This document shows positions 1 through 64,000 of a stretch of DNA of 64,000 nt, piece by piece. The notes under the pieces are model-generated. The model did no database searches. It saw only the letters and a program-made list of their open reading frames with translations, and was not told the origin of the DNA. Source of the stretch: Bdellovibrionales bacterium (GTDB lineage Bacteria; Bdellovibrionota; Bdellovibrionia; Bdellovibrionales; UBA840); NCBI GenBank assembly GCA_045110695.1, contig JBGCGH010000048.1, forward strand, positions 2,110 through 66,109. Direction: 5' to 3'. The position numbers and the translations under genes were made by a program. How positions within the stretch are numbered: position 1 is the stretch's first letter; the number at the start of each line of letters is the position of its first letter.

Positions 1-1640
1 GTGAATCACTTGCGGCAGGTATCATCTTTACGATTCCAGCTCTTGTACTAGTTGGCGCATGGACGGACTTTAAATTTATACCAACTACTCTGATAGCAAT
101 TTGCGGTGGACTACTTGGTGTTGTTTTTATGATTCCTCTAAGAAAGAGTCTTATCATCGAAGATGAGAACCTTACCTACCCTGAAGGTGTTGCATGTAGC
201 GCAGTATTGGAAGCTGGTGCGAACAACAAAGGGGCCGGCCTTGGTTCTATTATTAACGGTTTACTTATTGGTGCGACCTTCAAGGCATTGTCCACTGGTG
301 TGGGTTTAATCAAGGGCTCGGTAGAGTTTGCAGGAAAGATGGGAGATAAAGTCTTTTTTGCGGGATCTGATATTTCTCCTGCACTTTTAGCTGTTGGTTA
401 TATCGTAAAGCTTGAAGTTGCTTTATTGGTCTTTATAGGTGGAATGGTCGGATGGACGATTGGAATTCCCCTTTTAGGAACTCCAGAGTCTATGGCCGAC
501 GCCAGCGCATTGGATGTGGCTTGGACTCTTTGGTCTACTCAGATTAGATATTTAGGAGTAGGCGCAATGATTACTGGCGGTGTGTATAGCATCTTCAGTG
601 TAAGAAAAGGAATCGCCTCTGGTCTTTCTGGCTTGAAAAGCTCTTACCAAAACAAAGATGTAAGCACCGAAAGAACAGATCAGAACATGTCTCTTATGGG
701 AATGCTTGCCTTATTGGTAGGTTGTATTCTTCTTATGTTTGGCTTGTATCAATACCTCATCGACAACATCGGTGAAAGTCTTCTAGCGACAGCTTTGATG
801 ACGGTATTGTCATTTGTTATGGTAGCCGTTTCTAGTTATATCGTTGGATTGGTGGGAACCTCCAACAACCCCGTTTCAGGTATGACTATTTCAGCTCTGC
901 TCGGAACAGCGGCCTTCTTCCTAGTTTTAGGTTATGAAGGACAAGATGCAATCCTAGCAACTCTTGGAGTTGCCGCAGTAGTTTGTTGTGCTGCCTGTAC
1001 ATCTGGAGACTGTTCACAGGATTTAAAGACAGGTGTCCTCGTTGGTGCGACCCCAAAATTTCAGCAGTACGCTCAGGTGATTGGGGTTATAATCCCAGCC
1101 CTAGTAATAGCTCCAGTGTTAAGTCTACTTCACACTTCCTATGGAATTGGAGATGGGCTGAAAGCACCTCAGGCAACACTTTTTGCCTCGATCACCCAAG
1201 GTCTTTTTGGTGAAGGCGATCTACCTTACAACATGATCTATGCAGGTATGATTTTTGGTGTAGTAATTATATTCATCGACAACTACTTAGAAAAAAGAAA
1301 AGCAAAATACAGATTGTACCTTATGCCATTAGCAGTAGGTATTTACTTACCAGTAACACTTGCTGTTCCAATGTTCCTAGGTGGAGTAATCAGAACATTA
1401 GTAGATAAGAAGATGAACCGAGACGGCAGTGAAGCAGAAAACACCGACAACGGTGTCCTAATCAGCTCCGGCCTAATTGCCGGCGAAGCCTTAATGGGCG
1501 TCTTCCTAGCCGTACTCCTTTACTACGGAATATCTCTAAAAGTTTCCGGACTATCCAACGCAATAGTAGAAACCCTAAGCGTAGTTCTACTACTAGCCCT
1601 AGCCTGGTTCCTAAAGAAAAAAGCCGAAGTAAAACTATAA
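1..1640 (+). CDS. OPT-family oligopeptide transporter (5'-truncated by window edge)
   Basis: Frame 3 is open from nt 3 (ESLAAGIIFTIPALVLVGAW...), so the gene starts upstream of the window. It is a polytopic membrane protein with the OPT-like motif LTYPEGVACSAVLEAG and many hydrophobic spans. The stop at 1640 is followed by a hairpin and T-run. Confidence 0.75.
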   Translation, partial: ESLAAGIIFTIPALVLVGAWTDFKFIPTTLIAICGGLLGVVFMIPLRKSLIIEDENLTYPEGVACSAVLEAGANNKGAGLGSIINGLLIGATFKALSTGVGLIKGSVEFAGKMGDKVFFAGSDISPALLAVGYIVKLEVALLVFIGGMVGWTIGIPLLGTPESMADASALDVAWTLWSTQIRYLGVGAMITGGVYSIFSVRKGIASGLSGLKSSYQNKDVSTERTDQNMSLMGMLALLVGCILLMFGLYQYLIDNIGESLLATALMTVLSFVMVAVSSYIVGLVGTSNNPVSGMTISALLGTAAFFLVLGYEGQDAILATLGVAAVVCCAACTSGDCSQDLKTGVLVGATPKFQQYAQVIGVIIPALVIAPVLSLLHTSYGIGDGLKAPQATLFASITQGLFGEGDLPYNMIYAGMIFGVVIIFIDNYLEKRKAKYRLYLMPLAVGIYLPVTLAVPMFLGGVIRTLVDKKMNRDGSEAENTDNGVLISSGLIAGEALMGVFLAVLLYYGISLKVSGLSNAIVETLSVVLLLALAWFLKKKAEVKL

Positions 1641-1662
1641 ATTCAAAAAATTCAAAACCCAA

Positions 1663-1700
1663 AAAACGCCAGCCTAACCCCCCGGCGTTTTTTGTTTTGT
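1663..1700 (+). terminator. Putative rho-independent terminator of the OPT gene
   Basis: AAAACGCC (1663-1670) pairs with GGCGTTTT (1684-1691) around a 13-nt loop and runs into a T-rich tail. It lies about 23 nt after the stop codon. Confidence 0.5.
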
Positions 1701-1707
1701 TTTTTTG

Positions 1708-1800
1708 TTTTACTTTTACTTTTACTTTTACTTTTACTTTTACTTTTACTTTTACTTTTACTTTTATTTTTATTTTTATTTTTATTTTTATTTTTATTTT
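1708..1800. repeat. Compound hexanucleotide microsatellite (TTTTAC)9(TTTTAT)6
   Basis: Counted directly: nine perfect TTTTAC units at 1708-1761, then six perfect TTTTAT units at 1762-1797 plus a partial unit. A C7 tract (1824-1830) and a T8 tract (1831-1838) follow. Confidence 0.95.
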
Positions 1801-1860
1801 ATAATTTCCTATTTTTTATCTCTCCCCCCCTTTTTTTTCCAAATAACCCCACTCCAAAAA

Positions 1861-2008
1861 AGAAAGAGCCCCTTCATCTATTCAATTTCACCCTTCACGC
1901 GCAGTTGCGTGTTTGAGCATGAAGGGCGAAAGTGAATAGAGGAAGGGGCGGTTCTCATAAAAACCCTAGATCCAAAAAAAAGAAAAGCCCTGCGGCGCCT
2001 GAGCAAGA
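1861..2008 (-). repeat. Intergenic modular repeat, copy A (minus orientation): terminator-like module plus long hairpin
   Basis: Hairpin arms are 1869-1897 and 1920-1948, with apex CGCGCAGTTGCGTGTTTGAGCA, the reverse complement of the motif seen in copies B-D. The reverse complement of 1982-2008 is CTTGCTCAGGCGCCGCAGGGCTTTTC. Read on the minus strand it is nearly identical to copy D. Confidence 0.9.
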
Positions 2009-2060
2009 CCAAAACCCAGCCATCCAAGCCTAAAACCCAGCCCAAATTAAAGTTAACCCA

Positions 2061-3944
2061 TTGAAATCCCGAATAAAAACCAATATGAGGAAAGAGCCAA
2101 AAATAGCCAAACATATTAACAAGCAAAAAGCACAGAAGCGCTCAAAGCTTAAAGTGGTAGATAAGGCATTCCAAGAAGCTCAAAAAAAATATAAAAACTT
2201 TGATCAGTTAGATGGGAGCCACCCATGGCAGGAGCAAGTTCCCGAAGGCTACATTGGCTACAAAGTTTATAGGGTTGAAGATGCGCAAGTAGCCTATTTT
2301 AACTACGATTTGGCGAAAGAAATGGGCCTTATACCAAAAAATCATCCAAACAAGTTAAATGAGTTTCTAGAAGAAAAAATACTCGACGCCTTCGCGCTTA
2401 GAATAGTGAATGAATACGATCTCGAAAACGAAACAGAAGCACTTAACAAACAACATAAAGAAAATATTTTTATGGCAACGAGATATTTACAGCTTCAGCA
2501 TCCCAACAAACAAGGGAAAACCTCTGGAGACGGTAGAAGTATTTGGAATGGGTCCGTAAACGCCAAAGGCAGAGAGTGGGATGTTTCTTCCAGAGGAACG
2601 GGAGTGACTCGGTTAGCTCCAGGTGTTGTAGAGGCAGGGAAGTTCTTAGAGAGTGGTGGAGAGGATTTTGGATATGCCTGCGGAATGGCCGAAGTAGATG
2701 AGCTTTATGCCACTGCAATTATGTCAGAAGTGTTTCATAACCAAGGTATACCCACAGAACGAAGCTTATGTATAATTGAAACAACAGACAAGCTTGGTAT
2801 TGGAGTTAGAGCTGGCCAAAACTTACTTAGACCAGCTCACCTCTTTGCTTTTTTAAAACAAAGTAATGTTTCTGCTCTTGATAGGGCCCTACAATATCAT
2901 GTTGATAGACAAATTCAAAACAAGCGCTTTAAAGACAACGGCTCAAAATCAAAAAACTATAAGTATCTATTGGATCAAATTATTAATGATTATTCAAAAT
3001 TCGCCGCTCTTTTGGAGTCGGAATATATCTTCGCTTGGTTTGATTGGGACGGAGACAATATGTTGATGGACATTGGAATATTAGATTATGGTAGTATCCG
3101 CCAGTTTGGAATACGCCACGATGAGTACCGATATGATGATGTCACAAGATACTCAACAAACCTCAATGAACAGAAACAAAAAACACGAAAAATTGTTCAA
3201 ACTTTTTGTCAGTTATTTGATTTTTTAAGTACTGGCCAGAAGAAACCTATCGCTCACTTCTCCGAAAACAAGCAAATGAAAAAATTTGATTTGATTTTTG
3301 AAAGAGAGTTAGAGCTACTTTTTTTAGAAAAAATTGGATTAACTCGATCACAATCTGAGGATATATTTAAATCCAGTAAAAAAGAATTGAGTTCATGTTT
3401 TGAGGCCTATGCAGTTATCGAAAAAGCAAAGGCAAAAAACAAAAAAGAGGAAGTCTTTGACGGAGTAAATCGGCAGCCTCTTTATAACCCGAGGAAACTA
3501 CTAAGAATTTTAGCCGATCCTAATCAGAATTTTGAATTAGAAGAAATTTTTCAAAATATCTTAGCTGAAGATGTAGATCGATCTTCAGTCTTTAGTTCGT
3601 CAAGAAAAAAACAACTAGTTCATTTTATAGAAACTTATAATGATTTAATTTTGGTAGCCAATGGGAAGCGTGACCTTCACAAGAAGCAACATAAAAACTG
3701 CAACTTGGTAAATAGCCCAGAAAGACTTACTGGGAATTCTGTAACCTATATCGTAAATGAAATATTAGAAGCCCGAGATAAAAAACTAAAAGGCGAAGAA
3801 CTACAAAATTTTATTGATCTCTTTATCTACAACACCAGTAAGCCTTATAACAAAAGCCTTAAACCACCCAAGGAATCAAGAGTGGCGAAATCAACTGTTA
3901 AATCCATGCTAAAGATCGTCAATGAATTTAGCGAAGACATTTAA
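2061..3944 (+). CDS. SelO/YdiU-like protein adenylyltransferase (long, divergent form)
   Basis: Motifs resemble the SelO family: NYDLAKEMGLIP (N-terminal LA..LGL), SGDGRS (cf. LGDGRA), SRGTGVT, AIMSEVFHNQGIPTERSL (cf. SEAMHxLGIPTTRAL) and DGDNMLMDIGILDYGS (cf. HTDNMS..G.TIDYGP). It has about 150 extra C-terminal residues compared with E. coli YdiU. Confidence 0.55.
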   Translation: MKSRIKTNMRKEPKIAKHINKQKAQKRSKLKVVDKAFQEAQKKYKNFDQLDGSHPWQEQVPEGYIGYKVYRVEDAQVAYFNYDLAKEMGLIPKNHPNKLNEFLEEKILDAFALRIVNEYDLENETEALNKQHKENIFMATRYLQLQHPNKQGKTSGDGRSIWNGSVNAKGREWDVSSRGTGVTRLAPGVVEAGKFLESGGEDFGYACGMAEVDELYATAIMSEVFHNQGIPTERSLCIIETTDKLGIGVRAGQNLLRPAHLFAFLKQSNVSALDRALQYHVDRQIQNKRFKDNGSKSKNYKYLLDQIINDYSKFAALLESEYIFAWFDWDGDNMLMDIGILDYGSIRQFGIRHDEYRYDDVTRYSTNLNEQKQKTRKIVQTFCQLFDFLSTGQKKPIAHFSENKQMKKFDLIFERELELLFLEKIGLTRSQSEDIFKSSKKELSSCFEAYAVIEKAKAKNKKEEVFDGVNRQPLYNPRKLLRILADPNQNFELEEIFQNILAEDVDRSSVFSSSRKKQLVHFIETYNDLILVANGKRDLHKKQHKNCNLVNSPERLTGNSVTYIVNEILEARDKKLKGEELQNFIDLFIYNTSKPYNKSLKPPKESRVAKSTVKSMLKIVNEFSEDI

Positions 3945-5479
3945 GGCTTATATTTAGAATATATCTTTTCCGCGACCTTAATTCCATCAATAGCAGCACT
4001 AGTTATACCACCAGCATAGCCCGCACCCTCACCTGTTGGGTAGAGCCCAGAATGACTGATAGACTCTAGTGAGTCTACGTCTCGAGTTACACGAATCGGG
4101 CAGGAAGTTCTTGTCTCCACGCCAATGAGCTGTGCTTCCTCGCCGGCAAAGCCTTGCATTTTTTGATGAAAGCTAGTTAAGCCTTCTTTGAGAGACTCAG
4201 ACATATAGGTCGGTAGAAGTTCATTTAAATTTACAGAGGCAAGACCACTAGGACAACTACTTTTGGTGAGCTCTCCTTTTTTATTCTCTAGAAAATCCAC
4301 TACTCTTTGTCCCGGTAGTTGCTTATCGCCACCACTTTTTTGGACCGCATGTAGAGATTTTTCCTCAAGTTTTGTTCTGAAATCGAGACCAGAAAATAAT
4401 TCGTTTCCAAAATGCTTTTCGTAATCAAAAGTTACCACAACTGCGGCATTCGCCCAGGGAGAATTTCTATTGTAGTTAGACATTCCGTTACTAACAATTC
4501 CGGTAGATTCTGTTCCACTTGATAACACATATCCACCGGGACACATGCAAAAGGAATACACACCAAAATTGTCTTCTTTATTATTATAGGTCAGTTTGTA
4601 ATTTGCAGATCCAAGACTTGGGTGCTCCGCATGTTGTCTGTACTGAATTTTATTTATTAATTTCTGAGGATGCTCTACCCTGAGGCCCATAGCAAAAGAC
4701 TTTCCCTCTAAATGTACATTTGAGTCTTTTAGGTGATGAAACATATCGTTGGCAGAGTGACCTGTCGCTAGAACAACATGGTCAGAAAGGAATTTTCGAC
4801 CATCCGAGCTTATTACACCATTCACAGTTTCATTATTAAAAATCAGACTTTCCACTTTGGAGTTAAAATGAATTTCACAGCCCTTTTCCTGGAGATAAGC
4901 TCGCATTTTTGGAATCACTCTTCTGATTCTATCAGAACCAACGTGGGGGTTTGCGAGATACCTAATTTCCTCGGGCGCACCAAACTGAATCAAACGATCC
5001 ATCACATAGGGTATGTAATCAGATTTAATTCGTGTGATCAGCTTACCATCACTATATAAGCCAGCTCCCCCCTCACCAAAACACACATTATCATCTTCAG
5101 ATATTTCTCCATATCGCCAATACCGATTTATTTTTAGCATTCGCTTAGAGCATTCAGACCCTCTCTCTAAAAGTATACAGGGAATTCCCCGTTCCACTAA
5201 ACGGAGCGCACAGAATAACCCGGCCGGGCCACTACCTACAATGATGGGTTTTTGTCCTTTAAAACTATTAAGTGAGTCTACCGGAAAATGATCCGTTATT
5301 GCTTCTTCTCCGTTTTCAAAAACTTCGAGACTGTAGACTTCTTTGAGATCATGGCGTTTTCGAGCATCGACGGATTTTCTCAGAATTCGAAAACTAGAAT
5401 AATCAGGGACATGCCGTTCAATGATTTCACTGAGGTCTTCATTTAAAGACTTCTTGATATTATGTAGCTTTTTACTCAT
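3941..5479 (-). CDS. FAD-dependent oxidoreductase (COG2509-type uncharacterised FAD-dependent dehydrogenase)
   Basis: Dinucleotide-binding motif IIVGSGPAGLFCALRLVERGIPCILLERG, N-terminal ILRKSVDARK element and C-terminal GEGAGYAGGI. I prefer the ATG at 5479 (MSKKLHN..., GGAG 6 nt upstream) over the TTG at 5524 used in the ORF track. Confidence 0.7.
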   Translation of the reverse strand: MSKKLHNIKKSLNEDLSEIIERHVPDYSSFRILRKSVDARKRHDLKEVYSLEVFENGEEAITDHFPVDSLNSFKGQKPIIVGSGPAGLFCALRLVERGIPCILLERGSECSKRMLKINRYWRYGEISEDDNVCFGEGGAGLYSDGKLITRIKSDYIPYVMDRLIQFGAPEEIRYLANPHVGSDRIRRVIPKMRAYLQEKGCEIHFNSKVESLIFNNETVNGVISSDGRKFLSDHVVLATGHSANDMFHHLKDSNVHLEGKSFAMGLRVEHPQKLINKIQYRQHAEHPSLGSANYKLTYNNKEDNFGVYSFCMCPGGYVLSSGTESTGIVSNGMSNYNRNSPWANAAVVVTFDYEKHFGNELFSGLDFRTKLEEKSLHAVQKSGGDKQLPGQRVVDFLENKKGELTKSSCPSGLASVNLNELLPTYMSESLKEGLTSFHQKMQGFAGEEAQLIGVETRTSCPIRVTRDVDSLESISHSGLYPTGEGAGYAGGITSAAIDGIKVAEKIYSKYKP

Positions 5480-5566
5480 TACACGCTCCGGTGTTTGCGG
5501 AGAAATTTGAATGAACTCTATCAAAAAAAAGCCCGAAGAGTCGCTCTAAAGTCGCTAGAATGAAAA

Positions 5567-8500
5567 TTATTTATCTCTGATTTCCCAATCACGATCAAAC
5601 CAAACAGGTCCGACCCCATTGTAAAATGAACACCAGGCACCAGGCACGGTTGTGAATTGATAACCAGTAGGATTATCAGACCAAGAGCCCCAGAAACCTG
5701 ATAGACCGCTTCTACCTTCTTCTGAGGCGGTCATATTACAGAAAGCCTGGCCTGAGGGGCTTGGACCCATTATCATTAGACTATAGGAAGTAGATCCTGC
5801 GGGACATGAAGCGCATCCGGTTCCAGAAGCTTTTACGGGACCTGGGCCTCCACAGTTCATGCCCTCACAACTGCATGTTCCTGCGCTGGAGCTCAAAGTT
5901 CCACTGTCATCTACTGCATAAACATGGATCAAATGTTCTAAATCGCCCGATAGGCCGCGACCACTACAGATGGTACCAAGATCACCGACCAAGTCAAATT
6001 GACTGTAGTTGAAACTATCACTTGGTAACGGTAGCGGAGAATAAGAAGCGTTTTGACCAGCTCTTACCTCTGTATCAGTGGTGAAATCTTCTTCACAATC
6101 TGCTAATCTAAAGGCTCTGTAGGTAATAGGGTCTCCATCTGGGTCTGTTGAGCCACTAGTTACACTAAATCCCATTGTAGTTCCATCTCCGGTACAACTG
6201 ATTGTAGGAGCCGTGGGAGGACTGTTAGGGGTAACCGAACAATTTAAGTTGGTACAACCACATTTGGCTGGACTTGCACTAACCCCGCCATTTCCATCTT
6301 CTGCGTAGATATTAATAAATGCGTCTAGAACTCCCGAGTAACCCGCCACAATACAATCTGCAGATTTGCCTAGATCTCCGAAGGCAACTCTATTGTAACT
6401 TGGGCTAGGTGATCCGCCATAAGAAGTATTTGGACCGCCCTCGATATATGAATCTGTAGTTAGGATCTCTGTACAATCAACGTTTCGATAAGCCCTGTAT
6501 GTAATTGTATCTCCATCAGGGTCGGTTGCAGGGGTAACTATACTAAAGCCCATTGTAGCTCCATCTCCGTTACAACTAACTACCGGAGTGGTTGGTGCTC
6601 CATTCACCGGCACTGTGTTACAGGCACAATCTAAGTTATAGGCCTCAGTTCCCATAATATTTCTTACACCGGGCCCTGGCAAAGAGTCTGGGTAACCGCG
6701 ACAACCAGGAGTAGCGGCAATCACAGGTGTGCTAAATGGAGCCCCTCCAAATAAGGTATCAAAATCAGTTTGATTAGAAATCCCCGTTAGATCCGTAATT
6801 CTATAACTATAGGTTGGAACTAAAGCTGGGTTTGTTTCCGTACTTAATAAAGTAAGAAACCAATCATTTGGTGGTAAACAAGTTGGACCAGCTGCCTGAC
6901 ATTGACAAGAAAAGCTAAAATCATTTCCACCAGCGCTACAATTAATTGTATTACCTACGATAGCAGAACCACAGGTACCAGCTGAACTATAGCCGTCTCC
7001 TGTCCCTAGAGGATAATCTCCCATGTTTAATCCGAAAGAACTACACTGAGCAAGCGCACCACTACCGCCTGTTAATGTACGATAGAAATTGGCATTTTCT
7101 CCGCCGGCGATATCACATGTAGGGGCTAAACATGCTCTTTGAGTCAGGGTTGGGGAAGGACCACCACCACCATCACATGAGAATAATTCTCCAGAACTTG
7201 GGTTATTAATTCTTAGAACAGTAAAACCCTCAGAGCCAGTACAAGAATTTCCCGCTGCTAAGCCCGGAGGGGCCAATAACATTACTCCGGAACAAAGCCC
7301 TACCGGATCATCTGAGTCTCCAAAAGCACAACAGCCTAAAGCATTGGTACAAGTTCCGATAGACTGCCAAGTGGATGCTCCGGCACTAGGTTTTTTGCAA
7401 TAAAGAGATCTACTATCTAAAGATGGGCATTCAAGACCAGAGGAATGAGCCCTTCCAGAACCTACCGGTTCACAATCGATTACAGGTCCGCCACCACAGG
7501 TATTATCATCTACATAAACCGGAGATCCGTTACTACACTCAAAGACATCAGTTGTTGCATCACATGTACATGGAGGATCGGAATCTGGTTGGAAACAATA
7601 GTTTACTGAACAGCTTCCACCTACAGAGACCGGGCCTCCATCGCCGTTTCCACTACAATCTCTGTACTGACACTGGTATTCATCATATAGAAAACATTCT
7701 TCATTTGGCACACAACCCGTCGGTGGGTTTAGGCCAGCAACAAAACTAGAAGCGATAACTCCAAAAACTTCCGGAGTGCTCGCGTCCGGATCAACAGGTC
7801 CACAGTCTATTCCAGCCGTAGAAGGATAAGATGTAAAATTTATACCTGCTCTAGGCGGTCCCCCAAGGTTTGCAAAATAATATTGTGGAGTTGCATTTCT
7901 TTCTAGTAATTTTTCTAGAGGATTACAAGTTCCACCACCTCCCAGGCTAGGAACACAAGTGTAAACCTCATTAGGTCCACCGGTATCACAACGAAGCGTC
8001 TGGGCAGAATCATTCAAACAATATTTGTCAGCATCTCGCCAATCACATCTAGATCCATTGGATTTATTTTCTCTTTCGTAGGTAACTGCTGTGCAGAGCC
8101 CTGGTGTAACACCCGTTGGAGCCGTTGCAGTCACCCACTCTCTCCCAACACACAAATTTGCCTGGCCCACTTCTGAAACCGTACAGGATTTATCCATAGC
8201 AAAACAGTCACCTTGGTTTCCAGAGCTCATACCGGTGCCCGCAGGAAAACTATACTCATAGGCAAACTCAGTGGCGTTGGCAGTACATAACTCACCAATT
8301 GCTGAGGTTACAGTAGCTAATATTGAATTTGAACCTGTTGTTGGTCCGTCCGTCGGCAAAATCTTACAAGAACTTTGTGGGCCACCAATATCCGCAGCTG
8401 GAAAACCAACTACATCTTTACATTCAGGTATCAAGCTAAGAGTTGAAGTCACCTCGGTATTTCCCAAGACTGGTCCGGTATGGCATTCGGCATCTACCGG

Positions 8501-11500
8501 CACTGGCGGTGGACCACCAGTACAAACCTCTCTATTCACACAACGACCAACATCAGCCAAAACTAAACAATTACAAACACCAGAGCCACAGAGTCCACCT
8601 GAAGAACAGCCTGGACCTGGAGCTAAGATGTCTCTTTCCGGCTCTCCATCTGTAAAATAATAATACCTTCCTAAGTCACAAGAAGATGCATCTACATCTT
8701 CCATGAAGGTAAACAATGGTACTACCGTACAAGACTGTGAAGGATAGTTAGCATTCCCTCCAGGAATTCCGCCAACCTGACAACTTGATGGTCTACCCGT
8801 TCCTGTCACTGGCTCAAATACCCTAGTATTGGTACAGGTTTGACCAATAGGATTTATTATCGGGCCTGGAGTGCCACAGTCACCGTTCTGTTGTCTTAGT
8901 CCATTGGAAGGTAAGCAATCTTCTAGAGTTGTTGTAGCATCTGCTATACATAAAGCAACAGCTGCATTGAGTTGATCGCCAGTATCCTCCGCGGTTACAT
9001 CGTATGGTCCAAAATTATATCCTGTAGGACAGTTGGTTGGACAGAATTTATCTACACCTGAAGGATATCCACCAGCAATGACTTCGCAAGTTGCTCCTCC
9101 ATTATCAGTACTACATACTGTAGAATCTAACCAACCAGGCCTTGCTGCCTCCATAGGATCACTACACCAAACAGGACAAAATTTAGCCACTGTAGGAGAA
9201 AAAGCGCAATCAGCGGCAGTAGGGTTAGACGCCAAACAGGATGCTACATCATCACCCGCTGGAGAACCATAAGCATCATCGCAAGTATTTAAAACTGGGC
9301 ACCAGACATCAACTGTATTCACTGTTTCTTCGGCGCAGGTTCCAACAGAATAAGCATCCAAGCACTCCGCTTCTGTGGCTGAGGGAATGTTTCCATTGGC
9401 ACAATTAAAGCTTGGACTAATACAAAGATTAGGACATGAAAGCGTTCCTGATGAACCTTGCCTCGTCGAAGTAGGCTGCTGACAGGTGTTGTACCTAAGT
9501 TCACAACCTGAGCTATCAGAAAAAGAAACAGAAGCTGAGTCATTGCCATAGGAATTACATGTCCAATTTCCAGGTGGAAACTCGTTACAAGTATTACATA
9601 TTAACCTACTTACATTTCCATCACCACTACAAGAATTTCCGTGGTCATTTGGATTAGCAAGATTACAACCAGAAACATCGGTTTGAGAATCATAAACATC
9701 TCGAACAAAATCAATGGGCACAGAAACAGTTGGATTATTCGGTATCCCTGCTAAAGAGCACTGCGGAGCCCCAACAGCATTTACAGTTCCGGTGGCGCTA
9801 TTATCTAAATCATCACAAGTGATTCTTTGAGAGGAGCCAGCATTACAACTGGCAGAGATCATATTATTAGAGCATCTAGAGTTATCACCAACCGATGGCT
9901 GCCAACAACTACAATTTGTTCTTCCGTCTCGACAGTCGTAAATTCCATTCACAACCGCAGTTCGATTCAAAGAGTTTACCCAATCAATTTCAGAAACGTT
10001 GGCACAAGTTCCTGCCCCAGCTCCACTTTTATCGCAAATTTCTCCGCCTCCACAATCCACTTCCCTACAATCATCTCGGTAAGCCGGGCTAGTAGTGTTC
10101 CCTTGTGCTTCCCCTCTAACTTCAAAGGTTGTATCACAGGGAACCGCATCATCGAACCTCTGACAGGCATCGATTGCGAGCATATTAACACCGGGATTGA
10201 TTCCTAAAGGACTACCGGCTGTTCTTTTACATGAGTTTGAGCCCGCTGCTCTTCCTAAGAACGCTGCTTCTTGATAACAGATACCTTCGGAACCGTTATT
10301 AAGAGTGTTATGAGGATCTAAAGTTTGATAGTCACCGGCTACGTGTAAAGACACAGGGCTGGCATTTAAATTTGCGCCGTACGCAGAATTGTATGCAAGA
10401 CAAATTTGTACATATGGTAGGTATTTACCATTAGGATAGTTTGCCGCGTCTTCCACACTAGAGTATCTACCGACTCTGTGAATATTATTATAGGTTGCTA
10501 TTCCAGAATTTAATGCACCAGAGGCTGCACTTACATCAGCTTCGTCAAGAATATCAAAACCCATCACTCCGCTTCTTTCCATAAAAGCGTAGGTTCCGCC
10601 ACCACCATTTTTATTTATATAAGGCTTCGGAGAGTGGGCAACCCTATCAGCAGGAGTTGAAATTGTGGGCTTCACACTTTTTGTCCAAGTTTCTACTTCG
10701 TCTCCGAAACGGTAACCACCACCACAAACATCACAAGCTCTGGCAGCCGCTGCATATTCTCCGTCACCGGCAGAACCAGCTGCGATAGTCAGGCCTCCAG
10801 AAGCTCCAACCACATCATCAAAATAGCCGGCAGGGTAATTCCCCCCATTTGCTACATCAGGATATGACAATCGAATTGGTCTTTCATTTACTCCATAGGA
10901 TCCGTTAGATTCCCCGTTTCTCAAGGCAAGAGTTTGGCAAGGTGATGTGTCTAACGCATCTGTATATTCAGTGGGGTCAATCTTAGTAGGGGAAAATGCC
11001 CATTTGAATCTCACGTCAGATAAATCAAATGTTTCTATTGGTCCATCAGCCGTCCAAACTACTTCATAATTTCCATTGGCAACACCAGCCGTTCCAGTAA
11101 CTGCTGGAGTATCTGAGCACTGATAGAAATTATTACCGAACTTCCGGCGAACACCGTCGTACCATAAAAGATTTGCTTTTGCTGAATCAGGGATACCCAT
11201 TTGACCAGCGACTTCACCGAAGTTTCCTACTGCGTTGTTGCCATTGTTATCTCTTGCAGTACCCCCACCACCTGGAGTAACACGTTGAATTCCATGGGGT
11301 CGAGTTACATCAACAGAAAACCGGTTTTCATAAAATATTTTACCATTCCTATTGGATATATTTCTGGCAGAATCAACCAACATCACAGAAAACCTAAAGT
11401 CTCCTTCAGGTAGACCAGTAAGTCTTAACTGGTAGTCTAGTGATCTGTTGGTAGTAAAATGGTCTAGGAAGTTATTATTATCAGCCATTGGCTCATCGTT

Positions 11501-13060
11501 TCCAGCATGCCACGGAATAACATTTACCGTAGCTCTACTTGCGTTATCCTGAACTTTTTCAACATAACTTGCTCTGAAAGCAGCTTCGTCGGCAAGGTTA
11601 ATAATTGCTGGATCTAAACCAATATTCCAATCCACTGGAACAGGGTCGCCGCTATCATCTTCTTGCATTAGAAAATTACAATGATACCAACCGGTATCCT
11701 CCGTATCGATGTTGAAGGCAGTCTTTCTTCCTAAATATTCTAGTCGGCAAAAAGGCGTACTATCTGCGTCGCTCAATGTAAAATGTATGTCTATAGGTGG
11801 TACAAACTCTTTGGTAGCAACATTGCCATCCAAGTCCACATAATCCGCAGCCCCTGCAACTTCATATACTCCGCCACAAATACCTGCGTTATTTTGTCCA
11901 CCTCTAGAAAAAGTATCGCTTGCCGCAGCCTCTACATCTGACCTTTTTTCGCCAATGTTAATACATATAAAATTATTATCTTCTGTTCCTATGCAAGGGT
12001 CAGGAGCAGCAGTAACATCACTTAATCGGGGGGTGACATTATCAATAGTGTGTGAATAGGAATTGTTAGCACCACAACTATACTCGTTACCTTGATCATT
12101 GGTGTAGGAAAGCCTTACATCTAGACTCAAAGAAAATGAGTTTTGAATCCTAACACCTTCTAAATTTCCAGCTACCACTTTTCCGCCAACAGCAATAGGA
12201 CCGAAATCTAAAGTTGTACCCGGAATAACGAGACCGCTATCATTTCCTACAAGCTCTCCAGGGTTTACATTCGATGGAATCGTATAAAGAAACCTATCGT
12301 TACCCAGATCTAAAGATCCATCCGTATCCGTATCCTCAGCAAGAGGCAGACAATCTTTATTCCCCTCCACCGTCATTCTTTGAATCCGGATCTCAACTTC
12401 TAAATTATCTAAACTTCCAGACACTGTATCTTGAAGACGGTCACCAAAATCTCTCCAAAATCCATCATCAATATCCAAGACCCCTGGTCCGTATACCTTT
12501 AAAAAGCCGTTACAAATCCCAGGGGACTGACTGTTGTAGTACCTATATAGGTTTGCAAATGCCGAGTCGATATACAGCCAAGAATTCACTCTTGAAGGTA
12601 GATCAACTAGAGATTGAACAAAAGGAAGCATGTCCCCTGCGGGATCGGGAGTCTGTCCGTTACCAGTGCTGTAAATGCCATCAACAACTGGGTTATATAA
12701 GCTATTAATTGGATCTATTGTTAAAGGGTCTTCATCCACATCTACAATTGGTAAATTTAAAAATTGATTCCCGTCAATATTAGTGTAGTTTCCACCTTCG
12801 TTATTTGCTGGGTCCCAATTGGGGTAAAGCTGGCTAGTGGTATAGGAATCTAGACGATCTCTTTCTTTAAACTCAGAAACAATATTATTTGCAATGGATT
12901 GGCATTGTGAGCTTTTGAAAATTCTAGTAGAGGTTCTGGCGTTTTGGGTTACATAGAACGTAATCGCCACCGCAGACGAAGCTACAATTCCGACAGCAAT
13001 CATCACCTCAGTGAGACTGACTCCCTTTTGATTATCCCATATATTTTTTAACGCTTTCAC
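5567..13060 (-). CDS. Giant (2,497 aa) cysteine-rich secreted protein with type IV prepilin-like N-terminus (candidate modular pilin/adhesin)
   Basis: Uninterrupted 7.5-kb ORF with a GTG start. The N-terminus MKALKNIWDNQKG|VSLTEVMIAVGIVASSAVAITFYV has Gly at -1, Glu at +5 and a hydrophobic helix. About 124 Cys by hand count. Two tandem domains of about 127 aa carry TDPDGDxITY. Confidence 0.8.
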   Translation of the reverse strand: MKALKNIWDNQKGVSLTEVMIAVGIVASSAVAITFYVTQNARTSTRIFKSSQCQSIANNIVSEFKERDRLDSYTTSQLYPNWDPANNEGGNYTNIDGNQFLNLPIVDVDEDPLTIDPINSLYNPVVDGIYSTGNGQTPDPAGDMLPFVQSLVDLPSRVNSWLYIDSAFANLYRYYNSQSPGICNGFLKVYGPGVLDIDDGFWRDFGDRLQDTVSGSLDNLEVEIRIQRMTVEGNKDCLPLAEDTDTDGSLDLGNDRFLYTIPSNVNPGELVGNDSGLVIPGTTLDFGPIAVGGKVVAGNLEGVRIQNSFSLSLDVRLSYTNDQGNEYSCGANNSYSHTIDNVTPRLSDVTAAPDPCIGTEDNNFICINIGEKRSDVEAAASDTFSRGGQNNAGICGGVYEVAGAADYVDLDGNVATKEFVPPIDIHFTLSDADSTPFCRLEYLGRKTAFNIDTEDTGWYHCNFLMQEDDSGDPVPVDWNIGLDPAIINLADEAAFRASYVEKVQDNASRATVNVIPWHAGNDEPMADNNNFLDHFTTNRSLDYQLRLTGLPEGDFRFSVMLVDSARNISNRNGKIFYENRFSVDVTRPHGIQRVTPGGGGTARDNNGNNAVGNFGEVAGQMGIPDSAKANLLWYDGVRRKFGNNFYQCSDTPAVTGTAGVANGNYEVVWTADGPIETFDLSDVRFKWAFSPTKIDPTEYTDALDTSPCQTLALRNGESNGSYGVNERPIRLSYPDVANGGNYPAGYFDDVVGASGGLTIAAGSAGDGEYAAAARACDVCGGGYRFGDEVETWTKSVKPTISTPADRVAHSPKPYINKNGGGGTYAFMERSGVMGFDILDEADVSAASGALNSGIATYNNIHRVGRYSSVEDAANYPNGKYLPYVQICLAYNSAYGANLNASPVSLHVAGDYQTLDPHNTLNNGSEGICYQEAAFLGRAAGSNSCKRTAGSPLGINPGVNMLAIDACQRFDDAVPCDTTFEVRGEAQGNTTSPAYRDDCREVDCGGGEICDKSGAGAGTCANVSEIDWVNSLNRTAVVNGIYDCRDGRTNCSCWQPSVGDNSRCSNNMISASCNAGSSQRITCDDLDNSATGTVNAVGAPQCSLAGIPNNPTVSVPIDFVRDVYDSQTDVSGCNLANPNDHGNSCSGDGNVSRLICNTCNEFPPGNWTCNSYGNDSASVSFSDSSGCELRYNTCQQPTSTRQGSSGTLSCPNLCISPSFNCANGNIPSATEAECLDAYSVGTCAEETVNTVDVWCPVLNTCDDAYGSPAGDDVASCLASNPTAADCAFSPTVAKFCPVWCSDPMEAARPGWLDSTVCSTDNGGATCEVIAGGYPSGVDKFCPTNCPTGYNFGPYDVTAEDTGDQLNAAVALCIADATTTLEDCLPSNGLRQQNGDCGTPGPIINPIGQTCTNTRVFEPVTGTGRPSSCQVGGIPGGNANYPSQSCTVVPLFTFMEDVDASSCDLGRYYYFTDGEPERDILAPGPGCSSGGLCGSGVCNCLVLADVGRCVNREVCTGGPPPVPVDAECHTGPVLGNTEVTSTLSLIPECKDVVGFPAADIGGPQSSCKILPTDGPTTGSNSILATVTSAIGELCTANATEFAYEYSFPAGTGMSSGNQGDCFAMDKSCTVSEVGQANLCVGREWVTATAPTGVTPGLCTAVTYERENKSNGSRCDWRDADKYCLNDSAQTLRCDTGGPNEVYTCVPSLGGGGTCNPLEKLLERNATPQYYFANLGGPPRAGINFTSYPSTAGIDCGPVDPDASTPEVFGVIASSFVAGLNPPTGCVPNEECFLYDEYQCQYRDCSGNGDGGPVSVGGSCSVNYCFQPDSDPPCTCDATTDVFECSNGSPVYVDDNTCGGGPVIDCEPVGSGRAHSSGLECPSLDSRSLYCKKPSAGASTWQSIGTCTNALGCCAFGDSDDPVGLCSGVMLLAPPGLAAGNSCTGSEGFTVLRINNPSSGELFSCDGGGGPSPTLTQRACLAPTCDIAGGENANFYRTLTGGSGALAQCSSFGLNMGDYPLGTGDGYSSAGTCGSAIVGNTINCSAGGNDFSFSCQCQAAGPTCLPPNDWFLTLLSTETNPALVPTYSYRITDLTGISNQTDFDTLFGGAPFSTPVIAATPGCRGYPDSLPGPGVRNIMGTEAYNLDCACNTVPVNGAPTTPVVSCNGDGATMGFSIVTPATDPDGDTITYRAYRNVDCTEILTTDSYIEGGPNTSYGGSPSPSYNRVAFGDLGKSADCIVAGYSGVLDAFINIYAEDGNGGVSASPAKCGCTNLNCSVTPNSPPTAPTISCTGDGTTMGFSVTSGSTDPDGDPITYRAFRLADCEEDFTTDTEVRAGQNASYSPLPLPSDSFNYSQFDLVGDLGTICSGRGLSGDLEHLIHVYAVDDSGTLSSSAGTCSCEGMNCGGPGPVKASGTGCASCPAGSTSYSLMIMGPSPSGQAFCNMTASEEGRSGLSGFWGSWSDNPTGYQFTTVPGAWCSFYNGVGPVWFDRDWEIRDK

Positions 13061-13271
13061 TGCTAATAGTTTAGTTTTAAGACACCAATTAGCAAAAACA
13101 ATTATATATAGCGTATCACATTAGGACGAAAGTGGACTTACTTTAGTCAAGTGAGCCTCTTTCAAACGGAACTATTCTATCAATATAAATTTAGTTTCGC
13201 TTTTATTGTCATCAAAAAGTGAAAGTAAGAGGAGCATTATATTTTTATCTAAACCTTTTAAACTGATGTTT

Positions 13272-13300
13272 AAAAAAACCGAGCGGTAGCTCGGTTTTTT
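13272..13300 (-). terminator. Bidirectional-looking hairpin terminator downstream of 13331-13777
   Basis: AAAAAAACCGAGC-GGTA-GCTCGGTTTTTT: a 7-bp GC-rich stem flanked by an A-run and a T-run, about 30 nt after the stop of the minus-strand gene. It separates that gene from the giant ORF. Confidence 0.75.
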
Positions 13301-13330
13301 AAGTGTTAGGATAAGTTATCATTTAAAGGC

Positions 13331-13777
13331 TTACTGAAAGTTTAAAACATCCATGGTGTAGGACAGTCTACCCTCATTTCTCCAGCAATTCGCACGCTTA
13401 TTCAAATTTCTAACAGTAAAAACATCTAAAACGCCGTCCATTACTTCTTCATAAAGACCACAGTTTTCTCTTCTTCTATTGTTTTTGAAATTTACCTCAA
13501 CCCAATCGGCATTATCACTATCGATACTAGGGGCAGCAACGCTCAGACGAATTCTTACGTCTTCAAAATAAGGTAAACCACCATTACATCTCAATTTAAC
13601 AATTTCTCCACCTAATGCTTTCACCACTTTTTCTGTAGCGTTCTCAACAGCGTCACAAGAAAAGTAGGTGTCGATCACTCGAACTGTAAATCTTGTTTCA
13701 GAAACTTCTGCCTTCAGGCCAACTACAAACATAAGCGGTGCTAAAAACCATAATAGTCTTCTCATAATATCCTCCAA
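13331..13777 (-). CDS. Hypothetical small secreted protein
   Basis: N-terminal signal-like segment MRRLLWFLAPLMFVVGLKA, four Cys, no motif I recognise. A terminator follows directly. Confidence 0.5.
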   Translation of the reverse strand: MEDIMRRLLWFLAPLMFVVGLKAEVSETRFTVRVIDTYFSCDAVENATEKVVKALGGEIVKLRCNGGLPYFEDVRIRLSVAAPSIDSDNADWVEVNFKNNRRRENCGLYEEVMDGVLDVFTVRNLNKRANCWRNEGRLSYTMDVLNFQ

Positions 13778-14037
13778 ATGATTTCGGCCTAGAGTTAGAA
13801 TAACTCTTGGTCCGGTTACAATTAGTTAATTTGGAAAAATTACACAATAGTCCTGTAGAGCAGTCAACGTAGACCGGAGAAACTCAAAAAATAATTGAGT
13901 CAAATCGAACAAAAAGAAGAAAACTTCGTGTTTTAGGAGTTATTGCCTTTAAAATAGGCAAAAGCCACTCTCTGCCTTTTATTGATGATGGCTTAGAGGG
14001 GCTTAGGTCAAGGTCGAACACAGTATTTTAGATTGAT

Positions 14038-14754
14038 CTAAAGACTGAGACCTATTTCGTTAGATTTTTTTCTTCGATAAGAAATCGATTTTCTGGGATT
14101 ACGTTTTCTTTCTAATTGAGAAAAAACCCATTCTGCAATTTCAGGACACTCGATCTCATCGTCAATATCATGCTCTTTGTTGTATTCACGCCAATCAATG
14201 GGCAAACAAGCTTCAAACATTAATTTCCAGACATCTTTGCGAGTATCCTCTATTGGTAAGTCAACATCCTGAATCCCGTGGGTGATTAAAAATGGTGTCT
14301 CGTATGCAGCCTCAGAAACCTCTTCTAACCAATTATCAAAATGATAGATATATCCACTAATACCAATGATTCCACCCAAAGGTTCTGGGTATCTCATGCC
14401 AACATCGATAGACATTAAGGAGCCTTGGGAAAAACCAAGGAAGAAAACATTCTTTAAATCCCAACCCTGCATTTTCAGTTCTTCTAATAATCTGAAAATT
14501 TTTAAACGATTCCTCTGAACCTCTGCGCCTTGGTTCGGTGGAAAAGGATACCAAGTGTAGCCGCCATCGTACTTTCTAGGCGCGTTCAACAAAAGATAAG
14601 TAAAGCCTGGCAAAGGCAATTCCTCATTGAACTCTCTAAAGGGCTTCAGAGAATCTCCTCGGCCGTGAAGGACAATTATCAGCTTTCCATTTTCCGGTCC
14701 ACTCCAGTAGTCCGGGGCGATCACTTCATAATCAAATTCTGAGCAATAAATCAT
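14038..14754 (-). CDS. Alpha/beta hydrolase, phospholipase/carboxylesterase family
   Basis: LHGRGDS, nucleophile elbow GFSQGS and downstream HGIQD are spaced as in PF02230-type esterases. Confidence 0.65.
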   Translation of the reverse strand: MIYCSEFDYEVIAPDYWSGPENGKLIIVLHGRGDSLKPFREFNEELPLPGFTYLLLNAPRKYDGGYTWYPFPPNQGAEVQRNRLKIFRLLEELKMQGWDLKNVFFLGFSQGSLMSIDVGMRYPEPLGGIIGISGYIYHFDNWLEEVSEAAYETPFLITHGIQDVDLPIEDTRKDVWKLMFEACLPIDWREYNKEHDIDDEIECPEIAEWVFSQLERKRNPRKSISYRRKKSNEIGLSL

Positions 14755-14841
14755 AGTTCTTCTTTGACACTTGGTCTAATTGGCTGCATTCCTAACATCT
14801 AAATATTAAACTTACGCGGAGTATAACAGATAGGAGCCAAA

Positions 14842-15816
14842 ATGTACATAGTAACTGGTGCCGCCGGATTCATTGGAAGTGCTTTAGTTTGGGAATTAAA
14901 CCAAATGGGAATTACCGATATTCTCTGCGTAGATCGCTATAGAAACGGAAGTAAATGGAAGAACTTGCGTAAGCTAAAGTTCACAGATTTTATTATGACA
15001 GATAACTTTTTTGATCTCTTAGAAGACCCCGCTGTTCAGGCACAGGTCGAGGGGATTTTTCATATGGGAGCTTGCTCCTCCACAACGGAAAAGGACATGG
15101 ATTTTTTAGTGGATAACAATTATTACTTTTCCCAAGCCTGCTTTCATTGGTGCTTAGCCCACGGCAAAAAGTTTGTATATGCAAGTAGTGCGGCTACCTA
15201 CGGAGAGGGAGAAAATGGTTTCTCTGACAATACGGATTCCAATGATCTTGTCCCACTAAACCCATACGGTTATTCCAAAGTTCTTTTTGACAGATGGGTA
15301 GAGATGCAACCAGAAAAGCCTCCGGTTTGTACTGGTTTAAAGTTCTTTAATGTATTTGGACCGAATGAGTACCACAAAGAGGCTATGACTTCAGTGGCCT
15401 TCAAAGCAGTTCATCAAATCCGAGACACTGGCAAGTTGAAGCTTTTTCGAAGCCATCGAGAGGACTACAAGGATGGGGAACAACTTCGCGATTTTGTTTA
15501 TGTAAAAGACATTACTCGATGGATGACGGAGATTATGAATAAAGACGAACTGCAGGGCTTATTTAATTTTGGATTTGGTAAGGCTCGGTCTTGGGTCGAT
15601 TTAGGCAGTGCAGTTTTTAAAGCGATGGGTAAGAAGGTGGATATTGAGTGGATTGATATTCCTGAAGATATTAGGGATCAATATCAATATTTCACAGAGG
15701 CTGATATCAATAAGCTAAAGGCTTCAGGATTGTCGGAGCCGCAGTGGCCGTTGGAAAAAGCGGTGGAAGATTATGTTGTTAATTATCTGTTAGAAAGTGA
15801 TTCTTATCTTTCTTAG
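14842..15816 (+). CDS. hldD: ADP-L-glycero-D-manno-heptose 6-epimerase
   Basis: MYIVTGAAGFIGSALV Rossmann motif, YGYSK catalytic motif, the expected length (324 aa) and overall HldD/RfaD-like sequence. AGGAG lies upstream of the ATG. Confidence 0.85.
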   Translation: MYIVTGAAGFIGSALVWELNQMGITDILCVDRYRNGSKWKNLRKLKFTDFIMTDNFFDLLEDPAVQAQVEGIFHMGACSSTTEKDMDFLVDNNYYFSQACFHWCLAHGKKFVYASSAATYGEGENGFSDNTDSNDLVPLNPYGYSKVLFDRWVEMQPEKPPVCTGLKFFNVFGPNEYHKEAMTSVAFKAVHQIRDTGKLKLFRSHREDYKDGEQLRDFVYVKDITRWMTEIMNKDELQGLFNFGFGKARSWVDLGSAVFKAMGKKVDIEWIDIPEDIRDQYQYFTEADINKLKASGLSEPQWPLEKAVEDYVVNYLLESDSYLS

Positions 15817-15840
15817 GTTTTTGGGTTTGCTTTTTTAGTC

Positions 15841-16040
15841 GAACGTAAAAATCACATCCAAATAGAGTCGATCGTACTCAGACACGCAACTTCGTGGGGT
15901 TCGCTCAGGCGCCGCTGGGCTTTTTCATATTTTACCAAATTTTGTGTTGGAAATGAGCGTGCAACTGCCCCTCAACCAAAGACGTCCGTACTCAGACACG
16001 CAACTCCGTGCGGACGTCTTTGGTTGAGGGTCAGTTGCAC
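15841..16040 (+). repeat. Intergenic modular repeat, copy B (half unit + terminator-like module + full hairpin)
   Basis: An apical motif without a right arm lies at 15875-15897 (TACTCAGACACGCAACTTCGTGG). TTCGCTCAGGCGCCGCTGGGCTTTTTC is at 15900-15926. Hairpin arms 15959-15988 and 16011-16040 pair at 29 of 30 positions, with apex TACTCAGACACGCAACTCCGTG. Confidence 0.9.
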
Positions 16041-16319
16041 TTTTCCTTATTTACTTAGTGGTAACAGTTTGGATATATATGTTTGAGGGGGGGGAATAGG
16101 ATTCGTTTTTTTGGTGAGCTTTGATGAATAGTTGAGGGATAACTAATTGTTTTGGTTGCTATTAATTGAACGATGGACTACGGGGAAAATATTATAAAAA
16201 TGGGGGGCTTTGCAATGATTCCTATTGGATTTAGGAGTTTAGACTTTGTGGGTAAGGGGCTCAGGGGTATAGTTTGGATTGGGATAATTTTGTTTAGGTT
16301 TGAGAGAGAGACATAATTA

Positions 16320-17123
16320 ATGACTAAATTAAAGTTGGTTCTTGTGAACCCTCAGTACGCTGGTAATGTTGGATATTGTGCGCGGTCTGTGGGAAATATG
16401 GGTGCGGAGAATCTTATTATCATTGCTCCTGAGTGTGATTTGGAAGAGGAGCGAGCAAAGCAAATGGCGGCAGGTTCTCAAGCTTCTTTAAAGGACCGTG
16501 TTGTCTATGAGAGCTGGGATGAGTTTCTAGCGAAAGAACCTCCGGGACTGCGTATTGCCATGACTGCAAGGGATGGTAAGAATCGTTCTCCAGATTTTTT
16601 GCCACAACTTTTAGATCAATTAAATGATAGAGAAGATAAAATATTAAAAGATAATTATGTTTATATTATTCTTGGCCCGGAAGATGATGGCTTAAACGCC
16701 TCTGATATTGAGAGAGTGCATTTATGTGCAAAGCTTCCTACTTACGGAAAATTTAAAAGTTTGAATTTAGGTCATGCAGCACAGCTTAGCCTTTATATAT
16801 GCCAAGAGTTTTTTAATAGAAATGGTATTACCGCCTCTGATGAAGTTGTTTATGACAAGGGAGATTCAAACATTGCTCCCCCTACCAAAGATCTAGTTGA
16901 AAAATGGGCTTTAGAAATAGGATTTAGCCTCCAATCTAATAAGAGAAATATTGCCCTTAGAATTGATCAAATTCTTCAAAGAGCTGTACCGACTAATGAA
17001 GAATATAAATTACTAGAAAAGATGATTCGTCAAAGTCTGAGAAAAATTGAAGATCCTGAGTATCTTCCAAACAACTCGAAGCTTAGGGAATCTAATCGGG
17101 AGAATGATAATGTGCGAAGTTAA
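16320..17123 (+). CDS. TrmH/SpoU-family RNA 2'-O-methyltransferase (TrmJ-like)
   Basis: LVLVNPQYAGNVGYCARSVGNMG...LIIIAP resembles the TrmJ N-terminus. The SPOUT C-terminal motifs ILGPEDDGL and LNLGHAAQL are present. Confidence 0.7.
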   Translation: MTKLKLVLVNPQYAGNVGYCARSVGNMGAENLIIIAPECDLEEERAKQMAAGSQASLKDRVVYESWDEFLAKEPPGLRIAMTARDGKNRSPDFLPQLLDQLNDREDKILKDNYVYIILGPEDDGLNASDIERVHLCAKLPTYGKFKSLNLGHAAQLSLYICQEFFNRNGITASDEVVYDKGDSNIAPPTKDLVEKWALEIGFSLQSNKRNIALRIDQILQRAVPTNEEYKLLEKMIRQSLRKIEDPEYLPNNSKLRESNRENDNVRS

Positions 17124-26268: not shown

Positions 26269-26847
26269 CTATCTTGAATGACGGAGGCCGAGGTATTGAT
26301 CTTGGCCTGTTTCGTTTAGGGTGCCTAGTAGGTTTTTAGGGATTTTGTTCCATTTTTTTTTGGCTAGGCGGGAAATTGTTAGCTTTATGCAGGGGCGTTG
26401 GAAGCGGTTTTCTTTGATGCATTGGAGGGGGCTGGAATCTACTTCGGCTGGTTTTAGGAGAGAGTCAAAAGAGATTTTTATAAATTCTCCTTTTCTAAGT
26501 TCTTTTGTTGGGGGCTTAGTCCATATAGATGAGCCATTGTTTTCTTGAAATCGATTTACACTAAAAGGCTTTTTGCCCTGTCGTTCTACTTCCTGATTGA
26601 AACCTGTGATGAATAGCTTTAAGAACTCCTTGTCTGGAGAATCTAATAAAACGATTTTTCTGTGAAGAAGTACCGGATACAATTGCCTGTAGCTGTACTT
26701 TCCGTATTCCTGCCAACTTACAAAGCCTGAGAGCTTTAAAAGACCTTTGAATTTTGGTTGAATTCCGTCTTTAAAAAGCAAGAAACTCAAACCACCAAAT
26801 ATTACTAGAAATCCTAGGCACATAGCCCATTTAAACGCTTTCGGCAT
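26269..26847 (-). CDS. Hypothetical membrane-anchored protein
   Basis: Single N-terminal hydrophobic span (WAMCLGFLVIFGGLSFLLF). Otherwise no motif. Confidence 0.45.
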   Translation of the reverse strand: MPKAFKWAMCLGFLVIFGGLSFLLFKDGIQPKFKGLLKLSGFVSWQEYGKYSYRQLYPVLLHRKIVLLDSPDKEFLKLFITGFNQEVERQGKKPFSVNRFQENNGSSIWTKPPTKELRKGEFIKISFDSLLKPAEVDSSPLQCIKENRFQRPCIKLTISRLAKKKWNKIPKNLLGTLNETGQDQYLGLRHSR

Positions 26848-27053
26848 GAGGGCGATTATAGCAAGACTAGGCTTCTGAGGCTAACTTTGAAGACCTATTC
26901 TTAGAAAATGACACCTGGCATATTGCTGATAAATTCAAAGCTTCTATTGTGGGCAATCAACAGAGATTCTTCATGAACTTTGATTGAGGATATTAGCCTG
27001 GGAAACTCCCGGCATTTAGTGTTAATGGGACTTGATCTGAAGGGACAGGTACC

Positions 27054-27752
27054 ATGAAAAATAAAAACTTATTAGTGGTTGGCAATGGCCGGCTAGCTAC
27101 CAGTATACTACCCTACCTTTTATCCGTAGGACATGAAGTCGATCAGCTCGATCGAAAAACTCTTGAGAACCAATTAAAATTTGAAAAACACTATGATCTT
27201 GTAATAGTTTTAGTTTCAGATTCAGCTATATCAGATGTAGTTTCAAGTTTAAGAAAGCTAAACCCCTTTGAAAGTCAGTATCTCCATATGTCTGGAGCTC
27301 TCAATATAGAGGGTGTTTCATGTGTTCATCCTTGTATGAGCTTTGGGATAGAAGCATTGCCGGTTGAAAACTGGGACTCTATTCCATTTGCTGTTTTTGA
27401 TAAATCACTTAATCATTTTTTCCCTACAATGAATAACCCAGAACTACATATACCCGTGGAACACAAAGCGCTCTACCATGCGCTATGTGTTTGCGCTGCG
27501 AACTTACCACAAATTATATGGTCTGAAACTTTCAAAGAAGCAGAAAAAATACCAATGGACCCTAGTCTTTTTCTACCGCTAATTGATGCCAGCTTGAAAA
27601 ATTTATTTCGCTCTGGAGAAAAGGCTCTAACAGGTCCCATTCATAGAAAAGATGAAAACACGATGAAATCCAACTTAAATTCCATTGAATCCACCCTGTT
27701 GAAATCGACCTACCAACATCTTAAAAACACTTATCAGGATAGAACTTTATGA
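27054..27752 (+). CDS. Rossmann-fold NAD(P) oxidoreductase, DUF2520-type (candidate ketopantoate reductase)
   Basis: N-terminal LLVVGNGRLATSILPYL dinucleotide-binding fold and C-terminal HKALYHALCVCAANLPQII resembling DUF2520. The stop overlaps the panB start (ATGA). Confidence 0.5.
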   Translation: MKNKNLLVVGNGRLATSILPYLLSVGHEVDQLDRKTLENQLKFEKHYDLVIVLVSDSAISDVVSSLRKLNPFESQYLHMSGALNIEGVSCVHPCMSFGIEALPVENWDSIPFAVFDKSLNHFFPTMNNPELHIPVEHKALYHALCVCAANLPQIIWSETFKEAEKIPMDPSLFLPLIDASLKNLFRSGEKALTGPIHRKDENTMKSNLNSIESTLLKSTYQHLKNTYQDRTL

Positions 27753-28534
27753 ACAAATTAGATTTTGTTAAAAAGAAGCAATCAGGAGTAAAGATCAGTA
27801 TGATTACATGCTATGATTACTCCTTTGCTAAAATTGTAGATAGCACGGATCTGGACTGTATTCTGATCGGTGATAGCCTGGCCATGGTAATGCATGGCTA
27901 TGACAGCACAGTACATGCTACTATTGAACTTATGAGTCTACACACCGAGGCTGTAAGAAGAGGAACAAATAAGTTTCTTGTTTCTGATATGCCATTTATG
28001 TCCAATAGAAAAGGAGTGGAGTTCGCCTCAACATGTGCAGAAACTTTAATGAGAGCTGGTGCTAATTCCGTAAAAATTGAAGGAGCTGAGGGCAATCTTG
28101 ATATAATACGACACTTAGTTGGGTCTGGAATACCAGTCATGGGACACCTAGGTCTTACGCCACAAAGTGTTAACGAGCTTGGTGGCTTTAGGGTTCAAGC
28201 AAAGACAGACTTAGCAAAAGAAAAGTTATTAAAGGATTCATTAGCTCTTGAGAAAGCGGGTTGCTTCGCTTTAGTACTAGAATGCGTTCCAAGTGACATC
28301 GCCAAAACAGTTTCTGAGAGCCTTAGTATTCCTACCATTGGAATCGGTGCTGGCTCTGACTGCGATGGACAGGTACTTGTTCTCCAAGATATTTTGGGTT
28401 TGAATACCGATTTTAAACCTAAATTTGTAAGAAACTATGAAAGCTATGCAGCAAGTACAAAATTGAGCTTTAACCTCTTTCATAAAGATATTCAAACTGG
28501 CGGCTTTCCTAACTCAGAAGAGAGCTTCCTATGA
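27749..28534 (+). CDS. panB: 3-methyl-2-oxobutanoate hydroxymethyltransferase
   Basis: [34 protein letters not shown] and GHLGLTPQS are typical of PanB. 4-nt overlaps on both sides. Confidence 0.9.
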
Positions 28535-29283
28535 TTATTGCTAAAAACCCAAAAAAGCTAAGCCAAATACTTTTAAATCAGACTACTGAGATTGGTTTTG
28601 TGCCAACTATGGGTGCTCTCCATGAAGGACATATGTCTTTGGTCAGAAAAGCAAAAGAAGAAAACCAATTGGTAGTCGTAAGTATATTTTTGAACCCCAC
28701 GCAGTTTGATCAGAGCTCTGATCTAGATGGGTATCCAAGTAGTATTGAAAAAGACATTGAACTACTCAAAAATGAAGGTGTGGATATCCTTTTTACACCA
28801 ACATTCGATGATATTTATCCAGATAGCTTTACGTTCAAAATGGTAGAAACGAACTTAAGTAATAAATTGTGTGGTTCCCACAGACCCGGACACTTTGATG
28901 GTGTGCTAACAGTAGTTTTAAAACTTTTCAATATTGTAAAACCTAAGCGAGCTTACTTTGGTGAAAAAGATTTTCAGCAATTAGTTTTAATAAAAAACAT
29001 GGTGGAAGCTCTCTTTCTTGATATTGAAATTGTAGCCTGCCCTATTGTTCGGGAATCCTCTGGCCTCGCTATGAGCTCGAGAAATCGCAAGCTAAACCCT
29101 GAGTCTTTTGAAGCAGCATCAAATATACATAGAATAATTAAATCCAAAGAGCCAAGCACAAATATTAAAAGCAAACTTGAGCAACTAGGTTTAGCAGTTG
29201 AGTATTTGGAAGACATTGACTCCCGGAGATTCGTTGCTGCAAAGATCAATAATGTGAGGTTAATCGATAATGTCTCCATCTAA
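28531..29283 (+). CDS. panC: Pantoate--beta-alanine ligase
   Basis: [17 protein letters not shown] (HIGH-like motif), [15 protein letters not shown] and SSRN. Confidence 0.9.
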
Positions 29284-29818
29284 TTCTGATAATATTTTAC
29301 TAATGGTATCTGGATCTATCGCGGCCTATAAAAGCCTAATTCTCCTATCTCAATTGAGACAAGAAGGCCATGAGGTTAAAGTTGCCGTGACTAATTCCGC
29401 TTTGAAGTTTATTGGGCAAGCTAGCTTTGAGGGCCTGAGTTCTAATAAAGTTTACGCTGATGAATATGAATCTGGCCACCTAATGGATCATATTCACTTA
29501 ATGAATTGGGCGGATAAGATTATCCTATACCCGGCTTCGGCCAATAGTATAAATAGTTTTGCAAATGGTATTGTGTCTAATAGCCTGGGAAGTCTGTTTT
29601 TGGCCTTTGACTTTAAAAAGCCCTTTTTCATTGCGCCGGCAATGAATTCTAAAATGTGGAACCACCCGAGCACAAAAAGAAGTGTGAAGGATTTAGAGGC
29701 TTGGGGAATCAAATTCATTCCACCGGAAGATGGTCAACTGGCTTGTGGTGAAATTGGATCTGGAAGATTATGTAGTCCTGAAAGAACAAAAGATATCCTG
29801 CTCGGACTAAAGCGATGA
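29270..29818 (+). CDS. coaC: Phosphopantothenoylcysteine decarboxylase (stand-alone flavoprotein)
   Basis: [29 protein letters not shown] and CGEIGSGRL match the N-terminal half of Dfp/CoaBC. 14-nt overlap with panC. Confidence 0.8.
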
Positions 29819-30474
29819 AAGTTCTAATTACAGCCGGTGGCACGGAAGAGAAAATTGATCATGTAAGAAGTATCACTAATTCGAGTACAGGAAATACTGG
29901 ATTAGCCATTGCCGAACACTTTGCTGAAAATGGAGCTTCGGTAGATTTACTTCTCAATAGTGCGGGTATAGCATCACATAGATCTATATCAACCTTTGCC
30001 TTTACATCCTTTGAGGATCTCGAATCGTTAATTCACGAAAGGCTTAATATAACTAGGTATGATTTTATAATTCACTCGGCGGCGGTTTCAGATTTCAAAT
30101 GCTCTGGAATTTCAATGGATAAAGTTAATTTCTATGAAGCAGACAAAATCACCTCCAGCTCCGATGTCTATTTAAAACTCACGCCCAGGAAAAAAATCAT
30201 TAATTCCTTAAAAAGGCTCCAGCCAAACAGCACATTAATTGGGTTTAAATTCACAGCATCAAATTCGGAAGATGAAAACTCCAGGGCTATTGGAAAGCTA
30301 TTTAAAAACTCAAACTGTGACTTCGTTGTTCACAATTCAGCCTTAACAAAAAAAAGTGCTCATGAGCATCCCATTGAAATTTATGATAGAGATTTTAATA
30401 TAGTAGCAAAAACAAATGGTACCAAAAACATTGCGAGTAAAATATTCGATTTAACCAAGGTAGCTAAACTATGA
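29815..30474 (+). CDS. coaB: Phosphopantothenate--cysteine ligase (stand-alone)
   Basis: [28 protein letters not shown] and AAVSDF match the C-terminal half of Dfp/CoaBC. 4-nt overlaps on both sides. Confidence 0.75.
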   Translation: MKVLITAGGTEEKIDHVRSITNSSTGNTGLAIAEHFAENGASVDLLLNSAGIASHRSISTFAFTSFEDLESLIHERLNITRYDFIIHSAAVSDFKCSGISMDKVNFYEADKITSSSDVYLKLTPRKKIINSLKRLQPNSTLIGFKFTASNSEDENSRAIGKLFKNSNCDFVVHNSALTKKSAHEHPIEIYDRDFNIVAKTNGTKNIASKIFDLTKVAKL

Positions 30475-31241
30475 TCCTATGTCTTGATGTTGGCAATACA
30501 CAGATTTTTGGTGGTGTCTTTAATGATAAAGAGCTGATTTTTAAATTCAGATATACCTCTGAGAAAACTTCTAGCTCTGATCAAATTGGAATTTTCTTAA
30601 AGAACGTTTTATCAGAAAATAAAATAGACCCTAATGATATTGCTAAAATAGCAATTTGTAGTGTGGTACCTCAAAGTGTTTATAGTATTCGTAGTGCCTG
30701 TATTAAGTACTTTGGTATTCAAGCATTTATATTGGAGGCTGGAGTAAAAACTGGCTTAAAGATTAAATATAAAAACCCGAGCGAAGTTGGCGCCGATCGA
30801 ATATCAAACGCGGTAGCTGCGAAAACTGCTTATCCAGATACAAATTTAATCATAGCCGATTTTGGTACAGCTACGACTTTCTGTGCAATATCTAAAAATG
30901 CCGAGTATCTAGGTGGAGTCATCCTCCCAGGACTAAGATTATCCATGGAAGCCCTTGAATCAAAAACTGCAAAGCTTCCCAGTGTAGAGATAATTAGAAC
31001 CCAAGATTTAGTGGGTAGAACCACAGTAGAGAGTATTCAAAGTGGTCTTTATTACGGCCATCTATTTTCAGTAATGGGAATCATTCAAAAGATAAAAGAA
31101 GAAAAGTTTAAAAATGAGAATTGTCTAGTTATTGGTACTGGAGGATTCTCTGTGTTGTATGAAAATACCGGAGTTTTTGACCAGATTGATTCAGACCTAG
31201 TCTTACGTGGACTACAAGAATCTCATCAATTAAATGTTTAG
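30471..31241 (+). CDS. coaX: Type III pantothenate kinase
   Basis: LCLDVGNTQIFGGVF, GADRISN, ADFGTATTF and IGTGG are typical of CoaX. Confidence 0.9.
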   Translation: MILCLDVGNTQIFGGVFNDKELIFKFRYTSEKTSSSDQIGIFLKNVLSENKIDPNDIAKIAICSVVPQSVYSIRSACIKYFGIQAFILEAGVKTGLKIKYKNPSEVGADRISNAVAAKTAYPDTNLIIADFGTATTFCAISKNAEYLGGVILPGLRLSMEALESKTAKLPSVEIIRTQDLVGRTTVESIQSGLYYGHLFSVMGIIQKIKEEKFKNENCLVIGTGGFSVLYENTGVFDQIDSDLVLRGLQESHQLNV

Positions 31242-31249
31242 GAGAAAGA

Positions 31250-31621
31250 ATGCAAATTCAAATGTTAAAATCTAAAATACATAGAGCGACCGTCACAGAT
31301 GCAGATTTAAACTACGAGGGCTCAGTTTCTATAGACCCTAGATTCTGCGAAGCCGCAAAGCTACATAAGTTTGAAAAAGTGGAAATTTATAATTGTAACA
31401 ATGGTGCTAGGTTTGCAACCTATGTTATCCATGGCAATGAAAATGAGATCTGTCTAAATGGTGCAGCAGCAAGACATGTTCACAAAGGAGATAAAGTTAT
31501 AATTTGTTCCTATGCCAGATTGGATGAGTCAGAGGCCATAAAACATAGCGCCAGGCTAGTACTAATGGGTGACGATAATATTATAAATGAAGTAACTGAC
31601 GCAGCAGTTTCTGGTGACTAA
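31250..31621 (+). CDS. panD: Aspartate 1-decarboxylase
   Basis: MLKSKIHRATVTDADLNYEGSVSID contains the Gly-Ser self-processing site. Length 123 aa. Confidence 0.92.
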   Translation: MQIQMLKSKIHRATVTDADLNYEGSVSIDPRFCEAAKLHKFEKVEIYNCNNGARFATYVIHGNENEICLNGAAARHVHKGDKVIICSYARLDESEAIKHSARLVLMGDDNIINEVTDAAVSGD

Positions 31622-31626
31622 AGCAT

Positions 31627-33243
31627 CTAGTCCTTAGTCAGCCACCTGTTCAAAGTGAAAGCGAAATTATCTTGGTGAACACTCATCCGTCGATAACAGC
31701 CATTCAATTCAAATAAAATTTCGTTGAGTTCGGCAGAGATCTTCGCCGTTCTCACACTTTGCTTTTGAAGAACCCTAAGAGAATCATTCTCTTGTTTTAT
31801 ATTTAAACTGATCTGTTCAATTTTCTCAATCTCCACAGGCTCACCAGTGGTTAGTGACGTGAAAACACTCAAGTAGTAGTCTTGTAAGAGATTTATATTC
31901 AATCGAATCTTCTTTTTTATATCTAGATCCACTAACTCATCCTGCTCATGAACCCTCCTTGAACAAAGAACTAAGTCATCAATTGCATCAGCAATACTTT
32001 CAAGCTCATCAGAAAATTTGAACAGCATTTGTAGCTCATTGGCTTCTTTCTTCGACAAGTTTCTTTCCATAAGTAAATGAGCTATATCAGAAATTTCTTT
32101 ATCCATATTATCTGTAATTTTCTCATATTTATTTACGCGTTTCTCTTGGGCACGATCATCATTTTTTCCCACCAGATGAGACCGAACCATATCTAGTTGG
32201 ACCTCAACAATAGCGGACATTTTCTTTAACTCTTGCTCGATGAGATCCAGCGCTAGACTTGTCGACACATCTGACAACCTTCCAACTAACAGAAGTTTTT
32301 TTGCCTCTTTATAACGAGCCTCCGGTACCATGAGATCAGTTAGCCATCTAAACAATCGGATTCCCACAAGGTAGATTAATATAGAAATCAAAGAATACAG
32401 AGTATACTGAATGGAAAAACTTAAATAGATATTATCAAATGTAAACAGGGCTGGCTGGTCTATTACGAAAACTAAAAACCCAAACATCACAGTAACTTCC
32501 ACGAGCAAATAGCCAAAAGCAGTTCTTTGCGTACGGGAGCTCATCGCACGAGCGTAGACTAAGCCTGGAATACTCGCACCTAGCTGAATGCCCATAATTG
32601 TAACCAAGAGTACTGCATTACTAATCTCGGCTTTTGCAAAAATAGCGAATAGTACAAAAATGACAAAGAGTTTAGATCCTGAAATAGCTGTAGATAGACC
32701 GACTATAAACATAACAACAAGAAGATCTAAATAATAGCTTTCATGACCCAAGCCAGTACCTAAATATCTACCTACCAACTCCACATTAGCGAAACCAGAT
32801 TGTCCCATCATTTTGAAACCCAAAAAGAGTAGACCGATGTAAAATAGACTTGTAAATAGTTGGTTTAAGACGCTAGATCGACGAAATAGAACCATGAGTA
32901 TTCCCACCGCTAAAAATAGAAAACCAGATTCTACCATTCCAGGAATCGTAAAAAACCACGCCGTTGAAGCCAATCCCAACTGCGCACCGAGAAGGGTTAA
33001 AATACTCTGTTCAATTCCTAGAAGTCCCACATTTACATAACTCAGAACAATGTTCGTTATTCCTGAGGTACTTTGATTAAAAATGGCAACACCAAAGCCT
33101 ACAAAAACAGAAGAAAGATATTTAGTGGTTCTCATATTAAACAAACGACGTATTAGGCTTGAGTTTAGGCTTTGGAAGCTTTGAGAAAAGCCCTTTGCTG
33201 CAAAGAAAATAACACCAATACTCACTAAAAAATTTAACAACAT
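31627..33243 (-). CDS. Na+/phosphate cotransporter family protein with PhoU-like C-terminal domain
   Basis: NptA-type repeat (FGVAIFNQSTSGITNIVLSYVNVGLL...LLGAQLGLASTAW), multiple TM spans, then an approximately 200-aa helical, acidic, PhoU-like tail. Confidence 0.6.
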   Translation of the reverse strand: MLLNFLVSIGVIFFAAKGFSQSFQSLNSSLIRRLFNMRTTKYLSSVFVGFGVAIFNQSTSGITNIVLSYVNVGLLGIEQSILTLLGAQLGLASTAWFFTIPGMVESGFLFLAVGILMVLFRRSSVLNQLFTSLFYIGLLFLGFKMMGQSGFANVELVGRYLGTGLGHESYYLDLLVVMFIVGLSTAISGSKLFVIFVLFAIFAKAEISNAVLLVTIMGIQLGASIPGLVYARAMSSRTQRTAFGYLLVEVTVMFGFLVFVIDQPALFTFDNIYLSFSIQYTLYSLISILIYLVGIRLFRWLTDLMVPEARYKEAKKLLLVGRLSDVSTSLALDLIEQELKKMSAIVEVQLDMVRSHLVGKNDDRAQEKRVNKYEKITDNMDKEISDIAHLLMERNLSKKEANELQMLFKFSDELESIADAIDDLVLCSRRVHEQDELVDLDIKKKIRLNINLLQDYYLSVFTSLTTGEPVEIEKIEQISLNIKQENDSLRVLQKQSVRTAKISAELNEILFELNGCYRRMSVHQDNFAFTLNRWLTKD

Positions 33244-33268
33244 AAACAGTCCTTCTTGTAACTCTTAA

Positions 33269-33994
33269 CTAAGAGTAGACCTCAAATCGAAGCGAGTCAT
33301 TCCCGTAAAGCTTCGGTTTTAATTTGGGCAATAGTATCTCACTGGTTTTGGGGCGCTTTACTACTATTTTTTTTGGTTTCAAACCATAAGCCATATCAAT
33401 CATCAAAGCAGCCTCATCATTGGTACCACAGAGCCTATGAAACACCTGCATTTCTTTTTTAACTTTGGCTTTTTTCGTTCTATCTGGAAACATAGGATCC
33501 AAATATATTAGTTCTAGATTATCCAAGCCAAGCCTATTGAATTCAGAAAAACAGCCAAAATGAATTTTCAATTTCTGCTTAGCAGCAACTATAGATTTAT
33601 GTTCGAAGAGTTCTCCTAAAGCGTTGGATATCAATGTATAGACATATGGGTTCTTCTCGAAGGCACAAACATTGTATCCCAATCGCTGTAAGAGTAAAGA
33701 TTCTCTACCCAATCCTGCGGTGCCATCTAGAACTAATCCGTCAACCTTTCCTACAGCCTTATAGATAAGCTCCTTAGAACGATTTGCCCTTCGAACTCGC
33801 TCGGCGATTGGACCTGATACATAGTTCACCCTTAAATCCAAATCGTCTAAAGCAACTCTTAAGCCTCGTTGATCATAATCTAGCCAAACCGTCTGCTTGC
33901 CAGTTTCCTCAATCGCTTTAAGTTCAAGTTCCGACCTACCTCTGGCTTCTAAATATGATTTAGCTTCAGGGCTACAAAGAACTACAGAGCCCAT
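33269..33994 (-). CDS. rsmJ: 16S rRNA (guanine1516-N2)-methyltransferase
   Basis: LDGTAGLGRESLLLQRLGYNVCAFEKNP and IYLDPMFP match RsmJ/YhiQ signatures. Confidence 0.7.
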   Translation of the reverse strand: MGSVVLCSPEAKSYLEARGRSELELKAIEETGKQTVWLDYDQRGLRVALDDLDLRVNYVSGPIAERVRRANRSKELIYKAVGKVDGLVLDGTAGLGRESLLLQRLGYNVCAFEKNPYVYTLISNALGELFEHKSIVAAKQKLKIHFGCFSEFNRLGLDNLELIYLDPMFPDRTKKAKVKKEMQVFHRLCGTNDEAALMIDMAYGLKPKKIVVKRPKTSEILLPKLKPKLYGNDSLRFEVYS

Positions 33995-34073
33995 GCGTCC
34001 AACAAAGGCTGTAGATAGTAATAATAGTATTTCAATGCTTTACATAATGGCATAATTCTTATATTTACATCAC

Positions 34074-34508
34074 ATGTCTATTGAAGAAAAGCAAAATCAA
34101 ATCATTAGTGAATTCAACAAGTTAGGATCATGGGAAGACCGCTACAAGAAGTTAATTCAGCTTGGTAAAGACTTACCCGAGTTTCCAGATCAGTATCATA
34201 AAGAAGATTATTTAGTTAAAGGCTGCCAGAGCCAAGTTTGGCTCTATGCTTTCAACGAAAATGGAAAAATGCATATCATTGGCGACAGTGACGCCATGAT
34301 TGTAAAAGGTCTTTTGGCGATTGTACTCAAGGTCTATAACGACCAGGCCTATGAAGAGATAATGAAAGCAGAACCCAGGTTTGTGACAGAGTTAGGCTTA
34401 AATGTTCATTTATCTCAAAGTAGATCTAATGGTTTGGCGTCTATGATCAAACAAATCAAGTTATATGCAATGGCCTTTTACAGCATGGCCCAACAAGAAA
34501 AAAATTAA
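34074..34508 (+). CDS. sufE: SufE/CsdE-family cysteine desulfuration (sulfur acceptor) protein
   Basis: Active-site context VKGCQSQVWL, length 144 aa, and DSDAMIVKGL. Confidence 0.8.
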   Translation: MSIEEKQNQIISEFNKLGSWEDRYKKLIQLGKDLPEFPDQYHKEDYLVKGCQSQVWLYAFNENGKMHIIGDSDAMIVKGLLAIVLKVYNDQAYEEIMKAEPRFVTELGLNVHLSQSRSNGLASMIKQIKLYAMAFYSMAQQEKN

Positions 34509-34522
34509 TTGAGGAAAAAATA

Positions 34523-35083
34523 ATGAAACATATAATAGTAGGTACCAACCGTCCAAATTCTCGCTCTGCAGACATTGCTCAGCTTGTTCAAGATATATAT
34601 TCTGAACTTGGAGAAAAAACCGAGATTGTAGCATTGGCAGATTATCCCCTAAACCTTTTAGATGGAAACCAATACGGTGAAGATAAACCCGAGATTATTA
34701 AAGACTTAAATCAGAAAATGGATAATTCCGATGGCCTAATAGTGATAAGTCCCGAGTACAATGGCTCAATGCCTGGAATTCTGAAACTTTTTATAGACCA
34801 CCTTAGCTTTCCAAAAGCCTTCGAGAAAAGACCTGTTTGCTTTGTCGGCCTTGGAGGTATGTTCGGTGGTCTACGACCTGTAGAGCATCTGCAACAGGTT
34901 TTCGGATATCGTAACGCCTACATTTACCCGTTTCGAGTTTTCTTTTTAAATGTTTGGAACATTATAAAAGAGGGTAAAATTCAGGATGAAAGTACTGAAA
35001 GGCATTTGCGTGAACAAGCCATTGGTTTTCAAAAATTTGTAAAAGGCTTACAAGACCAAGGGATTCATGCCAATAGCAATTAA
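34523..35083 (+). CDS. NADPH-dependent FMN reductase family oxidoreductase
   Basis: IIVGTNRPNSRS and LIVISPEYNGSMPGILKLFIDHL are typical of the FMN_red family. Confidence 0.75.
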   Translation: MKHIIVGTNRPNSRSADIAQLVQDIYSELGEKTEIVALADYPLNLLDGNQYGEDKPEIIKDLNQKMDNSDGLIVISPEYNGSMPGILKLFIDHLSFPKAFEKRPVCFVGLGGMFGGLRPVEHLQQVFGYRNAYIYPFRVFFLNVWNIIKEGKIQDESTERHLREQAIGFQKFVKGLQDQGIHANSN

Positions 35084-35229
35084 CTTCAAATTAAAATAAA
35101 TTTGAATCTTTCTAGAACTAAAAAATTAGCATTCCCATGCTAAAGGCTTATTTTTCTTAATTTGTTCCAACATGACACGGTTTGGATCCTATAATCTAGG
35201 AACTAACAGAAACATGAGGGAATTTTAAA

Positions 35230-35517
35230 ATGACTGAGAGAAAATCCATCCGATTTATTGCCGAAGACAACACTCTTGCATTACTAGATCTTTCGGAAAA
35301 TTCCCAAAGCTTCAAGCCCTCCATAGTAGCATTAGTTGTCGACGAGGCAATGAAAGGTTCCGGCCTAGTGATGTTAAAGAAAAATGCACCCGTAGGCGGC
35401 CAAAGTCTAGCCGTTCAAGTTGGTGATCTAGCAGTAGTACAAGCTAAAGTCGTTTGGATACGGGAATTGGATGAGCATGTTGTAAGAATTGGTTTACAGA
35501 TTGAAAATGAATTGTAA
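35230..35517 (+). CDS. Small hypothetical protein, possibly PilZ-like
   Basis: N-terminal RKSIR (RxxxR), small beta-rich protein of 95 aa. The second PilZ motif (D/NxSxxG) is not convincingly present. Confidence 0.3.
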   Translation: MTERKSIRFIAEDNTLALLDLSENSQSFKPSIVALVVDEAMKGSGLVMLKKNAPVGGQSLAVQVGDLAVVQAKVVWIRELDEHVVRIGLQIENEL

Positions 35518-35584
35518 AATTTGGCTTTAGTCTGGTCGCGTTAATCTTTATATCCCATTAATTTACCTAAGTTTTGCGCCCTTT

Positions 35585-37267
35585 TTGCCGATTACTTTCT
35601 GTATGGAAAAAGCTGCAGTTCGCTTAGCTGAAGGCGATCTTTATCTGCATCAGGCAGAGGAAATTATTAATAAATCTAGAGTCTCCATGGGAGTTCTGAT
35701 AGCCCTCTATGTTCTACTGTCTTTGTCCGGAATTTATAGTGACTACCCTCAAACCACATTAATTGTTGGTTTGATTTATTTTGTCTTTGTTTCACTTCGC
35801 TTCCTCCACTTACTTTCTTTTGATAAAAAAGCAAAAAAGGACCCAGACGCATATTTTAAAGTTTTTAGGGCATTTGCGTTGATCACCTCTACTTTCTGGG
35901 GAATACTATTTGCTATGGTTTCTTTCCATTATGGGGATCATCGAGTTACCTATATTTTTATGATAGGTATATTTGGACTTGTTTTTGGCGGAACCAACTC
36001 CATGTATGCAGATCTAAAGCTTGCTCTCATTTATGCTGCAACAGCTTTAGTTCCTGCAGCAATTATTAATCTGGCTGGAGGATCCTACCAATCAGTACTA
36101 GGTGCCGGTTTGGTAGTTTTTTGGTTTCTCACATTTAAAAATACTAGAATTCAAAATAGATATTTTTGGAAATCATCAAAGGACAGAGAACTACTTAATA
36201 CAGTTTTCGAAGCTCTCCCGTCACCAATGAGTATTATATCGAATGAACTGATCTATGAACGAGTAAATAGGCACCTTGCAGATGCCTATCAATTGAGGCC
36301 AGACGAATTCATTGGAAAACCAGTAGGCTTTAATACATCGTTTAAAGACTCGATGAAATTCATAGAATTCTTAGAAAATACTTTTCAGGTAAAAGGAAAA
36401 GACGACTTTGTATCTGAGCTTAAAATAAAACAGGGTGAAGAAATTAAACACTTCTACATCGTTGCTGCAAAGTTTGCAAACGGTACAAAGATAGCATGTG
36501 TGAGTTTAGATGTAACTAGCGAGAAGCAAGCAGAAGAATTAATTGAACAACAAAGAGCTATTCAGCTAGAGGCATCTAGATTAAGTAGCATTGGTGAAAT
36601 GGCGAACTCGATGGCTCATGAAATCAATAACCCTCTAGCCATCATCTCAGGGAAAACTGATCAATTAGATTCCCTAATTACATCAGGAAAAGAAAAGCCA
36701 GAATACATAAAAAAATGTATCGAATCTATACAAACTAACGTAACTAGAATATCAAAAATTATACGGTCGCTAAGAACTGTTTCTGGCTCATCAGAGGAAA
36801 GCTTCCAACAATGTGATCTAAGTGAAATAGTTGAAGACAGTCTTTCACTTTGCAGAGAGCGTATGAAAAGCGCTGGCATTCAAATATCTATTGATTTAAA
36901 AGCAAAAGAAATTGAAGCTCATTCTTCTCAGTTGTCTCAAGCTATTTTACATTTGATGAGTAATTCCATTGAGCAAATCACTGCTCACAAATGTACCGAA
37001 AAATGGATTAAGATAGAAAGCTCTATTAACAAAGAAGCCATGGTCGAAATAGTCATCACTGATTCAGGCCAAGGAATCCCCGTAGAAGTTGCAAATAAAA
37101 TGTTCCAACCTTTCTTCTCAACAAAAGAGATTGGGGATGGAGTAGGATTGGGTTTAACAGTAGTTAGAAGTATTGTCCAAAACCATAGTGGTGAAATCTT
37201 CGTAGACAATTCAGCTAAAAACACTTGTTTTACAATCACAGTCCCTTTATACCAAAAAGCAGCATAA
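35585..37267 (+). CDS. Membrane sensor histidine kinase (multi-TM N-domain, PAS-like, HisKA, HATPase_c)
   Basis: H-box MANSMAHEINNPLA, N-box LMSNSIEQ, and G-boxes DSGQGIP and GVGLGL. There are about six N-terminal hydrophobic spans. The start is uncertain: TTG at 35585 or ATG at 35603. Confidence 0.85.
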   Translation: MPITFCMEKAAVRLAEGDLYLHQAEEIINKSRVSMGVLIALYVLLSLSGIYSDYPQTTLIVGLIYFVFVSLRFLHLLSFDKKAKKDPDAYFKVFRAFALITSTFWGILFAMVSFHYGDHRVTYIFMIGIFGLVFGGTNSMYADLKLALIYAATALVPAAIINLAGGSYQSVLGAGLVVFWFLTFKNTRIQNRYFWKSSKDRELLNTVFEALPSPMSIISNELIYERVNRHLADAYQLRPDEFIGKPVGFNTSFKDSMKFIEFLENTFQVKGKDDFVSELKIKQGEEIKHFYIVAAKFANGTKIACVSLDVTSEKQAEELIEQQRAIQLEASRLSSIGEMANSMAHEINNPLAIISGKTDQLDSLITSGKEKPEYIKKCIESIQTNVTRISKIIRSLRTVSGSSEESFQQCDLSEIVEDSLSLCRERMKSAGIQISIDLKAKEIEAHSSQLSQAILHLMSNSIEQITAHKCTEKWIKIESSINKEAMVEIVITDSGQGIPVEVANKMFQPFFSTKEIGDGVGLGLTVVRSIVQNHSGEIFVDNSAKNTCFTITVPLYQKAA

Positions 37268-37284
37268 ACTTCGGAGAAGACTAA

Positions 37285-38913
37285 ATGGAGCACTTTCACA
37301 GTAAAATAGTATCAGATCTAGTAGAACATCTAAAAAGAATGATTTCCGAAACAAATGGTATAACACTCAATGATACCCTAGAGCTCAGTGCCCATTCCGA
37401 TTTTGTAGAGGGAAATAAAAATATAAGTAAGCTACTACATGAATTTAGACTGCTACTTAGTAATTATCAGCAAGAAGAAGTAGATATTTTGACTCTACTT
37501 CAACATCCTGTAGCCGAAGCTCTATCTATATTCTTCAAAGACTTTCCTGTTACCTACAATGAAGAACATACCCACTTAACTGGATCCCTTACCGCTGAGT
37601 TTGTTTTCCCGAGGTTGAAAGTTCTTTTGGATGGACCTCATGGTGATATTTATAAAAAGAAAATTACTGACATCTACGGAGAATCTGCAATTCCGATAAA
37701 TTCTGAAGAAGACGTAGACAAGCTAATACGCTTAGCCGAAGGTGAGTTTTTCGACCAGTATTTAAAGATTTTAACAATCCCAAAATTGATTCTTACTGAT
37801 AAACAGGTTCATAGAGAGGCCGCATATCATATGGCAAGCGAGATCTACAATAAATATAATGTAGGTATGTTGAGATTAAAATTTACCCTGAGTAGAGAAA
37901 GTCAAAGTGAAGCAGAACAAATTCCTGGCCTCGAAAATATTTCTGGAGAAGACGTTGTTCTTGGACTCTATGAAGGTTTTCAAAAATTTCGCGAAGAAAA
38001 CCCAAGGTTTAACTTTATTCTATCTCCTAGTTTTAGGAAAGAATCTGATTTCTTCGATTCGAGTAAATTCTCAAATAAAGAAGATCATTTTATGGCCCAA
38101 GTAGATTACATTCTTGAGTTGATTGAAAAGTATCCCTTCCTAGCAGACCATCTAAATGAGGTGGATACAGTTGGGAATGAACGAGATCTTTATCGAAAAT
38201 CACACTTTGCACAAATGCAGTATGGCTTCAGAAAACTACACTATAAAGGTTTTAAGATTCGATCCCACCATGGAGAAACTTGGCATACTTTGAGAAAGGG
38301 AGTTCAGGCCGTAGATAATGCCATGAACATTTGGCATATAGACACCTTGGAACATGGACTAAGCTTAGGAGTTAATCCAAACTACTATTTTCATTCTCTA
38401 TACCAAAGGGTAATAAGAATGAACAGAATGAGTCGCCCTTTGGCCAAAGGAAGTATTGAGTGCAATGAAATCATTGATATGGATTGGTATAAATATAACG
38501 ATGTCAGAGACAAATTAGTGAATGGTGAGAAGCTTTCTGAGTCTGAAAGTGTAATCTTCATAAAAACAAAGTTTCATACCGCCAGAGAGATTGAACACTA
38601 TCAACACGATGTCTTAAACCGTATGATTACAAAGGGAGTTAGGCTAACAGCCCTACCTTCCTCAAATAATAAACTTACGCGTTATTTTGATGACTACAAG
38701 GACCATCCATTTTCTTGGTGGGAGAAAAAAGGCGTTCGACTTTCTGTAGGAACAGATAATTACGTTACTCTAAATACAAATTTTATTCGAGAAATGCTTA
38801 TACTACTTTTCTCTGACCCTGATAACTTAAAGATTACAAAACTTTTAATGGTCACAACAGGTATAAATCATAGGCCTCTTATTAGTCAGCTATTATGGTC
38901 CATGAGATCTTAA
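37285..38913 (+). CDS. Adenosine/AMP deaminase-fold metallohydrolase (long N-terminal extension)
   Basis: Metal and catalytic motifs appear in canonical order: EEHTHLTGS (HxH), SHHGETW (cf. HAGE), DTLEHGLSL (cf. RIGHG) and SVGTDNY (cf. NTDDP). GGAGAAG lies upstream, 18 nt after the kinase stop. Confidence 0.6.
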   Translation: MEHFHSKIVSDLVEHLKRMISETNGITLNDTLELSAHSDFVEGNKNISKLLHEFRLLLSNYQQEEVDILTLLQHPVAEALSIFFKDFPVTYNEEHTHLTGSLTAEFVFPRLKVLLDGPHGDIYKKKITDIYGESAIPINSEEDVDKLIRLAEGEFFDQYLKILTIPKLILTDKQVHREAAYHMASEIYNKYNVGMLRLKFTLSRESQSEAEQIPGLENISGEDVVLGLYEGFQKFREENPRFNFILSPSFRKESDFFDSSKFSNKEDHFMAQVDYILELIEKYPFLADHLNEVDTVGNERDLYRKSHFAQMQYGFRKLHYKGFKIRSHHGETWHTLRKGVQAVDNAMNIWHIDTLEHGLSLGVNPNYYFHSLYQRVIRMNRMSRPLAKGSIECNEIIDMDWYKYNDVRDKLVNGEKLSESESVIFIKTKFHTAREIEHYQHDVLNRMITKGVRLTALPSSNNKLTRYFDDYKDHPFSWWEKKGVRLSVGTDNYVTLNTNFIREMLILLFSDPDNLKITKLLMVTTGINHRPLISQLLWSMRS

Positions 38914-39554
38914 GTATACTCTTGGTATACATCTTGTGGGCTCAAGCCTTTATTTAGATCAGAAAAGAACCTAGAAAATGAATCCTCTTGCGATAAATCT
39001 ATTAGAAGCTGTCTGGTAAACAAATAAGTTAGTCCCCAGAGGTCTTTATTGTTCGGGAAGCGAATAGCAGGCAGTTCTTTTTCAAAGGCATCATGACGAT
39101 AAATAAAACTTTTACGATTTTTAGGGTCACAAATATATTTTAAGGGCATCCAAAATGCACTTCCAACTTCTTCTAGATCCAAACTAAAACTTTGCTTTTC
39201 TTCAACGATAAATAGGCTGGGATGAATGCTAAAGTCCATCATAGCTCCACCCCTTCGTCCTTGTACGGGAGGCATCACTCCGACGAATTCGTCATGAGAC
39301 AAGCTTACACCAACCTCTTCTTGAGTCTCTCTTATAGCTGTTGTGATTGTATCGCCATCACTTTCTTCAAACCTACCACCAGGAAAAGCTATTTGTCCCG
39401 ACCAAGGATCATTTGGATTAGTGGCTCTTTCAATAAATAAAATTTCAGGTTCAGATAAATGCCCGCATATACAAATTGCTACTCCTGCTTTTCGATCAAA
39501 AAGGGCCTGCTCTTTTTGCGGAAATATCGATTTCAAATATTTTATATTGAACAT
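38910..39554 (-). CDS. NUDIX hydrolase (CoA pyrophosphatase-like)
   Basis: Nudix box GQIAFPGGRFEESDGDTITTAIRETQEEVGV, with upstream context typical of the NudL/CoAse subgroup. Confidence 0.7.
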   Translation of the reverse strand: MFNIKYLKSIFPQKEQALFDRKAGVAICICGHLSEPEILFIERATNPNDPWSGQIAFPGGRFEESDGDTITTAIRETQEEVGVSLSHDEFVGVMPPVQGRRGGAMMDFSIHPSLFIVEEKQSFSLDLEEVGSAFWMPLKYICDPKNRKSFIYRHDAFEKELPAIRFPNNKDLWGLTYLFTRQLLIDLSQEDSFSRFFSDLNKGLSPQDVYQEYT

Positions 39555-39835
39555 TATCCAGGATACGCGATATGAAGCTCATCCGATTCTGGCGTCGCCT
39601 GGCAGCATAAAATTTGCCCTTCTTCCACTTCGTCATCTGACAAAATGTCGTGGGACTCCATGCTTACCTTACCAGATTTTGTCTCGGCCTGACAGGCTAC
39701 ACAAACACCTGCCATGCAGGAGTAAGGCGCATCAACACCATTCCTAAGAGCCGCTTCAAGAACGGTTTCTGATTTTGACATTTCAAACTCATGGCTTTCA
39801 CCAGATACTTCTAAAGTTACTTTTACATTCGACAT
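39554..39835 (-). CDS. Plant-type [2Fe-2S] ferredoxin
   Basis: CMAGVCVACQ (Cx4Cx2C) plus a downstream CC, length 93 aa. Its stop overlaps the NUDIX start. Confidence 0.75.
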   Translation of the reverse strand: MSNVKVTLEVSGESHEFEMSKSETVLEAALRNGVDAPYSCMAGVCVACQAETKSGKVSMESHDILSDDEVEEGQILCCQATPESDELHIAYPG

Positions 39836-39844
39836 CGTCTTCTC

Positions 39845-42235
39845 CTACTTAACGATAAGGTTCAAAATCTTTCCTGCTTTATATATCACTCTAACTATTT
39901 TTTTGTCTCCCACCGCAGTTTCCACTGGTGGGAGCTCCATTGCCATTTTTACTGCAAGATCCTCAGGGGCATCTACAGCGATTTGGATAGACCCTCTCAT
40001 TTTACCGAGAACTTGAACCCCTATTTCTACACTGTCTTCCTTACACTTATCTTCGTCAAACTCCGGCCAATTTGCATGACTAACAAGCCCCTTCTCCCCG
40101 GCTGCCTGCCAGATTTCCTCAGCCATATGTGGTGCAAAGGGCATCAATAACACTGATAGGGTTTTCAATACAGAAACAGGGCGTACATTTTCTTTATACA
40201 TCTCATTGGTTAATATCATCATTTGGGAGATCGAAGTGTTAAAGCTCAGGCTTTCAATGTCTTCTGTTACTTTTTTAATAGTCTGATGAAGTAATTTTTC
40301 AAGATTCTCACTGGGTACTGTGTCTTCAGCGATAAACTCACCAGAGTCGGAATCAAAGCACAATCTATATACTCGGTCCAAAAAGCGTTTAACTCCCTGG
40401 ATTCCATTGTCAGCCCATGGCTTATCTTTCTCTAATGGTCCCATAAACATTTCATAAAGCCGTAGTGCATCGGCACCATATTTCTCTACTACATCATCTG
40501 GATTAATCACGTTGCCACGTGACTTAGACATTTTTTCTCCGTCGCCACCTAAAACCATTCCCTGATGAACCAGCTTTTGAAATGGTTCAGGGCTCGAAAC
40601 CATACCGGCATCAAACATTACTTTTTGCCAAAACCGCGAATATAGCAGATGACCTACAGTATGTTCAGCGCCCCCAAGATATAGATCTACAGGCATCCAG
40701 TAATCCTGTGCCTCAAAGGAAAAAGCTTCCTCGTTATTATTAGGATCACAATACCTTAAAAAGTACCAAGACGAGCCAGCACTTCCCGGCATTGTATCTG
40801 TCTCTCTAGAAGCTTCATCTTTGTAGTTTACCCAATCCGCAGCATTTGCAATAGGAGATTCTCCAGAGTCACTAGGCTCATAATCTACAACCTCAGGCAA
40901 TAAAACTGGTAACTCTTCCTTGGGAACAGTCTTTAAATCACCGTTTGGATAATGCACTACAGGGAACGGCTCCCCCCAAAAGCGTTGTCTAGAAAACAAC
41001 CAATCTCTTAACTTGTATTGCACTTTTGCTTTTCCAATTCCCTCTTTCTCAAGATGATCTATCATTTCCTGAATCGCTTTGGGTTTAGATAGGCCATTTA
41101 AAAAACCGGAATTAACCAAATCCCCTTCGCCACCAAAAGGGAGCTCTTCTTCGGATTGAATAACCCTCTGAATTTCTAGCCCAAACTTGGTAGCAAATTC
41201 AAAGTCTCTTTCGTCGTGGGCGGGAACGGCCATAATAGCTCCCGTTCCGTAAGACATTAAGACATAGTCAGAAATCCAAACGGGAACTTTCTTACCATTA
41301 ATCGGATTAATAGCAAAGCCACCTGTGTTGACTCCCGTTTTTTCTGTATCTGCCTGTCGGTCAATTTCTGATTTTCTTGAACTAACATCAACATAAGCGG
41401 CAACCTCATCTTTGAAATTGTCAGTAGTCAGTTTAGACACCAAAGGATGCTCAGGAGCTATGACCATAAAGGTGGCTCCAAAAAGCGTGTCTGGTCGAGT
41501 AGTAAAGACATCAATACTTTCACTATCTTCTTCCGTCTTAAAACTGAGTTCAGCCCCGGTAGATTTTCCAATCCAGTTTTTTTGAGCTTCCTTAGTTCGT
41601 TCCGGCCAATCAATAGTTTCTAAATCTTCAATTAATCTCTCAGCATAATCTGTAATTTTCAACATCCACTGTTTCATGGGTTTTCTAAAAACGGGGTGTC
41701 CACCCCTCTCACTTTTCCCGTCCACAACCTCTTCATTAGCTAGAACCGTTTTTAGAGCCGGACACCAATTTACTGCCACTTCTTTTTGGTAGGCTAATCC
41801 CTTCTCATGGAGAATAGAAAAAATATATTGAGTCCATTTATAGAACTTTGGGTCACAGGTAGAGATTTCTCTGTCCCAGTCATAGGAAAATCCCAGCATT
41901 TTTAATTGCCTCTTAAAGTTCACCATAGCCTCTTCAGTTGTCTTAGCTGGATGAACCCCAGTTTTTATAGCGTGCTGCTCTGCGGGCAGCCCAAAAGCGT
42001 CCCAACCCATGGGATGCAAAACATTAAAGCCCTTCGCTCTCTTATAACGAGAAACAATATCAGTAGCAGTATATCCTTCAGGATGCCCCACATGAAGGCC
42101 AGTGGCCGAAGGGTAAGGAAACATATCCAGAACATAGTACTTTGGCTTAGACTTATCCAACTGTGCTTTAAATGCCTGAGAGTCATCCCACTTCTGTTGC
42201 CACTTCTTTTCTATTTCTAAATGCTTATAGCTCAT
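39845..42235 (-). CDS. leuS: Leucine--tRNA ligase
   Basis: HVGHPEGY (HIGH), KMSKSRGN (KMSKS), and 796 aa with the LeuS editing domain layout. Confidence 0.95.
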   Translation of the reverse strand: MSYKHLEIEKKWQQKWDDSQAFKAQLDKSKPKYYVLDMFPYPSATGLHVGHPEGYTATDIVSRYKRAKGFNVLHPMGWDAFGLPAEQHAIKTGVHPAKTTEEAMVNFKRQLKMLGFSYDWDREISTCDPKFYKWTQYIFSILHEKGLAYQKEVAVNWCPALKTVLANEEVVDGKSERGGHPVFRKPMKQWMLKITDYAERLIEDLETIDWPERTKEAQKNWIGKSTGAELSFKTEEDSESIDVFTTRPDTLFGATFMVIAPEHPLVSKLTTDNFKDEVAAYVDVSSRKSEIDRQADTEKTGVNTGGFAINPINGKKVPVWISDYVLMSYGTGAIMAVPAHDERDFEFATKFGLEIQRVIQSEEELPFGGEGDLVNSGFLNGLSKPKAIQEMIDHLEKEGIGKAKVQYKLRDWLFSRQRFWGEPFPVVHYPNGDLKTVPKEELPVLLPEVVDYEPSDSGESPIANAADWVNYKDEASRETDTMPGSAGSSWYFLRYCDPNNNEEAFSFEAQDYWMPVDLYLGGAEHTVGHLLYSRFWQKVMFDAGMVSSPEPFQKLVHQGMVLGGDGEKMSKSRGNVINPDDVVEKYGADALRLYEMFMGPLEKDKPWADNGIQGVKRFLDRVYRLCFDSDSGEFIAEDTVPSENLEKLLHQTIKKVTEDIESLSFNTSISQMMILTNEMYKENVRPVSVLKTLSVLLMPFAPHMAEEIWQAAGEKGLVSHANWPEFDEDKCKEDSVEIGVQVLGKMRGSIQIAVDAPEDLAVKMAMELPPVETAVGDKKIVRVIYKAGKILNLIVK

Positions 42236-42281
42236 AGCAAACCCTTAATTGGAAGGAGTATTATTTTATAAAACTTTCGGA

Positions 42282-42863
42282 CTATTGTGCCTGAAAAAGA
42301 GAGGCTTGCCTAGGTAGACCTTCAATATTTTTGTTATCTTTTAAATAGATTAGGTCTTTGAACCCAAATGATATTTTTCGCTGTGCTGAATCAAATACCT
42401 CTATCCAAATCCCCGGCTGCACAAGGCCCACTTGAGCGCCAATTTTACCTAAAAAATCAGCTTCTAAAACCTCATCGCCAACAGAAAGGTCCATCGAGTT
42501 TTGCATGAATCCGTATAGCTTTACTTGGAAAAACTCATTGGCTATTAGAACATGATTCATTGAATCTAAATTTTCTAGACGACCATAACGAAATAGATCC
42601 ACGAAAAGATTCATATACTCTCTGTCTGGACGATCCGACAAGATGCTCATCACTTTTCCGTTCAAAGGACTGTTAACGGGGGCGCTATAACTTATGAATT
42701 TTGATACTGGTAAGCCAAAAAACAGATGTCCTAGACTTGCCCACGGAGAATAGGCTTTGCCAAACTTGTTAGCCTTAAAAAAGAAGCTCCGACCAGGCTT
42801 TGTACTTGGAGGATTCATCTTTAAACATACATCAGACAATGGAAAATGAAGCTTATTACTCAC
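42282..42863 (-). CDS. Hypothetical protein, possibly a degenerate LytM/M23-fold domain
   Basis: VGDEVLEADFLGKIG resembles the M23 motif 'VGDxVxxGqxIGxvG', but the HxH catalytic motif is absent. GTG start. Confidence 0.3.
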   Translation of the reverse strand: MSNKLHFPLSDVCLKMNPPSTKPGRSFFFKANKFGKAYSPWASLGHLFFGLPVSKFISYSAPVNSPLNGKVMSILSDRPDREYMNLFVDLFRYGRLENLDSMNHVLIANEFFQVKLYGFMQNSMDLSVGDEVLEADFLGKIGAQVGLVQPGIWIEVFDSAQRKISFGFKDLIYLKDNKNIEGLPRQASLFQAQ

Positions 42864-43075
42864 CCATCTCTAATAGCCAGAATATGCATCAAAGGCAAAA
42901 TTCGGACTTGAATTCCCATTACTTAGCAGCCTAACAGTAAAATTTTCAAAAAAGCTCGATCAAATACAAGGGAGCCCCACTATATTTAGTAATAACTAAA
43001 TGATTTCAAAAAAGAATACCCAAGGGAAACCACCAAAGTTTAGAGTGCTCTCAATCAAAAAAGAGGGGAACTAGA

Positions 43076-44374
43076 ATGATCAGAATCACGGAAAAACTTC
43101 GTTCTGCACCAGATAGCGTATTTAATATTTATTGTATATTTGCCGCCTTCTCTACCTACTTTTGCATGTATGCATTTCGGAAACCCTTTAGCGTGGGAAC
43201 CTTTCAAGGAGTCGAGTTTGGACTATTGCCGGATATCGATTTTAAAATCGTACTGATCATTTCACAGGTATTTGGCTACACCTTATCAAAATTTATAGGA
43301 ATTAAAATAGTTTCTGAACTCTCAGGTAATCACCGAGCAAAGGCATTAGTAGCCCTTATCATTTTTGCAGAACTCGCACTGGTTGGCTTTGCCTTTGCCC
43401 CGAGTAGTTATAAAGTTTTATTTATATTTTTAAACGGACTACCCCTTGGAATGGTTTGGGGTTTAGTGTTCGGCTTCTTAGAGGGGCGAAAATCCACCGA
43501 GCTTTTAGGTGCTGGCTTGTCTGCTAGTTATATCGTTGCAAGTGGTGCTGTTAAAAGTGTTGGGGCCTACTTGATGAGCCTAGGTATATCTGAGTATATG
43601 ATGCCTTTTGCCACCGGTATGATTTTCTTCCCCATCTTTCTAATCATGGTTTTTCTACTCAATCAAATTCCCAAACCTAGCAAAGAAGATATCGAACTTA
43701 GAACTGAGCGAAAGGCGATGGACTCTAGTGATCGATCCAAGTTTTTTAAAACCTTTGCTCCCGGTCTTATTCCTTTGACTCTATTGTACATGCTACTAAC
43801 AGCCTACCGAGACTTTAGGGATAATTTTGCAAGAGAGATCTGGGACGCCCTTGGCTATAGTGCTAAGCCAACAATTTTCACCTACTCTGAACTCCCCATT
43901 GCTGTTGGTGTATTGGTTGCACTGGCCTTTTTAGTTCTCATAAAAAACAATAGAAAAGCACTCTATACAATTCACTTTATAATGCTTGGTGGGACAATCT
44001 TAATTGGACTTAGTACTTTCCTGTGGCAAATGGAAATCATCTCACCCGTTGCTTGGATGATATCTGTAGGCTTTGGGCTTTACCTTGGCTATGTCCCGTA
44101 TGGCTGCGTTCTTTTTGATCGCCTTATTGCTGCTACTGGATTTGTTGGAACCGCTGGGTTTATGATCTACGTTACTGATGCCTTTGGTTACTTAGGTAGT
44201 GTAGGCTTGATGCTGTATAAAAACTTTGGTCATGCAGACCTATCTTGGCTAGAGTTTTTTACCATGTTTAGCTACGCTTGTTCGATCTTTTGCTCTGTTA
44301 GCTTTTTGATTTCTTTGATCTACTTTACTAAAAATAAAAAAACCCAAGCTATGGTTTCTCAGGCCTCTTCGTAA
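43076..44374 (+). CDS. Polytopic membrane protein (MFS-like, about 12 TM)
   Basis: Hydrophobicity pattern only. AGAGGGGA lies upstream of the ATG. Confidence 0.5.
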   Translation: MIRITEKLRSAPDSVFNIYCIFAAFSTYFCMYAFRKPFSVGTFQGVEFGLLPDIDFKIVLIISQVFGYTLSKFIGIKIVSELSGNHRAKALVALIIFAELALVGFAFAPSSYKVLFIFLNGLPLGMVWGLVFGFLEGRKSTELLGAGLSASYIVASGAVKSVGAYLMSLGISEYMMPFATGMIFFPIFLIMVFLLNQIPKPSKEDIELRTERKAMDSSDRSKFFKTFAPGLIPLTLLYMLLTAYRDFRDNFAREIWDALGYSAKPTIFTYSELPIAVGVLVALAFLVLIKNNRKALYTIHFIMLGGTILIGLSTFLWQMEIISPVAWMISVGFGLYLGYVPYGCVLFDRLIAATGFVGTAGFMIYVTDAFGYLGSVGLMLYKNFGHADLSWLEFFTMFSYACSIFCSVSFLISLIYFTKNKKTQAMVSQASS

Positions 44375-44392
44375 GAATATAAATTAGCAAAC

Positions 44393-45739
44393 TTAGCTCT
44401 TGGAGGCTTCCTCTAGGGGCTTATATTCCCAATCAAAACGCTTTAAGCCCTCTTTCAAGGCAGGCTCTCTGTATCTCAACATCGCCTCTCTCCAGTTTAC
44501 TCTGGACTTCCATGCTTGAAGCTTTGTAAATAAGCCAACGTTAGCGCGATCAAGTAAAAGAAAATCTTCTTTAGGACTAGGTCTGCCTTTAAAATCCATG
44601 TTAGTTACAAACTCTTTCACCAGGCCGATCGGATTTGGTACCTCAGCAAAATAAGCTCCTTCTTTTAAAAACGGTCGATAGATTTTATCTACCATCATTA
44701 AATGGGACTCAATAAAACTATACTCATCCGATTCTTGAATAATCCCTAGTTCCATACCCACTTTTTTATAGAGCTCTACACTTCTAATTTCCACTGCATA
44801 TTGGAGGATTGCATAATTTTGGACAAACTCTTCAGAAAAGTACTTAGTAGATCCAAAATCAAATAGAAAGATTCTATCGTTGTTAAAAAGATAATTTCCA
44901 TTTTGTGGGTCGGTATGAAGGTGCCGGTTTACGAAAAGAGAATGTAGGTAAGATTCATAGAGTAGCTGCCCTAGAAAATCTTTATCTTTTTGTTTATAGT
45001 TAAGAGTTTCTTCAAACCGATCACCAGAAACAAACTCAGTAGTCAAAACCTCGTTGGAACTAAACTCCGGATAAACTTTTGGGATCTTAATACCATCAAA
45101 TTTACCCCTAAGATCAGAGCTAATGTCCTGCATAGCCTTAGCCTCTCTGATATAGTCGCACTCTTCTATGAGACTTCTTTTAATCTCTTCAAGAACTACA
45201 TCCATCTGTGGCTTAGGAATATTGAATACGTCAAAGAGCTTCTCAATCTTATCGAGATTTTCTAAATCACCTGATATGGCGTCAACAATTTTTGGGTACT
45301 GAACCTTAACAGCTAATTTTTCGCCCGCCTCGTTCTCTGCGACATGAACCTGCCCAATACTAGCCGCAGCAATTGGTGTCCAATCGAACTTCGTAAATAG
45401 ATCATCGGGGCTTTGTTGGAAGCTTTTATTAAAAACTTTTTCCAATTCTTCTCTTGGCATATAAGAAGTAGAGGATTGCAAAGTCTTAAATAAGTCTGTG
45501 ACCTCTTCTGGTAAAACCATATCTCCGGTTATAGAAACCATCTGGCCGACCTTCATAAGTCCACCTTTAAGCTCACCCATGGTTTCAATTAGCTCTTTAG
45601 CTGCCGATAATTGAAAATCCAAGCTGGTTTCTTTGGACTTGAGTCTGTCTTTGGCATAACCCAATCCCATCTTGGCCACTGATGACCCCAATTTAAGCAT
45701 TCTCGAATATTTTCCACTCTTGAGTTTTTTCTCGTCCAT
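44393..45739 (-). CDS. ABC1/UbiB (AarF) atypical kinase family protein
   Basis: IAAASIGQVHVAE...KLAVKVQYP and HTDPQNGNYLF (cf. HADPHPGN) are ABC1 signatures. Confidence 0.75.
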   Translation of the reverse strand: MDEKKLKSGKYSRMLKLGSSVAKMGLGYAKDRLKSKETSLDFQLSAAKELIETMGELKGGLMKVGQMVSITGDMVLPEEVTDLFKTLQSSTSYMPREELEKVFNKSFQQSPDDLFTKFDWTPIAAASIGQVHVAENEAGEKLAVKVQYPKIVDAISGDLENLDKIEKLFDVFNIPKPQMDVVLEEIKRSLIEECDYIREAKAMQDISSDLRGKFDGIKIPKVYPEFSSNEVLTTEFVSGDRFEETLNYKQKDKDFLGQLLYESYLHSLFVNRHLHTDPQNGNYLFNNDRIFLFDFGSTKYFSEEFVQNYAILQYAVEIRSVELYKKVGMELGIIQESDEYSFIESHLMMVDKIYRPFLKEGAYFAEVPNPIGLVKEFVTNMDFKGRPSPKEDFLLLDRANVGLFTKLQAWKSRVNWREAMLRYREPALKEGLKRFDWEYKPLEEASKS

Positions 45740-45821
45740 TTAGCACCTTTTGACCAGTTCATTCCCCAAGAATTGAACTCCCATCTAAAACTAATTAGTA
45801 TAAATATGTAGGAGTAATAGT

Positions 45822-46196
45822 ATGCCCTTAGATATTATATGTGTGGACGATAATAAAACACAATTAAAGATTTTTGAAGCACATTTAAAAGACCAAGATT
45901 ACATGGTCGAGTATTTTGAAAATCCAGAAGATGCTCTTGAGCGCTTAAAAACGGAAGTTCCGAAACTTCTGGTATTGGATCTTTTGATGCCAGGAATCAC
46001 AGGCGAAGAACTACTTATGAAGTTTAGTGAGTATAAAAACTGGTCAGGTATGAAGATTTTGGTAGTGACAGGCTCAGACGTCGACAAAACCAAAGTCTTT
46101 ACTTTAGCAACTCTTGGGGTACACGAGGTTCTGACAAAACCAATTCACCCGGATGCCTTCCGAGCTAAAATAGAAAGCATGATCGATGCCGCTTGA
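45822..46196 (+). CDS. Single-domain response regulator (CheY-like receiver)
   Basis: DD pair (VDDNK), phospho-acceptor context LLVLDLLMPGITG, and conserved T and K (VVTG, TKP). Confidence 0.8.
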   Translation: MPLDIICVDDNKTQLKIFEAHLKDQDYMVEYFENPEDALERLKTEVPKLLVLDLLMPGITGEELLMKFSEYKNWSGMKILVVTGSDVDKTKVFTLATLGVHEVLTKPIHPDAFRAKIESMIDAA

Positions 46197-46279
46197 AGTT
46201 GATCTAAATTAAAGAAACTGTTGTAATTTTATTTTCCCAACCAACACCTATTCCGTATAAAACTTTATAAAGAGGATTT

Positions 46280-47308
46280 GTGGATAAAAATAAATTCGAA
46301 TCAATTATTGATTTAATCGGTAACACTCCAGTTCTAAAAATTAAAAGTCTAAGTGAGTTCACCGGCTGTAATATATTTTTAAAATTAGAGCATTTAAACC
46401 CTGGCGGTTCAGTAAAAGATAGAGCCGCATTACAAATGGTAAAAGACGCACTAGAAACTGGTAAACTTAATCAAAACAAAACAATCATAGAAGGAACCGC
46501 CGGGAACACGGGAATTGGTTTGGCACTGGTCGGTAATGCTTTGGGAATACCCGTAGAGATCGTAATGCCAAACAACCAAAGCCCGGAAAAATCAAAAATG
46601 ATAGAGCTTTTTGGAGCAAAACTTCGGCTTGTCCAGCCTGTTCCTTTCAAAGATCCTAAGCATTTTTACCATCAAGCTAAGTCCATTGCCTCTCATTGTC
46701 CAGACGACTATTGGTGGGCAGACCAATTTGAAAACACTTCGAACTTTAAAGCTCATTACCAGAACACCGGACCAGAAATTTATAAACAACTACCCGATCT
46801 CAGTCATTTTGTTTCCACAAGCGGTTCCGGAGGAACCTTAGCAGGAGTGTCTAAATATTTAAAAGAGCAGTCTTCTAATATACAATCAGTACTAATTGAT
46901 CCAAAAGGATCCGGCCTGAAATCCTTTGTTGAAAAAGGTGAGTTCCAATCAGAAGGCAGCTCATTCACTGAGGGAATTGGAATCATGAGGCTTGTAAACA
47001 ACTTTAAAAATGCTGAGATAGATAAAGCCATTAGCCTTGAAGACAGATTCCTTGTAGCGATTGCTCATACGGTTAAAGAACTTGATGGAATCATCTTAGG
47101 CTTGAGCTCAGCCCTCAATGTTGCAGGAGCTTTCTATACAGCCCTGCACGCCCCAAAGTCTTCCACTATTGTCACCATTTCTTGCGATCTAGGGGAAAGA
47201 TCAATAGGAAAGCTATATAATCCAGAGTTTTTAAAATCAAAAGAAATTGAATACGGCAGTTGGGATTTAAAGCGTCTGGAAAAAGAAATTAAGTCTTTTC
47301 CTCAGTGA
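46280..47308 (+). CDS. PLP-dependent cysteine synthase / CBS-family enzyme
   Basis: LEHLNPGGSVKDRAAL (PLP lysine), GTAGNTGIGLA, SGSGGT. GTG start with AGAGGA upstream. Confidence 0.75.
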   Translation: MDKNKFESIIDLIGNTPVLKIKSLSEFTGCNIFLKLEHLNPGGSVKDRAALQMVKDALETGKLNQNKTIIEGTAGNTGIGLALVGNALGIPVEIVMPNNQSPEKSKMIELFGAKLRLVQPVPFKDPKHFYHQAKSIASHCPDDYWWADQFENTSNFKAHYQNTGPEIYKQLPDLSHFVSTSGSGGTLAGVSKYLKEQSSNIQSVLIDPKGSGLKSFVEKGEFQSEGSSFTEGIGIMRLVNNFKNAEIDKAISLEDRFLVAIAHTVKELDGIILGLSSALNVAGAFYTALHAPKSSTIVTISCDLGERSIGKLYNPEFLKSKEIEYGSWDLKRLEKEIKSFPQ

Positions 47309-47997
47309 TAAATTTCTTCCTCTTGCACTAGGCGAGTTTCATAAACCTCCAAAGCTCTGAACCTCTCCTTGTTCCTATAGAAATAGACAAGCGCAAAACC
47401 TACTCCAACAAAAAAGCCGATAGCATGGGTCCGGTAACTTGTAGTTGGATCAAAGCTACTTGGAAAAAACACCATAAGACTAAAACCGATGCTCCGGTAA
47501 ATTCTATTCTTTAAATTGTGTTGTCTCTGAACTAAAAAGTAAAGTGTTAGCCAAATCCCACCCATAAGGTAAACCATTCCAGAGGCACCTAAAAGTCGAA
47601 TTCCAGGCCCATAGGTATAGCTTGAAATTAAGTTTACTAAACCAGCTAAAAGGAAGCAGTAAACCGGAAAAAGCCTTGGACCAAAATACCCACTGAGTAG
47701 AACTCCAAAAACAAACAAAAGAGAGAGGTTTGACAGAAGGTGGGCAAAATCTCCATGTATCAAAGTAGCCGTGAAAACCCTCCAAAGCTCTCCTTCTCCA
47801 AAAATTTTATTGCTTATGGCTGGCAACAGGCTTTGTGCTCCATACAGGTCCCCCCAAAAAATTTGAGAAACCAGCACAATAAGAAAACAACTCCATACGG
47901 TAAAAAATAGTCCCCGCCTAGGTGGTTTGCCTGAAATCGCCGTGGCTACGAGCTTAGTTTCTTTTACCCATTTAATGTCGCTAATTTGCTCATCCAT
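47302..47997 (-). CDS. Rhomboid-family intramembrane serine protease
   Basis: LIHGDFAHLLSN, catalytic GASGMVYLMGG and downstream HAIGF, with six TM spans. Confidence 0.7.
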   Translation of the reverse strand: MDEQISDIKWVKETKLVATAISGKPPRRGLFFTVWSCFLIVLVSQIFWGDLYGAQSLLPAISNKIFGEGELWRVFTATLIHGDFAHLLSNLSLLFVFGVLLSGYFGPRLFPVYCFLLAGLVNLISSYTYGPGIRLLGASGMVYLMGGIWLTLYFLVQRQHNLKNRIYRSIGFSLMVFFPSSFDPTTSYRTHAIGFFVGVGFALVYFYRNKERFRALEVYETRLVQEEEIYH

Positions 47998-48190
47998 CTA
48001 TATAGTATGGGTATCATTTTGAGAATTGCAAGCAAGCCCTAGGCCATAGTTCACATACACGTAAACAGGCAAGCTTTCTTCTCGAGCACTCCCACGGGTA
48101 AGACTAAAACTAAGGGCGTTTATTATGACTCAATAGTTTACGGTGACTTAAACAATTCTTGAAAAGCCAAGGGAGTTTAGGTATGATTTA

Positions 48191-49150
48191 ATGATGACAA
48201 GATTTAGTGGAGAAAAAGTACTAAAATTTGCTGCTGCCTACAACCTAATTTGGGGGGCTTTGATTGTTCTGTTTCCGAACTTGATTTTTGATCTTTCCGG
48301 TCTAGAAAGACCAATTTACCCAGGTGTGTGGCAAGCCGTAGGTATGATTGTTGGTGTTTACGGATTAGGTTATTGGATTGCCTCCTTCGATCCGATGAGG
48401 CATTGGCCGATAATACTGGTGGGTTTTCTAGGTAAAGTTTTTGGCCCAATCGGTTTTCTTTTCACAATTGGACAGGGATCTTTAAATTGGAAGTTTGGCC
48501 TTACAATCATAACTAACGATCTTATCTGGTGGATTCCGTTTGGGGCCATTCTAATTCAAGGATTGAAAACGAACACTACTCTACCAAATTTACCGATTAC
48601 ACCAAAACCGGAAGAGCTTATGGATGGCTTTGGTGATAATATTTTTAAAATGTCGGAGGAGCAAAACGTTTTGTTGGTTCTTCTCAGACACGGTGGTTGT
48701 ACCTTTTGTCGCGAGTCACTGGATGAACTTAAAAATTATCAAAATCAAATTACTAATCGAGATTTGATCCCGATCATTGTTCACATGGGTGATGATGCTG
48801 ATTCTGTCTTCCTTCAAGAAAACTATAACTTGGAAAAAGTTCAATTTATATCAGACCCGACACGAATGTTTTATCAGGCCTTTGGAGCAAGGCGGGGCCG
48901 ATTGTCTGAACTGTTTGGACCAACAGTTTGGCTTCGGGGCTTTTGGGCTGGGGTTGTGAAGAGACATGGAATCGGTATGCTAAAAGGCGATGGCTTCCAG
49001 TTAGGTGGAGTTTACTTAATTCAAAACAGAAAGATAGATCCCATTCATATACCTAAAAATGCTGCAGACATTGGGAATTGGCCTGATCTTTTGAAGATTC
49101 GCCTGCCTTTAAAGCCAGGTGTTAGACCATCAGAGTACCATGCTCAGTGA
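48191..49150 (+). CDS. Membrane-anchored thioredoxin-fold (AhpC/TSA-like) redox protein
   Basis: Four N-terminal TM spans, then LLVLLRHGGCTFCRESLDEL, a CxxC in a peroxiredoxin-like context. Confidence 0.5.
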   Translation: MMTRFSGEKVLKFAAAYNLIWGALIVLFPNLIFDLSGLERPIYPGVWQAVGMIVGVYGLGYWIASFDPMRHWPIILVGFLGKVFGPIGFLFTIGQGSLNWKFGLTIITNDLIWWIPFGAILIQGLKTNTTLPNLPITPKPEELMDGFGDNIFKMSEEQNVLLVLLRHGGCTFCRESLDELKNYQNQITNRDLIPIIVHMGDDADSVFLQENYNLEKVQFISDPTRMFYQAFGARRGRLSELFGPTVWLRGFWAGVVKRHGIGMLKGDGFQLGGVYLIQNRKIDPIHIPKNAADIGNWPDLLKIRLPLKPGVRPSEYHAQ

Positions 49151-49331
49151 AGAAGAGACTTTCACCATTTGCCCTTACTGCTTAGAGAGCATTTCCTTTC
49201 TTCTGGAGCTTTTCCATGGAGGGCAATCCTATATTGAAGACTGTGAGGTATGTTGCCGCCCCATACAAGTAACTTACAAGGTTGAAGAAGATTCCATTGT
49301 CGATCTTCAAATTAACAGTATTGAGCAGTAA
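49140..49331 (+). CDS. CPXCG-motif cysteine-rich small protein
   Basis: ICPYCLESI...EDCEVCCRPI, a zinc-ribbon-like CPxC...CxxCC. The ATG at 49140 overlaps the upstream stop by 11 nt. Confidence 0.6.
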   Translation: MLSEEETFTICPYCLESISFLLELFHGGQSYIEDCEVCCRPIQVTYKVEEDSIVDLQINSIEQ

Positions 49332-49433
49332 TTGCTTCCCTATTTACCCCATAAATAACCTGTAATTCATTCAAAGATCGTACGCTTGTTTAAAGAAATA
49401 GAATCTTATTTTCTTCTACTTTAATGTAGAAAA

Positions 49434-49742
49434 ATGAAATATTGGGGGATATTTTTATTTCTTTTTGCTTTATCTGGAATCGTAGAATCCAGCACCTGTT
49501 CCAATAATTATTTGATGGAAAAAACAATCCTTCAACAAAACATCCTCGAAAGATATTCTATACATTCAAAAGCTTTGGGCTCAAGACCATTAAACTTTAT
49601 AAATTACGATAAAGGCTTTGGTATCATTACTAATAAAAACCATCCCATGCAGGAAGTTTTAGTTGAGAAAGTTCTTAAAGACTTCAGTGCTACCTATGAA
49701 AAACTAGATTTTTTCGGGAAAGTGGTGTTCCATGTATTTTAG
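49434..49742 (+). CDS. Hypothetical small secreted protein
   Basis: Signal-like MKYWGIFLFLFALSGIVES. No motif. Confidence 0.4.
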   Translation: MKYWGIFLFLFALSGIVESSTCSNNYLMEKTILQQNILERYSIHSKALGSRPLNFINYDKGFGIITNKNHPMQEVLVEKVLKDFSATYEKLDFFGKVVFHVF

Positions 49743-49757
49743 ATGAATTCTATATAG

Positions 49758-50621
49758 GTGGAAAAATTGCGTATCTGGTTTTGCATATTTATTTTATTAA
49801 ACTCCCTGTCTCTTAAATCTGAAGACCTACCACTTTGGGAACTGGGGATCGGAGTGGGTCAGCTTTATGTTCCTGACTATCCCGGTTCAGATGAATTTAC
49901 AAATTTCTTGTTACCATTCCCCTATTTTATCTATCGTGGACCCTGGCTAAAAGCGGACCGGGACGATGGTATTCGCTCACTATTGTTTAGAACCGATAAA
50001 GCGCGGGTTAGCTTCAGCTTTAAAGGCTCATTCCCCATAGACTCAGAAGACAATGAAACCCGCAGGGGCATGGAAGACTTGAGCTTTATCTTTGAACTCG
50101 GACCTGTATGGCAATATCGTTTTATTCAAAAAGAGGAGGAAAGACTTAGGCTGAACGTTCCTCTTCGACTAGTTACCTCTACCAATGGTCAACACACGCA
50201 AGAAAGAGGCCTAGTATGGAGTCCCAACCTAAGTGGCTCTAAAAATTTTTCCTGTAGTATTGATTGCCAATATGAATGGAGCGTGGGCTTTAGCGGGGCT
50301 TCTAAAAAATTGCATAATTACTTTTACGAAGTTGGTCCAGAGGATGTTTTACCGACTCGCAGTCTCTATGGAGCAAAAGCTGGAACCATCTCGTGGTATC
50401 TTCAATACAGATTAAGATTTGAGTATGGAAAACACTTTCTCGGAGGTTCTATAACTTATTCCAACTACGAACAAAATGCTAACACCCAATCCCCGCTATT
50501 TAAAAGAACAGATAGTTATAGCATAGGCATAGTTTGGTTTACTACTTTCTGGGAATCTGAAACTAAGGAATCAACTGATAGTTCTCTTGTAGAGGAAATC
50601 AATTCGCCTTTAAAAAATTAA
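49758..50621 (+). CDS. MipA/OmpV-family outer-membrane protein
   Basis: Signal peptide, then LPLWELGIGVGQLYVPDYPGSDE (MipA-type N-terminal motif), alternating beta-strand pattern and an aromatic-rich C-terminus. GTG start. Confidence 0.6.
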   Translation: MEKLRIWFCIFILLNSLSLKSEDLPLWELGIGVGQLYVPDYPGSDEFTNFLLPFPYFIYRGPWLKADRDDGIRSLLFRTDKARVSFSFKGSFPIDSEDNETRRGMEDLSFIFELGPVWQYRFIQKEEERLRLNVPLRLVTSTNGQHTQERGLVWSPNLSGSKNFSCSIDCQYEWSVGFSGASKKLHNYFYEVGPEDVLPTRSLYGAKAGTISWYLQYRLRFEYGKHFLGGSITYSNYEQNANTQSPLFKRTDSYSIGIVWFTTFWESETKESTDSSLVEEINSPLKN

Positions 50622-51201
50622 AGTCTTTCGAATTTAAAGCACTAAAACACTCAATCGTAAAATCCGCAAGCTTTGAAAACTCAGTGTTTCTTTCATTTAA
50701 AAGAAGACATGACTTCATTCCAGCATTTTTTGCGGTTTCGATATCAAAGATATAGTCTCCAATATAAACACAGTTTTTAGGAACCACCGACTCGCGCTTT
50801 GCCATTAATAAAAGACCAGTAGGGTCAGGCTTTGGAGGGGCATCTTCTCTTGTTATTATGCTCTCAAAGTTTATTTTATGTTTTCGTAGACTAATATTTG
50901 TGGCACTACGACAGTTTCTTGTTAATAAACCTGTGGGTATTTCAAGCTTTCTGATATTTTCCAATAGGGAAATAGCTCCCGGAATAATCTTAGAGGCTTT
51001 GGCACCTTCATTCTCAAAATCAATTATCTTCTTATTTAAATCTTCAATCTTTTCTAAACAATCCAATGAATCTCTATAGCTGAGGATATCATGCTCATAG
51101 TTAATATTGTGAATCTCTTTAAATAGAGAAAAATCCAAACAACTATCTACAATGGTTCCATCTAAATCAAAAAATATTGCATCAAAATCTGTTAACTTCA
51201 T
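50599..51201 (-). CDS. HAD-superfamily hydrolase (phosphatase, subfamily IA-like)
   Basis: Motif I IFFDLDGTIVDS, motif II LLTRN, motif III/IV KPDP...YIGDYIFDIETAKNAGM. Confidence 0.7.
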   Translation of the reverse strand: MKLTDFDAIFFDLDGTIVDSCLDFSLFKEIHNINYEHDILSYRDSLDCLEKIEDLNKKIIDFENEGAKASKIIPGAISLLENIRKLEIPTGLLTRNCRSATNISLRKHKINFESIITREDAPPKPDPTGLLLMAKRESVVPKNCVYIGDYIFDIETAKNAGMKSCLLLNERNTEFSKLADFTIECFSALNSKDFNFLKAN

Positions 51202-51575
51202 TTTTCCTTATACTTTTCTAGCCTTTTTAAAAGCCACCGCCTTGCTTCCTCTACTTTACCTGTCTTAAAGTGTATTTTATAGGCTTTTCCAGAAATAGAG
51301 GATTTTGATGCTAGTTTTTCGATAAACATCTTGGCCGTCCACTTGGACTTTGGTGGTGAAAACCAAGAATTCACCGCATTTTGTAATTTCATCTTTAAAT
51401 GATTTCGAGCATCTTCCGAGCTGTAAAAATCACCATTCCTTTCAAACTTACCCTCTACTCGGCTAAGCTCGAGCAATAAAAAATCTATCTTCTTTTTCTC
51501 TAAATCCCAAGCTGTCTCCGTTGCGTTGGACTGAAAACCCAAAAATAGAAAAATCAACAAGCTAAAAGATCTCAT
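51198..51575 (-). CDS. Hypothetical secreted protein
   Basis: I prefer the ATG at 51575 (MRSFSLLIFLFLGFQSNA signal peptide). The stop overlaps the HAD start by 4 nt. Confidence 0.45.
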   Translation of the reverse strand: MRSFSLLIFLFLGFQSNATETAWDLEKKKIDFLLLELSRVEGKFERNGDFYSSEDARNHLKMKLQNAVNSWFSPPKSKWTAKMFIEKLASKSSISGKAYKIHFKTGKVEEARRWLLKRLEKYKEK

Positions 51576-51751
51576 ATGGTAGCCCCCAAAACATAATAAG
51601 CTAAATACCCGCAAATTTTTAAAATCTAGTACAGAAACACAGTGTTCCAGGCTTGAAACATCTTTGCATGCTTTACCTTATCCCTGAAACCAGGAACTGC
51701 CATTATATAATAGAGCTAAAGAATTCATAATAAAAGGGGAAAGGAACTGCA

Positions 51752-52558
51752 ATGATAAAAACTAGGTGTTTTAAAAGAGTATTCTTATTGACCTTTATAC
51801 CCCTTATCAATGCCTGTTATACTATTGGTGAAGCTCTCTCTCCTTTCGATTCCAGTTCAGGTTACGAAACTAGATACACTGAAAGTGGAAGAAAGTTTAA
51901 AAAGAGAATCAGAAAAAAGAACTACTACAACACCACTGGCCCTATTACATATGAAAATCACCGTAGCTCCATAGACTGGAATTTAATTTTAGCTCAAAAC
52001 TCTAAAGAGACGAATCTAGGTACAGATAATATTTCTATTTTTGAGGAACAAGATCATAATATTATCAACAACAAAAGCTTAATCCAATCCAAGCACCATT
52101 TGAAAGAAAAAAATACTAGAAAGGAAAAAACGGCTCTCAGCTTCGGTATGTTTACTAGCTCCGATCATCAAGCTGATCTTACACATTCTGGAATTTATGT
52201 CGCCCATCAATTTACTCCTTTTCTAAGAGGTTCTTTGGGAGCTTCTATATACTCTAGCGACTTTAGCTATTTAGGTTTTGATATTAACCTTAGGTCACAT
52301 TCTGATCATCAATACAGTCCTTTTATCGGGGGTGGGTTTTTCATGGGAGACTACAAAACCTGCTCTGAGGTCTACGATAGTGGTTTCCATGAGTTCTGCG
52401 ACAAATACTTTACAGGTAGCATATATGTAGAGTTAGGCTTTCAAATTGCTTTCAAAGAAAGCATAGTCAATCTCTACGCAAGAAACTACGGGCCAGATCA
52501 GAGCAGATCGGACAGCCCCGATGCTCCTGTCCTAGGACTGAGCATTGAATTCAGGTGA
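51752..52558 (+). CDS. Putative lipoprotein with beta-barrel-like C-terminal half
   Basis: Lipobox-like FIPLINAC. The C-terminal half has alternating hydrophobic and aromatic strands and ends in F-R. Confidence 0.4.
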   Translation: MIKTRCFKRVFLLTFIPLINACYTIGEALSPFDSSSGYETRYTESGRKFKKRIRKKNYYNTTGPITYENHRSSIDWNLILAQNSKETNLGTDNISIFEEQDHNIINNKSLIQSKHHLKEKNTRKEKTALSFGMFTSSDHQADLTHSGIYVAHQFTPFLRGSLGASIYSSDFSYLGFDINLRSHSDHQYSPFIGGGFFMGDYKTCSEVYDSGFHEFCDKYFTGSIYVELGFQIAFKESIVNLYARNYGPDQSRSDSPDAPVLGLSIEFR

Positions 52559-52755
52559 ATAGATATCAAAATTGTCAAACGGATCGGTGTAAAATCAAGC
52601 CTCTATTCTCTAATAATTATTTTTGTTTTATGTAATTTCCTATGCTCTGATGACACCTACCAAACGGCAAAGGTGTTGGTCAGTTATTAAAGCCTTCAAA
52701 CTAACTCCTTTTATCCAAAATAATTAAAACCTTAAAAGGAATCATGGTGTAAATA

Positions 52756-53154
52756 ATGGAATTTAAAAAAAGACTAAGTATAAGCTTGTTCTCATTAAGA
52801 CTGGGAGTTTTCATCGTTATGTTTATGTGGACTCTAGATAAGTTTATTAATCCTGGGCATGCGGCGGCTGTATTTAAAAAGTTTTATTTTATTGATGGTT
52901 TATCTTTACAAGCGGCTTACCTCGTTGGGGCTGTACAAATGTTAATCGTTATAGGGTTTCTGATAGGATTTAAAAAGAAATGGACCTATGGAATCGTACT
53001 GGTGATGCACTCTGTTTCTACCTTCTCTAGTTTTGCAAAGTATTTGGATCCTTGGAAAAGTCTTTTATTTTTTGCGGCTTGGCCGATGCTTGCGGCTTGT
53101 TTAGCTTTGTTTTTACTTCGTGATGAAGATGGGCTTTTTAGTGTTTCTTCCTAA
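52756..53154 (+). CDS. Small 4-TM membrane protein (DoxX-like)
   Basis: Four hydrophobic spans in 132 aa. The DoxX assignment rests on size and topology only. Confidence 0.4.
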   Translation: MEFKKRLSISLFSLRLGVFIVMFMWTLDKFINPGHAAAVFKKFYFIDGLSLQAAYLVGAVQMLIVIGFLIGFKKKWTYGIVLVMHSVSTFSSFAKYLDPWKSLLFFAAWPMLAACLALFLLRDEDGLFSVSS

Positions 53155-53158
53155 CTAG

Positions 53159-53305
53159 TTTCGCTCAGGCGCCGCTTGGGCTTTTTCTTTTATTTCGTAT
53201 AGTTTTTTTGAGAACCGCCCCCTCCTCTATTCACTTTCACCCTCCATGCTCAAACACGCAACTGCGCGTGTAGGGTGAAATTGAATAGATGAGGGGGCTC
53301 TTTCT
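53159..53305 (+). repeat. Intergenic modular repeat, copy D
   Basis: TTTCGCTCAGGCGCCGCTTGGGCTTTTTC at 53159-53187. Hairpin arms 53218-53243 and 53272-53297 with apex CCATGCTCAAACACGCAACTGCGCGTGT. It starts 5 nt after the upstream stop codon. Confidence 0.9.
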
Positions 53306-53772
53306 TTGTTGGTTTACTTGGGCTTCTTAGATTGTGATTTTATTTTTAATAAATAGAGTTGATGGAAGGAAAAATAGAAGCTGGGTTTCTTAGCTGGATT
53401 GAATTAAAAATTTTAACTCGAGCTAATAAATTAAATTTCTGGACCAATTAATTATCTTAAATTCTTATTCAACCTTTTATAGATCTAGATACAGCCTTTT
53501 ATGGGTTGGTTTTTGGCCTCAAATTTTGGGTTTGGTTACTGTGTTCATAGTTTATTAGTGTAAGAATTTCTTGGTTGGTTTGTTTTGTGGGTTGACCATA
53601 AACTTTACACTTATAGAAATGCTACATAAAGGCCTTAGAATACTCCCAATAGTATTTAAATAGTGGCGATGGAGCTCTTGAAGGTGTTATTAGCTATTTA
53701 ACTATAAAAAAGAAATGTCTTCCCCCATCCTGGGTTCCAGGAAAGGCATGTTAAAATTTAAGGAGTTTAAAG

Positions 53773-54609
53773 GTGAAAGTTATTTTAATGGCACTAGTTG
53801 CAACAGCTATTACAGGATCGTTGCAGGCCGAAGAAAAAGATTTATGTGATCCTAACCAAGCCAATGCTGCGATTGCGGTTGAGCTGGAAGCATCAAGAGC
53901 AGCTATGACCGGTACAGAGATCAATATTGAAAACATTGAAACTGCTGCAAATCAGTTAAATAAAACTGAGGAAATTATTAATACTGTTCTTACACGTTAC
54001 GGGCAAGAATATGTTATCGGTGGAATTGGTTACGTAGCCGGCGCTAAAACCCCTGAATTTATTCCTAGAACACGTGTAGATTTATTGCCTGTAGGGGCGA
54101 TGCTTTTTATTGATAAAACAGCTAACCTTTGCGACCCACCTGTATCTATGAGACTAATGGCTGAAGCTGGTTTCCGTGCAAGACTTTTAAGTAAGGTTTC
54201 AAAAGATGGAGAAACTGCACTAAAGACAATAGCTAAAGGATTTAGAATTTTGTTGGTTCCTACGAATTGGAAATTTCAAGCCGACAGCTTTCAACAACTA
54301 GATTCCATGTCTGGAAACTATGCGTCTATTGGAGCAAATTTACAGTTCAAAGGAAACGCACAATTAATTAACGCTGCGGTGTTTGCTAAAGTAGACCAAA
54401 TTCATACTTTAGATTCTCCTTTGATCGTCGAGTTTGGAAAAATTTCTGGTGAGCAATCGATGAAACGTACTGTAAATGCTGGTGTTAGAAGAGTTCAGTT
54501 CTATACTCCTGGTGAGGCCTTGGACGCTGCAATTTTTGTTAGAGATTTAGTATCTGGCGCATCTTCCTCTGAAGAAGAAGCCGCTGCTACACCTTCTGAG
54601 ATTCAGTAG
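53773..54609 (+). CDS. Hypothetical secreted protein
   Basis: GTG start with AAGGAG upstream, signal peptide MKVILMALVATAITGSLQA, acidic low-complexity C-terminus (SSSEEEAAATPSE). Confidence 0.5.
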   Translation: MKVILMALVATAITGSLQAEEKDLCDPNQANAAIAVELEASRAAMTGTEINIENIETAANQLNKTEEIINTVLTRYGQEYVIGGIGYVAGAKTPEFIPRTRVDLLPVGAMLFIDKTANLCDPPVSMRLMAEAGFRARLLSKVSKDGETALKTIAKGFRILLVPTNWKFQADSFQQLDSMSGNYASIGANLQFKGNAQLINAAVFAKVDQIHTLDSPLIVEFGKISGEQSMKRTVNAGVRRVQFYTPGEALDAAIFVRDLVSGASSSEEEAAATPSEIQ

Positions 54610-54617
54610 TATTTTTT

Positions 54618-55637
54618 ATGAAATCCTTAATATGCATCTTTTTAGTTTTCCTGCAGCTTGATTTAGCTGCAGGAATTGATGCATGTAGGATAGAGTACAT
54701 CAGAAGTTCTATAAAAACGAAATCGCCTGATAAGGACTTTCAGGCGAGTATCCTAAGATCTTATAATCTCAGCTTCACTAAAATGAGATTCCTAAATCAG
54801 AAAAGCCAGAAAATTTTATCAAAACAACTACATGAATCCCTTTTAGCCGGCGAAAAGAAAAAGTCAGAAGAATTATTGTTTCAAATCTTTGCGGAACTAA
54901 GAAATCAGGTTGCCAACGAAAGCCCTGGATCTCTTCGCTTTAAAACAAGGGCCCTTATCGACTCCTTCTCGAGCTTGAGACAGCAATGGAGAAGTGAAGC
55001 CACTAAAGATATTTTACCAAGATCAATTGCGACGATTAGGGAATTGTTTCAATTAGCATTAATTTCAAGTCATGGAATTTCAGTTAAAAACTTGAAGATC
55101 ATGGAAAGAGAGTTGAATTTAATCGCTACTGAACTAGGTTTAATCAAAACTCATTCAGCCTACTCAAAAGACTCTATTTTCTTTATGCCTTTTAATTTCC
55201 TATTTGATGCTTTGAATAGAATCATTAGATCCTCAATCATGCTAAGAACTGATTTACAGGCCGGCGAGCAAATTATTATTTCAAATATTTATATTAAAAG
55301 TATAACGAGAGCTATCACCGATCACATGGCTCTACTGACACGCCTAGGTTACGCTTCCATTTTAATTTATGTAATTGCTAATCCGATTCAAACCTATCAT
55401 TCTTTAAAAGAAGGGACTAAATATCTAGATATAGAATTTTTAGTTGGGTTTTATAATAATGCCAAAAATTTAGATCAAAAGAAAGTTCACCATAACGAGA
55501 GCTTAATCCAACAAGAATATCGAATCCTTCATGAGGACCTAGTTTCCATAAGTAAAACTAGGGAACTTACCAAGGAAGAAAAAAGCAGACTTGAGCTTGC
55601 TCAGACAATTTTAAACCTAAAAATCGAAACTAAATGA
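54618..55637 (+). CDS. Hypothetical secreted, mostly alpha-helical protein
   Basis: Starts 8 nt after the previous gene. Signal-like MKSLICIFLVFLQLDLAAG. No motif. Confidence 0.5.
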   Translation: MKSLICIFLVFLQLDLAAGIDACRIEYIRSSIKTKSPDKDFQASILRSYNLSFTKMRFLNQKSQKILSKQLHESLLAGEKKKSEELLFQIFAELRNQVANESPGSLRFKTRALIDSFSSLRQQWRSEATKDILPRSIATIRELFQLALISSHGISVKNLKIMERELNLIATELGLIKTHSAYSKDSIFFMPFNFLFDALNRIIRSSIMLRTDLQAGEQIIISNIYIKSITRAITDHMALLTRLGYASILIYVIANPIQTYHSLKEGTKYLDIEFLVGFYNNAKNLDQKKVHHNESLIQQEYRILHEDLVSISKTRELTKEEKSRLELAQTILNLKIETK

Positions 55638-56534
55638 AACCGGATTAATATAATACTGAGATACCCGGTCATCTGAAAGGTAAACCTTTGAGTAGGAAAG
55701 ACTAGGTGTGTAGTAGTTTCCCAATTTAAAAGAAAGAATCCACTGACTTCTTGTCTCTAGTAACCTTCTTCCAAAAAAACCTCGATTTCGAATCCATATA
55801 TGTGAAAACTTAAAAAACATTCTAAACTTTTCAGAATATTCGTACAAAAAGCCCCCATCCAAATTTCCCTGACTAAAGAAAAAATCGTCTGCTACACCTA
55901 TTCCGTAGAAAAAGCTGTAACCTGTATCCAACCAAGGCTCGTGTACTCTGGTTACATTTAGCTCATTAGAAATATAACTAAGCTCTAAAGAGGGATCAAC
56001 AGTGGAAAGCAGAAAAGAGTCTCCTAAGGTTTCATGAATCCACCTTTGTACTGTGCCCAATCCGTTGTTTCCCACAATGTTATTACCAATATGCCAAGTT
56101 ACCTTTATAAATCCAGATTCTAGAGGATAGCTAAAGGCTTGAGACAATTGATGCCTTTGCCAATCAGCTACCTCACCCAATGGCTCCGGCAGTAAAGTTT
56201 GGTTATTATCATATCTAAAAATTGGAGTTAGCAATGACCAGCTCAAGCGAAGTCGAATGGAATAATTGTCCCAACGACTCCCATAGGACACAGACGCGCC
56301 ACCAGTAAGAAGCTTGTCAGTGGGCCCGATTACGTCATTAAAGGTACCAATTCGTATACTTTGCTCGGTAACAGGTGCTTCAAATTCCCCAGGAATGGAA
56401 CTATAATCCACATTTTTTAAAAGTTCATTGGCATCAGCGAAACTGAGTCCCATAGCCGAAAACACAAACAAAGCCCGTAGTAGTTGGAGGGCTCCAGTTC
56501 TCGTTTGTTCTATTTTCGGAGCTAATTCTATCAC
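55617..56534 (-). CDS. Outer-membrane beta-barrel protein, possibly LpxR/DUF2219-like lipid A deacylase
   Basis: Signal-like LLRALFVFSAMGLSFA. GTFNDVIGPTDKLLTGGASVSY resembles my recollection of the DUF2219 N-terminal pattern 'ENDxf...tDrxYTxG'. C-terminal Phe. Confidence 0.35.
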   Translation of the reverse strand: MIELAPKIEQTRTGALQLLRALFVFSAMGLSFADANELLKNVDYSSIPGEFEAPVTEQSIRIGTFNDVIGPTDKLLTGGASVSYGSRWDNYSIRLRLSWSLLTPIFRYDNNQTLLPEPLGEVADWQRHQLSQAFSYPLESGFIKVTWHIGNNIVGNNGLGTVQRWIHETLGDSFLLSTVDPSLELSYISNELNVTRVHEPWLDTGYSFFYGIGVADDFFFSQGNLDGGFLYEYSEKFRMFFKFSHIWIRNRGFFGRRLLETRSQWILSFKLGNYYTPSLSYSKVYLSDDRVSQYYINPVSFSFDF

Positions 56535-56657
56535 GGCGAAATAGTATCAAATTTCTAAATTTTGGCATAAAAATGAACAATAAAAAGTAAAACTTACCCG
56601 CTAAATCTATAGCTAGTTTGTTTTTAGGCCTTATCAAAGACTAAATCACAGTAAAAA

Positions 56658-58373
56658 CTATAGTTGAGTTTCGATGATCGGCAAAATGCTAAGGATCATT
56701 CTTCTTTTGTAATAGGAAAGTAAACGAAACCAAGGAACTCCAGGATATTTACTACGAAGGCCCTCGGGTAGGCCATCTGTGCCGATCCTGTAGGTATTTA
56801 ACATATCTAATTCTATGGATTTTCGGAGGCTCTCGGAAAACTTATAGTCCCTTATGAGCACACCCATTTCCGAGTTTAAATTTTGGCTTCTGGGATCTAA
56901 GTTGTAAGTACCTATAAAGCTAACATCCTCACCAAAAACCATAGATTTTGAATGTAATAGATCTTTGGTGTTTTGCTCGTATAGCTCTACTCCTAGTATC
57001 AACAATTTAGCCTTGTGCCTTTCATAGCCAGCATGGGCCCAATTGGAGTCAGTAGAGAACAAAGAATTGGTAACAATTTGAATCCTTGAGTCAGGGTTGT
57101 TTTCGATGGCTGAGCGAAATGAGCTATAAAGCTCTTGAGTGGGAATCATATATGGAGCCTGCAATAGTAAGTCCCCATTAACATTAGCTATTTCATCTAA
57201 TATTGTTTTAGAGATATCAGAACTTTTTACACCAGGAAAATTTTGCGATATATTTGTGGAAAGCTTGTTCAGAAACTCTAGGCTTTCTACCGGTTCAAGT
57301 TGCTCCGTCCACAACGATAGTAATTTTGATCCTTTTAGGTTTTCAATCTCTCTTTTATCACCATCTGAAAACTGAATCTCTTCTTCATAGTTTTCAATCA
57401 AGCTCTTCACTTCCACAAATTTTTCTTGGGTCCGAATCAATCTAGTTCTAAACCTTCTCGATGTTTTATAACAGTCCCGCGTGGTTGCCCTTAGAGACTC
57501 TAAACACTCCTCTTCAAGAAGCAGGGCATATTCATAATAGAACTGATTTTCACAGAGACCATCTTTACAATATTTTGTGTAGTAAGCTTTTTTTAATGCC
57601 TCCCTTTCTGGAGACAAACCTCCAAATAAACCTAAGCCAATGGGTTTTGTTATCTTTTGATTCCACCTTTCAAGAAAATATTCATAAGCAAGATGGGTAA
57701 CTGGACCGCTAAGCAATACATCTCGATCGATATAGACTTTTTCCCGGTTGAATTGATCAGAGACAAATTCATGAAACACATCAAAAATATATTCAGGAGA
57801 GAATCCGTATACCGATCTATAAATAAACTCAAACACATCTCCGGCATTTAAATCATCAAACAACCGTTTTGGATCCTTATGACCATAATAAGGTTTGGCA
57901 ACATTTCTTCCCCCGGTGAGCATAAGTTCCCTATCAATGAGAACCAACTTGTCATGCATTCGATATGTATATCTATATGGGTTCAAAATCATCGAAGCAC
58001 GAAGAGGATTATATACTTGCACAGCCACATCTCCGCTTCGTAGCAAATCCTCAAAAAAATTGTCGCCTACCTTGTTTTCATGGTAATCAACAATAATTCG
58101 AATCGATACTCCTCGGAGTGCAGCATCTTTTAGCAAGCTTAATAATATAAGGCCATCCACATCGGCGTGGAACTGATAATACATTAGTAGAATTTCTTTT
58201 TCAGCGCTCTCGATCAATTGAGTTCTAAGAAAAAGCGCCTCCATAGGTTGATCAACAATAAGCGCTTTATTTTTATAATACTCTTCAGATACAGCAATTT
58301 GAGAAAAGAGAATAAAAAACAGCAGCATATTTTGAAATCTAAAGATAAACCCCTCCCCTAAAGATTGGCTCAT
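56658..58373 (-). CDS. Secreted phospholipase D-family protein (two HKD motifs), paralogue 1
   Basis: HKD motifs YRMHDKLVLIDRELMLTGGRN and LHSKSMVFGEDVSFIGTYNLDPRS. I prefer the start at 58373 (MSQSLGEGFIFRFQNMLLFFILFSQIAVS), which aligns with the paralogue's signal peptide. Confidence 0.8.
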   Translation of the reverse strand: MSQSLGEGFIFRFQNMLLFFILFSQIAVSEEYYKNKALIVDQPMEALFLRTQLIESAEKEILLMYYQFHADVDGLILLSLLKDAALRGVSIRIIVDYHENKVGDNFFEDLLRSGDVAVQVYNPLRASMILNPYRYTYRMHDKLVLIDRELMLTGGRNVAKPYYGHKDPKRLFDDLNAGDVFEFIYRSVYGFSPEYIFDVFHEFVSDQFNREKVYIDRDVLLSGPVTHLAYEYFLERWNQKITKPIGLGLFGGLSPEREALKKAYYTKYCKDGLCENQFYYEYALLLEEECLESLRATTRDCYKTSRRFRTRLIRTQEKFVEVKSLIENYEEEIQFSDGDKREIENLKGSKLLSLWTEQLEPVESLEFLNKLSTNISQNFPGVKSSDISKTILDEIANVNGDLLLQAPYMIPTQELYSSFRSAIENNPDSRIQIVTNSLFSTDSNWAHAGYERHKAKLLILGVELYEQNTKDLLHSKSMVFGEDVSFIGTYNLDPRSQNLNSEMGVLIRDYKFSESLRKSIELDMLNTYRIGTDGLPEGLRSKYPGVPWFRLLSYYKRRMILSILPIIETQL

Positions 58374-58512
58374 TATAATTCTACATTGAGTTTTCCCAAA
58401 CGATACATTTTTCAAAAGCTCCTCTCCCTATATATGAGAATTGAGGCGCATTTATTTCAATGTAGATTATTATAGCCAAAGGAAAACATTAATTTTAATT
58501 ATAGGAAAAGAA

Positions 58513-60177
58513 CTACAGTTGTTTTTCGATAAATGGAAATATGGCAAGAATAGATTTTTTGCGATAATAAGCTTCTACTTTCTTCCAGTCCACAGAAGGG
58601 TATTTCGTCTTTAGACTTGATTCTAAGAAATCATAGTCAATTTTTCTTGAAGCGGACTCTAGCCCACTACTGATGGATCGGCTCAACGTTCTATTAAATT
58701 CTACATCTTCAATAAGAACTCCGATTTCGGAGTTAATATTTTGGCTCCTAGGGTCCATGTTATAGGTTCCAATAAAACTATATTGATCATCAAATACTAT
58801 AGACTTTGCATGAAGAAGATTTTTACCATTAAGCTCAAATAAATTCACATTAAAATCTAACAATTTTTTTCGGTGCTTTTCATATCCCGCATAGGCTAAG
58901 ACAGAATTTGTCGACTCGAGAGAATTGGTATTGATTGAAATATTTAAATCAGGATTCGATTCTCTGGCTTTTTCCATAGCCCTATACAATTCGGATGTCG
59001 GTATAAAATAAGGGGTCTGTATCAATAAATTGTTCCTGGTCCGAGCAACCCGATTCAAAATAGTAGAAGCTATATCGAGGGAGTTCACTCCATTATAGTT
59101 TTTGTCTAAATCCTCAGAAAGCTTTGAAAGAAAACTAACAGACTGCACTTCTTTCATTGAATTCACCCATAAATCCAAGACCTCGAAACCTTTAAATTTT
59201 GTTACTAGCCCACTAGATGCTAATTTCAAAGGTACTTCCACTTTAAAACTGTTTAAGATGGAATCCATTGATAGTCGATTCTTTGCAGCTTTCGTTAAAC
59301 GCCTTTTCATTCGTCGAGAATGTGTTTTACACTGTCTGACTGTTGCTCTTTTTGCCTTCAAGCAATTTTTCTCTATCAATCTTGAATATACACTGTAGAA
59401 CTTTGGATCACATCCAGATGAGTCGCACAGTTCTAGATAACTTTCCGCTTTCAGTTTTTCAAATTCAGCGGCAAGCCTTCCAAAATATCCTAGCCTTACC
59501 GGCACAGTGATTTTCTCCCTCCAACGGTGGATAAAATAGTCCCTGGCAATTTTAACAACATCCCCAGAAAGAAGTATGTCTCTATCTATATAACTTTCCA
59601 AAGCCTCTCTAAATATGTGGGTATCTTCATCGTAGTCAAAATCTCTTTTCTTAACTGATTCATCAAATTCTGCCTGGTCAGTGAAACCATAATAATGAGA
59701 TGTCACGTTTCTTCCGCCAGTCAAAAACAATTCCCGATCTACTAACAGCATTTTATCGTGCATCCGGTAACTAAATGACCAAGGATTAAAAATTGTACTT
59801 AAGCTAAATGGGTTAAACTCTAAAATACCTACGTCACCACTACTAATGAGATCCTCAAGGTCAGCTTTCCTCAGTGTGTTTTCATAACTATCTAATATAA
59901 TTCGGATGGACACGCCTCGATAAGCTGCCTGCTTCAATAGACCCAAAAGCACCATTCCCCCTGGGTCTCCATGAAACTGATAATACATGATTAGGATCTC
60001 TTCACTTGCACTTTCAATCATCTGTGCACGCAAGATTAAAGCCTCTAATGAATTATCAATAAGAAGAGCTTTATTTTTAAATTCTTGTTTCCCAAAGACC
60101 GAAGAGCTCGAAAGAATTGACAAAATCAATACTAAACCAGCAAAAACGGATCCCCTCAAAAATGATCTATTTCCCAC
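58513..60177 (-). CDS. Secreted phospholipase D-family protein (two HKD motifs), paralogue 2
   Basis: Signal peptide MGNRSFLRGSVFAGLVLILSILSSSSVFG. HKD motifs YRMHDKMLLVDRELFLTGGRN and LHAKSIVFDDQYSFIGTYNMDPRS. Collinear with paralogue 1. Confidence 0.8.
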   Translation of the reverse strand: MGNRSFLRGSVFAGLVLILSILSSSSVFGKQEFKNKALLIDNSLEALILRAQMIESASEEILIMYYQFHGDPGGMVLLGLLKQAAYRGVSIRIILDSYENTLRKADLEDLISSGDVGILEFNPFSLSTIFNPWSFSYRMHDKMLLVDRELFLTGGRNVTSHYYGFTDQAEFDESVKKRDFDYDEDTHIFREALESYIDRDILLSGDVVKIARDYFIHRWREKITVPVRLGYFGRLAAEFEKLKAESYLELCDSSGCDPKFYSVYSRLIEKNCLKAKRATVRQCKTHSRRMKRRLTKAAKNRLSMDSILNSFKVEVPLKLASSGLVTKFKGFEVLDLWVNSMKEVQSVSFLSKLSEDLDKNYNGVNSLDIASTILNRVARTRNNLLIQTPYFIPTSELYRAMEKARESNPDLNISINTNSLESTNSVLAYAGYEKHRKKLLDFNVNLFELNGKNLLHAKSIVFDDQYSFIGTYNMDPRSQNINSEIGVLIEDVEFNRTLSRSISSGLESASRKIDYDFLESSLKTKYPSVDWKKVEAYYRKKSILAIFPFIEKQL

Positions 60178-60313
60178 TGGGAGAACCTATCTCAAATATT
60201 TCCTTAGAAGAAGAGAAGTGTTTTCATTTAGTATTATTTTTAGGCAAGAACAGTCTATTATCAGCTAGCCTTATTACTGCTATAACTGATAAGCCAGTAA
60301 CTGTATGGAAGGT

Positions 60314-61264
60314 TCAAATTTTTGAGTTTTTTTCAAAGAACTCAAGGGTCTTTAACTCAGAAGAGATTGGAGAATTTAGATCCCCTTCAACAAATCCAAC
60401 GTGGCCACCATACTTTGGATACTGTATTTCAACCAATGAGTTCTGAAAGCTCTCTGTTTTAGGGTAGCACTTACGTCCTAGAAAGGGGTCATTCTTGGAG
60501 TTTACAATTAGAGTAGGTAAATCTATAGCTTCAATAAAATTAGCTCCGCTTTGAGTTTCATAGTAGTTTTTAGCAGTACCAAATCCATGAAGTGGAGCAG
60601 TAATAAGATTATCAAATTCTCTAATAGTTTTTGCCTTTAATGCTTTTTCTACCTCAACACCTGCGGCTAATAATTCATTCTTTCTTTCTCTAAGTTTCTT
60701 TCTCAGAGTTTGGAGAAAGTTTGGAGCATAGATTCGCTTACCAATGCCTCTTTCTAATTGATCGCTTCCGTTAGAAAGATTCAAAGGCACGGAAAAAGTA
60801 GCCGCAGATATCACCTTGGGGTTAACCATTTTAGGAAATTCACCCAAATACTTTAAGGTTAAATTTCCTCCCAAACTAAATCCTATTAAAGAAATTTCTT
60901 CGTAGAGATCCGAATACTGATCTATCACATAGGATAAATCATCACTAGAACCAGCATGATAGAATTTCAAGGTCCTATTCGGCTCACCACTGCACCCCCT
61001 ACAATTCCACGAAATAATATCAAACCCATTTTTTGAAAGGTAATCTGCCATACCCAAAATATAATGGGAGGAAGAAGAACCCTCAAAGCCATGAGAAAGA
61101 ACCACTGCTTTACTATTTCTTTTAACGTGCCTATCAACATCTATAAAATCGCCATCCGGAAGAGCTAATCTGTCCCTTCTATGGTAAGTGAATTTTATCT
61201 TCCTAAATATCGCAGGAAGAATGGTTTCTATATGTCCGTTACGTTGGATGAACTTTTTAAGCAT
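60314..61264 (-). CDS. Alpha/beta hydrolase (YheT-like esterase family)
   Basis: VVLSHGFEGSSSSHY, nucleophile elbow GFSLGGN, and C-terminal DPF...GGHVGF. No signal peptide. Confidence 0.65.
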   Translation of the reverse strand: MLKKFIQRNGHIETILPAIFRKIKFTYHRRDRLALPDGDFIDVDRHVKRNSKAVVLSHGFEGSSSSHYILGMADYLSKNGFDIISWNCRGCSGEPNRTLKFYHAGSSDDLSYVIDQYSDLYEEISLIGFSLGGNLTLKYLGEFPKMVNPKVISAATFSVPLNLSNGSDQLERGIGKRIYAPNFLQTLRKKLRERKNELLAAGVEVEKALKAKTIREFDNLITAPLHGFGTAKNYYETQSGANFIEAIDLPTLIVNSKNDPFLGRKCYPKTESFQNSLVEIQYPKYGGHVGFVEGDLNSPISSELKTLEFFEKNSKI

Positions 61265-61333
61265 AGATTAGTAGTACCATCGCAGTCTCCAGATCCAAGA
61301 GTTTTCCCTGAAAAAAAAGCTAAAAAGAAGAAT

Positions 61334-63145
61334 TTACTGCATCCAATCAGGAGTTCTGGCATTTATACCGCTCAATTCTTCGCTAAATATTTTCTCTGTG
61401 ACTCTCCAAAACTTATCTTGTTTCCGAGCAATGATAAAACTAGGCATCCGAAACAAATGCTTACTATCAATAGCAGAACTACTACTATCAATTTTAAGAC
61501 TCATACCAGATAACTTTATATGTGATCTAAGAAAGTTAATTTCAAACTTCTTTTGTGAGGAATAGTTACTGAAAAAATAAGCCTCACTTAAGTAATTAGA
61601 CTCTACGTCATAATACCGAATCTCAAGAAATGGGTTTCCTCTTTTATCATATTTTTCAGCGTACTCCACAGAAACCGGCCTCATAACATGTGCGCCCTTG
61701 GACAATTTGGCCTTCTTTAATTTGGCATCGGGGTCAACTAAGACCTCGTTACATGAGTTACAAGACTTTGCTGTAAGATCATTCTCCGCACCACAAGACC
61801 CACAACGCTTAAATCTAAATCGAAACCCACAAGCGGTAAACTCAAATGTATTCGGATCGGAAACTCCACCTTTACATTTTCTGCCGAAATGCTCCACCAG
61901 CTCTCCATCTTCATCTCGAGTTCCCCAAAAGGTATTTTCAAATCCACACTGTGGGCAAATCACCTCTACTTCTTCACTTTCTTTCGATGGCCGTTTATCA
62001 CCAACTTCAGGGGCATAAATATCGTGGCCCATGCCCGTATAATCTAAAACAAAGCAGTCTTTTTTACCTGAGGACAGCCTCAATCCTCGGCCTATGATCT
62101 GTTGATACAAACTAACTGATTCCGTTGGCCTTAAAATAGCTATGGCATCAACGTGAGGTGCATCAAAGCCGGTAGTTAGTACCGAAACATTCACCAGATA
62201 CTTAAATTTTCTTTCTTTGAAATCATTTATTATTTTATCGCGCTCAACAATCGCTGTATCCCCTAAAATGATCTGAGCCTCGTTTTCTGGAAGGCACTTT
62301 AAAATATCTCTGGCGTGTTTAACATTGCCAGAGAAAATCATTATCCCACCCCTATTTTGATTTTCAGCGATTTCTATTATATTTTTAATGATTAAAGGAG
62401 TGAGTCTACCCTGTTTTTCTAGAGCCTCACTGATTTCTGCTTCATTGAATCGCCCATTCTCTTGCAATTCCAAATCGCTAAAATCATAGCACGTTACTGG
62501 AATATCCACTTTCACAGGTGGAGTTAGGTATTTATTTCGAATCATATATTTCAAAGGTAATTCAAAGATACAGTCTTTAAAAAATCTTTCTTCCTTAGTT
62601 CTTACAATTCCCTCGTGGCTAATATTGTAAATCCATCCAACACCCATACGGTAAGGAGTAGCCGTTAAACCTAATATACAGAGCTTAGGATTATTCAGTT
62701 TTAATTTTTTTATCACAGTCAAATACTGAGAGTCTTGATCCAATGAAATTCTATGACATTCATCTATGATGACTAAATTGAAATCATCAAAAAAAGAATC
62801 TTCGGCATTTGCGATGGATTGAATACTTCCAAAAATAACCTTTTGCGACACATCTTTTTGATTTAAACCCGCAGAATAGATTCCGGCTTTCAAATCAAAC
62901 GACTCGTATTTCAAGTGGTTTTGCTCCACTAATTCCTTAACATGTGCAAGCACAAGCACTCTACCCTTTGCCATCCTTGCCAATTCAGCTATAACAAGAC
63001 TTTTACCGGCCCCTGTTGGTAAAACCAAAACGGCTGGATCTCTTTTTTTCGTGAAATACTTTATGGTCTTATCAACTGCTTCCCGCTGATAGGGTCTAAG
63101 TTTATACATAGGCGAATCATGCCATATTTTAGTAAAGTTGAACAA
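61334..63145 (-). CDS. radD: SF2 DNA repair helicase RadD (YejH)-like with C-terminal zinc ribbons
   Basis: LRPYQREAVDKTI...VLVLPTGAGKSLVIAELARMAKGRVLVLAHVKELVEQN closely resembles the E. coli RadD N-terminus. DECH box IIDECHR, motif VI QIIGRGLR, then CPQCGFEN and CGSCGAEN...CNSC. Confidence 0.75.
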   Translation of the reverse strand: MFNFTKIWHDSPMYKLRPYQREAVDKTIKYFTKKRDPAVLVLPTGAGKSLVIAELARMAKGRVLVLAHVKELVEQNHLKYESFDLKAGIYSAGLNQKDVSQKVIFGSIQSIANAEDSFFDDFNLVIIDECHRISLDQDSQYLTVIKKLKLNNPKLCILGLTATPYRMGVGWIYNISHEGIVRTKEERFFKDCIFELPLKYMIRNKYLTPPVKVDIPVTCYDFSDLELQENGRFNEAEISEALEKQGRLTPLIIKNIIEIAENQNRGGIMIFSGNVKHARDILKCLPENEAQIILGDTAIVERDKIINDFKERKFKYLVNVSVLTTGFDAPHVDAIAILRPTESVSLYQQIIGRGLRLSSGKKDCFVLDYTGMGHDIYAPEVGDKRPSKESEEVEVICPQCGFENTFWGTRDEDGELVEHFGRKCKGGVSDPNTFEFTACGFRFRFKRCGSCGAENDLTAKSCNSCNEVLVDPDAKLKKAKLSKGAHVMRPVSVEYAEKYDKRGNPFLEIRYYDVESNYLSEAYFFSNYSSQKKFEINFLRSHIKLSGMSLKIDSSSSAIDSKHLFRMPSFIIARKQDKFWRVTEKIFSEELSGINARTPDWMQ

Positions 63146-63264
63146 TGCAATATTGAAAGCTAAAGAAATCGTGATTTACTTGATATTAAAATTAAAAGCG
63201 ATGAATAGGAGTTTGAATTCAGAGGGTAACAAACCCTCAATAAGACGGCTCATAACTTTTTGCC

Positions 63265-63292
63265 AAAAAAAAAGCCCCGCTTACGCGAGGCT
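63265..63292 (-). terminator. Rho-independent terminator downstream of csp
   Basis: On the minus strand: AGCCTCGC-GTAA-GCGGGGCT hairpin followed by T9. It lies about 33 nt after the csp stop and upstream of radD. Confidence 0.7.
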
Positions 63293-63324
63293 TTCGGATT
63301 TTAAATCGAAACATCTAAATCTAA

Positions 63325-63522
63325 TTAGTTAACGACTTTTACATCAAGAGCACATGGACCCTTTTTGCCTTCTCCGAGTTCGTATTCAACTTCGTCGTTC
63401 TCTTTAAGCACTTCGTGCTCAACAGATGAGATGTGTACAAATAGATCTTTGCTACCATCGTCAGGGATGATGAAACCAAAACCTTTTTCTTGATTAAAAA
63501 ACTTTACTTTACCTTTAGCCAT
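63325..63522 (-). CDS. Cold-shock protein (CspA family)
   Basis: RNP-1 KGFGFI and RNP-2 VFVHIS motifs, length 65 aa. Confidence 0.9.
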
Positions 63523-63782
63523 TCTTACTTCCTTTTTACTTAACTTAGTGTACTATCGCGCCATTATTTGAGCGATGGCCCATCTTGCCCCGAACCGGAC
63601 TTTTTATAAAGAAAAATAAGCAGGAACTGGACGAATTTTACACAATCTGAAGGTTTTGACTCACTGCCCTTTACTAATTACACTGTATATATAATATTTA
63701 TTTATTAAGTGGGTCCACCATTGTAAGTTTTAGATACCAAAACCCTGCTTTTCTGATTGGCAGTTGGGTCTCGAAAACCACT

Positions 63783-64000
63783 ATGCTAGAAAACTTTATG
63801 GATCAAATAACTTCAGCCATTCATGCCTTCTTGGAAGGAAAGCTCGTTGGGCTTCCGACCGAAACCGTTTATGGACTAGCAGCTCCCTATAACCAAACCG
63901 AATTAATAAAAAAAATCTTTTCTATCAAAGAGAGGCCACTGTTCGATCCACTCATAGTTCATGTTAGTCAAACGGAACAAGCAAAGAGTTTGGTTAAAAA
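63783..64000 (+). CDS. tsaC: L-threonylcarbamoyladenylate synthase (TsaC/YrdC/Sua5 family), 3'-truncated by window edge
   Basis: My own translation from the ATG at 63783 is MLENFMDQITSAIHAFLEGKLVGLPTETVYGLAAPYNQTELIKKIFSIKERPLFDPLIVHV..., containing the PTETVYGL and K.RP...PLI.H signatures. The frame stays open to the window end, so it is not in the supplied ORF track. Confidence 0.7.
   Translation, partial: MLENFMDQITSAIHAFLEGKLVGLPTETVYGLAAPYNQTELIKKIFSIKERPLFDPLIVHVSQTEQAKSLVK

Follow-up and report, generated by a model that had tools for sequence, protein, structure and literature searches.

A giant cysteine-rich protein with a prepilin-type N-terminus in a Bdellovibrionales bacterium, a candidate oversized modular type IV pilin-like protein

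Type IV filaments gain functions through special subunits that are displayed at their tips. As a tip subunit has to get through the secretin, then fold and yet be able to prime assembly, the size and complexity that such a subunit can reach are a mechanistic question. Ordinary type IV pilins are 120-200 aa long, and the larger minor pilins CofB/TcpB (type IVb) and GspK (type II secretion system, T2SS) reach ~300-520 aa, are encoded in their own pilus operons and are not Cys-rich. The tip location of CofB/TcpB and GspK and their role in the initiation of assembly are discussed in PMC8179133. In the same work, modular pilins were reported to be widespread and their subunits were proposed to be tip-exposed, with IPR012902 architectures that include Ig-like types, among them PKD (PF18911) and Big_9 (PF17963) domains; PilB is 50.5 kDa, and the extreme multi-domain example has 860 aa (Raynaud et al. 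2021, PMC8179133).

Large minor pilins with many predicted disulfides, KilN/TadG, are found at the tips of Tad (Kil) pili, and candidate KilN-type tip complexes are present in predators including Bdellovibrio, for which a role in prey contact was proposed (Herrou et al. 2025, PMC12075869). For B. bacteriovorus, three systems of type IV filaments have been published. A lone tadG gene for a pilus tip protein has also been described in this species (bioRxiv 10.64898/2026.07.08.737194).

The gene studied here occupies positions 5567 to 13060 on the minus strand of the 64-kb stretch of DNA that was analysed (the window), on a contig from the MAG of a predatory-type bacterium of the Bdellovibrionales. 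It encodes 2,497 aa plus the stop codon. An earlier note, made from the sequence, had described it as an uninterrupted minus-strand ORF with a GTG start and no obvious Shine-Dalgarno sequence; the frame is indeed open for all 2,497 codons, and nothing GGAG-like was found 5' of the GTG, which is the earliest start codon 3' of an in-frame TAA. A start at the internal ATG codon 20 was ruled out, because the residues upstream of it (residues 9-19) are conserved at the protein level in homologues, favouring the GTG. The product is identical to the hypothetical protein MFK8138714.1 (AB8E15_10175) at NCBI, and the predicted mature protein has 2,484 aa, a mass of 259.8 kDa and a pI of 4.15.

The codon usage of the giant gene is native to its contig. 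Its synonymous codon fractions correlate with those of 16 neighbouring genes at 0.97, its GC3 is 0.29 compared with 0.34 in the neighbouring genes, and both GC3 and synonymous codon usage are even along the whole gene. The elevated GC of the gene, which is likewise even along its length, is due to GC2, i.e. to amino-acid composition; recent horizontal transfer as its explanation was ruled out by the host-like GC3 and codon usage. No long homopolymers or simple repeats that could hint at phase variation were found inside the ORF.

The predicted N-terminus consists of MKALKNIWDNQKG followed by VSLTEVMIAVGIV, with cleavage predicted after Gly13. The putative leader peptide (residues 1-13, MKALKNIWDNQKG; positions 13022 to 13060, minus strand) is basic, with three Lys and Gly13 at -1, and its motif is conserved in homologues. 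In the following segment (residues 14-40, VSLTEVMIAVGIVASSAVAITFYVTQN; positions 12941 to 13021, minus strand), Glu18 at +5 is followed by a hydrophobic stretch of ~20 residues, and hydropathy, HMM and PDB matches point to a helix that is, at the level of sequence, equivalent to the pilin alpha1N. The hydropathy profile also showed that residues 13-40 are the sole hydrophobic, TM-like segment in the whole protein. The class III signal architecture proposed in the earlier note was recovered in the sequence: Gly13 at -1, Glu18 at +5 and hydrophobic residues from 13 to 40. The residue at +1 is Val, rather than Phe or Met, which counts against a pilin.

With profile HMMs, the matches were borderline and varied with the length of the fragment. 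N_methyl (PF07963, gathering score 21.2) matched residues 9/10-33 with 16.5 bits in the full-length protein, 19.6 bits in a 300-aa fragment and 22.0 bits in a 90-aa fragment, and TIGR02532 (cut-off 16.3) scored 13.5 bits with the full-length protein and 16.7 bits with the 300-aa fragment. In the HMM check proposed earlier, fragments reached both cut-offs, and the full-length protein stayed below both. The remaining weak NCBIfam matches of the N-terminal fragment were PilV, GspI, ComGE and prepilin peptidase-dependent pilin, all of them pilins or pseudopilins. Taken together, a prepilin (class III signal) type of the predicted N-terminus is supported.

Only four distant homologues (P0004-P0007) were found when residues 1-900 were compared exhaustively by phmmer with 1.84 billion representative proteins, and their homology spans the first ~600 residues of the giant. 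A hydrophobic N-terminus with (G/A)xSLx(E/Q) is common to all four, with G, G, A and A as the residue at -1, where Ala is rare in pilins. Across the five members, the +5 position is Glu in four and Gln in one, the member with Gln being one of those with Ala at -1; these deviations also count against a pilin. N_methyl matches four of the five N-termini, and one homologue, P0005, is clearly above the N_methyl cut-off with 27.7 bits and also passes TIGR02532 with 23.3 bits. When the family N-terminal profile was searched against the PDB, it matched Geobacter PilA-N (E 2.6e-4 and 1.6e-3), archaellins, PilA and a fimbrial protein, the best non-pilin match being no better than E 1.4.

The known sources of the family are one Oligoflexia MAG and the present Bdellovibrionales MAG. 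On contig L001, the frame of P0005 is broken by one TAA and then continues as a Cys-rich region, which aligns co-linearly with residues 942-1242 of the giant (z = 5.1; 0 of 200 shuffles reached the score). This supports the junction between the pilin module and the Cys-rich part in the giant and argues against a chimeric assembly at the boundary between base and Cys-rich region. Two of the four homologues are interrupted, one by a stop and one by a frameshift, so the family may be decaying. The best explanation of these sequence comparisons is a tiny, fast-evolving family with a conserved, pilin-like base and a Cys-rich extension of variable length.

Further searches for relatives were negative. 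A word-indexed protein search with the full-length giant returned only itself, and one with the family alignment was empty and did not recover even the aligned sequences themselves; both are weak negatives owing to a prefilter of 8000 candidates. GTDB genomes were scanned by pattern for the giant and, to look for synteny, for its FAD-dependent neighbour; no relatives were found there or in scans of JGI metagenomes, with a tblastn confirmation in these scans that was too strict for this fast-evolving family and missed even P0005's own JGI contig.

Behind the signal, the protein could be divided into several regions. The family-conserved N-terminal module (residues 41-640; positions 11141 to 12940, minus strand), common to the giant and its four homologues, is Cys-poor, has no Pfam match and contains the conserved positions C53, W161, N176 and C183. 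Within it, residues 540-600 (positions 11261 to 11443, minus strand) carry an Ig-like strand motif of the PKD/BIg type, LPEGDFRFSVMLVDSARNIS...VDVTRP, for which profile A6 matched, in the PDB, the PKD domains of KIAA0319L at E 1.9e-4 and a BIg domain of Salmonella SiiE (2yn3) at E 6e-4. A Gly-rich, Cys-poor region with 4 Cys follows (residues 641-880; positions 10421 to 11140, minus strand), which is weakly co-linear with the L001 homologue.

The earlier note had counted about 124 Cys, nearly all after about residue 880, and the number is exactly 124, with 13 before residue 880 and 111 after it. The Cys-rich core (residues 881-2140; positions 6641 to 10420, minus strand) holds 93 of them at a median Cys-Cys spacing of 11, which is a Cys content of 7.4% compared with 0.97% in 20 other proteins of the window. 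The core has neither internal repeats nor matches in Pfam or the PDB, and a plasmid tblastn with it returned nothing. Its initial ~300 residues (942-1242) are the only part with an alignment, which is to the Cys-rich continuation on L001. In a Pfam search with ten overlapping 300-aa segments there was no match for residues 245-2196. A Glyco_hydro_48 match (E 0.03-0.19) was rejected as chance, covering 81-83 residues of a model with 619 positions. In the PDB, neither the whole protein nor profile A3 matched any sequence past the N-terminal helix. Apart from the alignment to L001, residues ~600-2140 have no relatives in Pfam, in the PDB or by sequence.

A tandem domain of ~130 aa with the motif TDPDGDTITY is located after the core. 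Copy 1 covers residues 2142-2274 (positions 6239 to 6637, minus strand) and copy 2 residues 2275-2403 (positions 5852 to 6238, minus strand), with ~50-55% identity between them. The sequence motif, weak matches to Sde0182_C, Big_9 and Cadherin_4 and an hhalign result of 89% over 22 columns suggest that this domain is probably an Ig-like, Ca-binding beta-sandwich. A word-indexed search with the C-terminal 358 aa, within the same 8000-candidate prefilter, found only two PKD-repeat proteins, which share DPDGDPITY. The last domain (residues 2404-2497; positions 5570 to 5851, minus strand) is Gly- and aromatic-rich, with 13 F/W/Y in 94 residues and 4 Cys, and no hydrophobic anchor, recognisable sorting signal or family match was found in it. 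A single-sequence AlphaFold model of residues 2130-2497 was unusable (pLDDT 34).

For the genomic neighbourhood, an intrinsic-terminator hairpin at positions 13272 to 13300 on the minus strand, with A/T runs on both sides, ends the upstream gene of 148 aa. This hairpin, already seen in the earlier note, was confirmed (-16.1 kcal/mol, z = -6.4) and delimits the transcription unit on its 5' side. The monocistronic nature of the gene, also proposed there, held for this side only: the upstream gene is separated by the hairpin, but the 3' end has no convincing hairpin and only a T8 run (z = -0.02), and the next same-strand gene downstream, for a FAD-dependent protein, begins with an ATG at 5479, 88 nt past the giant. 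In agreement with the note's statement that no pil, gsp or tad gene is adjacent, none was found by Pfam among 50 ORFs of the 64-kb window, which are all but six of the non-nested ORFs in it that reach 110 aa. No genes for a prepilin peptidase, ATPase, platform protein or secretin were found in the 64 kb, and no further prepilin-type N-terminus in any of the six frames of the window. The only long homologue contig, L002, contained no pilus machinery genes within 10 kb of the homologue, the remaining homologue contigs being short (0.9-7.6 kb). Rfam searches of the whole window and the 5' region detected no riboswitch, only sub-threshold matches driven by terminators.

Of the described systems, the modular pilins are among the closest to the giant. 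As in PilB and PilC of Streptococcus sanguinis, a class III signal and alpha1N are predicted, with non-pilin modules grafted behind, here represented by a borderline prepilin motif, the Ig-like motif at residues 540-600 and the DPDGD domains at residues 2142-2403; none of these extra domains reaches a Pfam gathering score. Unlike modular pilins, the giant has 2,497 aa and 260 kDa, its gene is outside a pil locus, and its grafted part is mostly non-repetitive, Cys-rich and without a protein signature. The modular pilin architecture suggested in the earlier note fits, with a pilin-like N-terminus and grafted non-pilin regions, and the giant is a very large new variant of this known idea. The same note had placed the protein an order of magnitude above known pilins, which is true in relation to ordinary pilins of 120-200 aa but becomes ~3-fold in relation to the 860-aa example.

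The giant also shares with KilN/TadG, the distal domain of which is variable, a large size, a predicted richness in disulfides and the possibility of a lone gene. However, its N-terminus is of the N_methyl (GFxxxE) type and it is far larger; TadE/TadG (PF07811, PF13400) domains were absent from it at Pfam E <= 1 for the full length and E <= 0.5 for segments, no vWA signature was found, and no kilL/kilM-like partner genes or pilin-like neighbours adjoin its gene, whereas TadG/KilN-type pilins are usually encoded beside tadE/tadF-like genes. With CofB/TcpB and GspK it has in common a predicted pilin module with extra domains that databases do not recognise. The tip adhesins PilY1/PilC of type IVa pili are likewise very large and non-repetitive, and PilY1 binds Ca and is proposed to act in tip adhesion. 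Unlike the giant, PilY1 is a non-pilin that lacks any class III signal; its defining feature is a beta-propeller at the C-terminus (IPR008707), and no such propeller (IPR008707 / PF05567) was found by Pfam in the whole giant or in overlapping 300-aa segments.

Adhesins of the Salmonella SiiE type are similar in size class, acidity and Ig-like domains with a D-x-A-G-N strand motif. However, they are highly repetitive and use type I secretion via a C-terminal signal, whereas the giant is non-repetitive, Cys-rich and has an N-terminal signal of prepilin type. The long tandem Ig arrays and C-terminal RTX/T1SS signal of SiiE/LapA-type proteins are not present in it: there is one tandem domain pair and no other internal repeat, and no RTX or haemolysin-type Ca-binding matches were obtained with Pfam. 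For giant proteins of Omnitrophota encoded beside T2SS-like loci, prey adhesion and a link to type II/IV filament-like systems and class III signal peptides were proposed (bioRxiv 10.1101/2023.11.21.568195). Those giants are also very large and poorly annotated, with a putative predator host. They are at least 10-fold larger, have identifiable domains and no sequence similarity to the present protein, and the class III signals there belong to small genes next to the giant gene, while the present giant carries its own.

On this basis, our preferred reading, held with moderate confidence, is that the protein is a giant modular type-IV-pilin-like protein that serves a type IV filament system as minor pilin or pseudopilin. 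The ~2,450 residues behind the class III signal, which are strongly acidic, bear the 124 Cys and contain no further membrane segment, must be extracytoplasmic. The giant would be inserted into the inner membrane, the N-terminus facing the cytoplasm and all else lying outside, the large C-terminal part would be exported and oxidised to form up to ~60 disulfides, and a prepilin peptidase would cleave off the leader after Gly13. The alpha1N helix with Glu5 could then dock the giant into the helix bundle of a pilus or pseudopilus. Its bulk is far too great for the body of the filament and would leave it a place only among the first-assembled subunits, at the tip. It is probably an oversized pilus-tip adhesin. 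The base would consist of the conserved ~600-aa module and its Ig-like domain, the rigid, disulfide-stapled stalk or body of the non-repetitive Cys-rich core of 1,260 aa, and the distal end that binds prey or a surface of the two DPDGD Ig-like domains together with the aromatic-rich C-terminal domain.

Another possibility, to which we give clearly less weight, is that the N-terminus is a mere membrane anchor or export signal. Processing by prepilin peptidase would then be optional, and the giant would never be polymerised: it could stay tethered to the inner membrane as a very large periplasmic or envelope-spanning protein, or be released. Archaeal sugar-binding proteins, which are non-pilins with class III signals, are comparable. 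This would agree with the lack of pilus genes in the 64-kb window and with the prepilin motif being the only demonstrated pilin feature, as the AlphaFold2 model of residues 1-650 from a 5-sequence alignment reached a pLDDT of 39, with unreliable helices at 16-48 and 51-74 and then strands, and confirmed no pilin fold. The size and disulfides of the giant could also make secretin passage problematic. However, Glu at +5 is dispensable for cleavage and important for filament assembly, and its conservation in four of five members speaks against a mere anchor, as do the Ig-like and DPDGD domains, which are of a kind typical of adhesins exposed on the surface. Less probable still, and in our view improbable, is a Sec-dependent secreted or surface protein with a classical signal peptide, possibly cleaved between AVA and IT after residue 32, in which the resemblance to prepilins would be a coincidence. 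In favour of this, the N-terminus has a basic n-region, hydrophobic core and A-x-A motif, and the full-length HMM scores are under the cut-offs, but a charged Glu within the hydrophobic core is atypical of Sec signal peptides, (G/A)xSLxE is conserved in the family and the AxA site is not, the family profile ranks pilins and archaellins first in the PDB, and fragment scans do reach the N_methyl and TIGR02532 cut-offs.

It could also be that the ORF is non-functional as it stands, either as a misassembled or chimeric MAG sequence or as a gene of a decaying family, which we consider very unlikely. The gene is known from one MAG contig in one assembly of an uncultured host, the protein forms a singleton cluster, no independent copy was found in the GTDB genomes or JGI metagenomes scanned, and half of the homologues have a stop or frameshift. 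Against this, a frame open over 7.5 kb at ~40% GC is not due to chance, codon usage and GC3 are host-like and uniform along the gene, and the ORF contains no repeats that could mislead an assembler except the diverged tandem domain. Moreover, the junction of the N-terminal module with the Cys-rich part recurs co-linearly on the unrelated contig L001.

The fullest form of the preferred reading, that of a pilus-tip minor pilin, is more doubtful than its core. In this form, the giant would be the intact founder of Bdellovibrionota-restricted 'mega-pilins', with a conserved base of ~600 aa and a fast-evolving, non-repetitive module of up to 1,900 residues and ~60 disulfides that passes a secretin and recognises prey at the filament tip. 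Passage would be needed because the host is presumably diderm, and we know of no cargo as large as a 260-kDa disulfide-locked protein that passes a PilQ/GspD-type secretin, which also counts against the preferred reading as a whole.

The value of the finding is bounded by a single MAG contig, an uncultured host and four very distant homologues, two of them broken. Even so, billions of proteins contain no relative that could be detected for more than 1,500 of its residues, which makes these real sequence 'dark matter'. If the prepilin N-terminus is bona fide, this 260-kDa, disulfide-dense protein would be an extreme test case for tip display. In Bdellovibrionota, pili are required for prey attachment and invasion, and few of the molecules that recognise prey are known. 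If the mega-pilin reading is true, the protein would be about three times as large as any modular pilin that appears in the literature searched, and the size limit of type IV filament display would need to be rethought.

The gene on the minus strand of the window at 5567-13060 is a single ORF of 2,497 codons plus stop, as claimed in the earlier note. Its GTG is the earliest possible start downstream of an in-frame TAA, and a GGAG-like ribosome-binding site was not found upstream of it. An internal start at the ATG of codon 20 was considered and rejected; the residues upstream of this ATG are conserved in the family described below, therefore the GTG start is supported. An identical protein is deposited at NCBI as MFK8138714.1 ('MAG: hypothetical protein AB8E15_10175 [Bdellovibrionales bacterium]'); it forms a singleton cluster from one 68-kb contig.

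The N-terminus of this giant protein, MKALKNIWDNQKG|VSLTEVMIAVGIVASSAVAITFYV, carries the class III signal features ascribed to it. Its leader is basic and ends in Gly (-1), position +5 is Glu, and the hydrophobic stretch spans ~20 residues. Residues 13-40 are the sole hydrophobic, membrane-type segment, and removal of the 13-residue leader would leave a predicted form of 2,484 aa (259.8 kDa, pI 4.15). Against the curated Pfam N_methyl cut-off of 21.2 bits, the full-length protein (16.5) and a 300-aa fragment (19.6) fell short, while a 90-aa fragment passed (22.0); for TIGR02532 (cut-off 16.3 bits), the full length again fell short (13.5) and the 300-aa fragment passed (16.7). The remaining weak NCBIfam matches of the 300-aa fragment were all to pilins or pseudopilins (PilV, GspI, ComGE and prepilin peptidase-dependent pilin). 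Taken alone, the protein's own HMM scores are borderline, and it is the relatives that give decisive support.

When residues 1-900 were compared by phmmer with all 1.84 billion representative proteins, only four weak matches were obtained besides the query: P0004 (548 aa, TARA Oceans scaffold), P0005 (505 aa, JGI metagenome), P0006 (291 aa, truncated by the contig end; MCC6278856.1 of an Oligoflexia MAG) and P0007 (260 aa). All align to the giant protein over the N-terminus, where the sequence is of the type (G/A)-x-S-L-x-(E/Q) with hydrophobic residues next. P0005 has HSG|FSLVEILIAVALVG and passes both N_methyl (27.7 bits) and TIGR02532 (23.3 bits); P0006 reads SKG|LGISEAMLAM, P0007 reads QKA|ASLIQVMLAAG, and the true N-terminus of P0004, upstream of its called start, is NNRA|HSLIEVMIATA. 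N_methyl matches four of the five family N-termini. Also conserved are C53 (~40 residues past the predicted cleavage site), a W...N...C block (W161, N176, C183) and, in the relatives long enough, an LPEGxYRLSVxxVDSARNxS...VDxxRP motif near residue 550-590. From these alignments, a conserved base of ~600 aa is common to the giant protein and its pilin-like relatives. The top matches of a profile of the five N-termini against all PDB sequences were Geobacter PilA-N twice (E 2.6e-4 and 1.6e-3), followed in order by archaellin, PilA, archaellin, PilA, fimbrial protein and archaellin, and unrelated proteins appeared only at E >= 1.4. We therefore regard the N-terminus as very probably of class III (prepilin) type. 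By its motif the protein belongs to the prepilin superfamily; by the curated HMM thresholds its membership is borderline, and cleavage and assembly are putative.

The family is tiny, its known sources so far being the Oligoflexia MAG and this Bdellovibrionales MAG, and its members range from ~570 to 2,497 aa; the lower figure is that of P0004, which is complete and has a short Cys-rich tail. The word-indexed protein search missed the query's own entry for the C-terminal fragment and the family alignment, and the metagenome scan missed P0005's own JGI contig; negatives from these searches are therefore weak for such a low-complexity, fast-evolving protein.

In their assemblies, two of the four relatives are interrupted, which could reflect sequencing error, decay or recoding. 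P0005 stops at a single in-frame TAA (L001:1878-1880; JGI metagenome 3300045398, contig Ga0490024_017425), past which the frame stays open for 383 more codons to the contig end (889 codons in all) and is Cys-rich and co-linear with the giant protein. HMMER domains between this frame and the giant protein fall at residues 9-81, 128-188, 544-596 and 745-783, and in local alignment the post-stop part matches residues 942-1242 with z = 5.1 (0 of 200 composition-preserving shuffles reached the score). The part downstream of the TAA has no signal peptide of its own. Rather than two genes, the break suggests a pseudogene, a sequencing error or a read-through site. The junction of a pilin-like base with a Cys-rich extension thus recurs, by alignment, on an independent contig, which speaks against a chimera created by the assembly at this boundary. 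In P0007 the break is a frameshift at a T5 run (L004:2490-2500, GCTTTTTAGCAGCAG); one additional T restores a long frame, and the sequence past the frameshift is homologous to giant residues ~310-470. An independent Logan contig (L005) ends (934) exactly at this T5 run. The cause of the frameshift may be a problem in assembly or a site prone to slippage.

The giant gene itself is native to the contig and a compositional seam is absent, since its synonymous codon usage correlates with that of 16 neighbouring genes at 0.97 and its GC3 (0.29, neighbours 0.34) is host-like and even along the gene. Its raised overall GC stems from second codon positions, through a composition rich in Gly, Ala, Pro, Ser, Thr and Cys, and long homopolymers or simple repeats were not found within the ORF. 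That the ORF is an artefact or a decaying gene is highly improbable given the intact 7.5-kb frame, the native and uniform codon usage and the co-linear homologue; what keeps this explanation alive is the single assembly together with the two broken relatives.

The number of Cys residues, put at about 124 with nearly all after about residue 880, proved accurate: there are exactly 124, with 111 after residue 880 and 13 before. Residues 881-2140 contain 7.4% Cys (median Cys-to-Cys spacing of 11), compared with a mean of 0.97% in 20 other window proteins. This core is non-repetitive, and neither a PDB relative nor a plasmid-borne relative was found for it. The Pfam check proposed for the region beyond the N-terminus gave no match in 881-2140, even as 300-aa segments, and sub-threshold matches (Sde0182_C, Big_9 and Cadherin_4) in a tandem pair of ~130-aa domains. 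This pair, at 2142-2274 and 2271-2403, is the sole internal repeat (about 50-55% identical), and its domains open with PxxPxxSCxGDGxTMGFS...TDPDGDxITY. They matched K319L-like PKD repeats (hhalign probability 89%, over only 22 columns) and, weakly, a PKD-like domain in PDB 4xed, and are probably Ca-binding Ig-like beta-sandwiches. The LPEG...VDSARN motif (540-600) matches the F-G strand region of KIAA0319L PKD domains (E 1.9e-4) and, in the giant Salmonella adhesin SiiE, that of a BIg domain (2yn3, E 6e-4). Gly and aromatic residues abound in the C-terminal 94 residues, where neither an anchor nor a known sorting signal was found. AlphaFold2 models of two segments had pLDDT values of 39 and 34, too low for a meaningful fold search. 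No described family contains the ~600-aa base or the 1,260-aa Cys-rich core.

For the surroundings, 50 ORFs were scanned with Pfam; of the non-nested ORFs with 110 aa or more in the 64 kb, these cover every one except six. They were housekeeping genes, including an OPT transporter, a SelO-like protein, an epimerase, SpoU and TrmO methyltransferases, RibD, HPPD, a PIF1-type helicase, a 5'-nucleotidase, a pantothenate/CoA cluster, LeuRS, two PLD-like genes and a DEAD/ResIII helicase. In agreement with the earlier note, the pil, gsp and tad families were unrepresented, and a six-frame regular-expression scan (strict and relaxed) found no second prepilin-type N-terminus in the window. Pilus genes were likewise not found within 10 kb either side of the homologue on L002, the sole contig with such a flank, or in the small flanks present on the other homologue contigs, which are 0.9-7.6 kb long, and no homologue locus had a further prepilin-type N-terminus. 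A Peptidase_S8 (subtilisin-type) gene lies less than 3 kb from two of the four homologues (L002:14168-15589 and L003:5280-6572), directly upstream in the case of P0006, and the window ORFs scanned near the giant gene gave no Peptidase_S8 match. Should proteases of this type be common in these genomes, the proximity may be fortuitous.

The proposed hairpin terminator at 13272-13300 is strong (-16.1 kcal/mol, z = -6.4), ends the upstream 148-aa gene and has A/T runs on both sides. The 3' side of the giant gene has just a T8 run that lacks a significant stem, and a same-strand gene for an FAD-dependent protein begins 88 nt past the stop (ATG at 5479); the description as monocistronic is therefore not established. 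Rfam elements were found neither in the leader region nor in the rest of the window. The upstream neighbour (13331-13777, minus strand) appears to carry a Sec signal peptide (MRRLLWFLAPLMFVVGLKA); its predicted mature part contains four Cys, and it has no Pfam match. Elsewhere, adjacent paralogues of 585 and 554 aa (56658-60177, minus strand) carry two PLD-like (PLDc_2) domains apiece. The compact pantothenate/CoA cluster (27054-31621, plus strand) runs in the order DUF2520, ketopantoate hydroxymethyltransferase, pantoate-beta-alanine ligase, Flavoprotein, DFP, type III pantothenate kinase and aspartate decarboxylase; Flavoprotein and DFP, which are fused as CoaBC in many bacteria, are two separate ORFs here. 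Five ORFs of 192-339 aa (53773-56534 and 25652-26847) had no Pfam match at E <= 1e-5, and a 627-aa ORF with a weak SelO match (31 bits; 2061-3944, plus strand) sits where, compared with its surroundings, GC is lower (0.368) and AT skew is strong (+0.19).

Behind a class III-type signal, the sequence encodes a huge polypeptide, acidic and dense in Cys, predicted to be single-pass (N-in, C-out) with Ig-like adhesin-type elements. Based on what is known of type IV filaments (PMC10191384; PMC8179133), the protein would insert in the inner membrane, prepilin peptidase would cut after Gly13, disulfides would form in the periplasm, and the alpha1N helix with Glu5 would dock into the helix bundle of a pilus or pseudopilus. 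Being far too bulky for the filament body, the subunit could only be among the first incorporated, and hence would be exposed at the tip, with the Cys-rich region as a stiff stalk or body and the DPDGD Ig-like domains and C-terminal domain as the distal binding end. This picture is supported by published findings: for B. bacteriovorus a lone gene for a pilus tip protein (tadG) is reported, in addition to T4aP and T2SS systems (bioRxiv 10.64898/2026.07.08.737194), and in Myxococcus Kil pili interchangeable tips of large, disulfide-rich minor pilins set the prey range, with analogous tips predicted in Bdellovibrio (PMC12075869). We give a tip-exposed pilin-like subunit an even chance. Against it stand the borderline HMM scores, Val at +1 in the giant protein, Ala at -1 in two relatives, the putative status of the pilin fold, no pilus machinery in view, and the need for a 260-kDa disulfide-locked protein to physically pass the secretin.

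Another, less probable explanation is that the pilin-like N-terminus acts as an anchor or export signal, without polymerisation. This fits everything actually shown; the main points against it are the conserved Glu5 and the adhesin-like domains. An ordinary Sec signal peptide, with AVA|IT as the putative signal-peptidase-I site, is unlikely: this AxA site is not conserved across the family whereas the GxSLxE motif is, a charged residue lies within the hydrophobic core, and the PDB matches of the family profile are pilin-only.

As a candidate tip pilin, the giant protein is closest in working mode to a modular minor pilin (PilB/PilC type) or a KilN/TadG-type tip pilin. It differs from TadG and KilN in having no TadE/TadG domain and no partner genes, from PilY1 in that the beta-propeller was not found, and from repetitive T1SS adhesins in having neither a repeat array nor an RTX motif. 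The modular-pilin concept is already established; what is new is the scale, about threefold that of the 860-aa example singled out in the literature searched, together with the non-repetitive, disulfide-dense module and the tiny family. The case rests on a single MAG contig, and the protein, largely sequence dark matter, is of interest for both pilus biology and predator-prey recognition.
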